A stretch of 64,000 nucleotides of DNA, taken from NCBI RefSeq assembly GCF_029227855.1, contig NZ_CP074356.1; one strand, 5' to 3'. The DNA is from Escherichia coli. GTDB lineage: Bacteria; Pseudomonadota; Gammaproteobacteria; Enterobacterales; Enterobacteriaceae. How positions within the stretch are numbered: the first letter of the stretch is position 1; the number at the start of each line of letters is the position of its first letter. The notes under the pieces are model-generated. The model was not told the origin of the DNA. It saw only the letters and a program-made list of their open reading frames with translations, and did no database searches. Shown piece by piece: positions 1 to 64,000 of this stretch. The position numbers and the translations under genes are program-made.

Positions 1-300
1 ACGGAGCCGGTGGTGGTGATGGATACCATTCTGGTAGTACGACCACGTCAGGTTCAGTTTAAATGGTCCTTCGACCAGGTGACAGGAACGGTAAGTAACA
101 CTGGCAACACATGGTTTAAGCTACTGATTAAGCCAGGATGTGATTCGACCGAAGAGGAAGGCGATGCCTGGTATCTACGTCCGGGAGAGGTGGTTCATCA
201 GCCTGAGTTACGTCAGCCGGGGAATCATTATCTGGTCTATAACGACAAATTCATTAAGATTAGCGATTCCTGTCCGGCTAAGCCCCCTTCGGCGGACTAA
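1..300 (+). CDS. ecpE: C-terminal part of the last gene of the E. coli common pilus (ecp) operon, EcpE-like; 5' end lies outside the window
   Basis: ORF open to the window edge; assignment rests on the conserved neighbourhood ecp-ykgJ-yagU-pao, not on a recognised motif. Confidence 0.4.
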
Positions 301-612
301 GACTTATCCATCGGTCAAGGGAAGAACTCCACCTCAGAGACTCAAAAATCGTTTAAATAATGTGGAAGCGATCGTCAATGTCACCTGTAACGATGGGCTT
401 TCTCATATGTACACCATAGTGTTCAGGAGACGCGGAAAGGTACCAGGCAGCCTGCTAACGAGTGGTTTATTCACGAATTAGTACGTAAAATCGGTAACGG
501 CTGGAAATCATTCAATACTCACACTATCGAAAGTTCCCCAGCCAACCGCGGTACGTTCTTACATACGATGTACCGCTGTTCTCTTTACGATTTATAGCTG
601 TACTGGTGAATT

Positions 613-942
613 ATGAGCAATCTGAATCCATGCATGACGTGTGGTGCCTGTTGTGCATTTTTCCGCGTCTCTTTTTACTGGGCCGAAGCCGACGATGCTG
701 GCGGTACCATTCCCGCCAGGCTCACTGAACAAATATCCCCTTTTCACCGATGCATGAGCGGTACCAATCAGAAAAACCCCCGATGTATTGCCCTTGCAGG
801 AACACCGGGCAAAAATGCCTGCTGCACGATATATAAAAATCGATCGTCCACGTGCAGAGAATTCGCCATGTCTGGTGAGAACGGAGTCGTCAATGAGGCT
901 TGCAATCGTGCAAGAGCTAAATACGGGCTGACACCGTTATAA
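613..942 (+). CDS. ykgJ: Cys-rich zinc/iron-chelating domain protein YkgJ (UPF0153 family)
   Basis: 109 aa; cysteine cluster [10 protein letters not shown] plus downstream Cys pairs; position between ecp and yagU. Confidence 0.75.
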
Positions 943-1146
943 ATATGCAATAATTAATTGCACTGCCCCGCCAGCTATAATCGCGGGGCTTCGTTTTTCA
1001 GGGATAACAAAACCCGAAACTTCTTCCATCTGCCAGCAACAATGCCTCTTCCTCTATAGTGTTCTCCGGATCTACAGCATCCTGAAGTAGCGCGATGTAC
1101 TCACGGGCTATCTGCTTCAGAAAGTAAAAAGCAATGTTTTTAACCT

Positions 1147-1180
1147 ATAAAAATGGCGCTGCATTTGCGCCATTTTTATT
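1147..1180. terminator. Bidirectional intrinsic terminator between convergent ykgJ and yagU
   Basis: Hairpin AAATGGCGC-loop-GCGCCATTT flanked by A-run and T-run. Confidence 0.5.
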
Positions 1181-1190
1181 ATTCAATGCA

Positions 1191-1805
1191 TTATCTGTTT
1201 GAGCCTAAAGGGATCTCAGGGTCTGGCTCATGAGTAATTCTGTTTCGTAAATCTCTGCGAATAATTTCAATGGACCAGAACCAGACTAAATGTCCAAAAA
1301 TTTCAGAAACATTCTCATACCACGGGAGATCAAACAGAGGTGGCGTCAGTCCCATGAGAGGGAATGAAATCATATGAACAAAAAGTTGGGCTAAAGCACC
1401 TGCCAGTAAGCCCTGCCAGAGTTTAATTTTTGGAAATACTTCAGCGACCACACAATAACCGACAGCAAACACTATCGAAAAGATAATGTGCGTAACACCA
1501 ACCCAGTTAAAGACATGCCCGGCAAAGGTATAAACAGCCGCATTGGGATCTGTCAGCCCCAACCAGTCTCGAAGAAAAATATACGGAGGATTGAGAAAAT
1601 TACGGGAGCAATCAATTTGCCCAGCAGCCCTGATTAATGATTCCGGGCCACACGCTGCATTAAACATATCCACCGGGCTACGTGGCGGCAATGGAACTTC
1701 AGCCCCCCACTTCACAAATGCGGAAACAACGCCAGCAATCAGCCCAATGAATGCAGCAAGACCATAACGTCTGCGGTTCGGTGGAGTTTGTTCAAATATA
1801 TTCAT
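1191..1805 (-). CDS. yagU: Inner membrane protein YagU (DUF1440 family)
   Basis: 204 aa hydrophobic protein; conserved position next to paoA. Confidence 0.75.
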
Positions 1806-2210
1806 ATCTACCCTGCTTGTACCATTATGTTATACACCTCTTCAGGAGTATTCATAAAATAAGACAAATGTAAAGAACTGTATTGTTTTGTATAATGCAA
1901 TGGTGACTAATCGCCAATGAATATAAGCACCATCATTTCTCCCTATTTTTATATTAAAAGTGACAACGATTTACAGGGTGATGCTGAGCTGACAATCACA
2001 GGTTTCCTTATCGGTTTTTGCATCGCACAACTAAAGCAATAAACTAGCTCCCGTCATCGGCGAATATGAATTAATTAGCCGGGCTCATAGCTGCATTCGC
2101 GTTTTAAGAATAATCCTCCTGCTCTCACCGACTATGCTTAACGTTTAAAAAAGCATCAGCACTCTCGCAACGCACTCTTATTTTCCCCTTTAGAATACCG
2201 GAGGCCTGGT

Positions 2211-2900
2211 ATGAGCAACCAAGGCGAATACCCCGAAGATAATCGGGTTGGGAAGCACGAGCCGCACGATTTTAGTTTGACCCGTCGCGATCTGATTAAA
2301 GTCAGCGCCGCAACGGCGGCGACCGCCGTGGTTTATCCTCATTCTACGCTTGCGGCAAGCGTTCCGGCAGCTACACCCGCGCCAGAGATAATGCCCCTGA
2401 CACTTAAGGTGAACGGCAAAACCGAGCAGTTGGACGTTGATACCCGAACCACGCTACTGGACGCTTTGCGTGAAAATCTGCATCTGATCGGTACCAAGAA
2501 AGGTTGCGATCACGGACAGTGCGGAGCCTGTACCGTGCTGGTCAATGGTCGAAGGCTTAATGCCTGCCTGACGCTTGCAGTCATGCATCAGGGGGCCGAG
2601 ATCACCACCATTGAAGGCCTGGGTTCACCAGACCATCTTCATCCTATGCAGGCGGCCTTTATCAGACATGATGGCTTCCAGTGCGGCTACTGCACCTCCG
2701 GGCAAATTTGCTCATCAGTAGCGGTGCTAAAAGAGATTCAGGACGGCATTCCCAGTCACGTCACGGTCGATTTGGTTTCCCCTCCAGAAAGAACTGCCGA
2801 TGAGATCCGTGAACGTATGAGCGGCAACATCTGTCGCTGTGGTGCATACGCTAACATCCTTGCCGCCATTGAAGACGCTGCGGGGGAGATAAAATCATGA
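2211..2900 (+). CDS. paoA: Periplasmic aldehyde oxidoreductase, 2Fe-2S ferredoxin subunit PaoA
   Basis: 229 aa; twin-arginine signal LTRRDLIK; two 2Fe-2S Cys clusters ([16 protein letters not shown]...CRCG). Confidence 0.9.
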
Positions 2901-3853
2901 AGGCGTTTACCTATGAACGTGTGAACACCCCTGCCGAGGCGGCACTTAGTGCTCAGCGCGTACCCGGCGCAAAATTTATCGCGGGCGGGACCAATCTGCT
3001 GGACCTGATGAAGCTGGAAATTGAAACGCCCACCCACCTTATCGATGTGAACGGGCTCGGGCTCGATAAGATTGAAGTGACCGACGCGGGTGGGCTGCGC
3101 ATCGGCGCACTGGTACGGAACACCGACCTGGCGGCTCACGAGCGCGTGCGTCGTGATTATGCGGTACTCTCCCGCGCCCTGCTCGCTGGCGCGTCTGGTC
3201 AGTTACGTAATCAGGCAACCACCGCAGGTAATCTGCTCCAGCGCACGCGCTGCCCCTATTTTTACGACACCAATCAGCCCTGCAATAAGCGCCTGCCCGG
3301 GAGCGGCTGCGCGGCACTTGAAGGCTTTAGCCGTCAGCACGCGGTGGTAGGCGTAAGCGAAGCCTGCATTGCCACCCATCCGAGCGATATGGCGGTCGCA
3401 ATGCGGTTGCTGGATGCGGTAGTGGAAACCATCACGCCGGAGGGAAAGACTCGCAGTATCACACTGGCTGATTTTTATCACCCTCCGGGAAAAACGCCGC
3501 ACATTGAAACCGCCCTGCTTCCCGGTGAGCTTATCGTTGCGGTGGCATTACCTCCGCCGCTCGGCGGAAAACATATCTACCGCAAGGTGCGCGATCGCGC
3601 CTCCTACGCCTTTGCCCTGGTATCGGTCGCGGCGATTATTCAGCCTGACGGCAGCGGGCGCGTCGCGCTGGGCGGAGTAGCACATAAGCCCTGGCGCATT
3701 GAGGCTGCGGATGCTCAGCTATCCCAGGGGGCGCAGGCCGTGTATGACGCGCTGTTCGCCAGCGCCCATCCCACCGCTGAAAACACCTTTAAACTCCTGT
3801 TGGCGAAGCGAACGCTTGCCTCCGTACTGGCTGAAGCGAGGGCACTGGCATGA
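2897..3853 (+). CDS. paoB: Periplasmic aldehyde oxidoreductase, FAD-binding subunit PaoB
   Basis: 318 aa; FAD-binding fold motif [11 protein letters not shown]; 4-nt overlap with paoA. Confidence 0.9.
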
Positions 3854-6048
3854 AATTTGATAAACCCGCAGGGGAAAACCCGATCGATCAGCTGAAGGTT
3901 GTCGGTCGTCCCCATGACCGCATCGACGGACCGCTGAAAACTACCGGCACGGCACGCTACGCCTACGAATGGCATGAAGAAGCCCCCAACGCCGCCTATG
4001 GTTATATCGTCAGTTCCGCCATTGCCAAAGGACGCCTCACCGCCCTTGATACGGACGCCGCGCAAAAAGCGCCGGGCGTACTGGCTGTCATTACCGCCAG
4101 TAACGCTGGGGCACTCGGCAAAGGCGACAAAAACACCGCCAGGCTGTTAGGCGGCCCCACTATTGAGCACTATCATCAGGCCATTGCGCTGGTAGTGGCT
4201 GAGACCTTCGAACAGGCGCGAGCGGCGGCCTCGCTGGTGCAGGCGCACTATCGCCGTAATAAAGGAGCTTACTCCCTGGCGGACGAGAAACAGGCCGTCA
4301 GTCAGCCGCCGGAAGACACGCCCGATAAAAATGTTGGTGACTTTGACGGGGCTTTCACCTCCGCTGCGGTAAAGATTGATGCTACCTACACGACCCCGGA
4401 CCAGAGCCATATGGCGATGGAGCCGCATGCCTCGATGGCCGTCTGGGATGGGAATAAGCTTACCCTCTGGACCTCAAATCAGATGATTGACTGGTGCCGC
4501 ACCGATCTGGCAAAAACGCTGAAAGTGCCCGTGGAGAATGTGCGTATTATCTCCCCGTATATCGGCGGAGGGTTTGGCGGCAAGCTGTTCCTGAGAAGCG
4601 ATGCGCTGCTGGCGGCCCTCGCCGCCCGTGCGGTGAAACGTCCGGTTAAAGTGATGCTCCCCCGCCCCACTATTCCCAATAACACCACGCACCGCCCCGC
4701 CACCCTTCAGCACCTGCGTATCGGTGCCGACCAGAGCGGGAAAATCACCGCTATCTCACATGAAAGCTGGTCCGGAAACCTGCCCGGCGGCACGCCGGAA
4801 ACGGCGGTACAGCAAAGCGAATTACTCTACGCAGGGGCAAACCGTCATACAGGCCTGCGGCTCGCCACGCTTGATTTGCCGGAAGGGAACGCCATGCGTG
4901 CGCCCGGCGAAGCCCCCGGTCTGATGGCGCTCGAAATCGCGATCGATGAACTGGCGGAAAAAGCGGGCATCGATCCCGTCGAGTTTCGCATCCTGAATGA
5001 CACTCAGGTTGACCCCGCCGATCCGACGCGCCGCTTCTCTCGCCGTCAGCTTATCGAGTGCTTGCGCACCGGAGCGGATAAATTTGGCTGGAAGCAGCGC
5101 AACGCCACACCCGGACAGGTGCGCGACGGGGAGTGGCTAGTCGGCCACGGCGTCGCAGCGGGCTTTCGCAATAATCTGCTGGAAAAATCGGGTGCGCGGG
5201 TTCATCTCGAACAAAACAGCACCGTTACCGTGGAAACGGACATGACCGATATTGGCACTGGCAGCTACACCATTCTGGCCCAGACGGCAGCGGAAATGCT
5301 TGGCGTACCGCTGGAGCAGGTTGCGGTTCACCTCGGCGATTCCAGTTTCCCGGTTTCTGCGGGGTCTGGTGGACAATGGGGCGCGAATACCTCCACCTCC
5401 GGCGTTTACGCCGCCTGTGTGAAGCTTCGCGAAATGATTGCCTCGGCAGTCGGGTTTGATCCTGAGCAGTCGCAGTTTGCCGACGGCAAGATTACCAACG
5501 GTACCCGAAGCGCCACGCTACGTGAGGCCACCGCAGGCGGTAGACTGACAGCGGAAGAGAGCATTGAATTCGGAACACTGAGCAAGGAGTACCAGCAATC
5601 GACCTTTGCCGGGCATTTTGTGGAGGTCAGCGTGCATAGCGCGACGGGAGAAGTTCGGGTCCGACGTATGCTCGCCGTGTGCGCAGCGGGGCGCATTCTG
5701 AATCCGAAAACCGCACGCAGCCAGGTCATTGGCGCAATGACTATGGGCATGGGCGCGGCACTGATGGAGGAGCTGGCGGTAGATGACCGTTTGGGCTACT
5801 TCGTTAATCACGATATGGCGGGGTATGAGGTGCCGATTCATGCGGATATCCCAAAACAGGAGGTGATTTTCCTGGATGATACCGACCCCATCTCCTCCCC
5901 GATGAAGGCCAAAGGTGTCGGTGAGCTGGGCCTGTGCGGCGTGAGCGCGGCTATCGCCAACGCGGTGTATAACGCCACCGGTATTCGGGTACGGGATTAT
6001 CCCATCACTCTGGATAAGCTGCTCGATAAACTGCCGGATGTGGTTTAA
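3850..6048 (+). CDS. paoC: Periplasmic aldehyde oxidoreductase, molybdopterin-binding subunit PaoC
   Basis: 732 aa xanthine dehydrogenase-family Mo subunit; coupled to paoB. Confidence 0.9.
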
Positions 6049-6057
6049 GGAGGAACA

Positions 6058-7014
6058 ATGTCATACTCGCTTTTTGACAAAGACGAGCACTGGCATAAGC
6101 CAGAGCAGGCGTTTCTCACCGATGACCACCGGACCATTCTGCGCTTCGCCGTAGAGGCGCTAATGTCCGGTAAAGGAGCGGTGCTGGTGACGCTGGTGGA
6201 GATACGCGGCGGCGCGGCGCGCCCGCTCGGGGCGCAGATGGTGGTGCGCGAAGATGGTCGTTACTGCGGTTTTGTCTCTGGCGGCTGCGTGGAGGCCGCT
6301 GCCGCTTTTGAAGCGCTGGAGATGATGGGCTCAGGCCGCGATCGCGAAATTCGCTATGGTGAAGGTTCGCCGTGGTTTGACATCGTTCTGCCCTGCGGCG
6401 GTGGGATCACGCTGACGCTCCATAAACTACGCTCGGCACAGCCTCTGCTCGCCGTGCTGAACCGCCTGGAACAGAGAAAACCGGCGGGTCTGCGCTACGA
6501 TCCGCAAGCTCAATCGCTGGTGTGCCTGCCCACGCAAACCCGGACGGGCTGGAATCTCAATGGCTTTGAGGTGGGGTTCAGACCATGCGTCAGTCTGATG
6601 ATTTACGGACGTTCTCTTGAGGCGCAGGCAACCGCGAGTCTTGCAGCAGCCACAGGCTATGACAGCCATATCTTCGATCTTTTTCCGGCCTCAGCCAGCG
6701 CTCAGATCGATACCGATACGGCGGTCATTTTGCTGTGCCATGATCTCAACCGGGAGCTGCCAGTGTTGCAGGCCGCGCGAGAGGCAAAACCCTTTTATCT
6801 CGGCGCATTGGGCAGCTATCGAACCCACACTTTACGTCTGCAAAAGCTCCACGAGCTGGGATGGTCCAGGGAGGAGACAGCGCAAATCCGGGCACCCGTC
6901 GGGATATTCCCCAAAGCCCGGGATGCGCATACTCTGGCACTCTCCGTGCTGGCAGAAGTCGCCTCTGTACGTCTCCATCAGGAGGAGGATTCATGCCTGC
7001 CCCCGTCGTCCTGA
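6058..7014 (+). CDS. paoD: Molybdenum cofactor insertion chaperone PaoD (XdhC family)
   Basis: 318 aa XdhC/CoxI-like protein directly after paoC. Confidence 0.85.
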   Translation: MSYSLFDKDEHWHKPEQAFLTDDHRTILRFAVEALMSGKGAVLVTLVEIRGGAARPLGAQMVVREDGRYCGFVSGGCVEAAAAFEALEMMGSGRDREIRYGEGSPWFDIVLPCGGGITLTLHKLRSAQPLLAVLNRLEQRKPAGLRYDPQAQSLVCLPTQTRTGWNLNGFEVGFRPCVSLMIYGRSLEAQATASLAAATGYDSHIFDLFPASASAQIDTDTAVILLCHDLNRELPVLQAAREAKPFYLGALGSYRTHTLRLQKLHELGWSREETAQIRAPVGIFPKARDAHTLALSVLAEVASVRLHQEEDSCLPPSS

Positions 7015-7094
7015 TCCTTGCGGCCGGGCGTGGAGAGCGCTTTCTCGCCTCCGGGGGAAATACCCATAAATTAAGAGAAAAATCTGCAGTAGCC
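7005..7094 (+). pseudogene. 5' remnant of a MobA/MocA-like nucleotidyltransferase gene (about 28 codons), coupled to the paoD stop
   Basis: ATG overlapping the paoD end encodes MPAPVVLILAAGRGERFLASGGNTHKL (ILAAGxGxR NTP-transferase motif); similarity then stops and the frame runs into the 3' end of the opposite-strand transporter gene. Confidence 0.4.
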
Positions 7095-7193
7095 GTTTTA
7101 GAAAATCACCTAAATCGTTTAAAAGAGCACCCAACCCATAGTGGGCGCTCATCGCCTTGTGTAACTTATTCAGCAACGCGCGCCCTCGCCGGA

Positions 7194-8387
7194 CTAAAGC
7201 GCACCGGCCTTCTGGCGTGCGGTAACAAAGGTCAGTACGCCAGCGCAAAGGAGCAGCACGCTACTCATAGCAAACGTGCTCTGCCAGCCAAGGCGGTCAA
7301 ATACGATGCCTCCTGCTGTTGATCCAAGGGCGATGGAGAGCTGAATCACCGCGACCATGAGCCCGCCTCCGGCTTCGGCGTTGTCAGGCAACGTACGCGC
7401 AATCCATGTCCACCATCCGGTTGGCGCGGCGGTGGCCAGCATGCCCCAGAGTCCTAACAGCAGCGAGACCGTCCAGACGTGATGCCCGGTCAGCATCAGA
7501 CCGATAGCAATGACGGCCATCAGTCCGGGTATGGCCATCAGCGTGGGGTAGAATTTTCTGTTGAGAAATGCCGAAACAACCAGCGTGCCAATAAAACCGG
7601 CCACGCCGATAATCAGCAAAATCAACGACAAGCCTAAGGAATTAACCCGTGTCACCGACTCCAGAAACGGGCGCACATAGGTGAATAGTGCAAACTGCCC
7701 CATGAAAAACAGGCAGCAGGCTATCATGCCGACCACAACCATGCGGCGGCTAAATAAGCGGAATACCGCGCCACATGAAGTGTGGCTTTTATTCGCATCC
7801 ATGCTTGGCAGGCTGATGCACTGCCAGATAAAGGCGACAACCGCGATGGGCACCAGGCACAAGAAAGCGCCTCGCCATCCGACCGTAGCCCCCAGATAGC
7901 TTCCCAGCGGTGCGGCCACGACCGTCGCCAGCGCATTACCGGCGTTGAAAATTGCCAGCGCACGCGTGACCTGATGCTGCGGCACCAGACGAATCGCCGT
8001 TGCCGCTGACATCGACCAGAATCCGCCAATAGCCACACCAATCATCGCACGACCGACCATATACATCAGATAACTGGAAGCCAGCGCAATAATAAGCCCC
8101 GATACGGCCATCAGAACCGTCATCCCCAGCAGCAGGAACTTACGATTCATCTTTCCAGCTAGCGTTGAAAGCGTCAGGCTGGTCAGAACCGCCAGCGCGC
8201 CGGAGATAGCAATCCCCTGCCCTGCCAGCCCCTCCGTCACGCCTAAATCGCGGGTAATCGGCGTGAGCAGGCTGACGGGCATAAATTCAGAAGCAATCAG
8301 CACAAACACGCACAGGGTCATGGCAAAAATACCGCCCCAGTATGCGCGCTGATGATGAGGTGATAGTGTTTGGCTTAGTGTCGACAT
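7194..8387 (-). CDS. Major facilitator superfamily transporter (12 predicted TM helices)
   Basis: 397 aa, hydrophobic throughout with MFS-like glycine-rich loops. Confidence 0.7.
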   Translation of the reverse strand: MSTLSQTLSPHHQRAYWGGIFAMTLCVFVLIASEFMPVSLLTPITRDLGVTEGLAGQGIAISGALAVLTSLTLSTLAGKMNRKFLLLGMTVLMAVSGLIIALASSYLMYMVGRAMIGVAIGGFWSMSAATAIRLVPQHQVTRALAIFNAGNALATVVAAPLGSYLGATVGWRGAFLCLVPIAVVAFIWQCISLPSMDANKSHTSCGAVFRLFSRRMVVVGMIACCLFFMGQFALFTYVRPFLESVTRVNSLGLSLILLIIGVAGFIGTLVVSAFLNRKFYPTLMAIPGLMAVIAIGLMLTGHHVWTVSLLLGLWGMLATAAPTGWWTWIARTLPDNAEAGGGLMVAVIQLSIALGSTAGGIVFDRLGWQSTFAMSSVLLLCAGVLTFVTARQKAGAL

Positions 8388-8462
8388 AGTGAAATTTCAC
8401 AAAGATCAGGATAAAAGCCACCAGCCTATGGCCGGTGGCTTTGCATCAATTCAGGAGAGGTT

Positions 8463-9620
8463 TTATTTCAGTTTGGTCTGGAAAAATTGTTCGAACTTCG
8501 CGAAAGGTATTTTTCCGGCCACGTTATCGTACAGGTCCACGTGATTTGCCCCTGGTACCACCACCAACTCTTTGTCTTTACTGCCAACCGCCTTGTAAGC
8601 ATCTTCAGCAAAATAGCGTGAATGTGCTTTCTCACCGGTCACAATCAGCGTCGGAATGGTGATTTCACTGGCGTAGCTCAACAGCGGCATATTCATAAAT
8701 GACAGCGGCATCGTTGCCGTCCACGCCCCGGTAGAGTTAACGGAACGTTCGTGGAAGCCGCGCGGCATGCGATAGTAGTCAAAGAACTCTTTCAGTACCG
8801 GATGAGGATTTGCCGGCAGCGTTTCTGGCAGAATGCGCTCGCCCGCACTGACCTTGCCGTTGCTGTCGACATTAATATCATGACCACCGTGAGCGAACGT
8901 TCCGCTCTGCGCATCCTTCCAGCGCTGTTCATTCAGATATTGCAGAACAGCACGACGGTCGGCGGTAGAATAACGGTCTTTGCCATCCCCCACACCATGG
9001 CCCATCGCCCGGCTCATGTCATACATCACGCTGGTAGCTACCGCTTTAACGCGGGTATCCATCGCCGCGTCGTTCAGCGCCATGCCGCCCCAGCCACAAA
9101 TACCGAGCAGCCCGATACGGTTGCGATCTACCTCTTTTTGCAGCCCTAAGAAATCCACTGCCGCGCTGAAATCTTCAGTGTTGATATCCGGTGAGGCGAC
9201 GTTTCGCGGATAGCCGCCGCTTTCCCCGGTGTAAGAAGGATCGAACGCCAGGGTAACAAACCCTCGTTCCGCCAGCGTCTGCGCATACAGGCCGCTGGAT
9301 TGCTCTTTCACCGCGCCAAATGACCCACTGACCGCAATCGCCGCCAGCTTGCGATCGCCACGGTCTTTAGGCAGGTAAAGATCGCCCACTAAGGTGATGC
9401 CATATCGGTTCGGGAACGAGACTTTACGGTGATCGACTTTCTGGCTCTCGGCGAACGTTTTATCCCATTTATCTGTCATGGACACAGGGGCATTAGGATT
9501 GGTTGAATCAGCATAACTCATTGTCGTGACTCCACTTAATGATGCGAAAAGCAGCATGGTCGGCATCGCGGTTTTTAGCGTGCGGGTGAAGGCTTTCATA
9601 AAAATCCCCATAAAAAACAA
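8463..9620 (-). CDS. Secreted alpha/beta-fold hydrolase; alternative start at 9599 (MKAF...)
   Basis: 385 aa; N-terminal signal peptide; nucleophile-elbow-like motif GICGWGG; upstream of the MFS gene on the same strand. Confidence 0.55.
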   Translation of the reverse strand: MFFMGIFMKAFTRTLKTAMPTMLLFASLSGVTTMSYADSTNPNAPVSMTDKWDKTFAESQKVDHRKVSFPNRYGITLVGDLYLPKDRGDRKLAAIAVSGSFGAVKEQSSGLYAQTLAERGFVTLAFDPSYTGESGGYPRNVASPDINTEDFSAAVDFLGLQKEVDRNRIGLLGICGWGGMALNDAAMDTRVKAVATSVMYDMSRAMGHGVGDGKDRYSTADRRAVLQYLNEQRWKDAQSGTFAHGGHDINVDSNGKVSAGERILPETLPANPHPVLKEFFDYYRMPRGFHERSVNSTGAWTATMPLSFMNMPLLSYASEITIPTLIVTGEKAHSRYFAEDAYKAVGSKDKELVVVPGANHVDLYDNVAGKIPFAKFEQFFQTKLK

Positions 9621-9785
9621 CAGAGAGATACAGGTTTCCGACGGACAACGCTGCGGTGCTTTACTTTGATGGGGTCATTATAGTGAGCAGAATTAGTGCT
9701 GATTAGGGGGCGATTAATGCTAAGATTAATACCATATTGTTATAAATTAATGTGGAGATTGCCGGCATGAAGGGGGGATGTTTCA

Positions 9786-10670
9786 ATGGCGAAAAGGGAG
9801 AACTACAACGAGCTGTACCTGTTTATGCAGGTGGTGCGGGAAGGCAGCTTTACCGCAGCGGCTCAGCGGCTGGGTCTTGCTCAGTCAGGAGTCAGCCGTT
9901 CTGTTCGCGAGCTTGAAGAAAGGCTGGGTGTCCAGCTGCTAGTGCGCACCACGCGTAAACTGTCGCTGACACAAGCAGGCGAGCAGCTCTACCAGAAGAC
10001 GGCATCTGGATTTGAAATGTTAGATCTTGGGCTTGCCACGCTGGCGCATTATCGAGAGACGCCCTCCGGCACGGTGCGTATCAATGCCAGCCAGCACGCG
10101 ATTGATAAATGCCTGCTGCCAAAGCTGGCGGTATTTAAACAGAGATATCCTGATATCCGGCTTGAACTGATAAATGAGAGCCGGTTCGTCGATATCATCG
10201 AGGAAAGATTCGATGCAGGTGTCCGCCTGGGGCCTGAAGTCGGCCAGGGTATGGTCGCGGTACGCATCACGCCCGATATGGAGATGGCAATTGTGGGGAC
10301 TCCGGAACATTTTCGTCGCTATGGTTTTCCGCAAACCCCGGCGGATTTAAAGGCGCATCCCTGTATCGCCTATCAGTTTGCCGACGGCAGCGTATACCAG
10401 TGGGAACTCAATCAGGATGATAAAAAAATCACTCATCGCCCTGAAGGGCAATGGGCCCTATCCGACAGCTATATGGAAGCAGAAGCCGCCCGGCTGGGCC
10501 TCGGATTGGCCTATGTTCCTGTTGAACTGGTCGCGGATGATTTAGAACACGGTAAGCTTATCAGGGTGTTGCAGCGTTACAGCCTGCGAATGGAGGGATT
10601 GTTTCTCTATTACCCTCATCGCAACGTCTCCCCCGCCCTGCGGATGGTCATTGATACATTGAAAATCTGA
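9786..10670 (+). CDS. LysR-family transcriptional regulator
   Basis: 294 aa; N-terminal HTH (FTAAAQRLGLAQSGVSRSVRELEERLGVQLL); divergent from the hydrolase-MFS pair. Confidence 0.85.
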   Translation: MAKRENYNELYLFMQVVREGSFTAAAQRLGLAQSGVSRSVRELEERLGVQLLVRTTRKLSLTQAGEQLYQKTASGFEMLDLGLATLAHYRETPSGTVRINASQHAIDKCLLPKLAVFKQRYPDIRLELINESRFVDIIEERFDAGVRLGPEVGQGMVAVRITPDMEMAIVGTPEHFRRYGFPQTPADLKAHPCIAYQFADGSVYQWELNQDDKKITHRPEGQWALSDSYMEAEAARLGLGLAYVPVELVADDLEHGKLIRVLQRYSLRMEGLFLYYPHRNVSPALRMVIDTLKI

Positions 10671-11103
10671 ACGTTAACAACGACCGACTCTTCACTGTGC
10701 AAAATTGTGTCAGGTAGTCCCTCTGCGTTCAATTCCAGGGTCTGCTTTGAGCGAGAAAGAGGGGACTATCCAGCAATGGAGATCACCCAAAAGAAAAAAC
10801 CACCTGGCTCCCTCGACAACCTTCATCCGGGCATTTAGCCTCAATCAACATTTTTATATCTGTCAGGTTACTTCATTATGAAAACTGATCATCATCGTTG
10901 TTTTTGTTGCAATAGTAGAATACGCGTATTTATTCCTCCATCTCTATTAATAACGGCAATAAACTGTTCACTTCACTGATATTTAAAATATGTATCCTTT
11001 TCAAGCTGTTCAGCGGCGTAAGAAAAAGTATTAATTATGAATTCGATGATTTAACCATATCTGTCTGATTGGTAATCATCCGTGATTAATGCTGGTCTAT
11101 TGA

Positions 11104-12024
11104 TTACGCCAGAACCCTCTCTAGCTTATTCACCGCCGCCACATACTTCGCCGGATTTTTATCTTTAAGCACCGCCAGATTGCGTTGCTTCCAGCGAATA
11201 GCCGGAAGATGCTGAATTTCAGGATAGCGATACCGCGACCAGTCAGGGCTGTTTTGCTTAAAACTGAGCAAGAACTCGCGATCCAGATCCGTAAGATGTG
11301 ACTTCAACGCCTGCGGCAGCAAAGTCGTTACTGACAGAAGCGATTCCAGCGACGTTTCCTGTTGCGTCATCCCTGAAAATTCCTGCGCGTACAACGTGGC
11401 GATCCGCTCTGTATCCCAGTTTGGAGCCAGCAACTCGGCGATGGGGCGGGGATGGCCTGCCAGATAACAAAGAAAACCGTCAAAGATCTCCCGCATCAGT
11501 CCCGGTTTCTCCAGCATATTCAGCACATCAAACAGATCGCGCGGGTGCTGACGATCAAGCGCAGCGCAGATTTTACCGCCATAAAGATCCGCCAGCGAGA
11601 CGACACTCATGGTGGTGAAGCCATACTCCATTTCCACACGTTCGCACACAGGCATTTCTGCCGGAGGCAACAACAGCCCGCGCCAGACCGGGCTAACCTC
11701 GATCTTAATCTTTGCATCAGCGGTATTCACAATGATGCGCTTTTCATCCGCTTTATTTTCCTGCCGAATCGCGGTGATCCCCGGTCTGCCGTTCAGCGAT
11801 GCAGTAATCCTCTTCAAAGCGTCGTTGATAGCCGCCAAATCAGTATCGCGATCCGCAAAGCTCTTGTACGCCAGATCAATATCCACCGACAGACGGGGAA
11901 AATCCTGCACAAACAAATTGATTGCGGTGCCGCCTTTCAACGCGAAACAGGACTCCTTCGCCACATACGGCAGAGCGGCCATCAACAGTTTGACCTGCCG
12001 GGCATAGCTATCACGCAGATCCAT
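11104..12024 (-). CDS. abiEii: AbiEii-type nucleotidyltransferase toxin (DUF1814 family)
   Basis: 306 aa; NTase motif GGTAINLF...RLSVDIDL; 14-nt overlap with upstream partner. Confidence 0.7.
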   Translation of the reverse strand: MDLRDSYARQVKLLMAALPYVAKESCFALKGGTAINLFVQDFPRLSVDIDLAYKSFADRDTDLAAINDALKRITASLNGRPGITAIRQENKADEKRIIVNTADAKIKIEVSPVWRGLLLPPAEMPVCERVEMEYGFTTMSVVSLADLYGGKICAALDRQHPRDLFDVLNMLEKPGLMREIFDGFLCYLAGHPRPIAELLAPNWDTERIATLYAQEFSGMTQQETSLESLLSVTTLLPQALKSHLTDLDREFLLSFKQNSPDWSRYRYPEIQHLPAIRWKQRNLAVLKDKNPAKYVAAVNKLERVLA

Positions 12025-12814
12025 CTTCGACTCCTTCCGGTTTAAATGCGCGTGGAACAGTAATTTGATAATCCGGCTCCAGCCAGCCGCCGGGTATGAT
12101 TTGCCGCTTTCCCGTACCTGTTTCTATACCGCTTTGATCAATATACTGAAAATAAGGGTGTCCATTACGCCGGGCAAGGTAAAGCATCACCCGGTTGGTT
12201 TTAACCGAATGGCTGGCGCGAAGCAGTGCCTGCAATTTGCGTGGGCTGAGAAGATTCAACCCCTGAAACAGAGCATCGGCATGTTCGAACGAGATTAACG
12301 AAGGAACGCCGCAGGCGATCTCATACGCGGCCAGTTCCGGAACACTGCCTGCTAACTGGCGGTCGCCAATTTTCAGTTCCGTAGTAAATGGCGTTACATC
12401 AGCGGTAAGGCCTGACGTATACAGCGTGACAAACGTTGCGGATTGTTCAAAGGCAGAAAACCATCCCGGCAGTTTGACGTAAGCCGGAAGCGCGAGCCAG
12501 ACCTGCGGCTTACCCTGTTCGGTATAGTGCGCATGACCCTGAAGCGCAAGGCTGGTTAGCCCCGCCACCCGAACAGGCTTTTCCCACTGCGATTGCAGGC
12601 AGTAAACCGCATCCACCCAATCCGGTTCACGACCCGTCCGGCAGTATACGCCGTGAGCGATCCGCCTGAGCCAGCCATTCTTCACATAGAGATAAGAGAG
12701 CTTACGATCTATGCCGTTGCGGGTAAGCCATGACTGGAGCAGCACCTGGCCGGGTAGCGTGTGCTGCATCAGCCAGTTTAGATAGTTTGGCAACTGTCGC
12801 CTCTGAATAGACAT
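12011..12814 (-). CDS. abiEi: AbiEi-type antitoxin / transcriptional regulator
   Basis: 267 aa; sits immediately upstream of and overlapping the NTase gene, the usual AbiE arrangement. Confidence 0.6.
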   Translation of the reverse strand: MSIQRRQLPNYLNWLMQHTLPGQVLLQSWLTRNGIDRKLSYLYVKNGWLRRIAHGVYCRTGREPDWVDAVYCLQSQWEKPVRVAGLTSLALQGHAHYTEQGKPQVWLALPAYVKLPGWFSAFEQSATFVTLYTSGLTADVTPFTTELKIGDRQLAGSVPELAAYEIACGVPSLISFEHADALFQGLNLLSPRKLQALLRASHSVKTNRVMLYLARRNGHPYFQYIDQSGIETGTGKRQIIPGGWLEPDYQITVPRAFKPEGVEDGSA

Positions 12815-13108
12815 TAGTACAAATATTTAAACCAGTGTAGATTCAGGGATACGCCACAGCAAGAAATAGTTTACTTATTCCTCATTTTGTCGACTAAAAA
12901 TCGACATTAAACAAAAAATTCAAACTTAATCACTTTCGGGAAAAATGTGACAAATATATGCTCGGACTGGTTGCGGGGAGCGTGTAACATGGATACAAAT
13001 CAAAATTATTGCCAGCCTCACTGATGGATTACTGGTGTCAAGAGCCCCCCTTCGGGCATGAAACGGCTGGCTAATTCTGTACAGACTGTAATCTAAGGAC
13101 GATAACGC

Positions 13109-14884
13109 ATGACATATCAGGCAATTTTCACTGGCTGGGATGATCTGACGATTGAAGACCTTCTGGTCGCTTACCGGAAAGCAAAAGCCGATAGCTTCTT
13201 TGAGAATACATTTCCTGTTGCTATCAAATTTGCCGAGTATGAGCAGGAATTACTTGAAAACCTGCAAAAACTCTTAGATCTTTTGCAGAGCGAAGATGGA
13301 TTCAGTAGCAATAAGAAGTTGATTGGCAAATTTCGTTTGTTACCGAAAAAATTAACCACAAAGAAAAAACATGAATCCCAAAATGGACACGTCCACTTTT
13401 CTAATCCTAAACGAGCAGCCGACCATTTATTTAATAATTTTGATCTGATACCAGAGTTTCGTATTATTGGTGACTTCCCGGTTGATAGTCACATTATCTC
13501 TGCACTATGGATTAACATGGTCGGGCATAAATTTGATGCCAGCTTAGATAACTGTTGCTATGGCGCGCGGCTAAAGCGTATTCGTAATGATGAATTATTT
13601 AGCGATGAGCAGGATAATCCATTCCATATCAGTGCCGTGGGTTCTTTTAGCCCCTACTTCCAGCCCTACCAAAAATGGCGTGGTGATGGCTTAAAAGCTA
13701 TACGTGACGAGTTGGAAAAAGATCGTGACATTATCGCCGCCTCACTGGATTTAAAAAGTTACTATCATTTTATTGATCCACTGGCTATAACCTCTGATGA
13801 TCTCTATAACACACTAAACATAAAACTGACTGAGGATGAAAAAGCGTTTACTGCACAGTTAGCAGTATTCTTAAAGCACTGGTCTGACGGCGCAGCGGCA
13901 TTTGGAAAGAAAATAGCGTACAAAACACCTGTTATTAATGGTGGTCTGGTCATTGGATTAACAGCCAGTCGGATCATTTCAAATATATTGCTACACCATT
14001 GGGATAAATTAGTCATTGAAAAACTATCACCAATTCACTACGGTCGTTATGTCGATGATATGTTCCTTGTAATACGCGATACAGGGACAATTACTAATAA
14101 TCACGAATTTATGTTATTGCTGCAAGATAGGCTTGGCAATGATTGCGTTTATTTGAAAAACGAGCAAAAACAAATATGGCAAATACAGCAGGGCGAGCAT
14201 TTCCAGGGTAAGACCACCATCCAGTTACAATCCGATAAGCAAAAACTTTTCGTGCTTCAAGGGAGGGCTGGAATAGACCTGCTCGACAGTATCGAAAAGG
14301 AGATCTACGAGCTTTCTAGTGAACACCGCTTGATGCCTTCACCGGATCAACTGGAACACTCCACCGCAGCTAAAGTCCTTTCCGCTGCCGGTAGTGTAGG
14401 TGAAAATGCCGATACTCTGCGCCGTGCGGATGGATTAACCATTCGTCGTTTGGGCTGGTCACTGCAATTACGCTACGTTGAAACACTGGCACGAGATCTG
14501 CCTCCAAGTGAATGGAAAGAACAGCGGGAAGAGTTTTATCAGTTTGCCTACAACCATATTCTTAGGGCTGATAATCTATTTGCACATTTTAGTTATCTGC
14601 CAAGGCTGCTTGGCTTTGCTATCAGTATGAATGAATGGCAGCACGCGGAAAAAATTGTACTTAAAGCTTACGAATCCATCAACCTGTTGGCATCGGTGAT
14701 TACTTCAGGTAAGGAAGTGAATATAAATGGTTGCAAAACTCGAGCAGTAAATGATCTTTGGCGCTGTATAAAAGGCACATTAAGCTGGCTATTTGTTGAT
14801 GCAGCGACACGATATTACAGTCCTGACAGATTATTTCTTGATAAACGTTCAAAGAAAGAAGAGTGCCTTGCGGATACATTTTAA
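13109..14884 (+). CDS. Reverse transcriptase (UG/Abi-type defence RT); likely the N-terminal part of an RT-nitrilase fusion interrupted at a T4 tract
   Basis: 591 aa; RT motifs in order: FRLLPKK (motif 1), LDLKSYYHFID (A), GGLVIGLTASRIISNIL (B'), YGRYVDDMFLV (C, YxDD); stop codon TAA begins inside TTTT at 14879-14882. Confidence 0.8.
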   Translation: MTYQAIFTGWDDLTIEDLLVAYRKAKADSFFENTFPVAIKFAEYEQELLENLQKLLDLLQSEDGFSSNKKLIGKFRLLPKKLTTKKKHESQNGHVHFSNPKRAADHLFNNFDLIPEFRIIGDFPVDSHIISALWINMVGHKFDASLDNCCYGARLKRIRNDELFSDEQDNPFHISAVGSFSPYFQPYQKWRGDGLKAIRDELEKDRDIIAASLDLKSYYHFIDPLAITSDDLYNTLNIKLTEDEKAFTAQLAVFLKHWSDGAAAFGKKIAYKTPVINGGLVIGLTASRIISNILLHHWDKLVIEKLSPIHYGRYVDDMFLVIRDTGTITNNHEFMLLLQDRLGNDCVYLKNEQKQIWQIQQGEHFQGKTTIQLQSDKQKLFVLQGRAGIDLLDSIEKEIYELSSEHRLMPSPDQLEHSTAAKVLSAAGSVGENADTLRRADGLTIRRLGWSLQLRYVETLARDLPPSEWKEQREEFYQFAYNHILRADNLFAHFSYLPRLLGFAISMNEWQHAEKIVLKAYESINLLASVITSGKEVNINGCKTRAVNDLWRCIKGTLSWLFVDAATRYYSPDRLFLDKRSKKEECLADTF

Positions 14885-16316
14885 TCATATTTCACAAAGT
14901 CTGACGAATCTAAAGGATTTACTGGATCTTCGCTTTGATTCAGCAGATTTTTATTTAAAAGCGCCATTGGTAGCTCGAGCTGATTTAGCAAAGGAACCTT
15001 ATAAACAGATCGTAAAGAGTCAGTCGGCAGAAAAACTTGTTAATCAGCGTGATAGTAAAAAAGAAGTTAAAATACTGAAATTAATGAGCGACTCATCGCT
15101 TATTGATATTGACGTTATTAAGCTATTTTTGAAATCAACCAAGAATACCCGACTGGAAAAAGTGGCTAAAGGAAATCGTAAGAACGAAAGTTACCTACCT
15201 TACATTTTCCCTACACGTCCTTTAACACCCGCTGAAATATCAGAACTGGCCCCCGAATGTGTTGGATTACCCTCCACATCCGACAAAAAACCAGATGAGA
15301 GACCGTCCACCATTTGGGCAAAATATACTCAAGCATTACGCGGAGTATGGATCAAACCGACGTTGCTAGCATCGGAGCAGGACTCAGATGAAGCGACAAA
15401 AAAAGCTCGGCCTAAGAAATTCATTCATATTGGCACAGACAGGAAACATAAAGTTGTCGTTGCGCTAACCAGCATTAAAACAGAGGAGGACGACTGGGCT
15501 AAAATGGCCTGCAATAAATCTAACTTGTCCCGTTCAAGGTACCAGCGGATTTCTGAACTGGTTAATGCAACATTGAAACTATCTCCTAAACCTGATTATG
15601 TTTTATTCCCTGAGCTTTCAATCCCGTTACGCTGGGTTAACAGTATTGCTGATCGTTTGAGTTCGGCGGGTATCAGTCTAATTGCGGGAACAGAATACCG
15701 CCACTTAGACGATAATCAACTGAAGAGTGAGGCCGTACTTGTCCTTTCAGATAACAGACTCGGCTATCCAGCGAGTGTCAAAATATGGCAACCCAAGCTG
15801 GAACCCGCCGTAGGTGAAGATGAGGCATTATTTTCAACTTATGGTAAGTCTTGGGATTCGACACTTAATGTTAAACAACGTAAGCCGGTATATATTCATC
15901 ACGGCGTCAATTTTGGCGTTATGATTTGCTCTGAACTCCAGAATAGTAAAGCGAGGATCCGTTTTCAGGGCGCACTCGATGCATTAATGGTATTGAGCTG
16001 GAATAAAGATCTAGATACGTTTGCATCGTTGATTGAATCAGCAGCGCTGGATATTCATGCCTATACTATTTTAGTGAATAACCGAAAATACGGCGATAGT
16101 CGCGTACGTTCCCCGGCAAAAGAACCCTTTATGCGTGATATTGCTCGTGTGAAGGGCGGTGATAATGACTTTGTGGTCGCTGCAACGCTGGATATCGACT
16201 CGTTAAGGGCATTTCAGAGCAGGGCAAAACGCTGGCCTAAAGGCGGCGATAAATTCAAACCGTTACCTGAAGGATTCCAGTTGGCAAAGAACCGCAAAAA
16301 GCTACCGCCAAAATAA
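14793..16316 (+). CDS. Nitrilase / CN-hydrolase domain protein; probable C-terminal part of the RT-nitrilase protein (frame +1 relative to the RT ORF)
   Basis: 507 aa as called (TTG start, no convincing RBS); nitrilase-like triad context YVLFPELSIP (Glu), VKIWQPK (Lys), GVMICSELQN (Cys); overlaps RT ORF by 92 nt. Confidence 0.75.
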   Translation: MLMQRHDITVLTDYFLINVQRKKSALRIHFNHISQSLTNLKDLLDLRFDSADFYLKAPLVARADLAKEPYKQIVKSQSAEKLVNQRDSKKEVKILKLMSDSSLIDIDVIKLFLKSTKNTRLEKVAKGNRKNESYLPYIFPTRPLTPAEISELAPECVGLPSTSDKKPDERPSTIWAKYTQALRGVWIKPTLLASEQDSDEATKKARPKKFIHIGTDRKHKVVVALTSIKTEEDDWAKMACNKSNLSRSRYQRISELVNATLKLSPKPDYVLFPELSIPLRWVNSIADRLSSAGISLIAGTEYRHLDDNQLKSEAVLVLSDNRLGYPASVKIWQPKLEPAVGEDEALFSTYGKSWDSTLNVKQRKPVYIHHGVNFGVMICSELQNSKARIRFQGALDALMVLSWNKDLDTFASLIESAALDIHAYTILVNNRKYGDSRVRSPAKEPFMRDIARVKGGDNDFVVAATLDIDSLRAFQSRAKRWPKGGDKFKPLPEGFQLAKNRKKLPPK

Positions 16317-16478
16317 GAAACTGATTTTCGCTATTAATAATCAGGGTATTTTTGCGTGAGATGTCGGTAAACATGATGTAGCCCTTGCCACTCATGACCA
16401 ATCGCAGTATCTTTCTCCCGCGCCTGCAAAATCAGGCGTCGGGATTAGCCTCCTGAAGAAATCTTATCGGCGACACAT

Positions 16479-16500
16479 GACGCGCCAGCGTCTTTTTTTG
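16479..16500 (+). terminator. Possible intrinsic terminator downstream of the nitrilase ORF
   Basis: Short GC hairpin GACGC-GCCA-GCGTC followed by T7. Confidence 0.3.
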
Positions 16501-16662
16501 TGTTGTTCGCACGGTTACATCTCAATGGTGGGCCGGGCGGGGGCGTCGCAAGACGCGCCAGTGTCCGATAAGGCTGGTAAGGCTAACCCTGCCCGGTTCC
16601 ACCACCCGCGAGATTAGCCTCTCCGGTGGTGGCTTGAACACCCACTTATCGGAGGTTGCCCT

Positions 16663-17133
16663 ATGGCTACAATCCTCACCACTGACAGCGATTTACTCGA
16701 TCTATTGACCGTCCCCTTCAATGCCACCACGGATTTCACTGTCCTTGCTGACTACTGCGCCCGCTTTGCCGAAACCCTGATTGAAACCGACGATCCAGCG
16801 CTACGACTGGCGCTCTGCGGGCGGCTTCACGCGGCTCTTGCGCTACTGCAACCCACACTACACGACCCCATCCCACCGCATCTTACCGAAAGCCTGACCG
16901 TGGATACCCTTCCCGCCACACCAGAGCACTTTATTTCCGAACCTGATTCCTTGTGCGAATACTGCCTCGCACTACTCCAGCTTCTGCTGGAACGTCCGGC
17001 GGAACCAAAAATGGAGCAAACCCTGACCGGGCTGCTGTGTGAGCTGGTCTGGTATTTCACGGAAGGACTCAAAGCCCCACGCTGGCTGCGTACCGCCGAC
17101 GGCGTAAAATTTATCAGCGAGGTGGCCGCATGA
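16663..17133 (+). CDS. Hypothetical protein, no recognisable domain
   Basis: 156 aa ORF with a good RBS (GGAGG); stop overlaps the start of the Ner-like fragment. Confidence 0.5.
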
Positions 17134-17270
17134 TGCAACAGGACTGGCATTCCGCCGACATTATTGCGGTGCTGAAAAAGCGGGGAACGCCTCTGGCGGC
17201 ACAGAGAAAAACTCATTGCGGAAGCGCTGTAAATATCGCCAGAAATCATCTGGCCTTCAAGGTACTTTGA
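17130..17270 (+). pseudogene. Ner/Nlp-like DNA-binding protein gene, internally deleted and frameshifted
   Basis: N-terminus [24 protein letters not shown] is Ner/Nlp-like; similarity then breaks, and a second Ner-like stretch (REKLIAEAL) appears in another frame. Confidence 0.5.
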
Positions 17271-17311
17271 TAGCAAAGGCAAGCAGGCTGGTTCAGTCCA
17301 GTGTTTCTCTT

Positions 17312-17410
17312 CTTGCATTTTCAGAAATGGGAGGCTGGGAGTCTATCGAAATGGTTCGTCGATATGCTCACCTCGCGCCTAATCACCTTACCGAACACGC
17401 ACGGCAAATA
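17312..17410 (+). pseudogene. C-terminal remnant of a tyrosine integrase gene
   Basis: Peptide [30 protein letters not shown] matches the conserved C-terminal region around the catalytic Tyr (RYAHL) of phage integrases; no upstream integrase sequence present. Confidence 0.55.
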
Positions 17411-17496
17411 GACTCAGTCCTGAACCCATCGGTCCCAAATTTGTCCCAGTCAAAAAATAAGGAAGGTACTAATGATGTGTAACTTATTGATTTTAA

Positions 17497-17572
17497 TGGT
17501 GCCGATAAGAGGAGTCGAACCTCCGACCTTCGCATTACGAATGCGCTGCTCTACCAACTGAGCTATATCGGC
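17497..17572 (-). tRNA. thrW: tRNA-Thr, anticodon CGU
   Basis: 76-nt cloverleaf GCCGATATAGCTCAGTTGGTAGAGCAGCGCATTCGTAATGCGAAGGTCGGAGGTTCGACTCCTCTTATCGGCACCA with encoded CCA; anticodon loop CATTCGTAATG. Confidence 0.9.
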
Positions 17573-17686
17573 CCTGAAAGGACATGTTCACGAACGTGAA
17601 TCACGGTGGACAAGGTTAAAACTAACCGGGCGATGCGTCAATGGCCTTGTGAATCAAATGGCTACTTTTGCATCACCCGGTTTTAT

Positions 17687-18940
17687 TTACGCACGAATGG
17701 TGTAATCACCAATGCCGATCCACTTGTAAGTGGTCAGTGCTTCCAGCCCCATTGGGCCACGCGCGTGGAGTTTTTGTGTGCTTACCGCCACTTCCGCACC
17801 CAGTCCAAACTGGCCGCCGTCGGTAAAACGCGTAGAGGCGTTAACGTAAACAGCGGACGAATCCACTTCGTTAACAAAACGCTGGGCGTTGCGCATATCG
17901 CGGGTCAGGATCGCATCGGAGTGTTGTGTGCCGTGTTCACGAATATGGGCGATGGCATCGTCAAGATCGCTGACGATTTTGACGTTCAAATCTAATGACA
18001 GAAACTCATCGTCATACTCTTCGGCTTTAACAGCCACCACCTTCGCGGGGCCTGCCTGCAACTGCGCCAGCGCAGCTACATCTGCGTGTAATGTCACGCC
18101 GCTTTCCGCCATTTGCTTGCTTAATGCGGGCAGGAAGCTATCGGCGATGTTTTTATTTACCAGCAACGTTTCTACCGTATTACATGTGCTCGGACGCTGA
18201 GTTTTCGCGTTGACAATTACTTTCAGGGCTTCAGCGATCTCTGCACTTTCATCAACGTAAATATGGCATACGCCTATACCGCCTGTGATCACCGGGATTG
18301 TCGACTGTTCGCGGCACAGCTTATGCAGGCCAGCGCCACCACGCGGGATCAGCATGTCGATGTATTTATCCATACGCAGCATTTCACTGACCAGCGCGCG
18401 GTCAGGATTATCAATCGCCTGTACTGCGCCTGCCGGTAAATCGCAGGATTTCAGGGCGTCCTGAATCACCGCCACCGTTGCAGCGTTAGTGCGACAGGTT
18501 TCTTTGCCACCACGCAGGATCACTGCGTTACCGGTTTTCAGGCACAGCGAAGCGACATCAACCGTCACGTTCGGGCGAGCTTCATAAATCACGCCAATCA
18601 CCCCCAGCGGTACGCGACGACGCTCCAGACGCAGACCGCTGTCCAGCACACCACCATCAATCACCTGCCCCACCGGATCGGCGAGGTTGCACACCTGGCG
18701 CACATCATCGGCAATGCCTTTCAGCCGTGCGGGCGTCAGTGCCAGACGGTCAAGCATCGCTTCGCTAAGGCCATTGGCACGCGCGTCAGCAACATCCTGG
18801 GCGTTAGCGTTGAGGATGATTTCGCTTTGTGCTTCCAGTTCATCGGCGATTTTTTCCAGCACGCGATTTTTTTCGCGACTGGAGAGTTGCGCTAATTTAT
18901 ACGAGGCTTGCTTCGCGGCAATGCCCATTTGTTCCAGCAT
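17687..18940 (-). CDS. proA: Gamma-glutamyl phosphate reductase
   Basis: 417 aa; aldehyde dehydrogenase-family catalytic Cys region; conserved proBA operon. Confidence 0.9.
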
Positions 18941-18951
18941 CGGCCAGCTCC

Positions 18952-20055
18952 TTAACGGGTAATCATGTCATCACGGTGAACGGCAACCGGGCCGTATTCA
19001 TATCCCAGTATTGCATCTATTTCTTGCGAGTGGTGTCCGGCAATACGGCGTAATGCATCGCTGTTGTAACGACTGACGCCGTGGGCGATATCGCGACCTT
19101 CGAGGTTACAAATGCGGATCACTTCACCACGCGAGAAGTTGCCAGTCACGCTTTTAATACCTTTCGGCAACAGGGAGCTGCCGCGTTCAAGAATGGCGGC
19201 GGTTGCCCCTTCATCTACCGTGATTTCACCCGCAGGTGGTGCACCGAAAATCCAGCGTTTACGGTTTTCAAGCGGGGTCGCCTGGGCATGGAACAGCGTA
19301 CCGACGGAAATGCCTTCCATCACGTCACCAATAACGCCCGGCTTGCTGCCCGCGGCAATAATGGTGTCGATACCCGCACGGCAAGCCACGTCCGCGGCCT
19401 GCAATTTGGTACTCATGCCGCCAGTTCCGAGGCCTGAAACGCTGTCGCCAGCAATCGCGCGCAGTGCGTCATCAATGCCGTAAACATCTTTAATCAGTTC
19501 TGCCTGCGGATTGCTGCGCGGGTCAGCGGTATACAAACCTTTTTGATCGGTCAGCAGCAACAGTTTATCGGCACCCGCCAGAATCGCCGCCAGCGCAGAA
19601 AGGTTATCGTTATCGCCGACCTTAATCTCTGCAGTCGCGACAGCATCGTTCTCATTGATTACCGGAACGATATTGTTATCGAGCAACGCACGCAGGGTGT
19701 CGCGGGCGTTCAGGAAGCGTTCACGGTCTTCCATATCAGCACGGGTCAGCAGCATTTGCCCGACGTGAATGCCATAAATAGAAAACAGCTGTTCCCACAG
19801 TTGAATCAGTCGACTCTGCCCTACCGCCGCCAGCAGTTGTTTCGAGGCGATAGTCGCTGGTAGTTCTGGGTAACCCAGGTGCTCACGTCCGGCGGCAATC
19901 GCGCCCGACGTCACAATAACAATCCGATGCCCGGCGGCATGTAACTGCGCGCACTGGCGAACGAGTTCAACAATATGGGCACGGTTCAGGCGGCGCGATC
20001 CGCCTGTTAGCACACTGGTGCCGAGTTTTACCACCAGCGTCTGGCTGTCACTCAT
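18952..20055 (-). CDS. proB: Glutamate 5-kinase
   Basis: 367 aa from [16 protein letters not shown]; the track ORF carries a 29-codon upstream extension that is probably not translated. Confidence 0.9.
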
Positions 20056-20243
20056 GATTCTCTGCCATTCAATTTTAGGAAAAATGATATCAAACGAACG
20101 TTTTAGCAGGACTGTCGTCGGTTGCCAACCATCTGCGAGCAAAGCATGGTGTTTTGTTGCGCGGGATCAGCAAGCGTAGCGGCAGTTGTTTACGCTTTTA
20201 TTACAGATTTAATAAATTACCACATTTTAAGAATATTATTAAT

Positions 20244-20267
20244 CTGTAATATATCTTTAACAATCTC
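20244..20267 (+). promoter_or_regulatory. Pho box (PhoB binding site) of the phoE promoter
   Basis: CTGTAATATATCTTTAACAATCTC about 80 nt upstream of the phoE start, resembling the CTGTCAT-type tandem Pho box. Confidence 0.5.
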
Positions 20268-20342
20268 AGGTTAAAAACTTTCCTGTTTTCAACGGGACTC
20301 TCCCGCTGAATATTCGCGCGTTAATTAAAATCAGGAATGAAA

Positions 20343-21398
20343 ATGAAAAAGAGCACTCTGGCATTAGTGGTGATGGGCATTGTGGCATCTGCATCCGTAC
20401 AGGCCGCAGAAATATATAACAAAGACGGTAATAAACTGGATGTCTATGGCAAAGTTAAAGCCATGCATTATATGAGTGATAACGACAGTAAAGATGGCGA
20501 CCAGAGTTATATCCGTTTTGGTTTTAAAGGCGAAACACAAATTAACGATCAACTGACGGGTTATGGTCGGTGGGAAGCGGAGTTTGCCGGTAATAAAGCG
20601 GAGAGTGATACTGCACAGCAAAAAACGCGTCTCGCTTTTGCCGGGTTGAAATATAAAGATTTGGGTTCTTTCGATTATGGTCGTAACCTGGGCGCGCTGT
20701 ATGACGTGGAAGCCTGGACCGATATGTTCCCGGAATTTGGTGGCGACTCCTCGGCGCAGACCGACAACTTTATGACCAAACGCGCCAGCGGTCTGGCTAC
20801 TTACCGTAACACCGACTTCTTCGGCGTTATCGATGGCCTGAACTTAACCCTGCAATATCAAGGGAAAAACGAAAACCGCGACGTTAAAAAGCAAAACGGC
20901 GATGGCTTCGGTACGTCATTGACATATGACTTTGGTGGCAGCGATTTCGCCATCAGTGGGGCCTATACCAACTCCGATCGCACTAACGAGCAGAACCTGC
21001 AAAGCCGTGGCACAGGCAAGCGTGCAGAAGCATGGGCAACAGGTCTGAAATACGATGCCAATAATATTTATCTGGCAACTTTCTATTCTGAAACACGCAA
21101 AATGACGCCAATAACTGGCGGCTTTGCCAATAAGACACAGAACTTTGAAGCGGTCGCTCAATACCAGTTTGACTTTGGTCTGCGTCCATCCCTGGGTTAT
21201 GTCTTATCGAAAGGGAAAGATATTGAAGGTATCGGTGATGAAGATCTGGTCAATTATATCGACGTCGGTGCTACATATTATTTCAACAAAAATATGTCAG
21301 CGTTTGTTGATTATAAAATCAACCAACTGGATAGCGATAATAAGCTGAACATCAATAATGATGATATTGTCGCGGTTGGCATGACCTATCAGTTTTAA
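20343..21398 (+). CDS. phoE: Phosphate-starvation outer membrane porin PhoE
   Basis: 351 aa from [21 protein letters not shown] (signal peptide); C-terminal porin Phe; the track ORF starts 2 codons earlier. Confidence 0.9.
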
Positions 21399-21405
21399 TG
21401 GATAT

Positions 21406-21428
21406 TGCCGGATGTGATGCATCCGGCA
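21406..21428. terminator. Bidirectional terminator hairpin between convergent phoE and crl
   Basis: Hairpin TGCCGGATG-loop-CATCCGGCA in a 38-nt intergenic gap. Confidence 0.5.
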
Positions 21429-21436
21429 CATTTCAC

Positions 21437-21895
<459 letters not shown>

Positions 21896-23140
21896 TTAAC
21901 ACAATCGTTTTTCAATCCAGTCGGTGATTTCCTGAAGACCTTTGTCAAAATTCCGATACACCGGGTTAAATGGGATCTCTAACAATTTACCGTCAGCAGA
22001 TGATGAGGTGATTAAGCGTGAGTCCTCTTCCGGGCTGAACGGATCGTTCTTCCAGTAGCCTGATAACATTGGCGTTGGGCAGCGACGTCCCAGCAATCCT
22101 TGCACTTTTAATGAATAGCGATTCAGCTCCACGCGCAACGCTTCGTCGGAAGCATCATGCATCCCCAAACGGCTCGCCAGAACGTCAAGATACATTTCCG
22201 GCACCTGTTGCTGGCACTTAAAATCACTCAACAGGGTATGAACTACCGGACCAAGACAGGCAACCGCTTTCAGACGCGGCGATTCAAGGTATGCCAGACG
22301 CACGGCAACGTTAGCGCCGAAACGGAAACCAAAGGCCGCGACGCGAGTGTGATCTACCCACGGTACGTTAGGCAGCGCCTTTAAGACGTGCTGATGCAAC
22401 AGGCTGGAGTCCTGGGTGAGCTTCCATTTTGAAGAAAAGCCCACCGACGGCATATCAATAGTCAGCATCGCAATGCCGCGCGGCGCAAAATAACGTTCAT
22501 ACAGGCTGTAATAGTCCGTCTGCATCGCATCCAGACCACCACACATTAATACTGTCGGGAACGGGCCATCGCCTTTCGGCATATGCAAAAAGCCGGTGAT
22601 GGGCGCACCGCCGGGTACGGTAAACTCCATCTGCCGCATGGTGCCCGGCAGACGCTGAGCGGCCTCTTCATAGGCGCGGTTTGACAAAGCCTGCGCTTGC
22701 TCGGCCAGGTCATCTCCTTTCAGATGAGGATAGGCGGCAATGTTGTACAACGTAGCCGCATGCAGCCAGTGACGACCACTGAGTTGCGGATCTTCTTCCG
22801 CACAGGCTTTTTGTTGCCACACCATCGCCTGGGTGGCCCACTCATAAATCCAGTTGCCACCACGGTAGCCAATCACCGTATCGTATAAATCATCGTCGGT
22901 ACGTTCGGCATCGCTCATCACAATACGTGCCTGGACGTCGAGGATTTCACGTGGGTCAATGCCGCGCCAGATCCACATCAGACGGTTAATCATGCGATAC
23001 CAGTGAGGGATGGTTTTACCATCAAGGGCCGACTGCACAGGCGGTTGTGCGCCGTGATTAAAGCGGCGGACTAGCGTCGAGGTTTCAGGATGTTTAAAGC
23101 GGGGTTTGAACAGGGTTTCGCTCAGGTTTGCCTGTGTCAT
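21896..23140 (-). CDS. frsA: Esterase FrsA
   Basis: 414 aa alpha/beta hydrolase; conserved synteny. Confidence 0.85.
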
Positions 23141-23231
23141 GGATGCAGCCTCCAGAATACTTACTGGAAACTATTGTAACCCGCCTGAAGTTAAAAAGAA
23201 CAACGCCCGGCAGTGCCAGGCGTTGAAAAGA

Positions 23232-23690
23232 TTAGCGACCGGAGATTGGCGGGACGAATACGACGCCCATATCCCACGGCTGTTCGATCCAGGTATCTTG
23301 CGGGATATCAACAACATAATCATCAACCAGCGGGCGACCAGCCGGTTTTGCGAAGATGGTGACAAAGTGCGCTTTTGGATACATTTCACGAATCGCAACC
23401 GCAGTACCACCGGTATCCACCAGGTCATCAATAACGATGAAGCCTTCGCCATCGCCTTCTGCGCGTTTCAGCACTTTAAGCTCGCGCTGGTTGTCGTGAT
23501 CGTAGCTGGAAATACAAACGGTATCGACATGACGAATACCCAGCTCACGCGCCAGTAACGCACCCGGTACCAGACCGCCACGGCTTACGGCAATAATGCC
23601 TTTCCATTGTTCAGAAGGCATCAGTCGGCTTGCGAGTTTACGTGCATGGATCTGCAACATGTCCCAGGTGACGATGTATTTTTCGCTCAT
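23232..23690 (-). CDS. gpt: Xanthine-guanine phosphoribosyltransferase
   Basis: 152 aa; PRPP-binding motif [11 protein letters not shown]. Confidence 0.9.
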
Positions 23691-23950
23691 GTGAAGTGTC
23701 CCAGCCTGTTTATCTACGGCTTAAAAAGTGTTCGAGGGGAAAATAGGTTGCGCGAGATTATAGAGATCTGGCGCACTAAAAACCAGTATTTCACATGAGT
23801 CCGCGTCTTTTTACGCACTGCCTCTCCCTGACGCGGGATAAAGTGGTATTCTCAAACATATCTCGCAAGCCTGTCTTGTGTTGACAACATTTTCTGCTAA
23901 CCCTGTGACCTGCAATACTGTTTTGCGGGTGATCGACAAGGAGACTTAAC

Positions 23951-25408
23951 GTGTCTGAACTGTCTCAATTATCTCCACAGCCGCTGTGGGATATTTTTGC
24001 CAAAATCTGTTCTATTCCTCACCCGTCCTATCATGAAGAGCAACTCGCTGAATACATTGTTGGTTGGGCAAAAGAGAAAGGTTTCCATGTCGAACGCGAT
24101 CAGGTAGGTAATATCCTGATTCGTAAACCTGCTACCGCAGGTATGGAAAATCGTAAACCAGTCGTCTTGCAGGCCCACCTCGATATGGTGCCGCAGAAAA
24201 ATAACGACACCGTGCATGACTTCACTAAAGATCCTATCCAGCCTTATATTGATGGCGAATGGGTTAAAGCGCGCGGCACCACGCTGGGTGCGGATAACGG
24301 CATTGGTATGGCGTCTGCGCTGGCGGTTCTGGCTGACGAAAACGTGGTTCACGGCCCGCTGGAAGTGCTGCTGACCATGACCGAAGAAGCCGGTATGGAT
24401 GGTGCTTTTGGCTTACAGAGCAACTGGTTGCAGGCTGATATTCTGATTAACACCGACTCCGAAGAGGAAGGTGAAATCTACATGGGTTGCGCGGGGGGTA
24501 TCGACTTCACCTCCAACCTGCATTTAGATCGTGAAGCGGTTCCAGCTGGTTTTGAAACCTTCAAGTTAACCTTAAAAGGCCTGAAAGGCGGTCACTCCGG
24601 CGGTGAAATCCACGTTGGCCTGGGTAATGCCAACAAACTGCTGGTGCGCTTCCTGGCGGGTCATGCAGAAGAGCTGGACCTGCGCCTTATCGATTTCAAC
24701 GGTGGCACACTGCGTAACGCCATCCCGCGTGAAGCCTTTGCGACCATTGCTGTCGCAGCTGATAAAGTCGACGCCCTGAAATCTCTGGTGAATACCTATC
24801 AGGAGATCCTGAAAAACGAGCTGGCAGAGAAAGAGAAAAATCTGGCATTGCTGCTGGACTCTGTTGCGAACGATAAAGCTGCCCTGATTGCGAAATCTCG
24901 CGATACCTTTATTCGTCTGCTGAACGCCACCCCGAACGGTGTGATCCGCAATTCCGATGTGGCAAAAGGTGTGGTGGAAACCTCCCTGAACGTCGGTGTG
25001 GTGACCATGACTGACAATAACGTAGAAATTCACTGCCTGATCCGTTCTCTGATCGACAGCGGTAAAGACTACGTGGTGAGCATGCTGGATTCGCTGGGTA
25101 AACTGGCTGGCGCGAAAACCGAAGCGAAAGGCGCATATCCTGGCTGGCAGCCGGACGCTAATTCTCCGGTGATGCATCTGGTACGTGAAACTTATCAGCG
25201 TCTGTTCAACAAGACGCCGAACATCCAGATTATCCACGCGGGCCTGGAATGTGGTCTGTTCAAAAAACCGTATCCGGAAATGGACATGGTTTCTATCGGG
25301 CCAACAATCACCGGTCCACACTCTCCGGATGAGCAAGTTCACATCGAAAGCGTAGGTCATTACTGGACACTGCTGACTGAGCTGCTGAAAGAAATTCCGG
25401 CGAAGTAA
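23951..25408 (+). CDS. pepD: Cytosol non-specific dipeptidase (aminoacyl-histidine dipeptidase)
   Basis: 485 aa M20-family peptidase; GTG start. Confidence 0.9.
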   Translation: MSELSQLSPQPLWDIFAKICSIPHPSYHEEQLAEYIVGWAKEKGFHVERDQVGNILIRKPATAGMENRKPVVLQAHLDMVPQKNNDTVHDFTKDPIQPYIDGEWVKARGTTLGADNGIGMASALAVLADENVVHGPLEVLLTMTEEAGMDGAFGLQSNWLQADILINTDSEEEGEIYMGCAGGIDFTSNLHLDREAVPAGFETFKLTLKGLKGGHSGGEIHVGLGNANKLLVRFLAGHAEELDLRLIDFNGGTLRNAIPREAFATIAVAADKVDALKSLVNTYQEILKNELAEKEKNLALLLDSVANDKAALIAKSRDTFIRLLNATPNGVIRNSDVAKGVVETSLNVGVVTMTDNNVEIHCLIRSLIDSGKDYVVSMLDSLGKLAGAKTEAKGAYPGWQPDANSPVMHLVRETYQRLFNKTPNIQIIHAGLECGLFKKPYPEMDMVSIGPTITGPHSPDEQVHIESVGHYWTLLTELLKEIPAK

Positions 25409-25420
25409 TTATTTGATTTG

Positions 25421-25452
25421 CTGCCGGATGGCGTTTAATCGCCTTCCGGCAG
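25421..25452. terminator. REP-like hairpin, probable pepD terminator
   Basis: CTGCCGGATGGCG...CGCCTTCCGGCAG palindrome immediately after the pepD stop. Confidence 0.45.
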
Positions 25453-25464
25453 TTTCATCCTTCA

Positions 25465-25853
25465 TTATCCTTCGATAAAAGCCATCCCTGTAAATGTCCG
25501 TCTCGGGTTGCCACGTTCAATCTGGTGATGGAACATTCGCCGCCGCGATTTCAGCACCGCGCTATTTTCCTGTTGCTGTTGTTCCAGCGTCCAGGCAATC
25601 AGCAATCGCGCCAGCCGCTTGTTAGCATGCCCAGAAACAAGTTTTTGCGCCCATGATGAGGCCGATACGGACTCGGACAAATCCACTGAATAGTGCCGCA
25701 CCAACTTTCGCTTAATGCCCATGCGTTATCGCCATCCAGAGAAATCAGCGCCGAACGCAGCGTGTCAGAGTAGCGGCCCGTTTCTGTTTCCAGCACCGTT
25801 ACCGCGACGTCTTGCCGGGTAAAAACGACCAACAGAGAATAACGCTGCGCCAA
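25465..25853 (-). pseudogene. prfH: Release-factor-homologue gene prfH, 5'-truncated and frameshifted
   Basis: Two overlapping ORF fragments in different frames, the downstream one ending in a release-factor-like C-terminus; no continuous frame; same location as K-12 prfH. Confidence 0.5.
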
Positions 25854-26019
25854 TCGGGTAGCCGCGTCCGGGGTGTAAATCTGGCATCCCTACTACGCGC
25901 TGCATGTTGGGTAAATTTGCCGTGGTGTGTAATTGTTGAATCGCTAAACTCTCGATCCACAGGTCATCAGATGCGATGGTAAATACCGCATCGGATAAGG
26001 GACGAATATATTTGCCCAT
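25813..26019 (-). pseudogene. ykfJ: RtcB-like RNA ligase gene remnant (N-terminal ~70 codons only)
   Basis: Fragment ...[19 protein letters not shown] resembles the RtcB N-terminal metal-binding region; frame then diverges. Confidence 0.5.
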
Positions 26020-26263
26020 GTATCATTCCATTTATACTCGTCATACTTCAAGTTGCATGTACTGCGACTCGAATTATTTAGAGTATATAAATATAAAAAT
26101 CAGGAAATGGCAGACGAATCCAGGGCAAGAAAAAAGAATTAATCCTGGAAAGGTCTGCAAAGAGTCATTGATAAAGGATTTGTCATGATTTACCTCCTTG
26201 CAGTTTGTGGAATAAGAAAACGCGCACATACCAGGCGGGCGTTATTTTCATTGCAAGCTGGAT

Positions 26264-26716
26264 TTAATGTTGCGGTTTATATCGCATAGAAAAATTAGTA
26301 AACCACGCTCCCCTGCATTCAACGCGCTGCTGCTTAACTGTCTGAAAACCATAACGTTCAAAAAAGGGTTTTGCGGTTATGCTGGCGTCCACTGTAAGTT
26401 CGGATTCAGACTTAATCAAAGGTTTTAACAAAGCGCTGGCAACCCCACGGCGGGTGTATTCAGGGTCAACAAATAACATATCGATATAGTGTTCAACGCA
26501 GGTAATAAAGCCGACCAGTTTTGCATTAATGACTGCAACCCGCACTTGTGATTTCGCGAGTTTCTCCTTCCAGCGAGATTCGTCAATCTGCGCCCAGGCG
26601 GCAATTTGTTGTGGTGAATAATGCTGACTGGCGGTCATCGTAACCGCTCTAATGAAAATAGCGCATAGTTGCTGAAAATCGCAAGGCTGATAATCTCTTA
26701 TTTGTATGTTATTCAT
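26264..26716 (-). CDS. yafP: GNAT-family N-acetyltransferase YafP
   Basis: 150 aa; last gene of the dinB-yafNOP operon. Confidence 0.8.
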   Translation of the reverse strand: MNNIQIRDYQPCDFQQLCAIFIRAVTMTASQHYSPQQIAAWAQIDESRWKEKLAKSQVRVAVINAKLVGFITCVEHYIDMLFVDPEYTRRGVASALLKPLIKSESELTVDASITAKPFFERYGFQTVKQQRVECRGAWFTNFSMRYKPQH

Positions 26717-26725
26717 AATATAAAT

Positions 26726-27124
26726 TCAAAAACGCATGCGAAACGCTTCTGCCATTTTTCCAATTTTATGCATTTGGTTGTTATCTCGAGCCAGTTTATG
26801 AGGTTCAGGCTTCAGAATGGCAATGAGCAACCATGCTTGCTCATCAAACGCCCCCTGACAATATACCAAATGCGCTTCGTCATTCGTTCTGCTGAATTGG
26901 CGCAACTGTGGCGGAAATGGATTATTCACATTTGCCAGATGAATATGAGCAACTCGCTCAAATTTGATTAATGGCCAGGTAAACAAGTCGTCGTAGAGTG
27001 CATCGCGACCAAATATATCTGGCAAAATACCGTCACGCTTATAGGAAATAAAATCCGCCGTTAACGCATCAAGTTCCTCTGCTGTAAGTTGCAGGCGAAT
27101 AAGTTTTGTTTTGAATACCCGCAT
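26726..27124 (-). CDS. yafO: Ribosome-dependent mRNA interferase toxin YafO
   Basis: 132 aa; follows yafN in the dinB operon. Confidence 0.8.
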   Translation of the reverse strand: MRVFKTKLIRLQLTAEELDALTADFISYKRDGILPDIFGRDALYDDLFTWPLIKFERVAHIHLANVNNPFPPQLRQFSRTNDEAHLVYCQGAFDEQAWLLIAILKPEPHKLARDNNQMHKIGKMAEAFRMRF

Positions 27125-27126
27125 CC

Positions 27127-27420
27127 TTATTCCTTAAAGTCATTGAAATCATCATCCGTCATATCATTAAGATATTGTTCAGCGCGGCGTGTAATTTCCT
27201 CTAATCTTGCAGCACTCGGACGGAAGCGCGCCTTTATGGGCTTTTTCTCCTCTTGTTCAGCAAGCATGTCCATTAACGCTTCGAATGCGCTGGCACTTAA
27301 GAGATATCCTGCGGGGCGATTATTAGAAAGAACCGCAACCGGTTGATCAATAAAGTATTTAGCTGGGTTTTTACGTAACTCAGTGATATTGACCGATTTT
27401 TCAGCGAGAATTCGATGCAT
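27127..27420 (-). CDS. yafN: Antitoxin YafN (Phd/YefM-like)
   Basis: 97 aa; immediately upstream of yafO. Confidence 0.8.
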   Translation of the reverse strand: MHRILAEKSVNITELRKNPAKYFIDQPVAVLSNNRPAGYLLSASAFEALMDMLAEQEEKKPIKARFRPSAARLEEITRRAEQYLNDMTDDDFNDFKE

Positions 27421-27471
27421 ACAGTGATCCCCTCATAATAATGCACACCAGAATAGACATAATAGTATACA

Positions 27472-28527
27472 TCATAATCCCAGCACCAGTTGTCTTTCCA
27501 TTTGAGGGTCAAGCAACGTCACATGCAGCCCCACCAGTCGCACACCGCGCCCGCCGCGGCGTTCATCCCAGGTTTTACGCGCGGTGGCGATTAGATCAGC
27601 TTTATTCAGCCGCGGCCAGACGTGCTCCTGAGTAGTTTGCTGAAAATCGTCGAACTTTAATTTCACCCCCTGGCGAGCAATCAGTAAATCAGGTTTTACT
27701 TTTGCCAGACGACGTTCAAGTTCCGGATACAGCCGCTCGATAATCGCTTCACATTCAGACCAGTGATGAATATCTTCCGCCATCGTGCGTTCCACGCCGA
27801 CAGATTTTCGCAACCGTTCGCTGTTAACGTCGCGCTCGTCAATCCCCTGACTACGCTCCCACAAAATGCGGCCAAATTTGCCAAAACGTTTGAGCAGAGT
27901 CACCAGATCACACTTTTGCACATCACCGCAGGTCCGCAGCCCCATCGCTTCCAGTTTTGCCGCCGAGACTTTGCCGACGCCGGGGATTTTTGCCAGCGGT
28001 AAGGTTTGTAAAAATGTCGGAACTTCTGCCGGCGTAATCACAAACTGGCCGTTGGGTTTATTCATGTCGGAGGCGATTTTGGCGAGAAACTTTACTGGTG
28101 CCACGCCCGCAGACGCCGTCAGTTGCAGCTCGTTGAAGATTGTCTGGCGGATTTCCTGGGCGATGAGGGTCGCAGAACCGTGGCAATGGACGCTATCAGT
28201 GACATCGAGATAGGCTTCATCCAGTGACAACGGTTCAATACGCGAGGTGTAGCGCGAGAAGATTTCACGGATATGATTTGAGGCTTCTTTGTAGGCGTCA
28301 AAGCGCCCCGGAAGCAAGGTGAGATGTGGGCATAATTTGAGCGCCATCCCTGTCGGCATAGCGCTACGTACGCCAAATTTACGCGCGGGATAATTGGCGG
28401 TGCTGATCACCCCCCGACGTTCGCGGCTGCCGCCAATAGCAATAGGGATATCGCGCAGGGCGGGATTGTCGCGCATCTCCACCGCTGCGAAAAAGCAGTC
28501 CATATCCACATGAATGATTTTACGCAT
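27472..28527 (-). CDS. dinB: DNA polymerase IV (Y-family translesion polymerase)
   Basis: 351 aa; N-terminal catalytic motif [17 protein letters not shown]. Confidence 0.95.
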
Positions 28528-28541
28528 TGCTCACCTCTCAA

Positions 28542-28561
28542 CACTGGTAAAGTATACAGTG
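28542..28561 (-). promoter_or_regulatory. LexA (SOS) box of the dinB promoter
   Basis: CACTGTATACTTTACCAGTG on the dinB strand (CTG-N10-CAG), 15-35 nt upstream of the dinB ATG. Confidence 0.7.
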
Positions 28562-28597
28562 ATTTCAGGGTTTGAGAAATGCGTAAAGATTCAGCAT

Positions 28598-29521
28598 CTA
28601 GCGCGTTCGCTGTGAAAGCACCTGCTGCTTATCCAGCTTTTGCACCAGCGGCTGCACCACTTTATCCCCATGCTGACCAAAGTATTGATACAGCGTATCG
28701 GACGCACTTTTGGTCAGCACCATAATCTCAATGCGTCGGTTGCCCGCGCTTTGCGGATTTTTCGCGTCCAGCAGCATCTGGTCCGCCATCGCGCTCACCT
28801 GCATCACTTTATCTTCCGGCATTCCGGCCTCTTCCAGCACCCGACGAGCCGAAAGCGCGCGATCGCCCGAAAGGTTCCAGTTGTTGTAGATATTGTTTTT
28901 GTAGGCCATCGCATCGGTATGCCCTGTAATAATAATTTTGTTATCGAGCGAGTCGAACACTGGCGCGAGCTCCACCAGCAAAGTTTTAAAGAACGGCATA
29001 ATCTGTGCGCTGCCGCGTTCAAACATATTGCGGTTCTGGTCATCTTTAATCAGCACGCGCAATCCCTGGGGAACAATCTCCATCTCCAGATTCGCTTCCA
29101 TATGTGCATCACGGGCAATGGTGTTGATACTGGTCGCCAGCTCGCCAAGCTCAGTAGCGGATTTCTTCTTCAGCAGCGCCGTTTTCTCATTGACGTCACG
29201 CGCTTTTTTCTCCGTCTCTTCCGGCACCGCCACGGTGGCAGGTTTTGGCGGATGAGACGGGCTGATTTTATTTAACGGCGACAACCCGCCGCCATTGAAA
29301 ATCGACTGCCCGTGCAGCGCGGCGATAATGCTTTCACGCTCGGATTTACTGACGCTGTTGACAATCCACAGCGTCATAAACAGCGCCATCATTGCCAAAG
29401 TAAAGTCGGCGAACGCCACCTTCCACGCCCCGCCGTGGTGCCCGGCATGATTCTTTTTGATCTGCCGCCGGACGATGGTGGTTTTTGCCCCACGCTCGCG
29501 GCGGTTGCCCGTCTTTCTCAT
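28598..29521 (-). CDS. lafU: Lateral flagellar motor stator protein LafU (MotB-like, OmpA-type C-terminal domain); upstream GTG at 29554 is an alternative start
   Basis: TM helix followed by a peptidoglycan-binding OmpA-like domain; directly downstream of the MotA-like gene. Confidence 0.8.
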   Translation of the reverse strand: MRKTGNRRERGAKTTIVRRQIKKNHAGHHGGAWKVAFADFTLAMMALFMTLWIVNSVSKSERESIIAALHGQSIFNGGGLSPLNKISPSHPPKPATVAVPEETEKKARDVNEKTALLKKKSATELGELATSINTIARDAHMEANLEMEIVPQGLRVLIKDDQNRNMFERGSAQIMPFFKTLLVELAPVFDSLDNKIIITGHTDAMAYKNNIYNNWNLSGDRALSARRVLEEAGMPEDKVMQVSAMADQMLLDAKNPQSAGNRRIEIMVLTKSASDTLYQYFGQHGDKVVQPLVQKLDKQQVLSQRTR

Positions 29522-29523
29522 GC

Positions 29524-30387
29524 TTATTCTTGCTCCAGCATCGCATTCACCCACGCGTCGAGGTTGGCGAAGGTCGGTTTAGATGCCAGATGCAGCAGCT
29601 TACGCCCGGCGTCCACCGCCAGCAGGGTCGGTTTGCCGCCTGCCTGCGCCACCAGCACGGTGCGCACGCATTCCAGCAAAGAATGTTCCGCCCGTGCCTG
29701 TTGTTCCATGGCGTTGGCAAGCGGGTCCATCAGGCAGTAGCAGATAAAGACGCCTAAAAACGTCCCCACCAGAGCCGCCGCCACTTTCAGGCCAATCAGG
29801 GCGATAGATCCATCAATCGACTGCATGGTGATGATGATGCCCAGCACCGCCGCGCAAATACCAAATCCCGGCATCGCTTCGGCAGTACGTTGCAGCGAGC
29901 GCGACGGCGTTAACAGGGACTCTTCCGCGGTGTCCAGTTCCTGATCGAGAGTGCCTTCCAGTTCATGGGCGTCAATCTTGCCCATCGCCATCAGGCGAAA
30001 GTTATCGGCAATAAAGGTCACCAGCCGCTTCTGGGTTAACACCAGCGGGTATTTCTGGAAAACGGTGCTCTCTTCCGGCTGCTCAATATGCTGATCCAGC
30101 ATGCGCAGGCCGCCGTTTTGTACCATTTCAAGCAACTCATACAGGCACATTAATAGCTGACGCTGAAACTCCGGCCCGAGCTGTTTTTTACTGATCACGC
30201 CTTTAATTTGATGGGCAATCTCTTTCAGCACATGTTTCGGGTTACCAATAATCATCGCCCCAAAACCGGCACCCAAAATAATGATCATCTCCGCCGGTTG
30301 CCAGATAGCCACTAATTGCCCGCCCGCTTCAAAATAACCGCCAAATACGCAGCCGAGCACCACCAGTAAACCTAATATTTTTTGCAT
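29524..30387 (-). CDS. lafT: Lateral flagellar motor stator protein LafT (MotA/PomA-like)
   Basis: 287 aa, four TM segments, MotA-like. Confidence 0.85.
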   Translation of the reverse strand: MQKILGLLVVLGCVFGGYFEAGGQLVAIWQPAEMIIILGAGFGAMIIGNPKHVLKEIAHQIKGVISKKQLGPEFQRQLLMCLYELLEMVQNGGLRMLDQHIEQPEESTVFQKYPLVLTQKRLVTFIADNFRLMAMGKIDAHELEGTLDQELDTAEESLLTPSRSLQRTAEAMPGFGICAAVLGIIITMQSIDGSIALIGLKVAAALVGTFLGVFICYCLMDPLANAMEQQARAEHSLLECVRTVLVAQAGGKPTLLAVDAGRKLLHLASKPTFANLDAWVNAMLEQE

Positions 30388-30399
30388 GATTTCTTCACT

Positions 30400-31116
30400 T
30401 TAATTCGGATAGACAAAATCACGAATTTTCTGCGCGATCTGTTTATTCAGTTGACAAATTCGGGCCTCGGTTAGCCCTAATACCAGCGCAATCTCTTTGA
30501 GATTCATCTCATGCTGGTAATACATGGAGAGGATCAGTTGCTCTTTTTCGCTTAATAGTGAAAGCGCGTGTTGCAGCATTTGCTGGGTGACAAACTGATC
30601 TTCCAGTTCCCTGCCAGCAAGTGGAATGCCTGGCCCTTCACCGTTCAGCAGTTCGTCCAGGCTGGCGAGCGTTTCCGCCCCTTCCAGTTGCTGATATTCG
30701 AGATAATCTTCATGCGAAATCCCTTCCACGGCCAGTTCTGACCACTCCGGTTCGTGCCCCAGTTTTTTGCGCGTCTCACGAATCAGATCTTTCATCTGAT
30801 GATATTTCTGTCGCAGCTGGCGCGGTCGCCAGTCGAGAGCGCGCAGCTCATCCAGGATCGCGCCGCGAATCCGGTGCACGGCATAGCCGGCAAAACCTTC
30901 GTCCGGCAGCCCATAGCGACGAATGGCATTAAGCAGCCCCATTAACGCCGTTTGTTCCATATCCTGACGATCAATAATGCAATTACACTGCGGGGCAAGT
31001 TGCCGCACCACTTTACGCACCAGTGGTAAATAGGCCTGCAAGTAGTGGCTCTCCTGCTGCGGGGTTAATACCGGCGTGGCAGCAAATTCTTCTGACTCGA
31101 ATACATCCTGTAGCAT
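30400..31116 (-). CDS. lafS: Lateral flagellar sigma-28-type sigma factor (FliA-like)
   Basis: 238 aa; sigma-70 family regions 2 and 4. Confidence 0.8.
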   Translation of the reverse strand: MLQDVFESEEFAATPVLTPQQESHYLQAYLPLVRKVVRQLAPQCNCIIDRQDMEQTALMGLLNAIRRYGLPDEGFAGYAVHRIRGAILDELRALDWRPRQLRQKYHQMKDLIRETRKKLGHEPEWSELAVEGISHEDYLEYQQLEGAETLASLDELLNGEGPGIPLAGRELEDQFVTQQMLQHALSLLSEKEQLILSMYYQHEMNLKEIALVLGLTEARICQLNKQIAQKIRDFVYPN

Positions 31117-31135
31117 GTTTATATCCGCCTGGTGA

Positions 31136-31603
31136 TTACTGGAAGACCACTTTTTTCACCAGCAAATCCTTATACGGTGCGCTCATTTTGCGACGTTGAA
31201 GATCTTTCTTTAACGCATCCGAAATCAGTTTGCGGATGGCGGATATTTTCATGCCGCGCAAATCTTCAAATTTCATTTCCGTCAGGCATTCAACTGCAAT
31301 ACTTTGATACAGCGGCTCCTGATGTTTTATTTTTTCCGCTTCTTTGTCACTGGCAACCACCATCACTAATTCCGCCGACAAATAATGGTCCGCGCCGTTG
31401 TTGTCATGCAAAGTGACAATGGTTTCCGGCAACGTCACAAACACGCTTTTGCTTTCATCCAGGGTTTCCACCGTTTCCGTCTGCGCGGCGGCAGTCGGTT
31501 TTCCTTTTCCGGCATAATGATGCCAGACACCCCATCCAGCTCCGGCCCCCACCACCAACGCCAGAACGGCGCTGACCACGCCCGCCACCACGATTTTCTT
31601 CAT
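31136..31603 (-). CDS. lafF: FliL-like flagellar basal-body-associated protein
   Basis: 155 aa; N-terminal TM helix plus FliL-like periplasmic domain. Confidence 0.7.
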   Translation of the reverse strand: MKKIVVAGVVSAVLALVVGAGAGWGVWHHYAGKGKPTAAAQTETVETLDESKSVFVTLPETIVTLHDNNGADHYLSAELVMVVASDKEAEKIKHQEPLYQSIAVECLTEMKFEDLRGMKISAIRKLISDALKKDLQRRKMSAPYKDLLVKKVVFQ

Positions 31604-31610
31604 ATTGCCT

Positions 31611-32672
31611 TTACACTTTGATCAAAACGGATTCGTTCTGTTGAAATTGAGGCGCATCATCAAGCTGTAAGGCGGCACTCACCTCTTCCTGCTGATGGCC
31701 CGACTGTTGTTGTTGCTGCGACTGCCCTTCGGAGGAAACCTGTACGTTCACCTCCATAAAATTTTGCGCCGTCAGATGCTGGCGGAGATCGTCGCTAAAC
31801 TGTTGTAACGCGCGGCAAACTTCACTTTGGTTCGCGCCGATGTGCACCATCAGTTTGCCGTTGTCGAGTTGTACGGCGATCTCGAGCTTGCCAAGCGACG
31901 GTGGATCGAGACGGATGGTGGAGATCTGCTGTTGTTTGTTGAGCTGAAAGTGGATCTGATCTTTCAAAAGCGTCGTTAGTTTCTCGCCCAGTTCGTCCAT
32001 CGAAAGCGTGGCTGGTTTGGCGACAATCTCCTGATGTTCGCTGACCAGATCCGGCGTCTTAACCTGCAACACCGCACGCGCAATAACCGGTTCGCTGTCC
32101 GGCACTTTTTCCGTTTTACGCTCGACCTGCGGGCGCGCGTTCACACGGGTTAGTTCAGGTTTCGGGCGAGCTGGCTGTGTTGAGACGCGCGGCTGCGTCG
32201 GTGCAATGGCATGTAAATCTTCACTGGCGTAAGTCGCCAGTCTGGCCTGCTGTTCAGGTTTCGCCTGCGGCAACTGACTGATCAGCTCCTGCAACTGCGG
32301 CGGCAACGGCGTGAGTTCCTGCTGCTGCGTCGGGCGTTGCGCCGCGTTTTGCACCACCGCTTTCGTCAATTGCTGGATAACCGGCGATGTTGCGACGTTT
32401 CGCGGCTGCGGCGTGTCCTGATGCGGCGCGGCAGGTTGCGGAAGTAACAGCGCCATTAGCGCCTGCATCGCCACCGGATCGTTCTCCTGCGGGCGCGTCG
32501 CCTGTTGCTGACTGGTTTTTGCGCTATGAACGCGCTCCGCCACCGCCGCGACCGCCATTTTCGGCAGGGTAAACGCGGGCGCGTTTTCACCGCTCACCGG
32601 CGGTAAAATATCCGCTTTCAGCGACGCTGTTTCCGCAAGCGTTCCGAGCGTGGCAAGCAATGCCGGATTCAT
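31611..32672 (-). CDS. lafE: Flagellar hook-length control protein (FliK-like)
   Basis: 353 aa; Pro/Gln-rich central region and FliK C-terminal domain (IRLDPPSLGKLEIAV...). Confidence 0.75.
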   Translation of the reverse strand: MNPALLATLGTLAETASLKADILPPVSGENAPAFTLPKMAVAAVAERVHSAKTSQQQATRPQENDPVAMQALMALLLPQPAAPHQDTPQPRNVATSPVIQQLTKAVVQNAAQRPTQQQELTPLPPQLQELISQLPQAKPEQQARLATYASEDLHAIAPTQPRVSTQPARPKPELTRVNARPQVERKTEKVPDSEPVIARAVLQVKTPDLVSEHQEIVAKPATLSMDELGEKLTTLLKDQIHFQLNKQQQISTIRLDPPSLGKLEIAVQLDNGKLMVHIGANQSEVCRALQQFSDDLRQHLTAQNFMEVNVQVSSEGQSQQQQQSGHQQEEVSAALQLDDAPQFQQNESVLIKV

Positions 32673-32980
32673 GACTTCTCCGAAAGTAAATTAACAATTG
32701 AGTAGGCGAGCACACCTTCCTGATGCCGCTGATGCTGTTCCATACGCGCTTTCAACACTTCTGCGCGCTGCTCGCGCCGTTTAATCAGGGCATTAAACGC
32801 GCCGTACAGCTGTGCCTTCACCGCATCCAACTGCGCCGCGTCGGTTTCCGCCGCCGCGTAATCGTGAAACTGGCGCATCAACTGCTGATGCAGTGCCGGA
32901 AGGCGTCGCCAGCGTTGCTTGTCGAGGGCTTCATTCATCGCCTCGACCAATGCGAAAAGTTGCCTGCGTTGTTTTTCCAT
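32669..32980 (-). CDS. lafD: FliT-like flagellar export chaperone (small helical protein)
   Basis: 103 aa helical protein between the FliS-like and FliK-like genes. Confidence 0.5.
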   Translation of the reverse strand: MEKQRRQLFALVEAMNEALDKQRWRRLPALHQQLMRQFHDYAAAETDAAQLDAVKAQLYGAFNALIKRREQRAEVLKARMEQHQRHQEGVLAYSIVNLLSEKS

Positions 32981-32984
32981 CGTC

Positions 32985-33377
32985 TTAACCCAGCTTGCCC
33001 GAAAGCCCTTCCCAGCCTTCGCGCAGGTTGCTTAAGATCAGCATCACTTCATCGATTTTCTCTGCCGACAATTCGCCGCTGGCTTCATACAATCGGTAAA
33101 CGCAGTGGTCATAGAGTCGCGAAAGGTTCACCACCAGCTCGCCGCCAGTTTCAAACTCCAGCGAACTGGTGAGCGCATTGAGAATGTCGATGCATTTATT
33201 GATGCTCTGGGCTTTCTTCTCGAAACGCCGCCCTTCAATATGGCTTTTGGCGCGTTCCAGCTCGTCCATCAGGCCAGAAAACAGCACCAGCACCAGTTCC
33301 AGAGGCGATGCCGCCGCAGTACGCGCCGCGAGATCGATCTCTTTATATTGCGAATAGCCGTCCTGTACTTGGTACAT
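32985..33377 (-). CDS. lafC: Flagellin-specific chaperone (FliS-like)
   Basis: 130 aa; FliS-like helical bundle. Confidence 0.75.
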   Translation of the reverse strand: MYQVQDGYSQYKEIDLAARTAAASPLELVLVLFSGLMDELERAKSHIEGRRFEKKAQSINKCIDILNALTSSLEFETGGELVVNLSRLYDHCVYRLYEASGELSAEKIDEVMLILSNLREGWEGLSGKLG

Positions 33378-33399
33378 CTTTAGGGATATTCCTTCTGAG

Positions 33400-34716
33400 T
33401 TACGCGAATGCCGCCATGCTGGCTTTCATGGTGTACACCTCGACCAGCGTGTTGGTGTACTCCTCGAGATAACGGTCGTAGTTGGCGTTATAGGTATCAG
33501 TAAGCTGATCGCCTTCGTCCTGAATTTTGCTCATCTGATCGTCAATGTTCTGCTGGCGCAGGGTGATGATGCCGTTGCTGGAGTCCGTGTAGGTGTTAAT
33601 CAGGTCGTCCATCTGCGCTACCATGCTGTTGTCGCCAACGAAAATAGAGGTCAGACCGTCAGGATTTTTCGCCATTTCGTCGTTGAACTGGTCGGAGTCA
33701 ATCTGTAAGTGGCCGTGAGAATCGAGGGTGATGCCATAGTCAACAATCGACACGCCGTTGTAGCTGACATGGGCGATGTCATCGAGCTGGTTCGCCAGTG
33801 AACTGAGTCCGGCGTCGCCTGCAAATACCCCGGCGCTGGTACTGTCATCACCGTGAGTGGTTAGCGAATCAACCGTATCGATCAGGGTGTTATAGGCATC
33901 GACAAAGGTCTGCACTTTCTCCTGGCTGGCGCTGGAATCTTCGCTAATGTTAAAGGTAGTGAGGTCGCTGTCAGAATCGCTGACTTCGGTGAAAGTCATG
34001 GTGACGCCGGGGATCACATCATCAAACGTATTGCTGCTGTTTGTGATCTCAGGCCCCGTGGCGCTGCCAAGATGAATAATCGCGTCCTGAGCGGAGGAAA
34101 CATCCGTGGCAACGGGCGCGCTGGTGCTATCGTTGCTGCCGTCATGCCCCGTTACGCTCACCGAAAATGCGCTCTGCGCCCCGGTGCTATCGGAGGTGAG
34201 CATAATCGTGGTGGTGCCGTCGGTTTTTACCAGTGCCGCCGACACGCCCGGATTGTCATCAGAGTCGTTAATCGCATTCACCAGCTCGCTGGCGTCGATA
34301 AAACCGTCGCCGTCACCGTTCTGATCTGCCGCCGACAGATCAATATCCATGGTGCTGTCGCCCATCGTCAGTTCAAAAGTGCCGGTGGCGGAAAAGGTGT
34401 CGTCGCCCATACTGAACGTGGTTTGCTGCCCCTGCGCCAGTTGCTCAACGAAAAACGAGTAGCTTCCCGCCTGTGCCTGCGAGTTAGCGGAAACGGTCGC
34501 CGAGTCATTATTGCTGGTGGCGGCAAACGTCACCGGGCCGTCAGTATCGCTGTTCAGCGCGTCAACGGCGCTCTGAAAATCGCTCAACGCTGAGCTGAGC
34601 GAGTCCAGGCCGCTGCTTTCAGCGTCCAGCTCGGTCTGCTTCTCCTGCAAATTTGCCGCCTGGGTGGCGACATCCGCATAAGCAATTTCTTGCGCAATGG
34701 TTCTTGGGTTAATCAT
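33400..34716 (-). CDS. lafB: Flagellar filament cap protein (FliD-like)
   Basis: 438 aa; position between flagellin and the FliS-like gene. Confidence 0.75.
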   Translation of the reverse strand: MINPRTIAQEIAYADVATQAANLQEKQTELDAESSGLDSLSSALSDFQSAVDALNSDTDGPVTFAATSNNDSATVSANSQAQAGSYSFFVEQLAQGQQTTFSMGDDTFSATGTFELTMGDSTMDIDLSAADQNGDGDGFIDASELVNAINDSDDNPGVSAALVKTDGTTTIMLTSDSTGAQSAFSVSVTGHDGSNDSTSAPVATDVSSAQDAIIHLGSATGPEITNSSNTFDDVIPGVTMTFTEVSDSDSDLTTFNISEDSSASQEKVQTFVDAYNTLIDTVDSLTTHGDDSTSAGVFAGDAGLSSLANQLDDIAHVSYNGVSIVDYGITLDSHGHLQIDSDQFNDEMAKNPDGLTSIFVGDNSMVAQMDDLINTYTDSSNGIITLRQQNIDDQMSKIQDEGDQLTDTYNANYDRYLEEYTNTLVEVYTMKASMAAFA

Positions 34717-34851
34717 TGATGACTCCGGGTAACGATGTCAGGTTAATGGCAAAAGGCGTGCCAATATTTTTTATGTGAATAATCAATAGATTGAAAAACA
34801 GGCGGAAATGACGTTTCCGGTCTGGCGGAAAAAAGCCTGCCGCAGAAAGCA

Positions 34852-34875
34852 CAACACCGCCTGCAGGCGGTGTTG
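34852..34875 (-). terminator. Intrinsic terminator downstream of lafA
   Basis: Perfect 10-bp stem CAACACCGCC-TGCA-GGCGGTGTTG, with a T-run on the lafA strand shortly after. Confidence 0.5.
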
Positions 34876-34920
34876 TTCGTGGCCGGGTAAGGCGTTTACG
34901 CCGCATCGGCAAGTCCGCCA

Positions 34921-35835
34921 TTACTGCAGCAGGCTGGAAACCATGCTGGACATGCTGTTGGACTGTTTCAGCATGGTGATGCCGGTCTGCATCAGCACCT
35001 GTTGTTTGGTCATGTTGGACGCTTCCGTCGCGTAGTCGGTATCCATGATGTTACCGATAGCAACTTCGGTGTTGTCCTGCATGCTGGTCAGGTTATTAGC
35101 CGTGTCGTTCAGACGGTTGATAGACGCACCCAGTTTGGACTGGATCTGAGACACGTCATCCATCGCGGTAGAGATGCTGGTGATCATCTGGTTAGCCGAG
35201 CCAGACGCAGTCAGCTCAGTACCGCCAGAAACGCCTGCGGTGCCCGTGGTGTCAGCCTGATCCGCACTAAAGGAGCTGCTGATAGCAGAAAGATCAGTCA
35301 CCAGGGTATTCAGCTGGCTTGAAATATTCACGGTCATGGTGTCGGAAGATTCCGCGCCCACCTGGAAAGTTACCGCGCTCTGGAACAGACCGTCAGTACC
35401 GGTGTTGCTGGTGCCGGAAACACCGAACAGGTTGGTGCCGCCGTAAGTGGTGTTTTGCAGCATGTCAGACATCTGCTGGCCCAGTTCGTCGTATTCGTCC
35501 TGCATCGCCTGCAGGTCGTCGTCGCTGTAGGTGCCGTTCGCTGCCTGAGTTGACAGGTCTTTCATACGACCCAGCACGTCAGACATTTCGTCGAACATGC
35601 TGTCAGCGGTTTGCAGCATCGCGGTGGCATCATTGATGTTGCTCAGCGCCACCCCCATACCGCTGGACTGTGCTGTCAGACGGTTAGCAATTTGTTTGCC
35701 TGCGGCGTCATCGGCAGAAGAGTTAATCCGGTTACCTGTCGCCAGGCGTTCCATAGATGTAGACAGAGAAGAGCTGCTTTTGCTGATTGCATTAACGGCG
35801 GCCATTGAGGCGTTATTGGTGTTAATAGATAACAT
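34921..35835 (-). CDS. lafA: Lateral flagellin
   Basis: Flagellin N-terminus MLSINTNNASMAAVNAI and C-terminal ...SLLQ; RBS AAGGAG; the track ORF has a 22-codon upstream extension. Confidence 0.9.
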   Translation of the reverse strand: MLSINTNNASMAAVNAISKSSSSLSTSMERLATGNRINSSADDAAGKQIANRLTAQSSGMGVALSNINDATAMLQTADSMFDEMSDVLGRMKDLSTQAANGTYSDDDLQAMQDEYDELGQQMSDMLQNTTYGGTNLFGVSGTSNTGTDGLFQSAVTFQVGAESSDTMTVNISSQLNTLVTDLSAISSSFSADQADTTGTAGVSGGTELTASGSANQMITSISTAMDDVSQIQSKLGASINRLNDTANNLTSMQDNTEVAIGNIMDTDYATEASNMTKQQVLMQTGITMLKQSNSMSSMVSSLLQ

Positions 35836-36271
35836 GATACTGCTCCTTGGGATTAATCGTTTTCGTTTCGATACCCTGTAAAAACGACACCTCGGGAGCA
35901 AACTTAAAACCGCCGTTAAAATTTTTTCGCCACGTATTATCCGATGCCACTTTTAGCTAAAAAAAAACAGAGTTTAAATTCAGATAAAAAGATTATTAGC
36001 AATATCTGCCACATGGCCAGGTATCAAAATATGTCTTTATCAATTGCTTGATATAGTTAAGATTATCATCAATTACCGCGTTTTCTTATCAATGTACTGA
36101 TGCCAAAATTTACATTGCGTTGCAAATAGTACACATTTGGCTATTGTACCTGTCCTGTCATTTCGTTACATTTCCACGCTATATAGTGATTAAGAATAAT
36201 CTTATCACCATAAAATTATTAATTATCACGCAGAAAAATCATCTTCTCAGGGACGTATAAGACTGTGCTTT

Positions 36272-37165
36272 ATGCAAAGCACTATCAGGAAACATTTATC
36301 CCTTGCTAAGGTAAACTCAACTATGAGTATTATTATCAACAACTGGCGGATGGACCCGTCGCTTAATGCCTTAATACATTGCGAAACGGGTGAAACACGT
36401 CGTCTCGGCGAATACCATTTTATTTTGCTGGAAACATTAGCAAAAAATGCCGATGTGGTTTTATCGCGATCTTATTTATGTGCCGAAGTATGGAAGAACC
36501 GCATTGTCGGCGGTAACAGCCTGCCGACGGCGATCCACGCTCTGCGCGTTGCCATTGATGATGACGGCAAGCAACAGAACATTATTAAAACTATCCCGAA
36601 AAAAGGGTACCTGTGCAATAAAGAGTATGTGTCTTTGCCGGAGTCATCGCCTGCGGAAGCGCTGATTATTACCGACCAGATACAGGAAACAGTACCAGAA
36701 GAGATATCTTCTACAACACCGCCTGTGCCTGTTAGAAAAAAACATAAAGGACTGATGGGGTTAGCGTTGACCGCGGCTGTTATATTTATTGGCTCGACCG
36801 TGGGGTATTCACACTTGAAAAGTACACCTGACGCCCCGCAACTGGTAAAAGAGTCAATTAACAGTCCAAGAATAAAAATATTTCATCTTAGTTCTGGAAA
36901 AGAAAATAATTCCGCACCGTTACTGTCACAAACCCTCGCACCAGGAAAAGACAAACTCGATAATTTATTGTCAGCGCATAATATGACAATGACAACCTAT
37001 TATAAATATGTTCGTAACCGACTGGAGAGTGATATTGTTCTGCGCAACCAGTGCAATGGTAGCTGGCAATTAACCTTTAATGTGGATGAGTGGCAGAATA
37101 GCGATATTAATAGCGCGATGTATCAGAATTTAGAGAAGTTGTTAAATACTGTGCAGAAATGCTGA
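36272..37165 (+). CDS. lafZ: Membrane-anchored transcriptional regulator with ToxR/CadC-type winged-helix DNA-binding domain; alternative start at 36323
   Basis: N-terminal OmpR/PhoB-type DNA-binding domain, one TM segment, C-terminal periplasmic domain. Confidence 0.65.
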   Translation: MQSTIRKHLSLAKVNSTMSIIINNWRMDPSLNALIHCETGETRRLGEYHFILLETLAKNADVVLSRSYLCAEVWKNRIVGGNSLPTAIHALRVAIDDDGKQQNIIKTIPKKGYLCNKEYVSLPESSPAEALIITDQIQETVPEEISSTTPPVPVRKKHKGLMGLALTAAVIFIGSTVGYSHLKSTPDAPQLVKESINSPRIKIFHLSSGKENNSAPLLSQTLAPGKDKLDNLLSAHNMTMTTYYKYVRNRLESDIVLRNQCNGSWQLTFNVDEWQNSDINSAMYQNLEKLLNTVQKC

Positions 37166-37178
37166 CGAGTGCCAATAT

Positions 37179-37215
37179 CAGCCGGATGCGACGCTAAAGG
37201 CGTCTTATCCGGCTG
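37179..37215. repeat. REP (repetitive extragenic palindrome) element between convergent lafZ and lafW
   Basis: CAGCCGGATGCGACGCTAAAGGCGTCTTATCCGGCTG matches the enterobacterial REP pattern. Confidence 0.6.
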
Positions 37216-37219
37216 ATAA

Positions 37220-38197
37220 TTACCCCAATAAATTCCTCACCGTCTGACTGGAAATTCGCGCCTGACCATTCACCGCCTGCAATAAAACTTGATAGTTATG
37301 ATTGGCGCTATCCAGCACGCCGCCGAGATTTTCCGACGCCTGCACGGCGCTTTCCGTTTGCGGGAAGCGCGACATGCCGTCGATCAACTGCCGCGCCTTT
37401 TCCTGCTGTACCGCCATCTGCACACGCTGCTGATTAATGCTTTCTAACGTCTGAGAAATCCCCGCTCCGCCCTGTTGCAGGCTTTGCACTAAGCGGTCCG
37501 CCTGCGACGGTTCGGCAAAGGTTTTTAGTGGCATAAACGCTGATTTATCACCATCGGTGCGCACGCTTAGGGTGCTTTCAATGTTGGGCCACTGTTTTTC
37601 AGTGGTGGAGAAACTTATACCATCGGCGTTTTGATGCATCTGCACGCCCACGCGGCGCAGGGCGTTGGTCAGCCGCGTCTGGTACTGCCCAGCGCTGTCA
37701 TCCTCAGACAGCATCACCGCCGAAAGCTGAGTCTGCCGCCCGTCAGAGACGCTGAACATGCGCGTTCCCGGCGTGGGATTGTGTACGAGATTCGCCAGAT
37801 CCGGCGAGTGAAAAGTCACCCGCGCTTCCCCCTGCAACACTGGCTGCAACTGGCGGTCCACCGCACCGCCGGAAAGCGCGGTGCGTTTGTCCAGCATCTG
37901 CATCAGCGCCGAACTCTGCGCCTGCCCGCCCTTACGCTGGCTATGACGATAATCGAGCAACTGCTGCTCCAGTTGCCCGAGATAGTGATCCGCCTGCTGC
38001 AACGTGGTGAGCTGGTCGTTAAGCTGCACGCTGTAACGCTGCGGGCGAGTGGTAATCAGCGGCGAGGCCGGATATTCACTCGCCGTCGCCGGGAGTTTTT
38101 GCCGCACCTCCTGAGTGGGCGCAACGGTTGACGACGATACCGCAACGCTATGCGCGCCGCCGGTGGCGAGTGACGAAGATGTAAATCCGACCTGCAT
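37220..38197 (-). CDS. lafW: Flag-2 lateral flagellar protein LafW (function unclear)
   Basis: 325 aa Gln/Ser-rich protein immediately downstream of lfgL on the same strand. Confidence 0.5.
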   Translation of the reverse strand: MQVGFTSSSLATGGAHSVAVSSSTVAPTQEVRQKLPATASEYPASPLITTRPQRYSVQLNDQLTTLQQADHYLGQLEQQLLDYRHSQRKGGQAQSSALMQMLDKRTALSGGAVDRQLQPVLQGEARVTFHSPDLANLVHNPTPGTRMFSVSDGRQTQLSAVMLSEDDSAGQYQTRLTNALRRVGVQMHQNADGISFSTTEKQWPNIESTLSVRTDGDKSAFMPLKTFAEPSQADRLVQSLQQGGAGISQTLESINQQRVQMAVQQEKARQLIDGMSRFPQTESAVQASENLGGVLDSANHNYQVLLQAVNGQARISSQTVRNLLG

Positions 38198-38213
38198 ACT
38201 GTTCCTGAAAGAG

Positions 38214-39167
38214 TTAGAGAACGCTGAACAAATTCAACTCACTCACTTTCGAGTAAGTCTTGAGGGTAGCTTCCATTGCTACTTCCAGTCCGGTAAAGGT
38301 GATCGACGCCGGGCCGTAATCGAGATCCTGTAATGAACCAATCAGCTCATCATTAGAGGTAGAGATATCGGTCTGCGCATCGCTCAACATCGACATGGTG
38401 TTCTGCGTCTCGCCGAGCGACGCAATCGAGGCGTTGAGGTTATCCGAGGCGGTGTCCACCACATCAACGGCGTTCTGAATATCGCTCTGCACCTGCGGAT
38501 CGGCCGGGTCAACGTTTGGGTCTTGCAACTCCTGGGAGAGCGAATTGAGCGTGTTGAGCACATCTAAATTGCTGCCGAAGAAATCGCTCGCCGCCACGTT
38601 GGTATCCACTTCCACGCCGTTCGACACCGTGGTCTGGCGGTGGTCGCTGTTGCCCTGATAGCTGTAGCTATCGGTCACGCCGTCGCCGTCATCGTCCACC
38701 GCCACAATCGGCGGCTGATCGTTGATAGTGCCGCCAAACACGTAGTGCCCGTCTTCGTCCTGATAGTTCAGCGCCGCGACCATTGATTCGGTGAGCGACT
38801 CAATATCCTGCCCGAGACTTGCGAGCGAATCGGCGGTATTGGTGCCATTCGCCGCTTCCAGCAGGTCGTCGCGCACCGCCAGCAGGCTGTTGTTGACGCC
38901 ATCAAGGATTGATTCCTGCTGACTTAACCCCGCCGACGCGGAGTCGATATTGCTCTGATACTGCTCAATCGCCGACTGTTGGCGGTTCAACTGGGTGATG
39001 CGCGTGGCGGCGATCGGGTCATCCGACGGCTGCAAAATCTGCTTGCCGGTTGCCATCTGCTCGACCACATGCGCCAGATCGCCGGAGAGATTATTAAAAC
39101 TTTGCGTCATCGAGACGTAGGTTTGTTGGGTGGTTACTTGCATTTTCGCGCTCCCGCTTAGCTGCAC
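38214..39167 (-). CDS. lfgL: Flagellar hook-associated protein 3 (FlgL-like)
   Basis: 317 aa; flagellin-like terminal helices; follows the FlgK-like gene. Confidence 0.75.
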   Translation of the reverse strand: MQLSGSAKMQVTTQQTYVSMTQSFNNLSGDLAHVVEQMATGKQILQPSDDPIAATRITQLNRQQSAIEQYQSNIDSASAGLSQQESILDGVNNSLLAVRDDLLEAANGTNTADSLASLGQDIESLTESMVAALNYQDEDGHYVFGGTINDQPPIVAVDDDGDGVTDSYSYQGNSDHRQTTVSNGVEVDTNVAASDFFGSNLDVLNTLNSLSQELQDPNVDPADPQVQSDIQNAVDVVDTASDNLNASIASLGETQNTMSMLSDAQTDISTSNDELIGSLQDLDYGPASITFTGLEVAMEATLKTYSKVSELNLFSVL

Positions 39168-40534
39168 ATTTCCAGCACCGAATCGAAAATCTCGGCCCCG
39201 GCGGAAATGACTTTCAGATTGGCTTCATAAATTTGTTGATAGGTGATCAGGTTAACCGCCTCTTCGTCCATGCTGACGCCGCTGACGCTGCTCTGCTGGT
39301 TTTGCGCTGCGGAATAGACATTGGACGCGGCATCGACTTCCGTCTGGTTTTGCTGGCTGTAAATGCCGATATTGCTGATGATTGACGAGCACGCCTGCCC
39401 GACCGTCACGCTGCCGAGGTTGGCTATTTCCAGCGGTTCGGTGGAGATATTGATCAGCGCCTGGAGGTTGTCGCTGTTGCCGCTTTCGTCCGGCGAACTG
39501 GAGAACGCCAGCTCATCGGCGGTGATATCCGGGTTAACGGTCAGCGGGCCATCGGCGTTGCTGGCGTCATAAATAAACAGCGGCTCGCCGGGGTTACCGT
39601 TGAGATCGTAGCCCTGCGCCAGCTGGTTGTTAACCGCATCGGCGAACTGCGACGCCATACTGTTGATGGTGTCGGTCAGCGGCGTCAGCACGTCGTTTTG
39701 ATAATCAAACAGTGCGCCTAATGAACCGCCGGTGTCGGTAGTCATCGTCGAGGTGGTGCCAGCGAAAGTCAGCGACATGGTCGGCGTGCCGTCGGCGTTG
39801 GTTTCCAGCTCGATGGTCGAGCTTTGCTGCCCGCTCACCAGCGGTTGACCGTTTTTCAGGGTAACGTTGTAGTTGCCCTGGTCGTCGATATTGACCTGCA
39901 CATCCATCATGCCGCTCAGTTCTTCCACCATCTGATCGCGGGCGTCGTACAGCGCGGAGGCGTTATCGCCGTTGGCTTCGGCCTGAGCGATTTGCTGGTT
40001 ATAGCTGGCGATGCCGCTGGTGAGCGTGTTGATTTGCGACACCATTGCCTGCTGCTGGCTGATGAGTTCCGTGCTTTGCGAGTCGATGTAATCCAGCGTG
40101 TTGTCGATACGCAGCGACAGCGCCCCGGCTTCGCTGATCACCTGCTCGCGCAGGGCGGAATCATCGGGGCTGGTGGTCGCTTCGTTAAGGGCGGCGAAGA
40201 AGTTATCGAACCCGCCGCTCAGGCTGCTGTTATCGTCGTTCAGTACCGCTTCCAGTTGCGTGAGATACCCCTGCTGGGTGCTGTAATAGCCGTAATCACT
40301 GGCGGCATACCACACCTGATTCACCTGATACTGGTTAGAGACGCGGCGAATGCTGTCGACCTGCACGCCGTTACCGGCGCTGTTCGGCGAACCACCGCTG
40401 GCGCCGATGGTGCTGATCTCCGCCACCTGGCGGGTGTAGCCCGTGGTCATGGCGTTGGCGGTGTTTTGCGCCGTGACGTTCAGCTCCACCTGCGCGGTTG
40501 ATGCGCCGCTGTAGCCGATGTTAATCATATCCAT
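39158..40534 (-). CDS. lfgK: Flagellar hook-associated protein 1 (FlgK-like)
   Basis: 458 aa; conserved N-terminal rod/hook-family motif. Confidence 0.8.
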   Translation of the reverse strand: MDMINIGYSGASTAQVELNVTAQNTANAMTTGYTRQVAEISTIGASGGSPNSAGNGVQVDSIRRVSNQYQVNQVWYAASDYGYYSTQQGYLTQLEAVLNDDNSSLSGGFDNFFAALNEATTSPDDSALREQVISEAGALSLRIDNTLDYIDSQSTELISQQQAMVSQINTLTSGIASYNQQIAQAEANGDNASALYDARDQMVEELSGMMDVQVNIDDQGNYNVTLKNGQPLVSGQQSSTIELETNADGTPTMSLTFAGTTSTMTTDTGGSLGALFDYQNDVLTPLTDTINSMASQFADAVNNQLAQGYDLNGNPGEPLFIYDASNADGPLTVNPDITADELAFSSSPDESGNSDNLQALINISTEPLEIANLGSVTVGQACSSIISNIGIYSQQNQTEVDAASNVYSAAQNQQSSVSGVSMDEEAVNLITYQQIYEANLKVISAGAEIFDSVLEMCS

Positions 40535-40610
40535 GTTGGATCCTTACCGGTAAATCGTGCCGGTTAAAAGCGGCGTTAGGTTGGGGATTCTTAAGTGGGA
40601 GGTGGTGCCC

Positions 40611-40910
40611 TCATTTATGCTTCGGCGACAACTGCTTCACAATCATCGCCGCGATCCCAATCCCGTGCTGCTGCGCCAGGGTGTTACACAACTCATCGTC
40701 ATAAAACCCCTGCATCATGCGCGCCGAATCGCTGTTAAACGGGTTATCTTTTGAATCAAACAACTCGTTGGTTTTACGCATCTCTTTGAGCATATTGCGT
40801 AAAAAAATCGCCTCAAACTGTTCGGCGGCCTGCCTGATATCATTGGCCTGAACCTTCGGCCCCATTAACGCATCGCTGCCGTCAATCCCGCCGCTGCCGT
40901 TAACTTTCAT
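40611..40910 (-). CDS. lfgJ: FlgJ-like rod-binding protein (rod-cap domain only, no muramidase domain)
   Basis: 99 aa; FlgJ N-terminal-like motif EAIFLRNMLKEMR. Confidence 0.65.
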   Translation of the reverse strand: MKVNGSGGIDGSDALMGPKVQANDIRQAAEQFEAIFLRNMLKEMRKTNELFDSKDNPFNSDSARMMQGFYDDELCNTLAQQHGIGIAAMIVKQLSPKHK

Positions 40911-42025
40911 CAGATCACCTCCAGGTCGGCATCCAGCGCGCCCGCCTCATGCAGCGCCTGCAAAATCGACATAATGTCATCCGGCGTCGCGCCTAAACTG
41001 TTCAGCGCATTGACCAGCGTTTTCAGGCTGCTCGACTCCGGCAAACTCACCACGCCCGGACGGGCATGATTCACCGCGATATTGCTCTGCGGCGTTACCG
41101 CCGTGCGCCCGCCCGCAAACGCATTCGGCTGGCTGACGTTGCTGGTTTCGTTAATCGAGACGGTCAAACTGCCGTGCGACACCGCCGCCGCGTGCAGCGC
41201 GACGCCATCGCCCATCACCACCGTGCCGGTACGCGAGTTAAACACCACGCGGGCGTGGATTTTCTCCGCCTGCACCTGTACGTCATCCAGTTGCGACATA
41301 AACGCCACCCGCGCGCCGGGGCTGGTCGGCGCACGCACAGTAACGTTGGTGGAACTCTGCGCCGTGGCAATGCCGCCAAACGAGGCGTTGATCGCCGCCG
41401 CAATGTTGTTGGCGTCTTTAAACGACGGGCGTTTCAGGTTGAGGGTGATGGTATCGCCCATCTGAAAATCGCTGGGGATCTCGCGCTCCACCGTTGCGCC
41501 GTTAGGAATTAACCCGGCGGTTGGTGTATTAACCGTTACGCTCGAGCCGCTTGCCCCGGTGGCATTCATCCCACCCACCACCACGCTGCCCTGCGCCAGG
41601 GCATATACTTCGCCATCCGCGCCGTGCAACTGCGTAAGCAATAAAGTGCCGCCGCGAATACTTTTGGCATCTCCAATCGACGAAACGGTGACATCAATAG
41701 TCTGCCCGCGCGAGTACATCGGCGGCAATGTGGCGCTCACCGCCACTGCGGCGACGTTTTTCACCTTCGGGTCGATTTTATTCGGCAACTGCACGCCAAA
41801 CTGGCGCAGCATATTGGTGATGGTCTGGTTGGTGAATTTGACCTGGTTTTTATCACCGGTACCGTCGAGGCCGACCACCAGGCTGTAGCCGACCAGTTGG
41901 TTTTCACGCACGCCCTGTACGTTAACCAGCGACTCCAGCGATTGCGCCAGCGCCACGCCGGGCAGCGTCAGACTTACGGCGATCGCTGCGGCCTTTATCC
42001 AGTTTTGCATTGCACTCTCCGGCAT
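40910..42025 (-). CDS. lfgI: Flagellar P-ring protein (FlgI-like)
   Basis: 371 aa with signal peptide. Confidence 0.85.
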
Positions 42026-42690
42026 TAAATCGGGAACAGAGGATGGTTAAACAACCGCGTCAGCCAGCCTGCGGCGTTGGCGTCGCTTAACGCGCCGCGT
42101 CCGGCATAGGAGATGCGGGCGTCGGCGATCCGCTGGGAGGAAACCGAGTTATCGTTCTGGATATCATCGGCGCGCACAAGGCCGCTTAAACGGATGTACT
42201 CATCGCCCTGGTTGAGGGTGAGCCATTTTTCGCCGCGAATTTCCAGGATGCCGTTGGGCTGCACCGCATGGACGGAAACAGTGATCTCCCCGCGCAGGCT
42301 GTTCTGCTGCTGGGAAGTGGCGCTGCCGTCAAAGTCGCGGTTCGCGTCGATGGAGCCGGAAAGCTTATCTTTGGTGTGACCAAAAATCGTCGGCGCGCCG
42401 ATGTTGACGGTGTTGTTTTTGCCGAAGTTGGTTTTCGCCTGTTTGCTCGACTGGGTGGATTCTTCGAGGATCACCGTCAGGATATCGCCCACGCGGTAAG
42501 CTCGCCGGTCGGCGGTGAGCGACCAGTTGTAGCCGGTTTCAAACACGCCCCCGGCACGCCCGTCTGCCGGAGGCGGCTCTTCGGTTTTCGGTGGCGCAAA
42601 GTATGCGTCGTCTTTTTTGACCAGAATGGCCTGCGATTCACACCCGCTAAGCAGGGGAAACAGCGCCACCAGCCAGAGATAATTTTTCAC
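42025..42690 (-). CDS. lfgH: Flagellar L-ring lipoprotein (FlgH-like)
   Basis: 221 aa; lipobox LLSGC. Confidence 0.85.
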
Positions 42691-42728
42691 GTTCTGCCTG
42701 TTTTAAATACAGTGAGTTATGCGCTTTT

Positions 42729-42766
42729 GTAGGTCGGATAAGACGCGTCAGCGTCGCATCCGACAT
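42729..42766. repeat. REP element inside the flagellar operon, between lfgG and lfgH
   Basis: GTAGGTCGGATAAGACGCGTCAGCGTCGCATCCGACAT, REP-type palindrome. Confidence 0.6.
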
Positions 42767-42772
42767 TTCGCC

Positions 42773-43558
42773 TTACAGCGTCTGGCTGATGTACTGCAAC
42801 ATATCGTCCGCCGCCGACACCATTTTGGCGTTCATCTCGTACGCGCGTTGCACCGTAATCATCGCCACCATTTCGTTGACGATATCCACGTTCGATCCTT
42901 CCAGCGCGTTGTCCTGCAAGGTGCCAAGCCCATCTTCACCCGGCACCCCTTCGGTCGGCTGGCCGCTGGCGGCGGTTTCCAGATAGAGGTTGTCACCCTC
43001 GGCAGAAAGCCCCGCCGGGTTAGCGAAGTTAACCAGCGTCAGTTGCCCTAACTCGGTCACGTCGCTGTCGCCAGGTAAGATCGCCGTCACCGTGCCGTCC
43101 TCACCAAAAGCAACATTAGTCGCCCCCGCCGGAACGTCGATTTCCGGCTGTAACGGCAAGCCTTGCGAGTTGGTCAGCACGCCGTCGGCGTTCACCTGCA
43201 AGTTGCCGTCGCGGGTATAGGCGATATCGCCGTTGGCCTTTTGCACCTGCAAAAACCCCTGCCCCATAATGGCGACATTCATCGCGTTGTCGGTGGTTTC
43301 AACGTTGCCTTCGGTGAAGGTTTTCTGAGTGCCGACAATGCGCACGCCGCTACCGAATTGCAGCCCGGTCGGCATGATGTTGTTCTGGTCGAGCATCGCG
43401 CCCGGCGCTTCCTGGGTCTGGTAGAACAGATCCTGAAACATCACCCGGTCGCGCTTGAAGCCGGTGGTGTTAACGTTGGCGATGTTGTTGGCAATCGCGC
43501 TCATTTCAGCATCCTGCGCCGAGAGGCCGGTTTTGCTGATCCATAATGCTGCGTTCAT
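42773..43558 (-). CDS. lfgG: Flagellar distal rod protein (FlgG-like)
   Basis: 261 aa; rod-family N-terminal motif and C-terminal ...AYEMNAKM. Confidence 0.85.
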   Translation of the reverse strand: MNAALWISKTGLSAQDAEMSAIANNIANVNTTGFKRDRVMFQDLFYQTQEAPGAMLDQNNIMPTGLQFGSGVRIVGTQKTFTEGNVETTDNAMNVAIMGQGFLQVQKANGDIAYTRDGNLQVNADGVLTNSQGLPLQPEIDVPAGATNVAFGEDGTVTAILPGDSDVTELGQLTLVNFANPAGLSAEGDNLYLETAASGQPTEGVPGEDGLGTLQDNALEGSNVDIVNEMVAMITVQRAYEMNAKMVSAADDMLQYISQTL

Positions 43559-43584
43559 GGTGGTTTATTCCCTGGTGTCTGTTA

Positions 43585-44322
43585 TCACGAGCCGCGCAAT
43601 AAGCGGTTGCCCGCGTCGCTGATATCTTCGGCGGTTTTCATCATCTTGATCTGCGCCTCAAACTGGCGGTTCATGGCGATGGACGACATCATTTCGCTCA
43701 CCGCCGAGACGTTGCTGCCTTCGAGAAAACCGCCACTGACTTTGATATTTTCATCGCGCTGGGCCGGAACGCCGTCGGCAGTTATCAGCATCCCTTCAGG
43801 ATTTTTCGCCAGGTTAGCAACCGGAATATCCACCAGCTTCAGGCGGTCGATATCCATCGTCGCGGTCACGTCGCCGTCATCGGGCGTCACCGACAGCGTG
43901 CCGTCGCTGCCAAACGAGGCGATGGCGTTCGGCGGCAGAATGATCGGCCCGTTATCCCCCAGCACCAGATTGCCGTCGATGGTCAGTTGCCCCTGGTCAT
44001 CCTGCTGAATGTTGCCGTTGCGGGTGTAGACTTCGTTGCCGTTTTTATCCTGCACCGCAATGTAACCCGCGCCCTGAATCGCCACGTCCAGCGGGCGTTC
44101 GGTTTTCTCCGCAACACCGGTGCTGTCGTTCACGCCGCTGGCCCCTTCCTGCGCCATATAGCGCGTGTCGAAGCCGCCGCCTTTCACCTTGTCGTTGGTC
44201 GCCATCGCCATATCGGCACGAAAACCATTGGTGTTGACGTTCGCCAGGTTATTGGCGCTAATTTGCTGCTCGTACAGAGTCTGAGAAGCCCCACTCAGGG
44301 CGGTATAAATCAGGCGATCCAT
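43585..44322 (-). CDS. lfgF: Flagellar proximal rod protein (FlgF-like)
   Basis: 245 aa rod-family protein. Confidence 0.8.
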   Translation of the reverse strand: MDRLIYTALSGASQTLYEQQISANNLANVNTNGFRADMAMATNDKVKGGGFDTRYMAQEGASGVNDSTGVAEKTERPLDVAIQGAGYIAVQDKNGNEVYTRNGNIQQDDQGQLTIDGNLVLGDNGPIILPPNAIASFGSDGTLSVTPDDGDVTATMDIDRLKLVDIPVANLAKNPEGMLITADGVPAQRDENIKVSGGFLEGSNVSAVSEMMSSIAMNRQFEAQIKMMKTAEDISDAGNRLLRGS

Positions 44323-45524
44323 TACATTGCCTGGAACAGCGCGTCATCGAGCTGCGTGCTGGTAGCGATAACTTTGGTGTTGGCCTGATAGTTACGCTGG
44401 GCGGTCATCAGGTTGACCAGTTCGCTGGTGATATCGACGTTAGAGCTTTCGAGCACGCCGGACGACAGCGTGCCGCAGGTGCCGGAGCCGGGAACGCCAA
44501 TCAGCGGGGTGCCGGACTCGCCCGTTTGTACCCACGCGGTGCCGCTCACTGCCTCCAGGCCGTTTTCATTCGGGAAAGTCGCCAGCACCACCTGCCCCTG
44601 CAACATGCGCTCGCCGTTGCTGTAGGTGGCGTAAACTTTGCCATCGTCATCAACCTGCACACCGTTTTGCGTTGCGGAGGCGTAGCCGTTGGCAGCGTTG
44701 GTGGTGACCGAGAAGTCCGAGCCGTATTGCGTACAAGTGGTGTAATCGACGGTTAAGTCGATGGGTGCGGCGGCGTCGGTCTGAAACTCAATGGTCTGTG
44801 GCGTGGTTGGCGAGGTCAGCTTCCCGGTATTCGGGTCGAAAGTTAAGGTCGTCGCCGGAACGCCAGTCTGCTGCTGACCGTCGAAGGTGTACTGCACTTC
44901 CCAGGTGTTTTCGCTGGTTTTGGTGAAATACTGGCATACCGAGTGTTCGTTACCTAATGAGTCATACACCGTGGTGGTGTAGCTGTCGGTGTACGAGCTG
45001 CTGTTGGTGGCGTCGAACGGTACGGTTGTACGGTCGATAGCTTCATCGCTGGCGTTGAAGTTAGCGGTAAAGGTCAGGCTGCTGCTGGCCTGCGCCGGGA
45101 TATTGCCGGTTTTGATCTGGATATCGGTGACCGTACCGGTTTGCAAAGTGCCGCTGTCATCGACCGGATACCCCTGCAAATAAGCGCCCGAGGCGTTGAC
45201 GATATAGCCGTTTTTGTCGGTTTCAAACGATCCGGCGCGGGTATAAGAAATGTTGCCCGCGCTGTCGCAGGTAACAAAAAAGCCATCGTTGTTAATCGCT
45301 AAATCGAGCGCGTTACCGGTGGAGACCAGCGAACCGCCACGCGAAATGCTCTGCGCGGTGCCTGCCACGCTGACGCCCATCGCCTGACTTCCGGCATACA
45401 TGGCGGAAAACTGGGTGGTCATCGACTTATAGCCCACCGTTCCGGCGTTGGCGATGTTGTTACTGATCCCGTCCAGCTGTTCGTTAACGGCATTCAGCCC
45501 CGTTGCGGCAATTTCATAACTCAT
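44322..45524 (-). CDS. lfgE: Flagellar hook protein (FlgE-like)
   Basis: 400 aa; conserved termini. Confidence 0.85.
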   Translation of the reverse strand: MSYEIAATGLNAVNEQLDGISNNIANAGTVGYKSMTTQFSAMYAGSQAMGVSVAGTAQSISRGGSLVSTGNALDLAINNDGFFVTCDSAGNISYTRAGSFETDKNGYIVNASGAYLQGYPVDDSGTLQTGTVTDIQIKTGNIPAQASSSLTFTANFNASDEAIDRTTVPFDATNSSSYTDSYTTTVYDSLGNEHSVCQYFTKTSENTWEVQYTFDGQQQTGVPATTLTFDPNTGKLTSPTTPQTIEFQTDAAAPIDLTVDYTTCTQYGSDFSVTTNAANGYASATQNGVQVDDDGKVYATYSNGERMLQGQVVLATFPNENGLEAVSGTAWVQTGESGTPLIGVPGSGTCGTLSSGVLESSNVDITSELVNLMTAQRNYQANTKVIATSTQLDDALFQAM

Positions 45525-45547
45525 TGTTTCGTCCTGTTAATTGATTC

Positions 45548-46261
45548 TTACGCCACATCACTGTCGGCATCGGGTACGCCAAACTGGCTAATCATGGTGA
45601 ACGGCACTTCGCCCACGCCTGCAACATTGAGCACCGGAGAGCTGCCGTCGAGCGGGATGCGTACATCTTCCACTTCGCCGGAAACTTCAATCGGCACCTC
45701 TTCTTCCCCGGTGTTGGTCACCACCGAGACGTCGTAATCACCCGGCGGGATACCGTAATCCGCCGGATTAATCGAGAAATCCACCTGGCCTGGCCCGACG
45801 GACGAACTGCCTTCCGGGATCAGCGACACCGTATAGTCATCGCCTGCGGCATCGGTAAAGTGGAGATCGGCGGTGGTACAGGCGTCGTCAAGCGTGGCGC
45901 GACCATTAATGGTCTGGTCGCTCACCTGCAAGGCGGTGGTCTGCACCATAATGTCGTCACCCACCAGGTTGCCGAGCGCCATTACCTGAATGTTGCTCAT
46001 CAGCACCGCGTTGGTGTTGGCCTGCACGCTCATCTCTTCCATCATCGCCACCTGCGCCATCGACGAAAGCTGGTCGATGTATTCGGTGGCGTCAGTCGGG
46101 TCGGTCGGGTCCTGGTTTTGGATCTCGGCGACAAACAGCGTCAGGAAGGTATCGACGGGCGAGCTATCGCTGCTGCTTGTCGTGTCGCTGGCCGCCACGT
46201 TGTTGCTTTCCGCCGTGGCGGTCGGCTGCGGCGATTGCGCATTCAGCGCCAGGGTATTCAT
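45548..46261 (-). CDS. lfgD: Flagellar hook-capping / assembly protein (FlgD-like)
   Basis: 237 aa; FlgD N-terminal motif FLTLFVAEIQNQDP. Confidence 0.8.
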   Translation of the reverse strand: MNTLALNAQSPQPTATAESNNVAASDTTSSSDSSPVDTFLTLFVAEIQNQDPTDPTDATEYIDQLSSMAQVAMMEEMSVQANTNAVLMSNIQVMALGNLVGDDIMVQTTALQVSDQTINGRATLDDACTTADLHFTDAAGDDYTVSLIPEGSSSVGPGQVDFSINPADYGIPPGDYDVSVVTNTGEEEVPIEVSGEVEDVRIPLDGSSPVLNVAGVGEVPFTMISQFGVPDADSDVA

Positions 46262-46692
46262 CAGGCTTCTCCCAGTTTCAGCAGGCTTTGCTGCATACTT
46301 TTCACGTTGTTGAGCACATCGACGTTGGTTTCAAAATCGCGCGAGGCCGACATCATGTCCGCCATCTGTTCCACCACGTTGACGTCGGGATACCAGACAT
46401 CTCCGTTAGCATCCGCCAGCGGCGAATGCGGTTCATAGCGTTTCACCGCCCCGCCGGTTTGCAGCACGTCCTGCACCTGCACGCTGGCACCGTCAATGGC
46501 ATGGCGATGTGTACCCGCCAGCAAGCTGTGGTGATACACCGCCGCAAACACCGGGCTGCGCGCTTTATACGCCTGCGCCTCGCTGCTGGCGGGTGCATTG
46601 GCATTCGCCAGGTTACTGGCAACGGTATTCAGACGTAGCGTTTGCGCTGTCATCGCCGAACCGGAAATCTGATAGATATCAGTAAATGACAT
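46261..46692 (-). CDS. lfgC: Flagellar proximal rod protein (FlgC-like)
   Basis: 143 aa rod protein. Confidence 0.85.
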   Translation of the reverse strand: MSFTDIYQISGSAMTAQTLRLNTVASNLANANAPASSEAQAYKARSPVFAAVYHHSLLAGTHRHAIDGASVQVQDVLQTGGAVKRYEPHSPLADANGDVWYPDVNVVEQMADMMSASRDFETNVDVLNNVKSMQQSLLKLGEA

Positions 46693-46694
46693 GC

Positions 46695-47030
46695 TTATTT
46701 CCCTTCAATGGCCTCTCTGATGCCGCTGATTTGCAGATTCAGGAAGGTCAGACTGCTTTGATAATCCATACTATTTTGTGAAAACCGCGCCTGTTCGCTG
46801 TTCAGCTCCACGGTGTTGCCATCTTCCGACGGCTGCATCGGCACGCGGTACTGGACATCCACCGCCGCGTTATTTGCCCGTTGCATCTCCCTGGCAAAAT
46901 CAATATCTTTAGCCTTGAAATTTGGCGTATCGACGTTCGCCAGATTCGCAGTCAGTAGCTCGGTCCTCTCAAGACGTAACTTCACTGCCTGCGGATGTAC
47001 TCCCAATGCCTGTTGAAAACTGATCCCCAT
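46695..47030 (-). CDS. lfgB: Flagellar proximal rod protein (FlgB-like); upstream in-frame ATG at 47060 is probably not used
   Basis: Rod motif LTANLANVDTPNFKAKDIDFA; start at 47030 has an RBS and lies downstream of the sigma-54-type promoter. Confidence 0.8.
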   Translation of the reverse strand: MGISFQQALGVHPQAVKLRLERTELLTANLANVDTPNFKAKDIDFAREMQRANNAAVDVQYRVPMQPSEDGNTVELNSEQARFSQNSMDYQSSLTFLNLQISGIREAIEGK

Positions 47031-47066
47031 TTCCTGCGTCACTCCTGCTTCAATCCGCATACGCTA

Positions 47067-47082
47067 GGCAATTACCGTGCCA
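47067..47082 (-). promoter_or_regulatory. Sigma-54 (-24/-12) promoter of the lfgB rod/hook operon
   Basis: Minus strand reads TGGCACGGTAATTGCC, a near-perfect match to TGGCACG-N4-TTGC, about 35 nt upstream of the proposed lfgB start. Confidence 0.55.
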
Positions 47083-47090
47083 TTTTTTAA

Positions 47091-47849
47091 GTGACTGATG
47101 AGAAAGGGTTTATGAGTTTTCAATTTTGCAGGCGGAAGTTTTATTTCCTCCTGGCGCTGGCCTTACCGGGCTACGCCGCCGTCTACCCCGTGCAACACAG
47201 CGCGCGGGAACAAGTCAACGCCCAGGTGCTGAATGCCGCGAGCCAGCAGATTGAATCGCTGGCGCAGCAGCGGCAGTGGCATGACTATCGCTACACCTTT
47301 AAGGTCTACATTCCCTCGCAGATTGCGACCGCTGCGCCCTGTGCTGCGGCACCCGGCGTCACGCTGACGTCGCCTGTGGACATCGCCCTCAACCGCATGA
47401 ACTTCACCGTCAGTTGCCCGCAAAGCTGGCAGATGAACGTGGCGGTGCGCCCGGATGTGCTGGTGCCGGTGGTGATGACAAAGTCACTGGTTGCCCGCGA
47501 TACGCCGCTCACGGCGAATGATGTGGAGCTGAAGCCCTACAACGTCAGCGCCCAGCGTCGCGATGTGTTGATGGAGCTTGATGACGCAATTGGTTTAAGC
47601 AGTAAGCACGCGCTGCAGCCGGGCAGGCCAATCACCAAAGAAGAGCTGGTCTCTCCGGTACTGATCGAGCGCGATCAGCCGGTGATGATTGTTTACCAGA
47701 ACGCGGGGATCACCGCCTCGATGCCCGGCGTGGCGCTGAAAAATGGCCGCAAAGGCGAGATGGTGAAAGTACGTAACGCAAGCAGCCAGCGGGTCATCAG
47801 CGCGATGGTGGCGGAAAGCGGCGTGGTGACAACGGTAAGCGCGGAGTAA
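47091..47849 (+). CDS. lfgA: Flagellar P-ring assembly chaperone (FlgA-like); alternative start at 47112
   Basis: 252 aa with signal peptide; divergent from lfgB. Confidence 0.75.
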   Translation: MTDEKGFMSFQFCRRKFYFLLALALPGYAAVYPVQHSAREQVNAQVLNAASQQIESLAQQRQWHDYRYTFKVYIPSQIATAAPCAAAPGVTLTSPVDIALNRMNFTVSCPQSWQMNVAVRPDVLVPVVMTKSLVARDTPLTANDVELKPYNVSAQRRDVLMELDDAIGLSSKHALQPGRPITKEELVSPVLIERDQPVMIVYQNAGITASMPGVALKNGRKGEMVKVRNASSQRVISAMVAESGVVTTVSAE

Positions 47850-47863
47850 TTTGCGCAGGCGAT

Positions 47864-47871
47864 TAAAGTTT
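47864..47871 (+). promoter_or_regulatory. Candidate sigma-28-type -35 element upstream of lfgM
   Basis: Exact TAAAGTTT about 60 nt upstream of the lfgM start; no matching GCCGATAA-type -10 found at the standard spacing. Confidence 0.25.
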
Positions 47872-47929
47872 TGCCGCCTGTTAACCGCTTTACCGGAGTA
47901 ACACACCTTCAAACAGAGACGAGGTTGCG

Positions 47930-48205
47930 ATGAAAATCACCCCGACTATGCCAGGCAATCGCCCGACAGCCACAACGGCAGGCTCCAGCCAGCCGAGCAA
48001 AACTACGGCGACCACCACGACGCTGAGCGCCGACGACATTACCCAGGCGGGATTGCAGTCTGCCCAGCAAACGCTGAACGACCAGCAAGAGAGCGATATC
48101 GACAGCGATAAAGTGGCGCAAATGCAGGCGATGCTGGCCTCCGGCAGCCTGCAAGTGGACACCGAACAGTTAGCCAGCGACATGCTGAGTTTTTTCCAGA
48201 ACTAA
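47930..48205 (+). CDS. lfgM: Anti-sigma-28 factor (FlgM-like)
   Basis: 91 aa Ser/Thr/Gln-rich protein immediately before the FlgN-like gene. Confidence 0.7.
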   Translation: MKITPTMPGNRPTATTAGSSQPSKTTATTTTLSADDITQAGLQSAQQTLNDQQESDIDSDKVAQMQAMLASGSLQVDTEQLASDMLSFFQN

Positions 48206-48217
48206 GAGGCCGATGAA

Positions 48218-48646
48218 GTGAGTATCCGGTTACAACAGGTGAAGGCGTTGTTGCAGGGAATTCGTGACGATGACGCGCTGTATGATTCCCTGCGCGAACT
48301 TCTCCAGCGTCAGCGGATCTGCATGATTCGCCGCGCCAGCGAAGAGCTGCTGGCGGTAAACGAGGAGATAACCCATCACTATGAGCAGTTGCATGGGCAT
48401 AGCCATCAGCGGCACAGCCTGCTGAAAATGCTTAATGTCAGTGTAAATCGTGACGGTCTGGCGCAGGTTTTTGCCTGGCTTCCGGCGGTACAAAAAGCGG
48501 CAGCACAACAGTTGTGGCAACGCCTTGAGCAAAAAGCGGAACGCTGCAAAGCCTACAACGACAAAAACGGCGAGCTGTTGATTCGCCAGTATGAATTTAT
48601 TCAGTCTTTTTTAGGTAGCGAAGCTGATTTTCTCTATCAGGAATAA
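48218..48646 (+). CDS. lfgN: Flagellar export chaperone (FlgN-like)
   Basis: 142 aa helical protein after the FlgM-like gene. Confidence 0.65.
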   Translation: MSIRLQQVKALLQGIRDDDALYDSLRELLQRQRICMIRRASEELLAVNEEITHHYEQLHGHSHQRHSLLKMLNVSVNRDGLAQVFAWLPAVQKAAAQQLWQRLEQKAERCKAYNDKNGELLIRQYEFIQSFLGSEADFLYQE

Positions 48647-48773
48647 CGCGAATACCTTCCCCCATCGCGGAAATGGATTTTCCGCCTGATTCACAATCCT
48701 TTGTTTTTGATTATAAAAATTCCCGGCACGCTTATTGCACATTCCGCAAAGTAATAAAGACTGGAAGCCACCT

Positions 48774-49703
48774 ATGAGTTTTATTGAATGTTACGAACCG
48801 GAATACGTGCGCAATTTTATGACGCAATATCCCGATTCGCCTTTGTACATCCGCAAGGTGTGGAAAAACGAGATTCGCCAGAGCCTGATGCTGACAGAGC
48901 CAGAAAGCTGCGAAGCGGTGCTCAACGATGCCAGGGCCTTTGATTTACAGCTCACCTACCGCCCGGCGGAAGATAATGCCGCAGAACTCTCCGCGCGCGA
49001 TGCGATAGTAAACCAGGTCATTTTGAGCACCCTTACGCTCCCCGATTTACCCCCGGAGCTTTCACTGTACGCCGTCGGGATTTTGCTCTCCCGCGCCAGC
49101 AAAATGCCGGGCAGAGACGGAGATATTCTTGCCCGCTTGACGACGCTGCCACAGGCGCTGGCCGCTCATGCACAAAAAGGCACGCTACAGGCACAGTTCG
49201 CCCAGTTGCCGCCTGTACCACAGCTGGCGCGCCAACTGGTGACGCTGCTCGGCAGTTGTGCGTTTGACTGGTCGATTCTGCCGGAAAGCCCGCGCAAAAC
49301 TTCCCTGCCGTTGCAGATGCCTTTGCTGGCGCTACATGACGCCAACAGCGAAGCCCTGTTGCAACAGCAGCTTCAGGCACAGTGGCAAACCACCTGGCAA
49401 CAGCATTTTGCCACCGCGCCCTGGATGATGTGTAACTGGCTGATTTACCGCGTTTACCATGAGGTGATTGGACAGGCAGACGGAGCAGATTATTGCCCGC
49501 TGGTGTGCGATTTTTATTTTATCCGCACGTTAATCAGTTTATGGACGCTGGATGGTTCTCCGCTGCGGAAGGAGGATATTTTCGCCCTTTTTGCGGTGTT
49601 TGAACGCTGGCGAGAGAGTGAAAATGCGCTGTTTATTCGCCAGCAAATTCAGTCGTTATGTGCCGCCGACCCGCTGCTTTCAGCGTTTTCGCTGCTGACG
49701 TGA
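48774..49703 (+). CDS. Flag-2-associated hypothetical protein
   Basis: 309 aa from MSFIECYEPE with RBS GGAAG; no recognisable domain; track ORF starts at 48735. Confidence 0.5.
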   Translation: MSFIECYEPEYVRNFMTQYPDSPLYIRKVWKNEIRQSLMLTEPESCEAVLNDARAFDLQLTYRPAEDNAAELSARDAIVNQVILSTLTLPDLPPELSLYAVGILLSRASKMPGRDGDILARLTTLPQALAAHAQKGTLQAQFAQLPPVPQLARQLVTLLGSCAFDWSILPESPRKTSLPLQMPLLALHDANSEALLQQQLQAQWQTTWQQHFATAPWMMCNWLIYRVYHEVIGQADGADYCPLVCDFYFIRTLISLWTLDGSPLRKEDIFALFAVFERWRESENALFIRQQIQSLCAADPLLSAFSLLT

Positions 49704-49720
49704 AGCCGCTCTCGATCGGT

Positions 49721-49751
49721 CCCCTCGCCCCTTCGGGGAGAGGGTGAGGGG
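49721..49751. repeat. GC-rich imperfect palindrome (CCCCTCGCCCC..GGGGAGAGGGTGAGGGG)
   Basis: Shares the GGGGAGAGGGT..GAGGGG motif, in inverted orientation, with the element at 59434-59472. Confidence 0.4.
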
Positions 49752-49809
49752 CAAAGCACGCACAGCCCTCCTTACCCATCAAATTAACCCCTTAACTCAC
49801 CTAAACACC

Positions 49810-52281
49810 ATGCCAACACCAACCCTCATCAAAACACTCGCCACTCACCGCGAAAAACCGTTCGTCAGCGTCGTCACGCCCACATGGAACCGTAGCGCAT
49901 TCCTGCCGTACCTGCTCTATATGTACCGCTATCAGGATTACCCGGCAGACCGCCGCGAACTGGTCATCCTCGACGACTCGCCGCAAAGCCATCAACACAT
50001 CATCGACCGCCTGACCAATGGCACACCGGAAGCCTTTAACATCCGCTATATTCATCACCCGGAAAAACTGCCACTGGGCAAAAAACGCAACATGCTCAAC
50101 GAACTGGCGAGCGGCGAATACATCCTCTGCATGGACGATGACGACTACTACCCGGCAGATAAAATCTCTTACGCCATCGCCATGATGCAAAAACACCGGG
50201 CGCTCATCTCCGGTTCCGACCAGATCCCCATCTGGTACAGCCACATCAATCGCATCTTCCAAAGCCGCAGCTTTGGCTCACATAACATCCTCAACGGCAC
50301 CTTTTGCTATCACCGTAACTACCTGAAAAAGCACCGTTACGACGATGATTGTAATTTAGGCGAAGAGAAAAGTTTCACCAACAATTTCAGCGTTAACCCG
50401 CTACAACTGCCCGGCGAGCGCACGATTCTGTGTATCTCGCACAGTCACAACACCTTTGATAAAGATTTTATTCTCGGGGCTAGCACGCCAGTAAACGCGG
50501 CGCTTACGGATATCGTCCGCGATCCGCTGCTGCGCAATGCTTATCTGAGTCTGCATAACGCCACTCATCACCAGGCGATCGATCAGGTCGTACTGATCAA
50601 TCTGGATAAACGCCCGGATCGCTTACAGCAGATCCGTGAAGAACTCACATTGCTGTATATTCCGCCTGAGAAGATCACCCGCCTTGCCGCCAGTGAAAAT
50701 GAAAACGGTCAACGGGGTCGCCGCCAGTCACACTTGCAGGCGCTGCGCCTGGCGCAACAGCACGGCTGGCAAAACTACCTGCTGCTGGAAGATGACGCAG
50801 TTATTCTCAAGCAGGAGAAACATATTCAGGTACTGAACACGCTGCTCGCGAGCCTGGCGAAAATTCCCTGGCAGGTGATGATCCTTGGCGGCGAAATTTC
50901 GCAGGGAACGATGCTAAAAAGTTTGCCGGGGCTGGTGCACGCGCGGGACTGCCGCAAAGTGTGCGCTTATCTGGTGAACAGTCGCTACTACCCGCAACTG
51001 GCGCAGCAGATGAGCCACAATGAACACTCGCTGGAAGACGGCTGGCAGCCGCTGCTACGCGCCGACAAATGGCTGGCCTGTTACCCGAGCCTTAGTTATC
51101 AGCGACCGGGCTTTAGTGATATCGAGAAAAAAGTGACCGACAACATTGCTCACTATTTCAATAAGTTACCCGTTATCACAAAGCCATCCGCATTACCCAT
51201 CGCCGACACCATCGGCTTTTTTATGGAAACCTCCTTCCACTACGCGCTCTACCGCCCAATCATCACTGCTCTACAGGTGCAGGGGCAGAGCTGCACGCTG
51301 GTGATCAATGACCGCGTGTTTAAACCGTTTCTTGATGAGATGCTGGAAACACTGAAAAACATCGACGATCCGCAGCTTAAAGGAATGCGCTTATCTGAAA
51401 TGCAGGCACACGGTCAGCGGGTGAAATGCCTGGTCAGCCCCTACCACACGCCCGCGCTCAATGGCCTGGCAGCGGTGAACGTTCGCGCCATGTACGGCTT
51501 AGCCAAAGAGACGTGGAACCACGCCGACTGGAACCGTTTTTATCAACGCATTTTGTGTTACAGCCACTACAGCCAGCGGGCGCTGGCGCATTTCGGCAAT
51601 GCAAAAGCAGTCGGCAACCCGCGCTTCGACGCCTGGCATAACGGCACGTTTGCCCGCACTCTGCCGGAAAATATTCAACCCGATTCCCGTAAACCTACGG
51701 TGCTCTATGCCCCCACGTTTGGCGCATTAAGCTCCCTGCCCCACTGGGCAGAAAAATTAGGCCGCTTAAGTGGCAATGTGAATCTGATTTGCAAACTGCA
51801 CCACGGCACCTGCTCGCGCCCGGAAGAAGCGGCATCGCTGGCCCTGGCGCGCAGGCATTTAAAACAGCGCACCGACTCCGCCCGCCACACGCTGGCGCTG
51901 CTGGCAAAGGCCGATTACGTGCTGACCGATAACAGCGGCTTTATTTTCGATGCTATTCACGTTGATAAGCGGGTGATCCTGCTCGACTTTCCGGGCATGG
52001 CAGCGTTGCTCGACGGTGAGAAAAGTTACTCCACGCCGGAGAGCGCCGATCAGCAAATCCGCGAAATATTGCCGGTGGCTCATGATATGGCAGAGTTGCG
52101 TTACTTGTTGTCAGAGGCGTTTGACTGGGGGGCGGTGCAGGCGCGGCTTACGAAGATTCGCCATCACTATTGCGATGCGTTTATGGATGGCAAAGCGGGA
52201 GAACGGGCGGCGATGGTGATTGTGGAGGCGCTGGCGGACAAGGAATCGTCAGGGATATGTCGATATAATTCGATTTTTTAA
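49810..52281 (+). CDS. Multidomain glycosyltransferase: GT2 domain, GT25-like domain, and C-terminal CDP-glycerol glycerophosphotransferase (TagB/TagF-like) domain
   Basis: GT-A signature VSVVTPTWNR...ILDDSP with a DDDDYY acidic motif; middle LINLDKRPDRL; C-terminal VLYAPTFG (TagF-type YAPT motif); track ORF starts at 49744 inside the GC-rich repeat. Confidence 0.65.
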   Translation: MPTPTLIKTLATHREKPFVSVVTPTWNRSAFLPYLLYMYRYQDYPADRRELVILDDSPQSHQHIIDRLTNGTPEAFNIRYIHHPEKLPLGKKRNMLNELASGEYILCMDDDDYYPADKISYAIAMMQKHRALISGSDQIPIWYSHINRIFQSRSFGSHNILNGTFCYHRNYLKKHRYDDDCNLGEEKSFTNNFSVNPLQLPGERTILCISHSHNTFDKDFILGASTPVNAALTDIVRDPLLRNAYLSLHNATHHQAIDQVVLINLDKRPDRLQQIREELTLLYIPPEKITRLAASENENGQRGRRQSHLQALRLAQQHGWQNYLLLEDDAVILKQEKHIQVLNTLLASLAKIPWQVMILGGEISQGTMLKSLPGLVHARDCRKVCAYLVNSRYYPQLAQQMSHNEHSLEDGWQPLLRADKWLACYPSLSYQRPGFSDIEKKVTDNIAHYFNKLPVITKPSALPIADTIGFFMETSFHYALYRPIITALQVQGQSCTLVINDRVFKPFLDEMLETLKNIDDPQLKGMRLSEMQAHGQRVKCLVSPYHTPALNGLAAVNVRAMYGLAKETWNHADWNRFYQRILCYSHYSQRALAHFGNAKAVGNPRFDAWHNGTFARTLPENIQPDSRKPTVLYAPTFGALSSLPHWAEKLGRLSGNVNLICKLHHGTCSRPEEAASLALARRHLKQRTDSARHTLALLAKADYVLTDNSGFIFDAIHVDKRVILLDFPGMAALLDGEKSYSTPESADQQIREILPVAHDMAELRYLLSEAFDWGAVQARLTKIRHHYCDAFMDGKAGERAAMVIVEALADKESSGICRYNSIF

Positions 52282-52355
52282 ACATGTCGTTGGAATACGT
52301 TTATGCCATCGACATGTTTTAGGGATATGTCGAAAAAACGCGATTTTTTAAACAT
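52251..52355. repeat. Two 35-nt direct repeats flanking a hairpin at the 3' end of the glycosyltransferase gene
   Basis: AGGGATATGTCGA...CGATTTTTTAAACAT at 52251-52285 and 52321-52355; between them the inverted repeat AAACATGTCG...CGACATGTTT. Confidence 0.5.
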
Positions 52356-52410
52356 ATTTAACATAGCCAAACGGCAGACGGCATCATCTTCTCTCACCGC
52401 GGGAATTAAA

Positions 52411-52815
52411 TCAGTAGGTGGCTGATTTACCCCTAATCACCTCAATGATCCCCGTCGTCGATACCGATGGCGTACGGGGAAAATAGACCACCTCACAGAC
52501 ACACGAGAAATCGTCAAACTTCCCCGCCCAGTCATCGCCCATCACCAAAATATCCGCACCGTACCCCCGCAAATACTCCGCTTTCTGCTCCAGCGATTCC
52601 TCCAGAAATACGCCCTCCACGCACGCCAGCCCGGCGATAATCGCCATGCGGTCATCCTGATGGTAAACCGGTGCCCTGCCCTTTTTGGCGATGTTCAAGG
52701 CATCGGACGATACGCCGACCAGCAACCGTTCGCCCAGCGTGCGGGCGCGTTGTAAAAGGCGCAGATGACCGACGTGAAACACATCAAAGGTGCCGAAGGT
52801 GATGACCGTTTTCAT
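52411..52815 (-). CDS. Glycerol-3-phosphate cytidylyltransferase-like protein (TagD family)
   Basis: 134 aa; HxGH nucleotidyltransferase motif FGTFDVFHVGH; directly downstream of lfiJ on the same strand. Confidence 0.7.
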   Translation of the reverse strand: MKTVITFGTFDVFHVGHLRLLQRARTLGERLLVGVSSDALNIAKKGRAPVYHQDDRMAIIAGLACVEGVFLEESLEQKAEYLRGYGADILVMGDDWAGKFDDFSCVCEVVYFPRTPSVSTTGIIEVIRGKSATY

Positions 52816-52817
52816 CG

Positions 52818-53252
52818 CTACTCCGCTAATTTATGCCGTAGCCAGCACTGAACGGCAATGTCATCCACCGCTTTTTGCGCTTTCGCCGTGGCGCTTTCCT
52901 GCTGCTCGCGGCGTTTGTCGTCCAGCGTCAGGACCACCACTTTCTCTTCGCACGCCGCCGCCGTCAGGTTTTTCTGCATTCGCGTGGCTTTGATGTTAGC
53001 CAGCGTTTTTTCCTGTTCCTGCCAGGCGATCACCTTGCGCAGGGTGCCTTTGTAGCCGCTGACGTTTTTCAGTGATTCCACCGACGCCGCCGCGCCCGCA
53101 GACGTTTTCTCTACCAGGTAGCCTAACGCCTTGATATTGTTGTCATAGCCCGCGCAGATCTGTTTTTGCTTTGCCAGCTCGACAGTTTTGTCTTTGACCG
53201 ATTTATCCCGCAGGCGCTGCAACTGCGCCAGGGTGTCGATGATTTGTCGCAT
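52818..53252 (-). CDS. lfiJ: Flagellar export protein (FliJ-like)
   Basis: 144 aa coiled-coil protein after the FliI-like ATPase. Confidence 0.7.
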   Translation of the reverse strand: MRQIIDTLAQLQRLRDKSVKDKTVELAKQKQICAGYDNNIKALGYLVEKTSAGAAASVESLKNVSGYKGTLRKVIAWQEQEKTLANIKATRMQKNLTAAACEEKVVVLTLDDKRREQQESATAKAQKAVDDIAVQCWLRHKLAE

Positions 53253-53254
53253 GG

Positions 53255-54592
53255 TTACTGTTCTGCCTTTTTGGCACCAGGAAAGAGGATTTGCAGGCGG
53301 CTTTGCACCAGTTCCAGGGAGGCGGGTTCGCGCATCTCCTGGCGCAAAAATCGCTCGATAGCCGGGAACATTTTTACCGCTTTGTCGACGCTGGCGTCGG
53401 CACCTGCCACGTAGCCGCCGAGCGGGATCAGCGGTTTGATCTCCATATACGCGGCGTAGTTTTGCTTTAACGCACGGGCGGATTGCTGATGTTCCAGGCT
53501 GGTCACCTGATTCATGCAGCGGCTGATCGACTGGCCGATATCAATGGCCGGATAGTGCCCCGCTTCCGCCAGTTTGCGGGTTAATACGATATGCCCGTCC
53601 AGCACCGCACGGGCGCAGTCGACAATCGGATCTTGCTGGTCGTCGCCTTCCGCCAGCACGGTGTAGATTGCGGTCATCGATCCCGTGCTTTCGTTGTTGC
53701 CTGCGCTTTCGACCAGCTTGGGGATCATGCCGAATGCCGATGGCGGATAACCTTTGGTGGCGGGCGGTTCGCCGAGCGAGAGGGCAATTTCCCGCTGCGC
53801 CATCGCGTAGCGGGTCAGGGAATCCACCAGCAGTAAAACGTGATGCCCACGGTCGCGAAACCAGGCGGCGATGGAGTGGCACAGTTCGGTGGCTTTCAGG
53901 CGCATCAGCGGCGATTCATCGGCGGGCGCGACAACAACGATAGACTTTGCCAGCCCGTCCGCGCCCAGCGAGTGGTCGATAAACTCTTTCACTTCGCGCC
54001 CGCGTTCGCCAATCAGCCCGACCACCACAATGCCGGCTTTGGTCTGGCGGGTGATCATCCCCAGCAGCACGCTTTTCCCGACGCCACTGCCCGCCATCAG
54101 CCCGACGCGCTGGCCTTTGCCGATGGTCAGTAGGCCGTTGATCGCTTTCACGCCCACGTCCAGCGGTTCGTCCACTGAACGGCGGGTTAAGGGATTAACC
54201 GAGGGCGGTAGCGGCGGCAGAAGGTCGTTGCCGTTCAGGCGGCCTTTGCCATCCAGCGGTTCGCCGAGGCCATTCACCACGCGGCCTAACCAGCTTTCGC
54301 CAATCAGGATGTCGTGGGCTTTTTCTTCCGGGAAGACGCGCGCCCCCGCCATCAGGCCGACCGGCTGTTTAAAGGGCATTAAGTAGGTGATATCGCGATT
54401 AAAGCCCACGGCCTGCGCGTCGATAAGCGTGTGATTGGCGCTTTCGATGCGGCACAGCTGCCCGGTCATTAGCGGGCAGCCGACACTCTCCAGCAGGATG
54501 CCGTTTAGGCGCACCAGCCGCCCGGCGACGCGGGCCAGCGGGATCGACTCCAGCGAGCGCAGCGCGTTATCGAAAGCGGAAAAATCACTCAC
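53255..54592 (-). CDS. lfiI: Flagellum-specific ATPase (FliI-like)
   Basis: 445 aa; Walker A GSGVGKS; F1-ATPase-like fold. Confidence 0.9.
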   Translation of the reverse strand: MSDFSAFDNALRSLESIPLARVAGRLVRLNGILLESVGCPLMTGQLCRIESANHTLIDAQAVGFNRDITYLMPFKQPVGLMAGARVFPEEKAHDILIGESWLGRVVNGLGEPLDGKGRLNGNDLLPPLPPSVNPLTRRSVDEPLDVGVKAINGLLTIGKGQRVGLMAGSGVGKSVLLGMITRQTKAGIVVVGLIGERGREVKEFIDHSLGADGLAKSIVVVAPADESPLMRLKATELCHSIAAWFRDRGHHVLLLVDSLTRYAMAQREIALSLGEPPATKGYPPSAFGMIPKLVESAGNNESTGSMTAIYTVLAEGDDQQDPIVDCARAVLDGHIVLTRKLAEAGHYPAIDIGQSISRCMNQVTSLEHQQSARALKQNYAAYMEIKPLIPLGGYVAGADASVDKAVKMFPAIERFLRQEMREPASLELVQSRLQILFPGAKKAEQ

Positions 54593-55295
54593 CCTGAGAC
54601 TCCGGCGTTAGGGTTTCTTTCAGTGCGGTCATGCACTGTTCCAGGCGATGCTCGCAGCCGATATCCAGTTCTGATTTATCAGTGATCACCCGGCATTCCC
54701 CCGGCGGCAGATCCGGCGAAGGCGTCAGCCCCCATTCACTGACCTTTTCCGGCACCGCGTCGCGCAGGCGGTTAAATTCTTCCGTGCTCAGCATTACTTG
54801 CAGGGTCTCCGGCATCGCCGGGAAGGCCGCCAGTGCCTCTTCCACCAGCGCCAGCAACTGCGTCGGTTGCAGCGCCAGTTCGCAGCGGATCACCTGGCGG
54901 GTGACTTTTTCCACCAGTTGCAACAAATCTTCCCGCTGTTTACGTTCGATATGGGCGAGGAAGTCGTTCACTTTTCCGGTGATGGCTTCCAGCGGCTGCG
55001 CCGCCTCAACAAACTGTTTGCGCCCTTCATGCTGCCCGGCGAGGCTGCCTTCGGTGTAACCCTGGCGTCGCCCCTCGGCAAAACCTTGCTGATGACCTTC
55101 GCTAAAGCCCTGCTCCTGACCTTCGGTCATTCCCTGAGCAAAGCCTTTTTGCAGCCCTTCCTGAAAACCGTCCATCAACTGGCGCTGGTAATCGGCGGCG
55201 CTGATGCTGGCGGTGAGCGGTTCTCCGGTCACCGCACGCTGGCGCGGCGGGAAACGATGCAGGCGATAGCGCCCGCGCAGTGTTTCAATGGTCAT
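54585..55295 (-). CDS. lfiH: Flagellar assembly protein (FliH-like)
   Basis: 236 aa; overlaps the lfiI start. Confidence 0.7.
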   Translation of the reverse strand: MTIETLRGRYRLHRFPPRQRAVTGEPLTASISAADYQRQLMDGFQEGLQKGFAQGMTEGQEQGFSEGHQQGFAEGRRQGYTEGSLAGQHEGRKQFVEAAQPLEAITGKVNDFLAHIERKQREDLLQLVEKVTRQVIRCELALQPTQLLALVEEALAAFPAMPETLQVMLSTEEFNRLRDAVPEKVSEWGLTPSPDLPPGECRVITDKSELDIGCEHRLEQCMTALKETLTPESQGE

Positions 55296-55298
55296 GGG

Positions 55299-56309
55299 TT
55301 ACTCCGCCGTCTGTTCCGCAAAGAGCTGTAGCTGAATTTCGCCCGCCTCTTCCAGTTCACGGGCGATGCCCATGATTTCGCGGCGGATCTGTTCGATACG
55401 GCTGACCGGTACCGGCCCCAGACGCGCGGTAATGGCTTCCAGTTGCTGCGCCTGACGTTTTGGCATTACCGCGTAAATCGAGCGGCGCAGCAGGGCTTCG
55501 GTGCCTTTCAGCGCCACCGCCCAGTCTTCCATCGGCACTTCGTCAAGCAGACGTCGACGCACCTCTTCGTTCTGGCGGCTGAGGATAAAGAAGTCGTACA
55601 TCTCATCCTGAAGCTGCTCCAGCACCTCTTCGTCGCGCTCGCGCATCTGGTCGAGGATCACCTGCTGGTTGCCCTGGAAGCGGTTGACGATATCCGCCGC
55701 CTGTTTGATGCCTTTCACCTTCGAGCCGTGTTCCGAAAGCACCGACAGGCCGCGTTCGATCAGCCTGTCCAGTTCATCCACCACGTCGCGGTTGACGTCG
55801 TTGAGTTTCGCCACCCGATAGAGAATTTCGTTTTGCACCGATTCATTGAGATACGAGAGCACCGCCGCCGAGATTTCCGGCGTCAGAAACGCGAGGAACA
55901 CCGCCTGCAATTGCAGATGCTCTTCGGAAATCAGCATCGCTAACTGGCGCGGTTCCACCCATTGCAGGCGCGCCATCCGCGAGCGGATCTCATCGCCGTA
56001 GATGCCATTGATCACGCTGCTGGCGATCTCGGTGCCGAGGGCTTTGTTAAGAATGCCCTGCAACATGGATCGCGATGCGCCGTTGATCCCGCTCTGTTCG
56101 CGGAACTCGTCAAAGAAGTTATTGATCACTTTGCGCGCCATGCTGGTTTTAACGCCGGAAAGCCGCGCCATGTTTTCGCTCAGGCGCACCACTTCTTCGC
56201 GGCTGAGTTTTTGCATCACCGTCGCCGCCGCTTCTTCGCCAAGGCACAGCAGCAGGATCGCCGCCTGTTCCAGGTAGCTGTTGCTCTTATTTGTTGTCAA
56301 TTCGCTCAT
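55299..56309 (-). CDS. lfiG: Flagellar motor switch protein (FliG-like)
   Basis: 336 aa; FliG middle and C-terminal domains. Confidence 0.85.
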   Translation of the reverse strand: MSELTTNKSNSYLEQAAILLLCLGEEAAATVMQKLSREEVVRLSENMARLSGVKTSMARKVINNFFDEFREQSGINGASRSMLQGILNKALGTEIASSVINGIYGDEIRSRMARLQWVEPRQLAMLISEEHLQLQAVFLAFLTPEISAAVLSYLNESVQNEILYRVAKLNDVNRDVVDELDRLIERGLSVLSEHGSKVKGIKQAADIVNRFQGNQQVILDQMRERDEEVLEQLQDEMYDFFILSRQNEEVRRRLLDEVPMEDWAVALKGTEALLRRSIYAVMPKRQAQQLEAITARLGPVPVSRIEQIRREIMGIARELEEAGEIQLQLFAEQTAE

Positions 56310-57933
56310 TGCTGGTGATCCATTGTCTGAGAACTTCGGCTACGCGATCGGTGTCGCTCATGGCCAGTTTTTGCAGGAACTCGAGTTTCACTTCGAGGCC
56401 GGAACTCTGGGACGGCAGGCTGTCATCGCCGGGCAGCGACGGCAGGTCGACGTTTTTGCGCTCCTCTTCCGGCATGGCAATCCACGGTTCGCTGACAGCT
56501 TCCGGTTCTGGTGTGATAACCGGCGCACGCACCGCCGTCAGGCGTTTCATTACCGGGCGCACCACAAAGAACAGCAACAACAGCGCCAGCAGGCCGCAGC
56601 CAATCAGGCGTACCCAGGCCAGCACGCTGTCATCTTTCCACAGCGGAATAATTGGTTCGACCGGCACCGCCTGCGGGACAAAGTTAAGCAGCGATAAGGT
56701 GAGATTGTCACCGCGCTGGACGTCGATCCCGGCGGCATTGTTCAGCAACGCGGTCAGTTGCGCAGTCTGCTCCGGCTTCCAGTTTTTCAGCGCCGGGGCG
56801 TTTTGATTGAGCACCACCGCCACGTTGAGGCGTTTCACCGCAAAACCAGGATGCTGAATATGCTGGACGCTGCGGTCGTAAGAGTAATCGCGCTTGCTTT
56901 CGCTGTGTTTGGATAACGCTTCCGGTGAGCGGTTTTCTTCCGTACCGTTGGTCATCTGATTCGCCGCAACTGGCGGACGGTTGCTGAGTGAACCGGGCAC
57001 GCCCATCGCCACCTGATTGGTGTCGCTGTCCAGCACGCTCTCTTCGCGGTTGATTTTCGGCGCGTCGCCGTAGTGTTCCTGGGTTTCGTCGATGGTACTG
57101 AGGTCGAGATCCGGCATCACGCTGACGCGGTAATTCCCCGTACCAACCAGCGAATCCAGCACGTTCGCCACGCTGGCGCGGGTTTTGTCCTGAATATCTT
57201 TGAGGATCTGATCGCGTTTACGGGTTGCGGCAGAAACCGCCTCGCCTGCGCCAATGCCGTCGGTCAGCAGATTTCCCGCCTGATCGACGACGCTGACTTT
57301 GCTGGCCTGTAGCCCCGGAATACTGCCGGACACCAGATGCATAATGGCGTTGACCTGGTCCATATTCAGCTTCGCGCCATAGTGCAGGCGCACCACTACC
57401 GAGGCGCTGTTTTGTGGCTCATCGCTGACCACAAACGAGCTTTCTTCGTTGAGCGCCAGATGCACCCGTGCGCTCTCCACCGCGTCCAGCGACATAATGC
57501 TCTGCGCCAGCTCCCCTTCGAGGCTGCGTTTGTAGCGCACGTTCTGCACGAACTGGCTGCTGCCGAGCACTTCGTCTTTGTCCATCAGCTCGTAGCCGCT
57601 GGGCAATATCGCCTGCACACCTTTGGCGGCAAGGGTCATGCGCGTTTTCGACAGTTCACCTTCCGGCACCAGTATCTGCCCGCTCTGCGGGTCGATGCGA
57701 TAGCTGAGCTTTTCGCCGTCCAGCACGGTGACAATCTGCGACACGGGCAGATTTTCCTGGCGTCCGTAGAGCGAGACGTAGCCGCGATTACCGGTCCACA
57801 GCACACTAACGATAATCGCCGTTGCCGCCACGGCAAGCCCCACTCCCGCCATCAACGCCCAGCGTTTGTTATCTGCGAGGCGCAGTCGAAACGCCGGAAA
57901 CGCCTGGGTTAACTTCTTTATTTGTGCATTCAT
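56287..57933 (-). CDS. lfiF: Flagellar MS-ring protein (FliF-like)
   Basis: 548 aa; two TM segments flanking a large periplasmic region. Confidence 0.85.
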   Translation of the reverse strand: MNAQIKKLTQAFPAFRLRLADNKRWALMAGVGLAVAATAIIVSVLWTGNRGYVSLYGRQENLPVSQIVTVLDGEKLSYRIDPQSGQILVPEGELSKTRMTLAAKGVQAILPSGYELMDKDEVLGSSQFVQNVRYKRSLEGELAQSIMSLDAVESARVHLALNEESSFVVSDEPQNSASVVVRLHYGAKLNMDQVNAIMHLVSGSIPGLQASKVSVVDQAGNLLTDGIGAGEAVSAATRKRDQILKDIQDKTRASVANVLDSLVGTGNYRVSVMPDLDLSTIDETQEHYGDAPKINREESVLDSDTNQVAMGVPGSLSNRPPVAANQMTNGTEENRSPEALSKHSESKRDYSYDRSVQHIQHPGFAVKRLNVAVVLNQNAPALKNWKPEQTAQLTALLNNAAGIDVQRGDNLTLSLLNFVPQAVPVEPIIPLWKDDSVLAWVRLIGCGLLALLLLFFVVRPVMKRLTAVRAPVITPEPEAVSEPWIAMPEEERKNVDLPSLPGDDSLPSQSSGLEVKLEFLQKLAMSDTDRVAEVLRQWITSNERIDNK

Positions 57934-57937
57934 AGGG

Positions 57938-58279
57938 TTAGATCGACATACTCATCAGATCGTTAAATCCGGTGGCGATTTTGTTGCGCACCTGCACCAG
58001 CGCGGAGAACGAGAGCGACGCCTGCTGGCTGGCGATCATCGCACCTGCCAGGTCATCACTTTTGCCCGTGTCGACAGCCGTTTGCTGCTGCTCTGCCACC
58101 TGCTGGAACTGGTCTACGTGACCGAGCGCGCCACTCATAATGCGGTTAAACGAAACGTCAGGATTGGTGGAACTGAAGGTCATGGCGGGCAGCACCGGCG
58201 CCTGGGCGTTGGCCTGCATCCGCTGCACGTCCTGCATGATTTGCGCCTGCATGGTGCTGTTGATTGTGGTAATGCTCAT
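57938..58279 (-). CDS. lfiE: Flagellar hook-basal body protein (FliE-like)
   Basis: 113 aa; first gene after the regulator. Confidence 0.75.
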   Translation of the reverse strand: MSITTINSTMQAQIMQDVQRMQANAQAPVLPAMTFSSTNPDVSFNRIMSGALGHVDQFQQVAEQQQTAVDTGKSDDLAGAMIASQQASLSFSALVQVRNKIATGFNDLMSMSI

Positions 58280-58293
58280 TTTTAACTTCCGGG

Positions 58294-59280
58294 TCAGGAG
58301 AAAACTTCGATACCTTGCTTGCGCATGGAGGCCAGTCGATAGCGCAGTGCGCGCGGGGTAATGCCTAACAGGTTGGCGATTTTGCTGCGGTTGCCCTGAT
58401 ATTTACGCATCAGGTCGGCGATATATTGATATTGCGCGCTTCGTCCGTGCTGGCCTAAATCGCAGGTTTCAGCAATGTGGACGGCGGGCTGAACAGGCCA
58501 TTGCAGTTCGCTGCGGTCGGCAACGTCCGTTTCCGGCAGGCCTAAGGCGTCCGGGTAAATTACGCCGTCGCGGTTTAAAATCATTCCCCGCTGAATGGCG
58601 TTCTCCAGCTGGCGCACGTTGCCGGGCCAGCGGTAATTGAGCAGCGCCCGGCGGGTAGATTCTGAAAGGGTGATATTTTTCACCAGCACCGTGGAGTATT
58701 TTTTAATAAATGACTCTGCCAGCGGAATAATATCGTTCAGACGTTCACGCAGCGGCGGCATGGTAATAGGGATTACCGCAAGACGATAATAGAGATCTTC
58801 ACGAAAACGCCCTTCGGCGACTTCCTGCTCAAGGTTTTTATTGGTACAGGCAATCAGGCGAAAATTGAGTTTAATTTGTCGGTTGCTGCCTAATCGCTCA
58901 ACCTGCTGTTCCTGCAATACGCGTAATATTTTGACCTGTAGCGCCAGCGGCATATCGCCAATTTCATCGAGCAATAAGGAGCCGTTATTCGCCAGTTCCA
59001 TTTTTCCTGGCACGCTGGCAATTGCGCCGGTAAATGCACCTTTGTCGTAGCCAAATAAGGTAGATTCCAGCATATTTTCCGGGATCGCCGCGCAGTTCAC
59101 GCCGACATAGGGTGCGCTTTCATTTTCACCAAAGGCTACGGTGTGAATATATTTTGCCACGCACTCTTTGCCCGCGCCGGTTTCGCCCTGAATGAGCACC
59201 GGCACGTTAAAGGCGGCGACACGCTTTGCCAGAGTAAAAGCGTTAATGCTGGAAGCGGCAGTTGCAATAAGTTCAGACAT
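58294..59280 (-). CDS. lafK: Sigma-54-dependent transcriptional activator (AAA+ domain plus C-terminal HTH; no receiver domain in the called ORF)
   Basis: Walker A GETGAGKE, GAFTGA motif, C-terminal Fis-type HTH; the ORF starts directly at the AAA+ domain. Confidence 0.8.
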   Translation of the reverse strand: MSELIATAASSINAFTLAKRVAAFNVPVLIQGETGAGKECVAKYIHTVAFGENESAPYVGVNCAAIPENMLESTLFGYDKGAFTGAIASVPGKMELANNGSLLLDEIGDMPLALQVKILRVLQEQQVERLGSNRQIKLNFRLIACTNKNLEQEVAEGRFREDLYYRLAVIPITMPPLRERLNDIIPLAESFIKKYSTVLVKNITLSESTRRALLNYRWPGNVRQLENAIQRGMILNRDGVIYPDALGLPETDVADRSELQWPVQPAVHIAETCDLGQHGRSAQYQYIADLMRKYQGNRSKIANLLGITPRALRYRLASMRKQGIEVFS

Positions 59281-59433
59281 AGGGTGAACGATATAAGTAG
59301 CGACAGAAAACAGGATGTTCTGAAGCGTATCACCGGCGGGATTAACAAGTTCGAATTAAACGATAATAAAAATATTATTTGATGGTAAACAATGAGTTAG
59401 ATATTAATACTGTTAATTGCGACATCTGTGATG

Positions 59434-59472
59434 CCCCCTCACCCTAACCCTCTCCCCGGATGGGGCTAGGGG
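59434..59472. repeat. GC-rich imperfect palindrome (CCCCCTCACCCTAACCCTCTCCCC..GGGGCTAGGGG)
   Basis: Inverted copy of the motif at 49721-49751, in the lafK-lfiM divergent intergenic region. Confidence 0.4.
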
Positions 59473-59652
59473 ACAGACCGCAGACTGATTGGCGAAAATC
59501 ACTCCCATTAAGCAATTAATCGATTAATTATTTTTTCATCCTATTAATAATTTGCCCCTTTCACTCCCCCTCTATTTAATACCTCACCTTGTGTCACTGC
59601 CGGATTTGCGTGCACAAAATCGCCCATACCATTACAGCAGAGAAAGTAAGCC

Positions 59653-60504
59653 ATGCTGAAGTACAGTAAAACGCCAGGCATCTTTAAATTAGAAGGTAAT
59701 CGGCTCGGACGCCCCTACCATCGCCTGCCGACCCTGTTTACGGGGAATTTTGACGTGATTGATTCGCATCTGGGCAGCTACTTTCTCAAAAAGCATCGCA
59801 GCAATATCACCTTAAAAAAGATTGGCTGCGAAATGGATATTATTAATAAAAACGCCGAACTGATGGTTTCCCAGGTCGGGCATCTGGCGTTTGATATTGA
59901 TCGCTCCTTGCTGTTAATGCTGCTGGGCAATTTTTATGGTCTGGAGTCGTCTCTTGAAGAGGCGAAAGCCCATAACGGGTTGCCGACCAAAACCGAAACG
60001 CGTTTAAAAAACCGTCTGGCGCTGGATATCTGCACGCTGATATTTAATCTGCAAACCTCCGGTATTGCGCTGAAATTAAAACTGGACAGCAGCACGGTGA
60101 TTACCCACTGGGCGTATCAATTAACCTTTACCCTTGCGGACGATGAAGAGAGCAGTTTTCGTATTTTGCTCGACGACGCCCACACCGATTTTATTTTGAA
60201 TCTGATCCGCCACAGCGAGCACAGTAAACCGCAGCAGGTGGCGAAATCCGTTAATAAACCGGCCCTGATTAAAGAAATCATCCGCTCCCTGCCGCTGACC
60301 CTGAACGTCAAAATCGCCGAACTGTCGCTGAATGTCGCGGATCTCACGCAGATAAAAGCCGGGGATATTTTACCCATCTCGCTGGGAGAAACGTTCCCGG
60401 TGGCGATTGGGCAATCTGAATTATTTAGCGCCCTGATTGTGGAAGACAAAGACAAACTGTTTTTGTCGGAGCTGGCGGGCAAAAATGAGAATAGCCATGA
60501 GTAA
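59653..60504 (+). CDS. lfiM: Flagellar motor switch protein (FliM-like, short form)
   Basis: 283 aa; first gene of the fliMNPQR-flhBA-type operon. Confidence 0.75.
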   Translation: MLKYSKTPGIFKLEGNRLGRPYHRLPTLFTGNFDVIDSHLGSYFLKKHRSNITLKKIGCEMDIINKNAELMVSQVGHLAFDIDRSLLLMLLGNFYGLESSLEEAKAHNGLPTKTETRLKNRLALDICTLIFNLQTSGIALKLKLDSSTVITHWAYQLTFTLADDEESSFRILLDDAHTDFILNLIRHSEHSKPQQVAKSVNKPALIKEIIRSLPLTLNVKIAELSLNVADLTQIKAGDILPISLGETFPVAIGQSELFSALIVEDKDKLFLSELAGKNENSHE

Positions 60505-60868
60505 GCAAGAAGATATTTTAGCCGGGGATTTTGGCCTCACCGATGAAGTTGCGCCTGTCGCGAAATCCGCCGACGCTGAAACGCTGGTCACCCGCCTGGA
60601 AGACCGCTTTTCCGACTCGATGACGCTGTTGAAACGCATTCCGGTGACCTTAACGCTGGAAGTGTCGTCGGTGGAAATTATGTTAGCCGACCTGCTAAAC
60701 ATCGACGACGACACGGTGATTGAGCTGGATAAACTCGCCGGGGAGCCGCTGGATATTAAAGTGAACAATATCCTGCTGGGCAAAGCAGAAGTGGTGGTGG
60801 TCAACGAGAAGTACGGCCTGCGCGTGCTGGAGTTTAACACCCGCGATATCAACGACCTGGCACCATGA
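60497..60868 (+). CDS. lfiN: Flagellar motor switch protein (FliN-like)
   Basis: 123 aa from MSKQEDIL; SpoA-type C-terminal domain; start overlaps the lfiM stop; track ORF starts at 60437. Confidence 0.75.
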   Translation: MSKQEDILAGDFGLTDEVAPVAKSADAETLVTRLEDRFSDSMTLLKRIPVTLTLEVSSVEIMLADLLNIDDDTVIELDKLAGEPLDIKVNNILLGKAEVVVVNEKYGLRVLEFNTRDINDLAP

Positions 60869-61617
60869 AACGCCGCACTCAACTGACGCTCGGCCTTGGG
60901 CTGCTGGCGCTTGCGCCGCTGGCGTTAGCCCAGGGTGGCGATATTGCGCTGCTTAACGTGGTCACCCACGGCAACACTCAGGAGTACAGCGTCAAAATCC
61001 AGGTGCTGATTCTGATGACCCTCGTCGGTTTGCTGCCGACGATGGTGCTGATGATGACCTGCTTTACGCGCTTTATTATCGTGCTGTCGCTGCTGCGCCA
61101 GGCGCTGGGGCTGCAACAAACGCCGCCAAACCGCATTCTGATTGGTATTGCGCTCTCCCTCACCATGCTGGTGATGCGCCCTATTTGGCTCAATATTTAC
61201 GACCACGCGGTGGTGCCGTTTGAAAACGATCAGATTACCCTAACCGATGCGTTAAACACCGCCGCGACGCCGCTGAAACGCTTTATGCTGGCGCAGACCG
61301 ACAAAAAAGCGATGGCGCAAATCATGACCATCGGCGGCGCGAAGGGCAATGCCGCCGACCAGGATCTCACGATTGTGGTGCCTGCCTATGTGTTGAGCGA
61401 ACTGAAAACCGCTTTCCAGATTGGCTTTATGATTTACATCCCGTTTCTGGTTATCGACCTGATTGTCGCCAGCGTACTGATGGCGATGGGGATGATGATG
61501 CTGTCGCCGCTGATTGTTTCGCTGCCCTTTAAACTGATGCTGTTTGTGCTGATCGACGGCTGGTCGCTGACCATCGGCACGCTCACCACCAGCATTCGCG
61601 GGCTGGGGCTGGGCTGA
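60865..61617 (+). CDS. lfiP: Flagellar export apparatus protein (FliP-like)
   Basis: 250 aa membrane protein with signal sequence. Confidence 0.9.
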   Translation: MKRRTQLTLGLGLLALAPLALAQGGDIALLNVVTHGNTQEYSVKIQVLILMTLVGLLPTMVLMMTCFTRFIIVLSLLRQALGLQQTPPNRILIGIALSLTMLVMRPIWLNIYDHAVVPFENDQITLTDALNTAATPLKRFMLAQTDKKAMAQIMTIGGAKGNAADQDLTIVVPAYVLSELKTAFQIGFMIYIPFLVIDLIVASVLMAMGMMMLSPLIVSLPFKLMLFVLIDGWSLTIGTLTTSIRGLGLG

Positions 61618-61619
61618 TT

Positions 61620-61892
61620 ATGTTGACCGTAGACGTAGCCGCCGACATTGTCGCCAGCGGCATTAAAGTAGTGATTTTGCTGGTTTCGGTACTGGTAGTG
61701 CCAAGCTTGCTGGTTGGCCTGCTGGTGAGCGTGTTCCAGGCGGTGACGCAGATTAACGAACAGACCCTGAGTTTTTTGCCGAGGCTGATTGTCACGCTGG
61801 TGGTGCTGGGCGTGTGCGGTAAATGGATGATTATCCAGTTGCATGATCTGTGCATTCATCTGTTTACCCAGGCCGCCCTGCTGGTGCATTAA
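61620..61892 (+). CDS. lfiQ: Flagellar export apparatus protein (FliQ-like)
   Basis: 90 aa, two TM helices. Confidence 0.85.
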   Translation: MLTVDVAADIVASGIKVVILLVSVLVVPSLLVGLLVSVFQAVTQINEQTLSFLPRLIVTLVVLGVCGKWMIIQLHDLCIHLFTQAALLVH

Positions 61893-61893
61893 G

Positions 61894-62676
61894 ATGCGCA
61901 CAAGCGACGTTACGCAACTGATGGATCTGGCGCTGGGGCTGTGGTTTCCCTTCGTGCGCATTATGGCGTTTCTGCGCTATGTGCCGGTGCTGGATAACAG
62001 CGCCCTGACCGTGCGCGTGCGGATTATTTTGTCGCTGGCGCTGGCAATCATCATCACGCCGTTGATCCCCCATCCCATTCCCCACGATCTGCTTTCACTC
62101 AACAGCCTGATCCTGACGGTGGAGCAAATTTTATGGGGCATGTTGTTCGGGCTGATGTTTCAGTTTCTGTTTCTCGCGCTACAACTGGCCGGACAAATTC
62201 TCTCGTTCAATATGGGGATGAGCATGGCGGTGATGAACGACCCGAGCAGCGGCGCATCGACCACCGTGCTGGCGGAGTTAATCAACGTCTATGCGATCCT
62301 GCTGTTTTTTGCCATGGACGGGCATCTGCTGCTGGTAAGCGTGCTGTATAAGGGCTTCACCTACTGGCCGATTGGTAACGCGCTGCATCCGCAAACCCTG
62401 CGCACCATCGCGCTGGCCTTTAGCTGGGTGCTGGCGTCCGCATCACTGCTGGCGCTGCCGACCACCTTCATCATGCTGATTGTGCAGGGCTGCTTTGGCC
62501 TGCTCAACCGCATCGCGCCGCCGCTGAACCTCTTTTCGCTCGGCTTTCCCATCAACATGCTGGCGGGGCTGGTTTGCTTTGCCACCCTGCTCTACAACCT
62601 GCCGGATCACTATCTGCATCTGGCGAATTTTGTGTTGCAGCAACTCGACGCGCTGAAAGGTCACTATGGCGGATAG
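61894..62676 (+). CDS. lfiR: Flagellar export apparatus protein (FliR-like)
   Basis: 260 aa multi-TM protein from MRTSDVTQL; track ORF starts at 61843. Confidence 0.8.
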   Translation: MRTSDVTQLMDLALGLWFPFVRIMAFLRYVPVLDNSALTVRVRIILSLALAIIITPLIPHPIPHDLLSLNSLILTVEQILWGMLFGLMFQFLFLALQLAGQILSFNMGMSMAVMNDPSSGASTTVLAELINVYAILLFFAMDGHLLLVSVLYKGFTYWPIGNALHPQTLRTIALAFSWVLASASLLALPTTFIMLIVQGCFGLLNRIAPPLNLFSLGFPINMLAGLVCFATLLYNLPDHYLHLANFVLQQLDALKGHYGG

Positions 62677-63805
62677 CAGCAGCGAAGAAAAAACAGAGAA
62701 ACCCTCGGCGCAAAAGCTGCGTAAAGCGCGTGAAGAGGGGCAACTGCCGCGCTCGAAGGATATGGGGCTGGCAGCGAGCCTGTTTGCAGCGTTTGTGGTG
62801 ATCTCCAGCAGTTTTCCGTGGTATGCCGATTTTGTGCGCGAGAGTTTTATCAGCGTGCATCAGTACGCGCAGGAGATTAATAACCCGCAGGTGATCGGTC
62901 AGTTTCTGCGCCACCACCTGTTAATTCTCGGCAAGTTTATCCTTACGTTGCTGCCGATGCCCGCCGCCGCGCTGCTCTCTTCGCTGGTGCCGGGCGGCTG
63001 GCTGTTTCTGCCGAAAAAAATCCTCCCGGATTTCAGCAAAATTAGCCCGTTAAAAGGCATTGGGCGTCTGTTTTCCAGTGAACATCTGGCGGAAACGGGA
63101 AAGATGACGGTGAAGTCTGCCGTGGTGCTGGTGATGCTGTGGGTAAGCCTGCGCAATAACTTTGCCGCCTTTCTCGGCCTGCAGGCGCTGCCGTTCAAAC
63201 TGGCGATGAATGACGGTTTGTCGCTCTACGCCAGCGTGATGCGCAACTTTGTCATCCTGTTTATTTTCTTTGCGCTTCTCGACGTGCCGCTGGCGAAAGC
63301 CCTGTTCACCAAAGGGCTGAAGATGACCAAACAAGAACTGAAAGAAGAGTACAAAAATCAGGAAGGCAAGCCGGAAGTGAAGGCGCGCGTGCGGCGGCTG
63401 CAACGGCAGCTGGCGATGGGGCAAATTCGCAAAGTGGTGCCAAAGGCCAACGTGGTGATCACCAACCCGACCCACTACGCCGTGGCGTTGCAGTATGACC
63501 AGTCGCGTGCCGCCGCGCCGTTTGTGGTGGCGAAAGGCACCGATGAAATCGCCCTCTATATTCGCCAGGTCGCTGCTGAAAGTCAGGTGGAAGTGGTCGA
63601 GTTCCCGCGGCTGGCGCGCTCGGTTTACTATACCACTCAGGTGAATCAGCAAATTCCTTTTCAGCTTTACCGGGCTATCGCCCACGTTCTGACCTACGTC
63701 CTGCAAATGAAACACTGGCGCGAGGGCGCACAGCCGCGCCCGGCCCTGAACAGACATATTTCCATTCCCAAAGAGGTGCTTAAACTGGATGGCGAAAACA
63801 ACTAA
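62666..63805 (+). CDS. lfhB: Flagellar export apparatus switch protein (FlhB-like)
   Basis: 379 aa; NPTH autocleavage motif (VVITNPTHYAVAL). Confidence 0.9.
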   Translation: MADSSSEEKTEKPSAQKLRKAREEGQLPRSKDMGLAASLFAAFVVISSSFPWYADFVRESFISVHQYAQEINNPQVIGQFLRHHLLILGKFILTLLPMPAAALLSSLVPGGWLFLPKKILPDFSKISPLKGIGRLFSSEHLAETGKMTVKSAVVLVMLWVSLRNNFAAFLGLQALPFKLAMNDGLSLYASVMRNFVILFIFFALLDVPLAKALFTKGLKMTKQELKEEYKNQEGKPEVKARVRRLQRQLAMGQIRKVVPKANVVITNPTHYAVALQYDQSRAAAPFVVAKGTDEIALYIRQVAAESQVEVVEFPRLARSVYYTTQVNQQIPFQLYRAIAHVLTYVLQMKHWREGAQPRPALNRHISIPKEVLKLDGENN

Positions 63806-64000
63806 ATCGTTCCTCGCGCTGCTGCGCGGCGGCAATCTCGGCGTGCCGCTGGTCATTCTATGCATTCTGGCAATGGTTATTCTGCCGCTGCCGCCTGCGC
63901 TGCTGGATATTCTGTTCACCTTCAACATTGTGCTGGCGGTGATGGTGCTGCTGGTGGCGGTGTCAGCGAAAAGGCCGCTGGAATTCAGCCTGTTCCCGAC
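63789..64000 (+). CDS. lfhA: Flagellar export gate protein (FlhA-like), N-terminal part; 3' end outside window
   Basis: MAKTTKSFLALLRGGNLGVPLVILCILAMVILPLPP..., FlhA-like N-terminal TM region; start overlaps the lfhB end. Confidence 0.85.
   Translation, partial: MAKTTKSFLALLRGGNLGVPLVILCILAMVILPLPPALLDILFTFNIVLAVMVLLVAVSAKRPLEFSLFP

Follow-up and report, generated by a model that had tools for sequence, protein, structure and literature searches.

The window analyzed here is a 64,000-nt stretch of Escherichia coli DNA (contig NZ_CP074356.1), and the interval of interest runs from paoD (6058–7014) to the tRNA-Thr(CGT) gene thrW (17497–17572, minus strand, identified with ARAGORN). An earlier note on this DNA had listed paoD, tRNA-Thr, an AbiE pair, reverse transcriptase (RT) and nitrilase ORFs, an orphan ORF, and helix-turn-helix (HTH) and integrase fragments, all of which are present; it overlooked a predicted P4-type RNA immunity leader, a previously unnoticed small-RNA switch described below. 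The chromosomal position, yagP–proA at tRNA_Thr_CGT, is that of defense hotspot #33, where AbiEii has been reported among the resident systems (Hochhauser, Millman & Sorek 2023, PMC10121019). The thrW-anchored element occupies 11,103–17,478 (6.4 kb), less than the 7005–17572 first proposed, and the full segment is found in 258 of 5,426 complete E. coli genomes.

The leftmost genes of the element are abiEii and abiEi, both on the minus strand and overlapping by 14 nt. The AbiEii nucleotidyltransferase toxin (11104–12024, 306 aa) is intact and matches Pfam PF08843 (E = 3e-35) and the PADLOC AbiEii profile (E = 4e-116, positions 3–289 of 290), and the AbiEi antitoxin/regulator (12011–12793, 260 aa, in an ORF that extends to 12814) matches Pfam AbiEi_3 and AbiEi_3_N and PADLOC AbiEi (E = 5e-80). 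Both genes are under purifying selection, with dN/dS of 0.08–0.11 against relatives for AbiEii and 0.14–0.16 for AbiEi. Homology suggests that they form a type IV toxin-antitoxin/abortive-infection pair with anti-phage activity, or AbiE could be mainly an island-stabilizing addiction module; AbiE is not known to defend E. coli. Upstream of abiEi is a scaffold intergenic region common to other cargo variants (12794–13017; homology to the ST131-type relative L003 ends at 13017), and within it a weak, imperfect inverted repeat (12803–12846, 73% complementary) is a candidate AbiEi operator.

The next segment, 13018–16383, is a cargo cassette slot delimited by its breakpoints against a variant with a type I restriction-modification (R-M) system. 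The RT-nitrilase gene is its only content: outside that gene the slot has no other ORF of at least 50 aa, and a search of the slot for a transmembrane partner of the RT-nitrilase found none. The cassette is ~1.5% diverged from that of strain 06-00048 (L015) and the flanks 5–10%; in other relatives the slot holds type I R-M (L003) or DptFGH (L016), and it appears to be exchangeable. Low GC is found only here (13.0–16.4 kb; GC 0.42, GC3 0.39), so the compositional discontinuity at issue in the earlier note exists for the cargo and does not extend to AbiE, the RNA module, or the backbone, which are host-like at 0.52–0.57.

The cargo gene (13109–16316, plus strand) is identified by PADLOC as a UG5-large RT-nitrilase (RT_UG5-nitrilase, PDLC03780) and is split into ORFs of 591 and 505 aa. 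The RT ORF (ORF1, 13109–14884) matches positions 9–515 of the profile at 577 bits and the nitrilase ORF (ORF2, 14799–16316) positions 502–901 at 453 bits. Strain 405 (L008) carries an intact 1069-aa allele, and pairwise alignment with it places the frameshift at 14875–14878, where a T4 run here stands against T6 (a 2-nt deletion); apart from this loss, just two differences separate the alleles. The form longer by 2 nt is present in 259 of 260 E. coli records, and the sequence is matched at 100% in this genome only. What the earlier note took as a gene pair thus reads as one UG5-large gene disrupted by a frameshift seen in this genome alone. The gene has evolved under purifying selection (dN/dS 0.15), and both catalytic motifs, YVDD and the nitrilase Cys-x-Glu, are kept and readable in the translation. 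The 2-nt deletion falls within a homopolymer run and could reflect an assembly error; the gene would then be intact. It is improbable that the two ORFs are a genuine and still active two-gene system of the UG5-small kind, in which the nitrilase is a separate ORF (PMC9226505); an ATG at 14799 does open the second frame and the catalytic motifs are retained, but both ORFs fit the fused profile far better than those of UG5-small and RT-associated nitrilase (134 and 149 bits), the initial ~26 codons of ORF2 are not in the reading frame of the intact protein, and the split traces to a loss seen in a single record from an otherwise nearly identical allele.

Read as a single disrupted gene, the locus resembles other UG5-large systems, which encode one protein of ~1,000–1,070 aa with an RT (YVDD) and a C-terminal C-N hydrolase, covered end to end by the UG5-nitrilase profile. 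Such RT-nitrilases have been validated with a transmembrane partner (Rousset et al. 2022, "RT-nitrilase + 1TM", PMC9122126) and without one, as DRT11 from Sinorhizobium meliloti (bioRxiv 10.64898/2025.12.16.694600). The present gene resembles DRT11 in being an RT-nitrilase without a transmembrane partner. The E. coli E101 system is unlike it in having a transmembrane effector (PMC9122126), described as necessary by Mestre et al.; here the slot contains none and the gene is frameshifted. By analogy with the DRT11-like architecture, the RT-nitrilase would be an abortive-infection-type anti-phage enzyme.

To the right of the slot, a conserved module starts exactly at the −35 box of a promoter-like site, TTGCCA-17-TATCTT (16385–16413, plus strand), found by a consensus scan in which the promoter count over the region is not above chance; in the junction alignment, conservation begins at CTTGCC in the window, L003, L010, L015, and P4. 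The site is followed by an isrK/P4 seqA-like leader RNA (16420–16498, plus strand; Rfam RF01394, 68.8 bits, GA 50), which also matches c4-a1b1 (RF03163) at 43.8 bits (GA 46.7). The leader contains a first target set recognized by complementarity to the C4 loops (a1, 16445–16451; b1, 16463–16470; plus strand) and ends in an intrinsic terminator (stem 16479–16492 plus T7, plus strand). Next comes a C4/P4 CI-type antisense RNA (16521–16609, plus strand; RF01695, 71.1 bits, GA 45) with a minimum free energy of −51.1 kcal/mol and loops b′ (16564–16572) and a′ (16580–16586); a PGAP "ash family protein" CDS (16453–16617) overlaps it. A second target set, recognized in the same way (16614–16653, plus strand; a2, 16614–16620; b2, 16645–16653), precedes the gene hyp156, and b2 overlaps its GGAGG Shine-Dalgarno sequence. 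Target-loop pairing is 100% for both sets, with compensatory pairs at 10/15 and 10/16; in the second set, the 10 of 16 have changed at both positions when the window, ST131, a tRNA-Asn island, and P4 are compared. All four complementarities were reached in none of 20,000 shuffles.

The same two Rfam families are matched in the phage P4 CI region, where IsrK corresponds to seqA and C4 to CI (PMC3632133, PMC4825925). Like P4 seqA-CI-seqC, the P1-P7 immI locus (a1b1-c4-a2b2-icd-ant), and Gifsy-1 isrK, the module has, in this order, a promoter, an isrK/seqA leader with its terminator, C4/CI, and a second target set over the ribosome-binding site of the first downstream gene, and its loops and targets show covariation among elements, P4 included. 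It differs in what follows, which is epsilon/alpha, icd/ant, or orf45/anrP in those loci and hyp156 with a Ner-type HTH gene here, and in its truncation, which leaves about 140 nt of the HTH gene. In the proposed mechanism, the promoter would drive both the leader and the antisense RNA, the two C4 loops would pair with the target sets before and after C4, the second of which covers the hyp156 ribosome-binding site, and the pairing would, as in P4/P1 immunity, keep hyp156 and the HTH gene silent at both the transcriptional and the translational level. Expression of the C4 RNA and its action as a repressor are presumed from these analogs.

The orphan ORF of the earlier note is hyp156 (16663–17133, plus strand), which is conserved in Enterobacterales and is the first gene downstream of the leader, in the conserved module that the isrK/C4 RNAs precede. 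None of its 646 homolog clusters carries a name or Pfam domain, yet its dN/dS of about 0.10–0.13 indicates purifying selection. A search of the PDB gave no significant match to the AF2 model, a four-helix bundle plus a hairpin at pLDDT 76.8. Start-stop coupled to hyp156 (ATGA) is a truncated and frameshifted HTH_35 (Ner-type) gene (17130–17271, plus strand), which matches Pfam PF13693 over its first 33 aa (E = 1.5e-5) and the phrog_769 repressor; L010 has the full 84-aa homolog (E = 3e-33), and its homology runs to 17271. Intact relatives continue after hyp156 with HTH_35, an Integrase_1-like gene, and a P4-type integrase that adjoins a tRNA, and the element appears to keep only the 5′ half of this tRNA-proximal control module.

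Could the segment be the remnant of a P4-like satellite whose defense hotspot supplied the RT-nitrilase? Hotspot #33 is reported to house P4-like satellites (PMC10121019), a UG5-large RT-nitrilase is known from a P4 hotspot (PMC9122126), and the isrK/C4 leader is laid out as in P4, with a 36-nt stretch at 94% identity. We nevertheless regard this origin as unlikely, given that in BLASTP comparisons neither hyp156 nor the HTH gene nor the integrase fragment resembles P4 epsilon, ORF151, ORF106, alpha, Vis, or Int (E > 1), that a tblastn search of 50,697 phage records with hyp156 returned one unannotated 1.5-kb fragment only, that the intact module relatives lead into HTH_35, the Integrase_1-like gene, and an integrase, while primase, psu, delta, and sid are all absent within 9 kb, and that the IsrK-C4 system also occurs outside P4, in P1, P7, N15, and lambdoid prophages (PMC3632133).

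Beside thrW, the element ends in the C-terminal 67 codons (the final 204 nt) of a tyrosine integrase gene that is oriented toward the tRNA (17279–17482, plus strand; a PGAP pseudogene with PHROG integrase matches, covering positions 137–171 of 172 of Pfam Phage_integrase). The earlier note treated this fragment as the island's own; however, 17324–17700 is 98% identical to the 3′ end of a 372-aa integrase from a lambdoid prophage at thrW in L005, and relatives that have decayed less carry a second, distal integrase. This mosaic similarity makes the tail not demonstrably the island's own, and it may be foreign. The att core (17479–17541) takes in the 45 nt at the 3′ end of the tRNA plus the next 18 nt, and empty-site homology resumes at 17479. 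The same 63-nt att is repeated at the far island ends in L003, L006, and K-12 CP4-6, and the partial thrW repeat that the earlier note proposed as a far boundary marker was not found in a repeat search of this window. The left end of the remnant is instead a deletion junction at a 10-bp microhomology, ATTACGCCAG (11103–11112), across which homology to the backbone (through 11112) overlaps homology to the island (from 11103). Strain 06-00048 has 2,933 bp extra between ATTACGCCAG and ATTACTCCAG, and a 2.9-kb microhomology deletion appears to have removed the island's distal end, with this strain representing the intermediate. The distal integrase and far att repeat would have been lost by stepwise deletions, in an order that we infer. 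No intact integrase is left in 11,103–17,478. With its mobility functions reduced to integrase and HTH fragments and the far att repeat missing, the element appears to be immobile, as the note proposed for a tRNA-anchored element with defense cargo, and it would be passed on only vertically or when its flanks undergo homologous recombination.

Between paoD and the element lies variable chromosomal backbone (7015–11102), annotated from Pfam and the RefSeq annotation of the identical genome: an MFS transporter (7194–8321, minus strand), an alpha/beta hydrolase (8463–9521, minus strand), a LysR regulator (9786–10670, plus strand), and a ykgR-like fragment (10882–10950). The earlier note did not list these genes. 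The block is present at no less than 80% coverage in 912 of 5,426 genomes (17%), and its homology to strain PKF11 (L002) and to L006 runs to 11112. Because MFS-hydrolase-LysR is retained beside paoD at the empty thrW site of PKF11, the element starts at 11,103. Comparison among E. coli genomes, where backbone-only, empty-site, and alternative-island states of thrW occur, assigns the block to the backbone; at its prevalence, it could be an older acquisition in its own right. That the whole interval from 7,005 to 17,572 is one accessory island at thrW is very improbable: the interval is variable rather than conserved core across the 5,426 genomes and K-12 has a different element there, but MFS-hydrolase-LysR also stays beside paoD in L006, L015, and L016 with unrelated thrW elements beyond further backbone genes, matches the pao operon in GC (0.523) and GC3, and is separated from AbiE in less deleted relatives by hyp-SDR-LysR2 and a distal integrase, and a 13-nt match at 7158 to the flank of the tRNA, no better than chance (E about 0.1), recurs in empty-site strains. 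The hyp-SDR-LysR2 genes are themselves backbone genes (K-12 yagP ancestor).

The segment 11,103–17,478 is thus very probably an immobile composite remnant of the GI-thrW family at hotspot #33, made up of AbiE, a cargo slot, an RNA control module, and an integrase tail. With its two putative anti-phage systems, one of them broken here, it is an unexceptional case of a documented defense hotspot and a sibling of GI-thrW of ST131 (EC958), whose type I R-M system is EcoMIII (PMC4659465, PMC5654935). The two share the site, slot boundaries, integrase tail adjoining thrW, AbiEii-AbiEi (93.5% nt identity), and the isrK/C4-hyp156 module (about 88–90%). They differ in cargo (hsdRMS in ST131, the UG5-large RT-nitrilase here), in the distal integrase pseudogene and 63-nt far att that are present in ST131 and deleted here, and in C4 b specificity (CTTATCGG versus GTTACAGG), with matching changes in both targets. 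The hotspot #33 study coincides in position and is an island catalog, whose searchable text and tables do not describe the remnant anatomy, the RNA module, or the RT-nitrilase variant. Comparison with K-12 bears out the statement in the earlier note that CP4-6 lies there, between thrW and yagP/paoD, and that the present island is a different one: CP4-6 is 34 kb of unrelated content, shares only the 63-nt att sequence, and has its integrase at the thrW-distal end.

The interval between paoD (6058-7014), its left neighbour, and the tRNA-Thr(CGT) gene thrW (17497-17572, minus strand), the sole tRNA found by ARAGORN, was mapped with the RefSeq/PGAP annotation of the genome of strain JNEC-KY178 (GCF_055661385.1), which is 100% identical to the window. 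Because thrW is on the minus strand, its 3′ end points to lower coordinates, and integrated DNA sits to its left. On genome comparison the interval reads as two layers: a patchily kept chromosomal backbone (7,015-11,102) and a tRNA-anchored element (11,103-17,478). The earlier note had treated all of it as one island with defence cargo and decayed mobility genes; its observation is partly confirmed and its interpretation partly supported. Every feature that it listed lies between paoD and thrW, and its list left out the three genes nearest paoD: an MFS transporter (7194-8321, minus), an alpha/beta hydrolase (8463-9521, minus), and a LysR regulator (9786-10670, plus). A ykgR-like fragment separates the LysR regulator from AbiEii.

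Using megablast, we compared 6500-18500 with 5,426 complete E. coli genomes and found the entire stretch in just 258, alongside several other states of the locus. In PKF11, paoD-MFS-hydrolase-LysR is followed by ∼460 bp of other backbone and then an unoccupied thrW. In SF10 and E. coli B types, paoD, a LysR fragment, and thrW all fall inside 2 kb. Strains O157:H16 Santai and 6EVA have hypothetical, SDR, and second LysR genes between the LysR gene and thrW, the second LysR gene being the ancestor of K-12 yagP. The thrW site is empty in PKF11 and in one further locus (L004) and carries other occupants in L005, L006, L007, and K-12. Since the MFS-hydrolase-LysR genes are themselves found in only 912 genomes (17%), the whole paoD-thrW interval is variable rather than conserved core. 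Carriers of this cluster (7150-10700) include O157:H7, and K-12 is without it, keeping just the separate LysR fragment yagP. An island start at 7005, as first proposed, does not hold: MFS-hydrolase-LysR persists in PKF11 beside an unoccupied thrW, and homology to the backbone and empty-site strains extends to 11112. It picks up again at 17479, 18 nt from the tRNA 3′ end, and island sequence abuts thrW. The backbone has a GC content of 0.52, with GC3 resembling that of the pao genes, against 0.533 for the window overall. The compositional discontinuity expected of an island is confined to the cargo at 13.0-16.4 kb (GC 0.42, GC3 0.39); the AbiE genes (0.53-0.54) and the tRNA-proximal segment with its RNA module (0.56) are host-like.

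Approximately 730 genomes, mostly ST131, share 11,104-13,017 (AbiEii, AbiEi, and 204 nt of intergenic sequence) at ∼93.5% identity and 16,384-17,278 at ∼90% identity, with a type I restriction-modification (R-M) system between the two shared parts. The ST131 element has been published as GI-thrW, with EcoMIII as its R-M system (PMC4659465, PMC5654935). Where GI-thrW carries EcoMIII, the window carries an RT-nitrilase cassette (13018-16383). A third occupant of this slot was seen in strain 32F4 (12067-21853 of that locus), where AbiEi is followed by three small HTH genes, DptF-DptG-DptH, and an AIPR family gene. The locus corresponds to hotspot #33 (yagP-proA, tRNA_Thr_CGT) of the E. coli defence-island catalogue, in which AbiEii and P4-like satellites are listed (PMC10121019). 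In K-12, CP4-6 occupies the thrW site (262,898-297,205, with intF at its distal end), as the earlier note stated, and its content is indeed different, only a 63-nt att sequence being held in common. We rejected kinship with CP4-6: the att core alone is shared, and the distal integrase of GI-thrW is 22% identical to IntF.

The slot has behaved independently of its surroundings. In a comparison of the window with strain 06-00048, the divergence of the RT-nitrilase cassette is ∼1.5%, with a dS of 0.046, whereas the flanks have dS values of 0.14-0.27 (0.14-0.17 for the AbiE genes and 0.25 for hyp156, a 156-aa ORF on the tRNA side of the slot), and the divergence transitions fall within ∼200 bp of the slot edges. 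This difference argues that the cassette has moved between diverged scaffolds. Inspection of the slot junctions revealed no repeats of the kind expected for site-specific cassette exchange, so ordinary homologous recombination stays the default explanation. At the right slot edge, conservation starts at a promoter −35 box.

The RT ORF (13109-14884) and the C-N hydrolase ORF (14799-16316), the RT-nitrilase locus of the earlier note, are a single fused gene split by a 2-nt loss. The PADLOC RT_UG5-nitrilase profile PDLC03780, which has 907 positions, is matched by the RT ORF over positions 9-515 (577 bits) and by the hydrolase ORF over positions 502-901 (453 bits); the Drt1a (UG1) profile gave just 49 and 43 bits on the same two ORFs. 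Strain 405 has one 3,210-nt ORF encoding 1,069 aa at this position, and relative to that allele the window has two substitutions and lacks TT at 14875-14878, where T6 has become T4. A 100-nt probe over the frameshift site detected 260 records, of which 259 carry the 2-nt-longer form with the fused 1,069-aa product, the only perfect match being this genome. Rather than a two-gene architecture, the split thus reflects either a mutation private to this genome or an assembly error in the homopolymer. Both catalytic motifs, GRYVDDMF (YVDD) and VMICSELQ (nitrilase Cys-x-Glu), are readable in the translation, and the intact protein has a dN/dS of 0.15 between lineages. Neither the two ORFs nor the intact 1,069-aa protein gave a useful match in Pfam or NCBIfam, NCBIfam yielding just weak subthreshold RT matches, and PADLOC alone classified the protein.

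The UG5-large group is defined as RT fused to a C-N hydrolase, in some cases with a transmembrane (TM) protein (PMC9226505), and validation has been reported for "RT-nitrilase + 1TM", an E. coli system found in a P4 hotspot (PMC9122126). In this group, which falls in class 3 of UG/Abi, a TM protein is a frequent but not universal companion. We looked for a TM partner in the cassette and rejected one, the cassette having no further ORF of at least 50 aa. In Sinorhizobium, a TM-less UG5-large system, DRT11, is reported to confer defence on its own, and no ncRNA was detected (bioRxiv 10.64898/2025.12.16.694600). The likeness to the thrW protein lies in the minimal TM-less architecture, the catalytic motifs having been compared with DRT11 by description only. 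By analogy, intact RT-nitrilase would act as a single-protein, abortive infection–like defence. About 5% of complete E. coli genomes, EAEC 042 among them, carry the TM-less UG5-large RT-nitrilase at a single fixed position, which makes it a handy natural E. coli test case for whether the DRT11-type minimal architecture is functional in enterobacteria.

The other defence-type locus of the scaffold is complete. AbiEi (12011-12793, minus; winged HTH N-domain and C-domain) and AbiEii (11104-12024, minus; DUF1814 nucleotidyltransferase) both gave full-length Pfam and PADLOC matches, and their genes form a bicistron with a 14-nt overlap. The region upstream of abiEi contains a 22-nt imperfect inverted repeat (12803-12846) that is 73% complementary and would be a weak candidate for the autoregulatory repeats of an AbiE promoter. 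Judging from the family, AbiEii would be a nucleotidyltransferase toxin restrained by AbiEi, which would also autoregulate the operon, and the pair may serve in abortive infection or in island stabilization. The fixed scaffold holds two defence-type loci, one of which is broken in this genome.

Between the cargo and hyp156 we identified an isrK/C4 RNA leader that was previously unannotated in the island and absent from the earlier note. It consists of isrK (16420-16498; Rfam RF01394, 68.8 bits against a gathering threshold of 50) and C4 antisense RNA (16521-16609; RF01695, 71.1 bits against 45) in tandem on one strand, and a c4-a1b1 match in the leader was slightly below threshold. The same Rfam pair is found in the immunity region of phage P4, in ST131 GI-thrW, and in a tRNA-Asn island (L010); IsrK corresponds to P4 seqA and C4 to the P4 CI RNA (PMC3632133, PMC4825925). 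The tRNA-Asn island also has matches to EFASI RNA (99 bits, L010 15975-16103) and isrC RNA (145 bits, L010 12110-12232) in Rfam. A scan of the whole island for sigma-70 promoters and terminators gave no enrichment over shuffles, and only the two sites coinciding with the Rfam-defined leader were used: a promoter-like site (16385-16413) and an intrinsic terminator (stem 16479-16492, then T7), both of which fit the leader. Many E. coli chromosomes and a plasmid have, at other unannotated places, sequence 93% identical to a 55-nt part of the isrK/a1b1 leader (16403-16457), so further leaders of this kind exist in other islands.

Two exposed segments of C4, the a and b determinants, are complementary over stretches of 7, 8, 7, and 9 nt to two sets of targets, one upstream (a1, 16445-16451; b1, 16463-16470) and one downstream (a2, 16614-16620; b2, 16645-16653), with b2 overlapping the GGAGG Shine-Dalgarno sequence of hyp156. 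All four matches were reproduced in none of 20,000 shuffles. In a four-element alignment of the window, ST131 GI-thrW, the tRNA-Asn island, and P4, all loop-target cells pair (60/60 and 63/63), and both sides have changed in 10/15 and 10/16 loop-target pairs, far over shuffled and slid controls. The b determinant is CTTATCGG in the window vs. GTTACAGG in ST131, differing at all three places, and this matched change indicates that the switch was under selection after the window and ST131 island variants split. By analogy with P4 and P1, the C4/CI-type RNA would be processed from the leader transcript and pair with the a and b sites, leading to transcription termination and to blocking of the hyp156 ribosome-binding site. 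PGAP calls an "ash family protein" coding sequence at 16453-16617, overlapping the C4/CI-type RNA gene (71 bits in Rfam), although Pfam Phage_ASH is under threshold there (23.1 vs. 26 bits). This call should be read as an annotation warning for the locus. The same call is made at the same place in hundreds of E. coli genomes, and annotations of some other Enterobacterales place the "ash" ORF in frame with hyp156, yielding 199- to 215-aa "ash family" proteins. The leader may in addition encode a short peptide, comparable to orf45 of Gifsy-1.

Downstream of the leader, the ORF hyp156 (16663-17133) had been regarded as an orphan; it has relatives throughout Enterobacterales, in a family of ∼153-aa proteins whose 646 clusters are all unnamed or hypothetical, and it sits in a conserved tRNA-proximal module. 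Its dN/dS of ∼0.1 indicates purifying selection. Pfam, PADLOC, NCBIfam, and PHROG gave no match. The AlphaFold2 (AF2) model is a four-helix bundle plus hairpin, and Foldseek against the Protein Data Bank (PDB) returned only generic helical-bundle matches, all with E>0.03 and none significant. In intact tRNA-Asn relatives the order is variable cargo, hyp153, HTH_35, a 62-aa ORF, an Integrase_1-like gene, a P4-type integrase, and the tRNA, and this order identifies window 16,384-17,271 as the 5′ half of a conserved tRNA-proximal control/integration module. In the window the module is broken off ∼140 nt into the HTH_35 gene, the HTH fragment starting at 17130. HTH_35 is presumably the family of Mu Ner and Nlp, in which case the label "Ner-like" given to this fragment was reasonable. 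Several island families seem to have the hyp153-HTH_35 module as the fixed end of their cargo region. Upstream of 9001 in E. coli tRNA-Asn/mtfA islands (L011-L014), the module is preceded by other variable cargo, including a Trypsin_2/CTD4-MComp1-AAA_23/AAA_13 cluster and PAAR-toxin/DUF2169 genes. We did not detect the P4 satellite core genes (alpha primase, epsilon, psu, delta, and sid) in intact relatives of the module, and a phage-collection search gave one match, an unannotated fragment. P4 ancestry was rejected: in BLASTP against the full set of P4 proteins, the island proteins gave no match except for the overlap between "ash" and the cI ORF, which reflects the RNA gene.

The proposal that the island has lost its mobility functions was borne out, with no functional integrase and no second att site in the window, while the complementarity of the RNA switch is intact. 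The integrase remnant at 17279-17482 is a 67-codon C-terminal fragment (204 nt), and the distal integrase of GI-thrW and 06-00048 is absent. In other strains (L005, L007) a lambdoid prophage at thrW is closed by a 372-aa integrase, whose 3′ end the tail matches at 98% identity over 17324-17482; the tail is therefore probably left over from a different element. Unlike the window, ST131 GI-thrW keeps the pseudogene of a distal integrase, with 24% identity to P4 Int, and a far repeat made up of a second integrase tail and the att core. The 63-nt att core takes in 45 nt from the 3′ end of thrW plus the 18 nt that follow, and this core recurs at the far boundary in GI-thrW (6189-6251 of L003), K-12, and L006. 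A search for a partial thrW 3′-end repeat at the far boundary, as the earlier note had suggested, gave nothing of 14 nt or longer in the window by k-mer matching or blastn-short with the thrW 3′ end and flank. The best match, a 13-mer, TGTGTAACTTATT, occurs at 7158-7170 and at 17476-17488, just downstream of thrW, and was rejected as an att remnant: it is at chance level (E ∼0.1), lies between paoD and the MFS gene and has the same backbone position in PKF11 and L006, whose thrW contexts differ. Strain 06-00048 retains only 225 nt of the distal integrase beside an intact backbone, and the window has lost 2,933 bp more, between ATTACGCCAG and ATTACTCCAG; stepwise loss including this deletion explains the missing far repeat. 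Spread of the element would now be limited to vertical descent or recombination in the flanks.

Both the island family and the hotspot are already documented, and the element is an ordinary, decayed example of that family. To this our analysis adds a correction of the boundary, a frameshift private to this genome, a UG5-large cargo lacking a TM partner, the behaviour of the slot, and the unannotated isrK/C4 module. A more ambitious reading, which we consider unlikely, is that isrK/C4, hyp156, and the Ner-like gene form a still-working P4-type RNA immunity switch, selected for in an island without any integrase. The C4 RNA might then silence in trans incoming islands or satellites of the same immunity that compete for thrW, or the module might be the fixed right border of a slot exchanging defence genes (RT-nitrilase, type I R-M, and Dpt) between diverged scaffolds. 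The switch version draws on the loop and both targets having changed together since the split from ST131 GI-thrW and on the low dN/dS of hyp156; the border version draws on the low cassette dS relative to the flanks in two lineages. As an ordinary decayed island, the element is of value mainly as a correction and as a worked example of decay at a tRNA hotspot, in which the distal integrase and att site were lost by microhomology deletion and the proximal module was truncated, with the defence genes and RNA switch under purifying selection. The current understanding of defence islands is unchanged by these findings. Outside the interval, Rfam detected an IS009 RNA upstream of the pao operon (985-1185, minus strand; 187.8 bits against a gathering threshold of 117), in a low-GC stretch (0.42-0.43 at 1000-2000); the same RNA is found near yagU in the ST131-type locus.

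Follow-up and report, generated by a model that had tools for sequence, protein, structure and literature searches.

The DNA immediately downstream of paoD in the window (the 64,000-nucleotide stretch of the E. coli chromosome analyzed here, with the gene order ecp-ykgJ-yagU-paoABCD) very probably contains the non-functional 5' remnant of a MobA/MocA-like nucleotidyltransferase gene, formerly the fifth gene of the pao operon, which was most likely cut by a deletion of about 7 kb and whose loss is presumably tolerated via MocA. PaoABC makes use of the cytosine-dinucleotide molybdenum cofactor (MCD), which PaoD obtains from MocA (PMC3958847, PMC3909100), and the literature has the operon end with paoD (PMC3909100). 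On the reading proposed here, the four-gene paoABCD of E. coli is a truncated form of a five-gene operon kept by most other Enterobacterales, and it follows that the PaoD-MocA handover of MCD in E. coli depends on an unlinked paralogue, which took the place of a dedicated, operon-encoded enzyme. The stub, which carries no annotation, is an ordinary example of a decaying gene, and no prior description of it was found in the literature searched for yagP and paoD. The features of the region are listed in the table.

Features of the region 3' of paoD (window coordinates)
Feature	Position	Strand	Basis or remark
paoD, XdhC-family Moco insertion chaperone, last intact paoABCD gene	6058..7014	+	Pfam XdhC_CoxI and XdhC_C; RefSeq paoD in identical E. 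coli records
GGAGG Shine-Dalgarno sequence, 7 nt 5' of the stub ATG, within the paoD coding sequence	6981..6985	+	Sequence read directly
5' remnant of a MocA-like NTP_transf_3 gene probably once translationally coupled to paoD; 27 codons, MPAPVVLILAAGRGERFLASGGNTHKL	6993..7073	+	tblastn, HMM, DNA alignment
CATAA, left microhomology of the secondary 6.1-kb deletion (deletion absent from window)	7065..7069	+	K-12 diverges from window after 7069
Read-through of the stub frame, codons 28-109, over the spacer and antisense into the MFS 3' end	7074..7322	+	No similarity to intact homologues past codon 27
Possible last 5 codons and stop of an alpha/beta-hydrolase gene, GAG AAA AAT CTG CAG TAG (EKNLQ and stop)	7075..7092	+	Tentative; 16/21 nt match
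9-bp hairpin (7125-7150) then UUUU (7121-7124), likely intrinsic terminator of the convergent MFS gene	7121..7150	-	MFE fold of minus strand
MFS transporter, first gene of the MFS / alpha-beta hydrolase / LysR1 cassette	7194..8321	-	Pfam MFS_1; RefSeq annotation

The stub opens with an ATG at 6993-6995, located 19 nt 5' of the paoD stop codon (TGA, 7012-7014), such that the two frames overlap by 22 nt. An earlier note on this DNA had described a frame starting MPAPVVLILAAGRGERF, which is indeed present; the start had been placed at 7005 and the ATG across the paoD stop codon, but the true ATG lies upstream from both positions and the stop codon itself is not overlapped. Homology to intact genes breaks at 7073/7074, the last matching codon being number 27 (L, 7071-7073), which nearly agrees with the 28 or so codons over which similarity had originally been noticed. 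The remaining read-through, which brings the ORF to 109 aa in the window, is meaningless noise.

The evidence for common ancestry comes from protein and DNA comparisons. In a tblastn search of 80 paoD loci, the stub ORF was matched in pao loci over 26-27 residues, with 65-92% identity and E values down to 2e-10, always directly 3' of paoD. A profile HMM of 26 intact enterobacterial genes matched the stub with 37.3 bits (E 3.6e-9) at HMM positions 1-27, covering its glycine-rich N-terminal motif, and this was the sole match of the profile in a six-frame translation of the 64 kb. Twenty-five of the 27 residues are identical to those of three intact proteins of 184 aa (P0034, P0035 and P0038). 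At the DNA level, the stub is 88-93% identical to the closest intact genes (87.7% over 81 nt for that of a Pluralibacter MAG), and window positions 6215-7073 are 92.8% identical to a Salmonella contig (L088). The match is, thus, significant by both tblastn and HMM, and the original identification as a remnant of a MobA/MocA-like gene stands. Neither the stub nor its 109-aa ORF alone matched any Pfam or NCBIfam model at E <= 10, the PF12804 HMM included, because 27 residues are too few. This absence of a match would be expected if the likeness were a chance match, without shared ancestry, to the glycine-rich nucleotide-binding motif common in nucleotidyltransferases, but such a coincidence has a negligible probability given the 81 nt of DNA identity to intact gene starts in an identical syntenic position, continuous with the paoD homology, together with the HMM match, and it is refuted by the tblastn, DNA alignment and profile HMM results. 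The stub can be assigned to the PF12804 family only through orthology, since it has no family HMM match of its own, whereas its intact syntenic orthologues do; the glycine-rich nucleotide-binding motif LILAAGRGERF lies at the start of their domain, with orthologue residue 6 at PF12804 profile position 1. What remains in the window agrees with the definition of a gene remnant, in that relatives have the whole gene at this syntenic position and the window has one part of it without the rest: only 27 codons are homologous, and the full catalytic domain (about 160 residues) is gone.

Of 28 Enterobacterales pao loci, 26 carry an intact MobA-like NTP transferase gene immediately 3' of paoD, start/stop-coupled and on the same strand, so that the comparison with other Enterobacteriaceae proposed in the earlier note did recover a nucleotidyltransferase gene at this position, with a significant match to the stub. 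About 11 alphaproteobacterial loci also have an intact NTP-transferase gene directly 3' of an XdhC-family gene on the same strand. The intact genes encode 177-197 aa, counted from the aligned N-terminus, a few frames not having been traced to their own start codon. By gene calls, the intact gene of Enterobacter oligotrophicus (L085) shares 22 nt with paoD, as in the window; in the Pluralibacter MAG (L003), the ATG and TGA occupy positions equal to those of the window in the alignment, and the intact genes of both are preceded by the same arrangement of Shine-Dalgarno sequence and ATG.

The intact orthologues score 85-94 bits against PF12804 (NTP_transf_3; cutoff 27). Their best NCBIfam match is to MocA/YgfJ (TIGR03310), at 84.7 and 72.2 bits. 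Since scores of 72-85 bits fall far below the equivalog cutoff (186.45) and only the C-terminal two thirds align, the lost gene is, as judged from these profiles, a MocA-like paralogue belonging to a distinct paralogous subfamily rather than a MocA equivalog. MocA (YgfJ), the CTP:molybdopterin cytidylyltransferase of E. coli, belongs to the same Pfam family, and the orthologues resemble it in opening with the same kind of glycine-rich motif and in being linked to an MCD-dependent enzyme; they differ from it in remaining below the TIGR03310 cutoff, and the E. coli stub keeps only its 27 codons. Family membership, operon linkage to PaoABC (PMC3958847) and the name given to orthologues in some database records (molybdenum cofactor cytidylyltransferase) suggest that the lost enzyme would have been specific for CTP and would have transferred CMP to Mo-molybdopterin. 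A literature search for MocA and MobA specificity motifs found none; the motif of the stub family presumably resembles that of MocA (AAG) rather than that of MobA (AGG).

Pairs of xdhC and mocA genes are a known organization in other bacteria (PMC2997495). In Bacillus subtilis (pucA-pucB), Arthrobacter pAO1 (xdhC-mocA) and O. carboxidovorans, the gene for an XdhC-family chaperone is followed directly by a co-transcribed MocA homologue, beside a xanthine-oxidase-family enzyme (PMC2997495). The intact enterobacterial pairs of paoD and NTP-transferase genes have exactly this layout, whereas in E. coli the second member has been cut down to a stub.

The Salmonella contig provides an undeleted, colinear arrangement: paoD is followed by the intact gene, then by other genes over about 7.2 kb, and finally by the MFS and hydrolase genes, both on the minus strand. 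It matches the window in two blocks, 6215-7073 at 92.8% identity and 7206-9488 at 82.7%, and this arrangement makes a deletion of about 7 kb likely. The rest of the gene was found nowhere in E. coli: a blastn search with the Pluralibacter gene as the probe aligned no more than its first 81 nt with any of 5,426 complete E. coli genomes, and tblastn and the profile HMM revealed no second fragment within the 64-kb window. Weak tblastn matches at 12086-12235 (E 0.03-0.9), considered as the 3' part of a gene split by insertion, were rejected as chance, because the profile HMM misses them and they lie antisense to an AbiEi gene. The earlier note had proposed an ancestral paoABCD-mocA-like operon cut by a deletion or an insertion; the ancestral operon is supported by synteny, and, because the remainder is absent from E. 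coli and the Salmonella contig retains an undeleted arrangement, a deletion is the most likely cause and an insertion less likely. About 1,820 of the 5,426 genomes lack the paoD 3' end altogether.

The following course of events may be proposed. In the ancestor, the MocA-like gene would have occupied the fifth place in the pao operon, with its translation coupled to that of paoD, and its product would have made MCD for PaoABC. About 7 kb would then have been lost, in what we infer to have been a single deletion in situ, taking out codons 28 to about 184 along with downstream genes for a hydrolase, a two-component system, a cupin, a CMD protein, a flavodoxin-like protein and an alpha/beta-hydrolase, so that the 3' flank of the convergent MFS gene came to follow codon 27. 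E. coli would tolerate this loss because the unlinked MocA (YgfJ) presumably supplies MCD to PaoD. The Shine-Dalgarno sequence and ATG of the stub would have survived only because they lie inside paoD.

The two halves of the Salmonella contig differ in their identity to E. coli, and the MFS-hydrolase-LysR1 cassette, 82.7% identical on that contig, is also found at 91% identity in unrelated genomic contexts; the juxtaposition could, thus, stem from block transfer rather than from deletion in situ. The gene may then have been truncated at acquisition, through horizontal transfer or illegitimate recombination of a pao block with its right endpoint inside the mocA-like gene, beside an MFS-hydrolase-LysR cassette that was already present or was acquired separately. 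E. coli is homologous to the closest pao loci (those of Pluralibacter and E. oligotrophicus) from about 2026 to 7070-7073, with synteny lost on both sides, a second gene remnant (an MFS fragment, 1964-2032) lies upstream of paoA, and the presence of the cassette in unrelated contexts and the many genomes without the paoD 3' end point in the same direction. However, on the Salmonella contig, the intact gene is linked in cis to the same MFS-hydrolase block, which has an unchanged orientation, and the left end of the spacer resembles the 3' end of the gene neighbouring MFS in two contigs (L088 and L090), which fits the internal deletion of a larger block. Truncation at acquisition is an appreciable but distinctly less probable explanation than deletion.

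The right-hand endpoint of the deletion can be placed only tentatively, because the spacer has no clear homologue; none was found in Salmonella, in other related loci or in plasmids. The stub had been thought to join the 3' end of the MFS gene, but 120 nt (7074-7193; 48% GC) lie between the two, the MFS stop codon being at 7194-7196 on the minus strand. The segment 7075-7092 resembles the 3' end of an Abhydrolase_6 gene converging on MFS in L088 (DKDLQ and stop) and L090 (EKALQ and stop), and MAFFT aligns these sequences, although the resemblance is insignificant alone; this match would tentatively mark the right edge of the deletion. The spacer looks like a diverged MFS 3' flank with a terminator hairpin rather than a gene remnant. 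The fold z-score of the hairpin region is only -1.2, and a consensus terminator scan made no call there; promoter and terminator consensus scans and Rfam gave nothing at 6800-7400.

It is very unlikely that the stub has been co-opted, its Shine-Dalgarno sequence and ATG driving a small protein (109 aa here; a 136-aa YagP chimera in K-12 types) or a coupling ORF affecting paoD mRNA stability or antisense control of MFS. Eleven of 12 sampled E. coli sequences have an intact ATG preceded by a strong, ideally spaced GGAGG, and the plus strand has no called terminator between paoD and the MFS gene; but both signals lie within paoD, which explains their conservation. Past codon 27, the ORF is broken differently in different strains, the lesions among the 12 sequences being a stop at codon 36, a -1 frameshift and the insertion of one A (+1); the O157 stub carries a -1 frameshift, and the variants E15K, R16C and A19T also occur. 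The ORF has no homologues outside E. coli, no Pfam domain and no Rfam match. Variable columns account for 8 of 55 positions (14.5%) in the stub-only part versus 65 of 935 (7.0%) in paoD (Fisher p = 0.043), a marginal excess that would fit decay, based on only 12 sequences and 55 sites. The widespread in-frame fusion of K-12-type strains described below would favour co-option, and there is a slim chance that the stub is not inert and that ribosomes cross the junction, antisense into MFS here and, in K-12, into a YagP combining a MocA-like N-terminus with a LysR effector-binding domain, such that the product or its translation might link pao expression to neighbouring genes.

K-12-type strains have undergone a second deletion, of 6.1 kb, between CATAA repeats, which are found at both ends of the corresponding interval in O157, and the stub is fused in frame to a LysR fragment. 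The resulting yagP, annotated as a LysR-family pseudogene in K-12, has the same ATG as the stub and shares its first 26 codons, but continues into the C-terminal 110 residues of a LysR regulator, the gene for which O157 retains whole; the window, thus, represents the older, unfused arrangement. The LysR1 gene of the window was considered as the source of the fragment and rejected, as there was no blastn match; the source is a second LysR gene, intact in O157. The in-frame fusion is present in 2,680 genomes and forms a protein cluster with 502 members, and RefSeq annotates only the LysR part. The yagP of K-12 is, in fact, a chimera in which two pseudogene pieces unrelated to each other have been joined, and the 109-aa ORFs named 'LysR-type regulator' in some records are artefacts.

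The DNA from the 3' end of paoD toward the neighboring MFS transporter gene contains an unannotated but ordinary gene remnant (the stub): the first 27 codons of a MobA/MocA-like nucleotidyltransferase gene. The region belongs to the E. coli chromosome (several complete E. coli genomes match 6700-7500 at 100% identity), and RefSeq annotates identical E. coli records in the order ecpDE, ykgJ, yagU, paoA, paoB, paoC and paoD, after which come MFS transporter and alpha/beta hydrolase genes on the opposite strand and then a LysR regulator (LysR1); no feature is annotated in the interval from paoD to the MFS gene. The stub ATG precedes the paoD stop codon by 19 nt, so the two frames overlap by 22 nt. 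The earlier note rightly described a frame after paoD, with an ATG overlapping it, but gave the start 12 nt late, and the overlap is with the paoD frame rather than on the stop codon itself. Pfam and NCBIfam scans of the 109-codon ORF alone gave no match. In E. coli C10, a TCA to TAA change at the equivalent of 6990-6992, just 5' of the stub ATG, shortens paoD to 311 codons, so the last few PaoD residues appear to be dispensable or variable.

Features of the paoD region and related loci (window positions unless a locus is named)
Feature	Position	Strand	Details
MFS transporter remnant	1964-2032	+	yagU-paoA interval; 69 nt encoding NDLQGDAELTITGFLIGFCIAQL
paoD	6058-7014		Pfam XdhC_CoxI + XdhC_C
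GGAGG	6981-6985		Shine-Dalgarno in AGGAGGAGGA, upstream of the stub ATG
Stub ATG	6993-6995		
Stub	6993-7073		27 codons
ORF from stub ATG	6993-7322		109 codons; begins MPAPVVLILAAGRGERFLASGGNTHKLREK...
paoD stop codon	7012-7014		
CATAA, left copy	7065-7069		
Spacer	7074-7193		120 nt
LysR1/hydrolase/MFS cassette	7197-10766		
Partial ykgR copy	~10882-10950		ykgR also in L083 (O157) 13200-13268 and L084 3662-3763
AbiEii/AbiEi pair, HTH genes, dptF	11104-12793 and beyond		3' of LysR1; annotation of L001 (E. coli)
paoD of C10	L099 59-994		
yagP of K-12	L002 6294-6704		

The ORF was compared by tblastn with 80 loci carrying PaoD relatives, from species-representative genomes. Matches lay directly 3' of paoD, over 23-27 residues at 65-92% identity (E down to 2e-10), and nearly all stopped at residue 27 (...HKL), a few extending at much lower identity. 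The frame matched in 26 of these loci forms an uninterrupted gene with 177-197 aa, counted from the aligned N-terminus; among the genera concerned are Pluralibacter, Leclercia, Enterobacter, Silvania, Franconibacter, Siccibacter, Cedecea, Dryocola, Kosakonia, Citrobacter, Atlantibacter and Pseudocitrobacter. Such a gene also stands directly after the paoD homologue in about eleven alphaproteobacterial loci. The intact proteins score 85-94 bits against PF12804 (MobA-like NTP transferase), and among solved structures the nearest is that of a mycobacterial MobA/MocA-related protein. The stub ORF was the single window match, in six-frame translation, to a profile HMM of the 26 proteins (37.3 bits, E 3.6e-9). 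This match, and intact syntenic genes in 26 of the 28 Enterobacterales loci (the gene is absent only from two Erwinia loci), support the claim that a mocA-like remnant follows paoD. The closest intact proteins in a large protein collection (P0034, P0035 and P0038, from Enterobacter oligotrophicus, an endosymbiont record and one unnamed cluster) share 25 of the 27 N-terminal residues of the stub; P0032, from a Salmonella contig, is a further close relative, and none of the best 120 matches is Escherichia-named. The gene called in E. oligotrophicus overlaps paoD by 22 nt, like the stub.

The cofactor of PaoABC is molybdopterin cytosine dinucleotide (PMC3958847), which PaoD obtains from the unlinked cytidylyltransferase MocA (PMC3909100), and other bacteria are known to have operons in which an XdhC-type chaperone gene is paired with a mocA homologue (PMC2997495). 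Taken with family and linkage, this literature suggests that the lost gene most likely encoded a MocA-like enzyme dedicated to pao, which MocA made redundant. The best NCBIfam match of its intact orthologues is MocA/YgfJ (TIGR03310), but at 72-85 bits they fall below the equivalog cutoff of 186.

Window DNA tracks the intact genes through CAT AAA TTA (codons 25-27, to 7073) and diverges thereafter, in agreement with the loss of similarity previously placed at about 28 codons. The stub is 87.7% identical to the gene of a Pluralibacter MAG over 81 nt. The remaining ~150 codons were not found in the 64-kb window, and blastn (distant mode) of the Pluralibacter gene against 5,426 complete E. coli genomes recovered the first 81 nt only. 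It follows that the gene was lost by deletion or replacement and was not split by an insertion; the earlier proposal of a paoABCD-mocA-like operon cut by a deletion or insertion is supported for the operon, with a deletion as the likely cause. Judging from a related locus, the truncation probably arose by a deletion of ~7 kb. That locus, on a Salmonella enterica contig (L088/L089) belonging to an element that has integrase and TraI genes, combines a paoD truncated at its 5' end with an intact 184-aa gene, followed by ~7.2 kb of hydrolase, response regulator, histidine kinase, cupin, CMD, flavodoxin-like and Abhydrolase_6 genes, beyond which lie an MFS gene and an alpha/beta hydrolase gene on the opposite strand. 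Its left part matches 6215-7073 (92.8% identity) and its right part 7206-9488 (82.7%), colinearly and in the same orientation; a ~7-kb deletion from a locus of this kind would produce the E. coli arrangement. The spacer has a GC content of 48%, versus 59% for pao, and no clear homologue of it was found in the related loci or plasmids searched. Its first 18 nt are GAG AAA AAT CTG CAG TAG, and 16/21 nt match the end of the Abhydrolase_6 gene that, in L088 and in metagenomic contig L090, runs convergently toward the MFS gene; beyond this match lie a few more collinear patches. Because of this match, the right deletion endpoint is tentatively placed inside that gene, a few codons short of its stop. 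The minus strand of the spacer folds into a 9-bp hairpin with UUUU directly after it, plausibly the MFS terminator, though not called in a consensus terminator scan. Alternatively, the pao block may already have been truncated when E. coli took it up: relative to the closest pao loci, homology starts abruptly near 2026 and ends at 7070-7073, and the LysR1-hydrolase-MFS cassette is found in unrelated contexts at 91% identity, but this origin seems rather unlikely.

The paoD 3' end is present in ~3,600 of the 5,426 complete genomes, 912 with the window arrangement and 2,680 with that of K-12, where identity ends at 7069 and gives way to a C-terminal LysR fragment. This fragment does not match LysR1, which is excluded as its source; it comes from a second LysR gene (LysR2), intact in O157:H7 ~6 kb further on. 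CATAA stands at each end of the interval missing from K-12 types, which thus come from the window type by a microhomology-mediated 6.1-kb deletion. Every window-type strain sampled has the 7073/7074 junction, even those of a divergent allele group at ~96% identity, so the primary truncation is old within the species. The state of the stub fits an unselected fossil. Among 12 E. coli sequences, 14.5% of columns are variable in the part outside paoD, versus 7.0% in paoD alone (Fisher p = 0.043), with E15K, R16C and A19T variants; the O157 stub has a 1-nt deletion (ACCCAT to ACCAT) and a stop after 26 codons, and past codon 27 the frame is broken differently by strain (a stop at codon 36, or a +1 A insertion). 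The Shine-Dalgarno and ATG persist because both lie inside paoD, and no Rfam family or promoter-like site was found in 6800-7400. In K-12, yagP is an in-frame 136-aa ORF of 26 stub codons and 110 C-terminal LysR residues, of which RefSeq annotates the LysR part alone. It is highly improbable that this chimera, or translation initiated at the stub, has gained a role. Some database records call the spurious 109-aa ORF a 'transcriptional regulator LYSR-type', a label that appears to be carried over from yagP, with which the ORF has only the 26 stub codons in common.

A second gene remnant lies upstream of paoA: NDLQGDAELTITGFLIGFCIAQL is identical, at 23/23 residues, to residues 47-69 of a 398-aa MFS transporter (L085 2840-4036), intact just upstream of paoA in E. 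oligotrophicus and otherwise missing from E. coli, so the pao operon has stubs on both flanks. The three-gene cassette behaves as a shuffled module, being ~91% identical in metagenomic contigs L090 (6568-10126) and L092 (6562-10153), with wholly different flanks. In Frateuria defendens (L028 6001-10581), a PaoD-like gene (61% identity) adjoins homologues of the cassette genes (42-63%) in inverted order, and neither paoA nor paoC was detected upstream; the arrangement may reflect an old linkage or be coincidental. Pao-positive strains have a partial ykgR copy 3' of LysR1, and the pao-less strain wlxctx60 runs directly through fdeC, ykgR, a hypothetical gene, an SDR gene and LysR2, which suggests that recombination between ykgR copies may explain the loss of the ecp-pao block in about one third of E. 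coli genomes. Where this strain type has the AbiEii/AbiEi toxin-antitoxin pair, HTH genes and dptF (phosphorothioation-dependent restriction) after LysR1, O157 and K-12 have other genes, marking a variable defense-island spot.

What the first reader, a model, noticed from the sequence alone, without database searches (positions are those of the whole stretch)
7194..10670. LysR-regulated secreted hydrolase and MFS transporter module beside the island
A divergent LysR gene with a signal-peptide alpha/beta hydrolase and an MFS transporter suggests a small substrate-utilisation or detoxification unit. It lies between the pao operon and the AbiE locus, separated from AbiE by a 430-bp AT-rich spacer.
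Basis: seen in the sequence. Interest (0 to 1): 0.25.

Follow-up and report, generated by a model that had tools for sequence, protein, structure and literature searches.

The report
O-island 9 OvrB–hydrolase–transporter cassette
The three genes are real, but they are a copy of an already published E. coli O157:H7 accessory segment (O-island 9) whose regulator, OvrB, is known to switch on virulence genes, while the enzyme and transporter beside it are still of unknown function.

Summary
Window 7194-10670 carries three intact genes: an MFS transporter (7194-8387, -), an alpha/beta hydrolase with a signal peptide (8463-9599, -) and a divergent LysR regulator (9786-10670, +). A 433-bp spacer of 39% GC separates them from AbiEii.

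They are not core K-12 genes, but they are not new either. They are 97-99% identical, in the same order and place, to z0348/z0347/z0346 of O-island 9 in EHEC O157:H7 EDL933. z0346 is the published regulator OvrB, which binds the LEE1 promoter and activates ler. Deleting z0347 or z0348 had no virulence phenotype, and their function is untested.

This analysis adds the following:
- The trio is a discrete 3.6-kb cassette. It recurs with different flanks in several enterobacterial genera, and in rearranged form as P. aeruginosa PA2220/opdE/PA2218.
- A conserved LysR box and a perfect -10 lie in the divergent promoter region.
- The hydrolase belongs to the PA2218/YcjY family. It has cysteine in the nucleophile position and is probably exported.
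- 912 of 5,426 complete E. coli genomes (17%) carry the module.
- K-12 yagP is the remnant of a 6.1-kb deletion of this island.

The most likely function is an inducible periplasmic ester, lactone or thioester detoxification and efflux unit. The substrate is unknown. Interest is low.

The parts
7070..11112 (.). Part of O-island 9 retained in this window. It lies between the K-12 deletion endpoint (K-12 homology stops at 7069) and the point where homology to O157:H7 stops (11112) and the AbiE/DRT island begins.
   Evidence: blastn of the window against K-12-type and O157 loci; K-12 against O157; OI-9 described as 6132 bp, z0342-z0348 (PMC6768210)
7177..10755 (.). Limits of the three-gene cassette as shared with Kluyvera genomosp. 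1 (91.6% nucleotide identity, different flanks).
7194..8387 (-). MFS transporter, 397 aa, ortholog of z0348. It resembles the DHA1 exporters NepI, YdeA and Cmx and is 62% identical to P. aeruginosa PA2219 (OpdE). RefSeq annotates a shorter 375-aa form.
8414..8442 (-). A 13-bp-stem hairpin followed by UUUUAU, lying between the hydrolase stop and the MFS start. It looks like a terminator or attenuator.
   Evidence: Inverted repeat I7; minimum free energy -28.6 kcal/mol, z -5.25; hairpins of unrelated sequence occupy the same position in the Klebsiella, Yersinia and E. cloacae copies, and a near-identical one in Kluyvera
8463..9599 (-). Alpha/beta hydrolase precursor, 378 aa, ortholog of z0347, in the PA2218/YcjY family. 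Cys168 (codon 9096-9098) sits in the nucleophile position and is the only cysteine. His353 is at 8541-8543.
9510..9599 (-). Predicted Sec signal peptide (residues 1-30, cleavage after SYA). The RefSeq 352-aa annotation, which starts at 9521, omits most of it.
   Evidence: Start codon and Shine-Dalgarno sequence conserved in 10 loci; signal-type N-termini across the family; RefSeq coordinates
9677..9682 (-). Perfect -10 hexamer TATAAT of the candidate hydrolase promoter; the matching -35 is poor.
   Evidence: Five of six positions invariant and the sixth nearly invariant in the 10-locus alignment; sequence check
9686..9700 (.). Conserved dyad AGCA-N7-TGCT just upstream of the -10; a candidate LysR activation site.
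   Evidence: the role is inferred
9729..9743 (.). Candidate LysR recognition box ATA-N9-TAT (T-N11-A core), about 66 bp upstream of the inferred hydrolase transcription start and overlapping the likely ovrB promoter.
   Evidence: Invariant or nearly invariant columns in the 10-locus alignment; sequence check; binding not tested
9786..10670 (+). LysR-type regulator, 294 aa, ortholog of z0346 (OvrB), 289/294 identical to the EDL933 protein.
   Evidence: PMC6768210
10882..10950 (+). ykgR pseudogene fragment inside the AT-rich spacer. It lacks the first 11 codons; homology to the real ykgR locus runs to 10998.

Best explanation
This is the paoD-proximal half of the accessory segment published as O-island 9, namely the ovrB (z0346), z0347 and z0348 orthologs. 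It most likely works as one self-contained inducible unit.

- Regulation (inferred): the LysR protein OvrB binds the ATA-N9-TAT box in the 186-bp divergent region. On binding a small-molecule co-inducer it activates a promoter that has a perfect -10 and a poor -35.
- Enzyme (export and catalysis inferred): that promoter drives an exported hydrolase with cysteine in the nucleophile position. The enzyme would cleave an ester, lactone or thioester bond in the periplasm.
- Transporter (inferred): a strong hairpin after the hydrolase gene probably lowers read-through into the MFS gene. Its 12-helix, DHA1-type product most likely exports the same compound, or its product, from the cytoplasm.
- Net effect (inferred): tolerance to a still unidentified xenobiotic or plant- or host-derived compound.
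- Known function: in strains that carry LEE, the same regulator has been shown to activate LEE1/ler. I read that as a secondary, recruited target.
For: Identity with OI-9:
- Same gene order next to paoD as in EDL933, and 97-99% protein identity.
- The published gene list for z0342-z0348 matches.

The three genes form a functional unit:
- LysR<->hydrolase-MFS recurs with unrelated flanks in Klebsiella michiganensis, Yersinia frederiksenii, Dickeya, Kluyvera and Enterobacter cloacae.
- Diverged versions occur in Vogesella, Luteimonas, several Alphaproteobacteria and P. aeruginosa: LysR 36-43%, MFS 43-62%, hydrolase 54-61% identity.
- All three genes are under purifying selection.

Regulation:
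- A block at 9677-9747 is conserved across 10 loci. It holds the LysR box, a dyad and TATAAT.

Enzyme:
- E 1.1e-123 to PDB 2HDW and 6.8e-43 to YcjY.
- The AlphaFold model has pLDDT 84.7. Its next structural neighbours are thioesterases (DcsB), GrgF, a PETase, monoglyceride lipases, and feruloyl, chlorogenic and acetyl esterases.
- The nucleophile position is Cys in 14 of 17 family members and His353 is nearly invariant.
- Cys168 is the only cysteine in the protein.

Export:
- Sec, lipoprotein and TAT-type N-termini occur across the family.
- The ATG at 9599 is conserved.

Transporter direction:
- The best NCBIfam matches are the exporters NepI, the PRK03545 'sugar transporter' model, and Cmx/CmrA.

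Detoxification flavour:
- Recurrent neighbours of the hydrolase in 78 loci are a hexapeptide acetyltransferase, CMD/cupin proteins, aldo-keto reductases and FMN reductases.
Against: - No substrate, co-inducer or OvrB binding to its own divergent region has ever been tested.
- The only experimental data concern LEE. Deletions of z0347 and z0348 had no phenotype in adherence or LEE assays, although no other phenotype was examined.
- The acidic member of the catalytic triad could not be assigned from the alignment.
- The MFS direction is inferred from relatives that score far below their family cut-offs (NepI 293 bits against 584).
- The signal peptide was judged by eye and by conservation, not with a dedicated predictor.
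- The promoter scan did not report the promoter I propose, because its -35 is too weak for the scan's rule.
- The hairpin could be a full terminator. In that case the MFS gene would need a promoter that I did not find.
Confidence: 0.55

Rival explanations
1. Scavenging or utilisation unit. The periplasmic hydrolase releases a usable moiety from an esterified nutrient, the MFS protein imports it, and OvrB senses it.
For: An exported hydrolase next to a transporter is a common scavenging layout. Structural neighbours include feruloyl, chlorogenic and acetyl esterases that act on plant material. In E. coli the cassette sits beside the pao operon.
Against: The nearest characterised MFS relatives are exporters. 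No catabolic enzyme travels with the cassette. The adjacency to pao is not kept in other genera. Recurrent neighbours elsewhere are detoxification-type enzymes.
Confidence: 0.2
2. The biologically relevant role is virulence regulation only. OvrB is chiefly a regulator of distant genes such as LEE1, and z0347/z0348 are passengers that it does not control.
For: OvrB binds the LEE1 promoter in vitro and in vivo. Its deletion lowers adherence, LEE expression and mouse colonisation, whereas deletions of z0347 and z0348 do nothing in those assays (PMC6768210).
Against: The same trio, with a conserved LysR box, occurs in genera and E. coli lineages without LEE. All three genes are under purifying selection. 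Divergent LysR genes normally control their neighbour (established knowledge of the family).
Confidence: 0.15
3. The hydrolase is a quorum-quenching acyl-homoserine lactonase of the dienelactone-hydrolase type, like UilS.
For: A partial match to the NCBIfam UilS lactonase model, E 1.1e-18, covering residues 80-235. UilS is a dienelactone-hydrolase-like AHL lactonase (PMC11633161).
Against: The score is 67.9 bits against a cut-off of 400, and only half of the model is matched. UilS is cytoplasmic, whereas this protein is probably exported. The closest structures have unknown function.
Confidence: 0.05
4. The protein is not a hydrolase but a polymerase for short-chain poly-hydroxybutyrate, as once proposed for its paralog YcjY on the basis of a GXCXG motif.
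For: YcjY was listed as a candidate cPHB polymerase because of its GXCXG motif (review PMC3709699). The window protein is a YcjY paralog with G-I-C-G-W at that site.
Against: This was a prediction only and was never confirmed. All characterised structural neighbours are hydrolases. No acyl-CoA source exists in the periplasm (general knowledge).
Confidence: 0.03

Closest known systems
O-island 9 (OI-9) of EHEC O157:H7 EDL933, genes z0346 (ovrB), z0347 and z0348 (Liu et al. 2019, PMC6768210; review PMC8565820)
   Same: Same chromosomal place (next to paoD), order and orientation. LysR is 289/294 identical, hydrolase 375/378 and MFS 387/397. The ykgR fragment follows in both.
   Different: The window keeps only the paoD-proximal 4 kb. 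The z0342-z0344 part (second LysR, SDR oxidoreductase, hypothetical protein) is replaced at 11112 by an AbiE plus reverse-transcriptase defence island that reaches thrW. I did not test whether this strain carries LEE.
Pseudomonas aeruginosa PA2220 (LysR) / PA2219 opdE (MFS) / PA2218 (hydrolase, PDB 2HDW)
   Same: The same three components sit side by side with a divergent LysR. MFS is 62% identical, LysR 41% and hydrolase 58%. The hydrolase has a solved structure but no assigned function.
   Different: The gene order is LysR<->MFS-hydrolase instead of LysR<->hydrolase-MFS. opdE is known only through an effect of its disruption on imipenem resistance (Huang et al. 1992, as cited in PMC12690498). 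The locus tags PA2219 and PA2220 were assigned to the sequenced locus from position, size and papers, not from an annotated PAO1 record.
E. coli YcjY (PDB 5XB6)
   Same: Paralog with the same fold and Cys in the nucleophile position. E 6.8e-43; 33% identity in the structural alignment; TM 0.91 normalised to the target.
   Different: YcjY is 306 aa and has no signal peptide. It lacks the lid insertion around residues 238-262. Its function is also unknown.
Dienelactone hydrolase family (Pfam DLH, PF01738)
   Same: Alpha/beta fold with a cysteine nucleophile and a histidine. The Pfam DLH match is at threshold: 22.0 bits against 21.
   Different: The match covers only residues 92-195. The protein is larger, has a cap domain and is exported. 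The best Pfam hit is PETase-like (36.3 bits), not DLH.
NepI / YdeA (SotB) / Cmx exporters of the DHA1 group of the major facilitator superfamily
   Same: Full-length alignment to these NCBIfam models. About 12 hydrophobic segments by a crude hydropathy scan.
   Different: Scores are far below each model's cut-off (NepI 293 against 584). It is a separate subfamily whose substrate is unknown.

Membership tests
O-island 9 ovrB-z0347-z0348 (orthology) | Same gene order and orientation next to paoD as in EDL933 | tested here: met
   Annotated EDL933 and O157 loci compared with the window; collinear homology over window 1013-11112 at 97.0%
O-island 9 ovrB-z0347-z0348 (orthology) | Near-identical proteins | tested here: met
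   98%, 99% and 97% identity
O-island 9 ovrB-z0347-z0348 (orthology) | Complete island z0342-z0348 (6.1 kb) | tested here: not met
   Homology to O157 stops at 11112; the SDR gene and the second LysR gene are absent from the window
O-island 9 ovrB-z0347-z0348 (orthology) | OvrB binds the LEE1 promoter and activates ler | not testable with these tools
   Shown experimentally for O157, O55:H7 and O145:H28 only
LysR-type transcriptional regulators | N-terminal HTH_1 domain plus C-terminal LysR substrate-binding domain, about 300 aa | tested here: met
   Pfam E 1.4e-23 and 4.7e-35; 294 aa
LysR-type transcriptional regulators | Divergent target gene with a T-N11-A box near -65 | tested here: met
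   ATA-N9-TAT at 9729-9743, conserved in 10 loci and about 66 bp upstream of the inferred start; actual binding not tested
Alpha/beta hydrolases, PA2218/YcjY family | Alpha/beta hydrolase fold | tested here: met
   AlphaFold model with pLDDT 84.7; Foldseek E 6.7e-46 to 2HDW and 7.1e-30 to 5XB6
Alpha/beta hydrolases, PA2218/YcjY family | Nucleophile after strand 5 and catalytic histidine near the C-terminus | tested here: met
   Cys168 in G-I-C-G-W (Cys in 14 of 17 members); His353 nearly invariant
Alpha/beta hydrolases, PA2218/YcjY family | Acidic third member of the catalytic triad | tested here: inconclusive
   No single conserved acidic residue after strand 7.
UilS-type AHL lactonase (NCBIfam NF047920) | Score above the curated cut-off of 400 bits over the full model | tested here: not met
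   67.9 bits; model positions 14-160 of 285 only
Major facilitator superfamily | MFS_1 domain over the whole protein | tested here: met
   133.5 bits against a cut-off of 33.4; residues 24-355
NepI purine ribonucleoside efflux pump (NCBIfam NF007578) | Score above the curated cut-off of 584 bits | tested here: not met
   292.7 bits
Anti-phage defence systems (PADLOC) | Any of the three proteins matches a defence model | tested here: not met
   No match at E <= 1e-5 for the hydrolase, MFS or LysR proteins, whereas the neighbouring AbiE and RT genes match strongly

The most novel reading that the evidence does not exclude
OvrB's original and still active target is its own neighbour operon (z0347-z0348). 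Its co-inducer would be the substrate or product of the periplasmic cysteine hydrolase. If so, the chemical that this cassette detoxifies is also the unknown cue through which EHEC and EPEC tune LEE expression via OvrB. The same logic could explain why disrupting the homologous P. aeruginosa transporter OpdE changes imipenem resistance.
Probability: 0.3. Interest if true: 0.45.

Novelty: already known. Interest (0 to 1): 0.18.

Why it matters
As a finding it is ordinary: three intact accessory genes already catalogued as part of O-island 9, one of them (OvrB) characterised.

Its residual value is as a pointer.
- The published work treated OvrB as a horizontally acquired LEE regulator. It did not ask what OvrB senses or whether it controls the two genes next to it.
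- The cassette conservation, the conserved LysR box and the link to P. aeruginosa PA2218-PA2220 suggest a concrete experiment: find the ligand through the hydrolase's substrate.
- The comparison also corrects the evolutionary reading. K-12's yagP is the stump of z0342, so the 'island' is ancestral backbone that about half of sequenced E. coli lost in one 6.1-kb deletion. It was not gained twice by pathogens.
- RefSeq start sites for the hydrolase and the transporter appear too short. For the hydrolase this hides the signal peptide.

Tried and rejected
- Rfam scan of 6900-11300 at E <= 1: no hits.
- Consensus RNA fold of the conserved 5' leader (9590-9676) from 8 loci: -0.85 kcal/mol and no covariation, so it is not a structured leader.
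- Search for repeats flanking the cassette that might mark a mobile element: only short chance-level matches and no terminal repeats.
- The sigma-70 scan did not report the proposed promoter. It found fewer promoter-like sites than shuffles give (2 found against a mean of 3.8).
- PADLOC: the three proteins are not defence genes.
- Literature searches for the RefSeq protein accessions found nothing. Searches for YcjY and PA2218 gave no functional data.
- UilS lactonase and NepI equivalog membership were rejected on score.
- A functional link to the adjacent pao operon was considered. It was not adopted because the adjacency is specific to E. coli.
- The cyclophilin-like gene (PF18050), which accompanies the hydrolase in 20 of 78 loci, is absent from the E. 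coli cassette, so it gives no lead here.
Full report
**1. Is it there?**

Yes. Window 7194-10670 holds three intact ORFs.

| Gene | Coordinates | Size | Main evidence |
|---|---|---|---|
| MFS transporter | 7194-8387 (-) | 397 aa | Pfam MFS_1, E 1.1e-38 |
| Alpha/beta hydrolase | 8463-9599 (-) | 378 aa from the ATG at 9599 | several weak alpha/beta-hydrolase Pfam hits |
| LysR regulator | 9786-10670 (+) | 294 aa | HTH_1 and LysR_substrate domains |

- paoD ends at 7014.
- AbiEii/AbiEi occupy 11104-12814.
- The spacer 10671-11103 is 433 bp at 38.8% GC, against 54% for the module.

One omission is that the spacer carries a ykgR pseudogene fragment at 10882-10950. It is 91% identical over 117 nt to the real ykgR locus and lacks the first 11 codons.

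**2. What it is**

The segment is present at 97-100% identity in many E. coli chromosomes.

- In O157:H7, including EDL933, the order downstream of paoD is MFS, hydrolase, LysR, ykgR fragment, a hypothetical gene, an SDR oxidoreductase and a second LysR gene.
- This matches the published O-island 9: 6,132 bp, z0342-z0348. There z0346 is the LysR regulator OvrB, z0347 a hydrolase and z0348 an MFS transporter (PMC6768210; review PMC8565820).
- The window's proteins match the EDL933 proteins at 289/294 (LysR), 375/378 (hydrolase) and 387/397 (MFS) residues.

The finding is therefore the ovrB-z0347-z0348 part of OI-9. Published experiments show the following:
- OvrB binds the LEE1 promoter and activates ler.
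- OvrB promotes adherence and mouse colonisation.
- Deleting z0347 or z0348 does not affect those traits.
- Neither OvrB's ligand, nor its effect on its neighbour genes, nor the hydrolase's substrate was examined.

**3. Boundaries and population genetics**

- Homology between the window and O157 runs from 1013 to 11112 at 97.0% and then stops, right at the AbiEii stop codon.
- From there to tRNA-Thr (thrW, 17497-17572) the window carries a small degraded island. It holds AbiEi/AbiEii, a UG5-type reverse transcriptase-nitrilase, and ash and integrase remnants.
- The window therefore keeps only about 4 kb of OI-9.

K-12-type genomes match the window only up to 7069, 55 nt past paoD. They resume inside the second LysR gene of O157. 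K-12's pseudogene yagP is 96.9% identical to the 3' part of that gene. K-12 is thus a 6.13-kb deletion derivative of an OI-9-bearing ancestor, not a strain that never had the island.

Counts among 5,426 complete genomes:

| Arrangement | Genomes |
|---|---|
| At least 80% of window 7000-11100 present | 912 (17%) |
| K-12-type deletion junction | 2,683 (49%) |
| O157-type continuation after the ykgR fragment | 436 |
| Window-type junction to AbiEii | 295 |

Between the window and O157 the three genes differ by dS 0.03-0.09, with dN/dS 0.11-0.15. This is in step with the 97% identity of the flanks and argues for vertical descent within E. coli.

**4. A conserved cassette**

- The same LysR<->hydrolase-MFS trio occurs with unrelated flanks in Klebsiella michiganensis, Yersinia frederiksenii, Dickeya chrysanthemi, Enterobacter cloacae and Kluyvera.
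- Against Kluyvera genomosp. 1, nucleotide homology (91.6%) covers exactly window 7177-10755. This marks the cassette limits.
- No flanking repeats were found.
- Database clusters at 90% identity also contain Citrobacter, Salmonella, Serratia and Enterobacter copies. This suggests occasional transfer between genera.
- Diverged trios occur in Vogesella, Luteimonas, Microvirga, Novosphingobium, Bosea, Brevundimonas and Paracoccus.
- In P. aeruginosa a protein 99% identical to the residues of the PDB 2HDW chain (PA2218) recovered from the HMMER alignment sits next to a 402-aa MFS protein and a divergent LysR gene. The MFS is 62% identical to the window's and the LysR 41%.
- By position and size these are PA2219 (opdE) and PA2220. 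opdE disruption is reported to raise imipenem resistance, and OpdE is an inner-membrane protein.
- Outside the Proteobacteria the hydrolase occurs without the other two genes. It then often lies beside a cyclophilin-like gene, a hexapeptide acetyltransferase, CMD/cupin proteins, aldo-keto reductases or FMN reductases.

**5. The parts**

Hydrolase:
- E 1.1e-123 to 2HDW and 6.8e-43 to E. coli YcjY.
- The AlphaFold model has pLDDT 84.7, and it is low only over residues 1-38.
- After 2HDW and YcjY, the nearest structures are an uncharacterised Chloroflexus alpha/beta hydrolase, the thioesterase DcsB, GrgF, PET46, monoglyceride lipases, and feruloyl, chlorogenate and acetyl esterases.
- The nucleophile position is Cys168 (G-I-C-G-W). 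It is Cys in 14 of 17 aligned family members.
- His353 is nearly invariant. V-K-E-Q 97-100, D181, R183, D355, Y357 and D358 are invariant. The acid of the triad could not be assigned.
- Cys168 is the only cysteine in the protein, so no disulfide can tie it up in the periplasm.
- The N-terminus looks like a Sec signal peptide. Relatives carry Sec, lipobox or twin-arginine N-termini, while short paralogs lack them.
- The ATG at 9599 and its Shine-Dalgarno sequence align in 10 loci. The RefSeq 352-aa model therefore probably starts too late.
- The window allele has Ser93 where most relatives have Pro.

Transporter:
- It aligns full-length with the NepI, PRK03545 ('sugar transporter') and Cmx/CmrA models, but scores far below their cut-offs.
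- The conserved MSTL... N-terminus supports the 397-aa form over RefSeq's 375 aa.

Regulatory region. A block at 9677-9747 is conserved across genera. It contains:
- ATA-N9-TAT at 9729-9743, a T-N11-A LysR box;
- an AGCA-N7-TGCT dyad at 9686-9700;
- a perfect TATAAT at 9677-9682 on the hydrolase strand, with a poor -35.

The box sits about 66 bp upstream of the inferred transcription start. This is the classical LysR layout, and the box overlaps the likely ovrB promoter. Its role is inferred, not shown.

Hairpin:
- A strong hairpin (-28.6 kcal/mol, z -5.25) with a short U tract lies between the hydrolase and MFS genes.
- The Klebsiella, Yersinia and E. cloacae copies have hairpins of unrelated sequence at the same place, and the Kluyvera copy a near-identical one.

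**6. How it most likely works**

My best reading (confidence about 0.55) is an inducible two-step protection unit.
- OvrB senses a small molecule and activates the divergent promoter.
- The exported cysteine hydrolase cleaves an ester, lactone or thioester in the periplasm.
- The DHA1-type pump, expressed at a lower level behind the hairpin, removes the compound or its product from the cytoplasm.
- LEE1 activation in EHEC and EPEC would be a later recruitment of this regulator.

What is shown and what is inferred:
- Shown: gene identities, orthology, cassette conservation, sequence conservation of the regulatory block, fold, and population distribution.
- Inferred: OvrB control of its neighbours, export of the enzyme, chemistry of the enzyme, direction of transport, and a detoxification role.

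Rivals are a scavenging or uptake unit (0.2), OvrB acting only on distant genes (0.15), an AHL lactonase (0.05) and a cPHB polymerase (0.03).

**7. Novelty and score**

The object is already known as part of OI-9, and one of its genes is characterised, so interest is low (0.18). The points that may be new are modest:
- the local LysR architecture;
- the cysteine-nucleophile and exported nature of z0347;
- the correspondence with P. aeruginosa PA2218-PA2220;
- the deletion origin of K-12 yagP, which conflicts with the published idea of two independent acquisitions;
- the probably truncated RefSeq start sites.

Noticed in passing
window 10882-10998: The 'AT-rich spacer' contains a ykgR pseudogene fragment. 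It covers the last 22 codons plus the stop codon and 48 nt of 3' flank, is 91% identical to the real ykgR locus elsewhere in E. coli, and the frame is closed by TGA just upstream. It is present in every OI-9 copy examined.
   Followed up: yes
window 13109-14884 and 14799-16316: The reverse transcriptase and the carbon-nitrogen hydrolase next to AbiE together match one 907-position PADLOC profile, RT_UG5-nitrilase (DRT): positions 9-515 and 502-901. They are two ORFs overlapping by 86 nt. This is either a frameshifted single gene or a split variant.
   Followed up: partly
window 11104-12814: AbiEii (306 aa) and AbiEi (267 aa) are intact and overlap by 14 nt. The AbiEii stop codon lies within a few bases of the point (11112) where homology to O157 OI-9 ends. 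AbiEii-matching sequence at 95.5% identity occurs in many genomes where the match does not extend into the OI-9 part.
   Followed up: partly
K-12-type locus L002:6066-6547 versus O157 locus L003:12199-12679: K-12 pseudogene yagP is the 3' remnant of the second OI-9 LysR gene (z0342). The 6.13-kb deletion junction is shared by 2,683 of 5,426 complete genomes. OI-9 therefore looks ancestral and lost, not gained twice as published.
   Followed up: yes
window 9521 versus 9599, and 8321 versus 8387: The RefSeq models for the hydrolase (352 aa) and the MFS protein (375 aa) start later than the conserved start codons (378 and 397 aa). The hydrolase model loses most of the signal peptide.
   Followed up: yes
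window 9600-9676: Part of the 5' leader of the hydrolase gene (…GCACCGCAGCGTTGTCCGTCGGAAACCTGTATC…) is conserved in 8 of 10 enterobacterial loci. It has no predicted RNA structure, no covariation and no Rfam match. Its role is unexplained.
   Followed up: partly
L004:7200-7280 and L006:7320-7394: In the Klebsiella and Yersinia copies the hydrolase-MFS spacer is longer. It carries a conserved near-palindrome (CGTTATT..ATGAATA.CG) just upstream of the MFS gene, possibly an operator for another regulator. It is absent from the E. coli and Kluyvera copies.
   Followed up: no
L006:8601-9104, L008:7234-7743 and 18 further loci: A cyclophilin-like gene (Pfam PF18050, about 165 aa, often with its own signal peptide) lies directly beside the hydrolase in 20 of 78 loci across phyla. 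It is missing from the E. coli cassette.
   Followed up: partly
window 17279-17572: tRNA-Thr (CGT; thrW) lies at 17497-17572, next to proA, with an integrase remnant beside it. This is the integration hot spot that holds CP4-6 in K-12. A 70-bp match to K-12's partial tRNA copy lies at 17479-17548.
   Followed up: partly
window 9321-9323: The window's hydrolase allele has Ser93 in the motif G-P-F-G-A-V-K-E-Q, where O157 and 14 of 17 relatives have Pro. The effect is unknown.
   Followed up: no
protein search: PA2218-type hydrolases at 81-90% identity to the P. aeruginosa protein are reported from very distant taxa (Clostridiaceae, Anaerolineaceae, Sphingomonadales, Rhodocyclus). This suggests wide horizontal spread or contaminated assemblies.
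   Followed up: no

What the first reader, a model, noticed from the sequence alone, without database searches (positions are those of the whole stretch)
11104..12814. AbiEi-AbiEii-like pair adjacent to the RT locus
A 267-aa regulator-like ORF overlaps by 14 nt a 306-aa ORF with an NTase signature (GGTAINLF...DIDL). This is the AbiE type IV toxin-antitoxin / abortive-infection arrangement. It is transcribed divergently from the RT gene across a ~290-bp AT-rich spacer, so two defence modules sit side by side.
Basis: partly seen in the sequence, partly recalled or inferred. Interest (0 to 1): 0.45.

Follow-up and report, generated by a model that had tools for sequence, protein, structure and literature searches.

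The report
Ordinary AbiE toxin-antitoxin defence pair
This is a normal, already-annotated AbiE toxin-antitoxin (abortive-infection) gene pair found in about 15% of complete E. coli genomes, sitting at the fixed end of a small tRNA-Thr island whose neighbouring defence cargo (here a reverse transcriptase-nitrilase) differs between strains.

Summary
Two minus-strand ORFs (11104-12024, 306 aa; 12011-12814, 267 aa) overlap by 14 nt and face the RT gene across a 294-bp, 40% GC spacer.

The interpretation also holds.
- The downstream ORF is an AbiEii/DUF1814 nucleotidyltransferase (Pfam 3e-35, PADLOC 4e-116) with all four catalytic motifs intact.
- The upstream ORF is an AbiEi_3-type antitoxin with a winged-helix domain.
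- Both genes are under strong purifying selection (dN/dS 0.04-0.17).
- A conserved promoter carries two TGTC-N11-GACA palindromes, which looks like an AbiEi operator.

RefSeq already annotates the pair as AbiE. It occurs in 832 of 5426 complete E. coli genomes.

The link to the RT is not specific. In other lineages the same island carries type I R-M or Lamassu in that slot. In this window the RT-nitrilase is also split by a 2-nt deletion.

The "type IV" label is dated. A 2026 preprint reclassifies S. agalactiae AbiE as type VII, and how MenA4 neutralises MenT4 is still unknown.

Toxicity and phage defence were not tested.

Verdict: real, ordinary, already known, low interest.

The parts
11104..12024 (-). 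abiEii: 306-aa DUF1814/AbiEii nucleotidyltransferase toxin. Motifs: G31-G32 (I); R44, S46-x-D48-x-D50 (II); K151...R158 (III); R162-D163-x-x-D166 (IV).
12011..12814 (-). abiEi: AbiEi_3-type antitoxin and regulator, with an N-terminal winged-HTH domain and a C-terminal domain. The maximal ORF is 267 aa from ATG 12814. The probable start is TTG 12793 (260 aa).
   Evidence: The ORF is. Pfam PF17194 covers residues 12-98 and PF11459 covers residues 102-254. PADLOC PDLC02227 scores 5.1e-80. The AF2 model has pLDDT 95.8. Its best matches are Rv2827c/MenA4 (1ZEL, E 1.5e-9) and S. agalactiae AbiEi (6Y8Q, E 3.2e-7). RefSeq and the homologues use the 260-aa form. dN/dS is 0.09-0.17.
12011..12034 (-). 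Gene junction: the 14-nt overlap (12011-12024) plus the GGAG Shine-Dalgarno for abiEii (12034-12031). It suggests a bicistronic, translationally coupled operon.
   Evidence: Read from the sequence. The same 14-nt overlap is present in the Salmonella and Brenneria loci. S. agalactiae abiE overlaps by 4 nt and is bicistronic (PMC3985639).
12795..12813 (.). Proximal operator-like palindrome TGTC-N11-GACA. It overlaps the Shine-Dalgarno and abuts the TTG start. Putative AbiEi binding site.
   Evidence: This is one of only two matches to the pattern in the whole 64 kb (0.79 expected over the whole window). It is conserved at the same position in E. coli alleles, Salmonella and Brenneria. It does not form a meaningful RNA hairpin (z -0.11). 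Its function is inferred by analogy with AbiEi and Rv2827c autoregulation (PMC7319586).
12888..12906 (.). Distal operator-like palindrome TGTCGA-N7-TCGACA, upstream of the putative -35. Together with the proximal site it forms a 38-nt direct repeat (71% identity, 93 nt apart).
   Evidence: It is partly conserved: a 1-mismatch copy in ST131 and Brenneria, an exact copy in ETEC4070, and absent in Salmonella.
12834..12862 (-). Putative sigma-70 promoter of abiE: -35 TTGCTG (12862-12857), a 17-nt spacer, and -10 TACACT (12839-12834).
   Evidence: Found by eye in the sequence. It is below the threshold of the automatic scan. It is invariant in three E. coli alleles. The -10 aligns with TATAAT in Salmonella and TATATT in Brenneria. 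No transcription data were available.
12815..13017 (.). The part of the spacer that belongs to the AbiE module (35% GC). It is conserved between islands with different cargo, and homology ends at 13017.
13018..16383 (+). Swappable cargo cassette, here a UG5 RT-nitrilase (13109-16316) split by a 2-nt deletion near 14878. It is not part of the AbiE system, only its neighbour.
   Evidence: PADLOC RT_UG5-nitrilase scores 2.3e-173 and 5.8e-136 on the two halves. The gene is an intact 1069-aa CDS in L001. The deletion is shown. The cassette is replaced by hsdRMS in ST131 and ETEC4070.
16384..17572 (.). Island backbone and attachment site: an ash-family ORF, a 156-aa ORF (16663-17133), an HTH remnant and an integrase remnant (17216-17482), and tRNA-Thr(CGU) at 17497-17572 (-).
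   Evidence: The 156-aa ORF is 64% identical to its counterpart in the Salmonella island.

Best explanation
This is a functional two-gene AbiE-family toxin-antitoxin / abortive-infection operon of the AbiEi_3 + DUF1814 subtype. It is closest in structure to M. tuberculosis MenA4-MenT4.

Shown:
- abiEi and abiEii are intact, overlapping and co-oriented.
- Both are under strong purifying selection.
- Each belongs to its family by profile and by fold.
- The toxin has every catalytic motif.

Inferred:
- One promoter drives both genes (TTGCTG-17-TACACT).
- AbiEi binds the two TGTC-N11-GACA sites through its winged-helix domain and represses its own operon.
- AbiEii is a polymerase-beta-type nucleotidyltransferase. 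When freed from AbiEi control, it adds nucleotides to the 3'-CCA end of tRNAs. This blocks aminoacylation and translation and causes reversible growth arrest. During phage infection that arrest aborts the infection.
- The AbiEi C-terminal domain neutralises the toxin. Two modes are possible and cannot be decided here. One is binding with induced auto-phosphorylation of S46, as for AbiEii T65 and MenT3 S78. The other is the still unknown mode used by MenA4.

The pair is a fixed backbone component of a tRNA-Thr (thrW) island. The adjacent slot of that island holds different defence systems in different strains.
For: - Family: Pfam AbiEii, AbiEi_3_N and AbiEi_3 all score far above their gathering cutoffs, and the PADLOC matches cover the full length.
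- Catalytic motifs: hG[G/S]x15DhD with R44, K151/R158 and the RDxxD pentad are all present and invariant. These are the four motifs that mutagenesis showed to be essential in S. agalactiae AbiEii (PMC3985639).
- Residue spacing: S46/D48/K151/D166 are spaced 2/103/15. MenT4 S67/D69/K171/D186 are spaced 2/102/15 (PMC7450476).
- Fold of the antitoxin: Foldseek gives Rv2827c at 1.5e-9 and AbiEi 6Y8Q at 3.2e-7.
- Selection: dN/dS is 0.04-0.17.
- Prevalence: the operon is intact in 832 of 5426 complete E. coli genomes.
- Regulation: a conserved -10 box and a palindrome lie directly before the start codon in three genera.
- Nearest tested relative: Serratia AbiE-2. Its antitoxin is of the AbiEi_3 type. 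The published primers for its toxin encode MDKHSPYY...LAEWIE, which matches this subfamily. The toxin reduced E. coli viable counts 10^6-fold, was rescued by its antitoxin, and perturbed tRNA levels (PMC7725324).
- Mechanism in relatives: MenT toxins extend tRNA 3'-CCA ends (PMC7450476; preprint 10.64898/2026.01.19.700257).
Against: - There is no experimental evidence for this allele. I found no paper naming these proteins.
- Sequence similarity to every solved DUF1814 or AbiEi structure is undetectable by HMMER, even with profiles. Mechanistic transfer therefore rests on Pfam, fold and motifs.
- S. agalactiae AbiE gave no protection against 32 coliphages in E. coli, so phage defence is not guaranteed.
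- The neutralisation mode is unresolved. MenT4, the closest structure, does not bind MenA4 and is not phosphorylated.
- The operator and promoter are consensus-level predictions. The automatic promoter scan did not call this promoter.
- Nucleotide and tRNA specificity cannot be predicted. Relatives use GTP, CTP or UTP.
Confidence: 0.85

Rival explanations
1. The pair works mainly as an addiction and stabilisation module for the thrW island, killing or arresting cells that lose the island, rather than as a phage-triggered abortive-infection system.
For: AbiE is the constant element at the end of the island while the cargo changes: RT-nitrilase, type I R-M or Lamassu. The island's integrase is degraded, yet the pair stays intact and under selection. 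There is precedent: AbiE helps stabilise ICESa2603 in Streptococcus suis (PMC11062541, abstract). S. agalactiae AbiE gave no defence against 32 coliphages.
Against: The two roles are not mutually exclusive. L. lactis AbiE and other DUF1814 TA pairs (SanaTA, RlegTA) do affect phages. The pair sits in a defence hotspot. A chromosomal island with a dead integrase has little excision for an addiction module to guard against.
Confidence: 0.3
2. AbiE and the RT-nitrilase form one functional unit, for example with AbiEi regulating the RT or with the two acting in one pathway.
For: The two are divergently transcribed from a shared spacer 294 bp long. The distal palindrome lies between the two genes.
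Against: Only 260 of the 832 E. coli genomes with this AbiE operon carry the RT. In the others, and in Salmonella, the slot holds hsdRMS or Lamassu. Homology between islands stops at 13017, 91 bp before the RT start, so the RT brings its own upstream sequence. GC3 is 0.56-0.62 for abiE and 0.39 for the RT, which points to different origins. UG5 RT-nitrilase is reported to defend on its own in S. meliloti (title and abstract of 10.64898/2025.12.16.694600).
Confidence: 0.05
3. The pair is an inactive remnant of a degraded island, or the NTase belongs to another family such as an antibiotic-modifying or CCA-adding nucleotidyltransferase.
For: The island is degraded: the integrase and an HTH gene are truncated, and the RT is frameshifted. 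ANT(2'')-Ia and terminal uridylyltransferases appear among the weaker fold matches.
Confidence: 0.04

Closest known systems
Serratia sp. ATCC 39006 AbiE-2 (AbiE-A2 / AbiE-T2; PMC7725324)
   Same: - The antitoxin is of the same Pfam type (AbiEi_3).
- The toxin primers encode MDKHSPYY...LAEWIE, which matches the roughly 305-aa subfamily that is about 55% identical to this toxin.
- The paper's conserved S46 matches the invariant S46 here.
- It was shown to be a toxin-antitoxin pair in E. coli, with a 10^6-fold loss of viable count that the antitoxin rescued, and with tRNA levels perturbed.
   Different: It is a different genus and a different locus. I inferred the identity level from subfamily members and did not measure it on the Serratia protein itself. 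Phage defence and biochemistry were not shown for it either.
M. tuberculosis MenA4-MenT4 (Rv2827c-Rv2826c; PDB 1ZEL, 6Y56)
   Same: - It is the best structural match for both proteins.
- The S-x-D...K...D active-site spacing is the same.
- The antitoxin has the same two-domain layout of wHTH plus CTD.
- Rv2827c autoregulates through inverted repeats in its promoter.
   Different: - Identity is only 14-18%, and there is no HMMER-detectable similarity.
- Rv2827c is placed in DUF2005, not AbiEi_3/DUF2893.
- Its promoter has four 23-bp repeats, against two 19-bp palindromes 93 bp apart here.
- The mode of MenA4 neutralisation is unknown.
Streptococcus agalactiae / Lactococcus lactis AbiE (AbiEi-AbiEii; PMC3985639; preprint 10.64898/2026.01.19.700257)
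   Same: - It is an overlapping bicistronic operon with the antitoxin first.
- The toxin is a DUF1814 protein with motifs I-IV.
- The antitoxin is a wHTH + CTD autorepressor. The AbiEi structure 6Y8Q is the second-best match.
- It is carried on a mobile element.
   Different: - The antitoxin family differs (DUF4095, about 195 aa, against AbiEi_3 at 260 aa).
- The overlap is 4 nt there and 14 nt here.
- The phosphoacceptor is T65 there and S46 here.
- S. agalactiae AbiE is now reported as type VII, with a stable complex and induced auto-phosphorylation. This was not tested for the E. coli pair.
E. coli CFT073 AbiEi/AbiEii next to the K2 capsule genes (c3681-c3682; PMC12488582)
   Same: It is another chromosomal E. 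coli AbiE pair. It is reported to change susceptibility to some Bas phages.
   Different: It is a different locus (upstream of the capsule region, not thrW). Its sequence relationship to this pair was not examined.

Membership tests
AbiE (AbiEi-AbiEii) toxin-antitoxin / abortive infection system | Toxin is a DUF1814 (PF08843, COG2253-type) protein | tested here: met
   PF08843 scores 122.6 bits against a cutoff of 22.5. PADLOC AbiEii scores 385 bits over the full length.
AbiE (AbiEi-AbiEii) toxin-antitoxin / abortive infection system | Pol-beta NTase motifs I/II (hG[G/S]x15DhD with the conserved Arg), motif III (K...R) and motif IV (+DxxD), as defined by mutagenesis in Dy et al. 2014 | tested here: met
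   G31-G32, then 15 residues, then D48-I-D50. R44, K151, R158 and R162-D163-L-F-D166 are also present. All are invariant in 27 homologues.
AbiE (AbiEi-AbiEii) toxin-antitoxin / abortive infection system | Upstream partner is an AbiEi-type (COG5340) protein with an N-terminal winged HTH and a C-terminal antitoxicity domain | tested here: met
   AbiEi_3_N and AbiEi_3 match. DUF2893, now AbiEi_3, is listed among the COG5340 partners by Dy et al.. The model matches Rv2827c and AbiEi 6Y8Q over 211-275 alignment columns.
AbiE (AbiEi-AbiEii) toxin-antitoxin / abortive infection system | Bicistronic operon with the antitoxin first and overlapping or adjacent genes | tested here: met
   The genes overlap by 14 nt on the same strand, with an internal Shine-Dalgarno. 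The arrangement is conserved in Salmonella and Brenneria. Co-transcription itself was not measured.
AbiE (AbiEi-AbiEii) toxin-antitoxin / abortive infection system | AbiEi negatively autoregulates by binding repeats in the promoter | tested here: inconclusive
   The only two TGTC-N11-GACA palindromes in the window flank the putative promoter. The proximal one is conserved across three genera. No binding or expression data are available.
AbiE (AbiEi-AbiEii) toxin-antitoxin / abortive infection system | AbiEii is toxic (bacteriostatic) and is neutralised by its cognate AbiEi | not testable with these tools
   There is only indirect support: the Serratia AbiE-2 homologue and purifying selection.
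AbiE (AbiEi-AbiEii) toxin-antitoxin / abortive infection system | Confers phage resistance by abortive infection | not testable with these tools
   No phage data exist for this allele. Results for relatives are mixed.
MenT-type tRNA nucleotidyltransferase toxins (MenT1/3/4) | Bi-lobed DUF1814 fold with the S/T-x-D, K and D active-site residues | tested here: met
   [not shown]
MenT-type tRNA nucleotidyltransferase toxins (MenT1/3/4) | Adds nucleotides to the tRNA 3'-CCA end and blocks aminoacylation | not testable with these tools
   This is inferred from relatives only.
Type VII TA (antitoxin-induced toxin auto-phosphorylation) | Phosphoacceptor Ser/Thr two residues before the first catalytic Asp, and an antitoxin loop that binds the toxin active site | tested here: inconclusive
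   S46 is present and invariant. MenT4 also has the equivalent serine (S67) but is not phosphorylated. The antitoxin loop was not mapped and no complex model was made.

The most novel reading that the evidence does not exclude
The AbiE operon with its 203-bp upstream region (to 13017) on one side, and the ash/orf156/integrase backbone (from 16384) on the other, act as conserved homology arms of a tRNA-integrating island family. Whole defence cassettes are exchanged between these arms: UG5 RT-nitrilase, type I R-M or Lamassu. AbiE is the resident addiction module that keeps the slot in the genome. AbiEi, through its distal operator next to the breakpoint, might also influence expression of whatever cargo sits there. 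Separately, this pair could serve as an E. coli-native model for the unsolved MenA4-type (non-phosphorylating) mode of toxin neutralisation.
Probability: 0.2. Interest if true: 0.45.

Novelty: already known. Interest (0 to 1): 0.15.

Why it matters
It matters little as a discovery. [quoted passage not shown]

Its practical value has three parts.
1. It confirms that this window holds a small defence island at thrW.
2. It corrects the picture of the neighbour. The RT is a UG5 RT-nitrilase, it is frameshifted here, and it is only one of several interchangeable cargos.
3. This common E. coli AbiE belongs to the AbiEi_3 / MenAT4-like branch, whose mode of antitoxin action is still unknown. That makes it a convenient native E. 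coli system for settling the type IV versus type VII question.

Tried and rejected
- Sequence searches against PDB found nothing meaningful. I tried single proteins and profiles of 27 and 84 homologues. The link to solved structures therefore rests on fold comparison only, and I could not print a residue-level alignment to MenT4.
- NCBIfam has no model that hits either protein.
- The automatic promoter scan found no site in the spacer. The promoter I give was found by eye and is supported only by conservation.
- I considered an RNA hairpin or riboswitch explanation for the proximal palindrome and rejected it. The leader folds no better than shuffled sequence (z -0.11), and there is no Rfam match in 10600-13300.
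- I looked for a tRNA-derived att repeat marking the left end of the island in the window. None was found. A copy exists only in the ST131 locus.
- Functional coupling of AbiE with the RT is rejected on distribution and breakpoint evidence.
- A search for papers naming the RefSeq accessions returned none.
Full report
**Observation.**
The six-frame ORF list contains exactly the two ORFs described. Both are on the minus strand: 11104..12024 (306 aa) and 12011..12814 (267 aa). They share 14 nt (12011-12024). The toxin-side signature is there: KGGTAINLF...RLSVDIDL, residues 30-51. A GGAG at 12034-12031 lies 6 nt before the downstream ATG, inside the upstream gene, as expected for translational coupling.

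The gap to the plus-strand RT gene (12815-13108) is 294 bp at 39.8% GC. The window as a whole is 53.3% GC.

One refinement concerns the start of the upstream gene. RefSeq and almost all homologues start it at TTG 12793, giving 260 aa. That start is preceded by AGAGG, which is GGAG or AGAGG in other alleles. The longer ATG-initiated form cannot be excluded.

**What the proteins are.**
- The 306-aa protein hits Pfam AbiEii (PF08843) at 3.2e-35, 122.6 bits against a cutoff of 22.5.
- The upstream protein hits AbiEi_3_N (PF17194, residues 12-98) and AbiEi_3 (PF11459, residues 102-254), both near 1e-30 or better.
- PADLOC's AbiEii and AbiEi models match end to end, at 4.4e-116 and 5.1e-80.
- NCBIfam has no model for either.

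An alignment of 27 toxin homologues (52-91% identity) shows these residues as invariant: G31-G32, R44, S46-V-D48-I-D50, K151, R158 and R162-D163-x-x-D166. These are the four motifs Dy et al. 2014 defined, and they showed them by mutagenesis to be required for S. agalactiae AbiEii toxicity (G49, R63, D67, D69, K173, R180, D192; PMC3985639). That paper also lists DUF2893, now AbiEi_3, among the COG5340 antitoxin partners.

**Structure.**
HMMER finds no solved structure for either protein, even with profiles. AlphaFold2 models are confident: toxin pLDDT 90.4 and antitoxin pLDDT 95.8.
- The antitoxin model's best match is Rv2827c (MenA4, 1ZEL, E 1.5e-9), followed by S. agalactiae AbiEi (6Y8Q, E 3.2e-7).

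So both partners independently point to the MenA4-MenT4 pair. The residue spacing agrees. It is 2/103/15 for S46/D48/K151/D166 here, and 2/102/15 for S67/D69/K171/D186 in MenT4 (PMC7450476).

**Are the genes alive?**
The operon is present and intact in 832 of 5426 complete E. coli genomes. It falls into identity bands of at least 99%, 95-99% and 90-95%. RefSeq annotates the genes as "AbiEii/AbiGii toxin family protein" and [quoted passage not shown].

Pairwise dN/dS between the window, ST131, ETEC4070, Salmonella and Brenneria alleles is 0.04-0.09 for abiEii and 0.09-0.17 for abiEi. That is strong purifying selection on both genes. The 14-nt overlap is conserved in Salmonella and Brenneria.

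**Regulatory anatomy (inferred).**
The pattern TGTC-N11-GACA occurs only twice in the 64-kb window. Both copies lie within 111 bp upstream of abiEi, at 12795-12813 and 12888-12906. About 0.79 matches are expected over the whole window. The two copies belong to a 38-nt direct repeat, 71% identical and 93 nt apart.

Between them lies a TTGCTG-17 nt-TACACT promoter-like element (12862-12834). It is invariant in three E. coli alleles. In Salmonella and Brenneria the upstream sequence has otherwise diverged. Even so, the -10 position reads TATAAT and TATATT, the block TGGTTTAA..ATTT is invariant, and the proximal palindrome sits immediately before the TTG start.

The leader does not fold better than shuffled sequence (z -0.11), and no Rfam family matches. 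A protein-binding DNA site is therefore the better reading. This fits the autoregulation shown for S. agalactiae AbiEi and for Rv2827c, which bind repeats overlapping the transcription start (PMC7319586). It has not been tested here, and the automatic scan did not call the promoter.

**Mechanism.**
By family transfer, AbiEii is a nucleotidyltransferase that most likely extends the 3'-CCA end of tRNAs. This blocks charging and translation.
- This activity is shown for MenT1, MenT3 and MenT4, and NTase activity is shown for S. agalactiae AbiEii.
- The closest tested relative is Serratia AbiE-2. Its antitoxin is AbiEi_3-type, and its cloning primers encode MDKHSPYY...LAEWIE, which matches this subfamily. 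Its toxin lowered E. coli viable counts 10^6-fold, was rescued by its own antitoxin only, and perturbed tRNA levels.

How AbiEi neutralises the toxin cannot be decided. A 2026 preprint shows that S. agalactiae AbiEi binds AbiEii and induces auto-phosphorylation of T65, which makes it type VII. The same preprint reports that MenT4 is neither bound nor phosphorylated by MenA4. The E. coli toxin keeps the equivalent serine (S46, invariant), but so does MenT4 (S67).

**Context, and the link to the RT.**
The window is E. coli chromosome. The pair lies in a degraded island at tRNA-Thr(CGU) (17497-17572) next to proA. The island also holds a truncated integrase, an HTH remnant, a 156-aa ORF and an ash-family ORF.

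The neighbour is a UG5 RT-nitrilase (PADLOC 2.3e-173 and 5.8e-136 on two ORFs). In 259 of 260 E. coli genomes that carry it, the gene spans at least 80% of the query. It spans 3210 nt and carries a single annotation in nearly all the genomes listed, and in L001 it is one 1069-aa CDS. In the window a T6->T4 deletion near 14878 splits it.

Only 260 of the 832 AbiE-positive genomes have this RT. In ST131 and ETEC4070 the same island carries hsdRMS in that position. Homology between the islands runs from the abiEii stop codon to 13017 and resumes at 16384, so 13018-16383 is a replaceable cassette. A Salmonella island with the same backbone (orf157 64% identical) carries Lamassu LmuA/C/B plus two unknown genes next to AbiE.

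GC3 is 0.56-0.62 for abiE and 0.39 for the RT. The side-by-side arrangement is therefore that of a defence island or hotspot, not of a coupled system. AbiE's constancy beside changing cargo is also compatible with an island-stabilising (addiction) role, as reported for an ICE in S. suis (PMC11062541, abstract).

**Novelty and verdict.**
It is also already annotated and catalogued. AbiEii is listed at E. coli defence hotspots in PMC10121019. No paper names these accessions, and no experiment exists on this allele, so toxicity and phage defence remain inferred.

I rate it as already known, with interest 0.15. The modest residual interest lies in the cargo-swapping island architecture and in the pair's membership of the MenA4/MenT4-like branch, whose antitoxin mechanism is unsolved.

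Noticed in passing
window 13109-16316 (deletion near 14878): The UG5 RT-nitrilase gene is split into a 591-aa RT ORF and a 507-aa nitrilase ORF by a 2-nt deletion in a T run (T6->T4). It spans 3210 nt with a single CDS annotation in nearly all listed E. coli genomes that carry it. Only one listed genome (JNEC-KY178) shares the 3208-nt split form. UG5 systems also occur naturally with the RT and the nitrilase as separate genes (PADLOC has RT_UG5_small and RTasNitrilase models; preprint 10.64898/2025.12.16.694600). The split need not be inactivating, and it could also be a sequencing error.
   Followed up: partly
window 13018-16383; L002/L003 9918-16007 (L002) and 9918-16023 (L003); L004 2611-8083: The slot between abiEi and the ash-family ORF is a swappable cargo site. 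It holds UG5 RT-nitrilase in the window, type I R-M (hsdRMS) in ST131 and ETEC4070, and Lamassu (LmuA/C/B) plus two unannotated genes (266 and 289 aa, no PADLOC hit) in a Salmonella island with the same backbone. The breakpoints in E. coli are sharp, at 13017/13018 and 16383/16384.
   Followed up: partly
L002 6099-6349 vs window 17289-17541: In ST131 a second copy (89% identical) of the integrase fragment plus the 3' 45 nt of tRNA-Thr lies about 1.65 kb beyond abiEii, next to a full-length but stop-interrupted integrase pseudogene. There the AbiE-cargo island is bracketed by tRNA-derived repeats, about 10.8 kb apart. No such repeat is present on the left side in the window.
   Followed up: partly
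proteins P0180 (547 aa) and P0185 (537 aa): Two AbiEi_3 homologues are about twice the normal length, and the AbiEi match occupies only their first ~255 residues. They could be natural AbiEi-AbiEii fusions or merged gene calls.
   Followed up: no
[not shown]
   Followed up: yes
window 10671-11103: The 433 bp downstream of abiEii are AT-rich (38.8% GC). They contain a truncated ykgR remnant (RefSeq annotation of the identical locus L001) and a terminator-like hairpin at 10814-10793 (-). In ST131 homology to the window stops exactly at the abiEii stop codon (11103).
   Followed up: partly
window 16663-17133: A 156-aa ORF has no Pfam, PADLOC or NCBIfam hit. It is conserved (64% identity) in the Salmonella island backbone, next to the HTH and integrase genes. 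Its function is unknown.
   Followed up: partly
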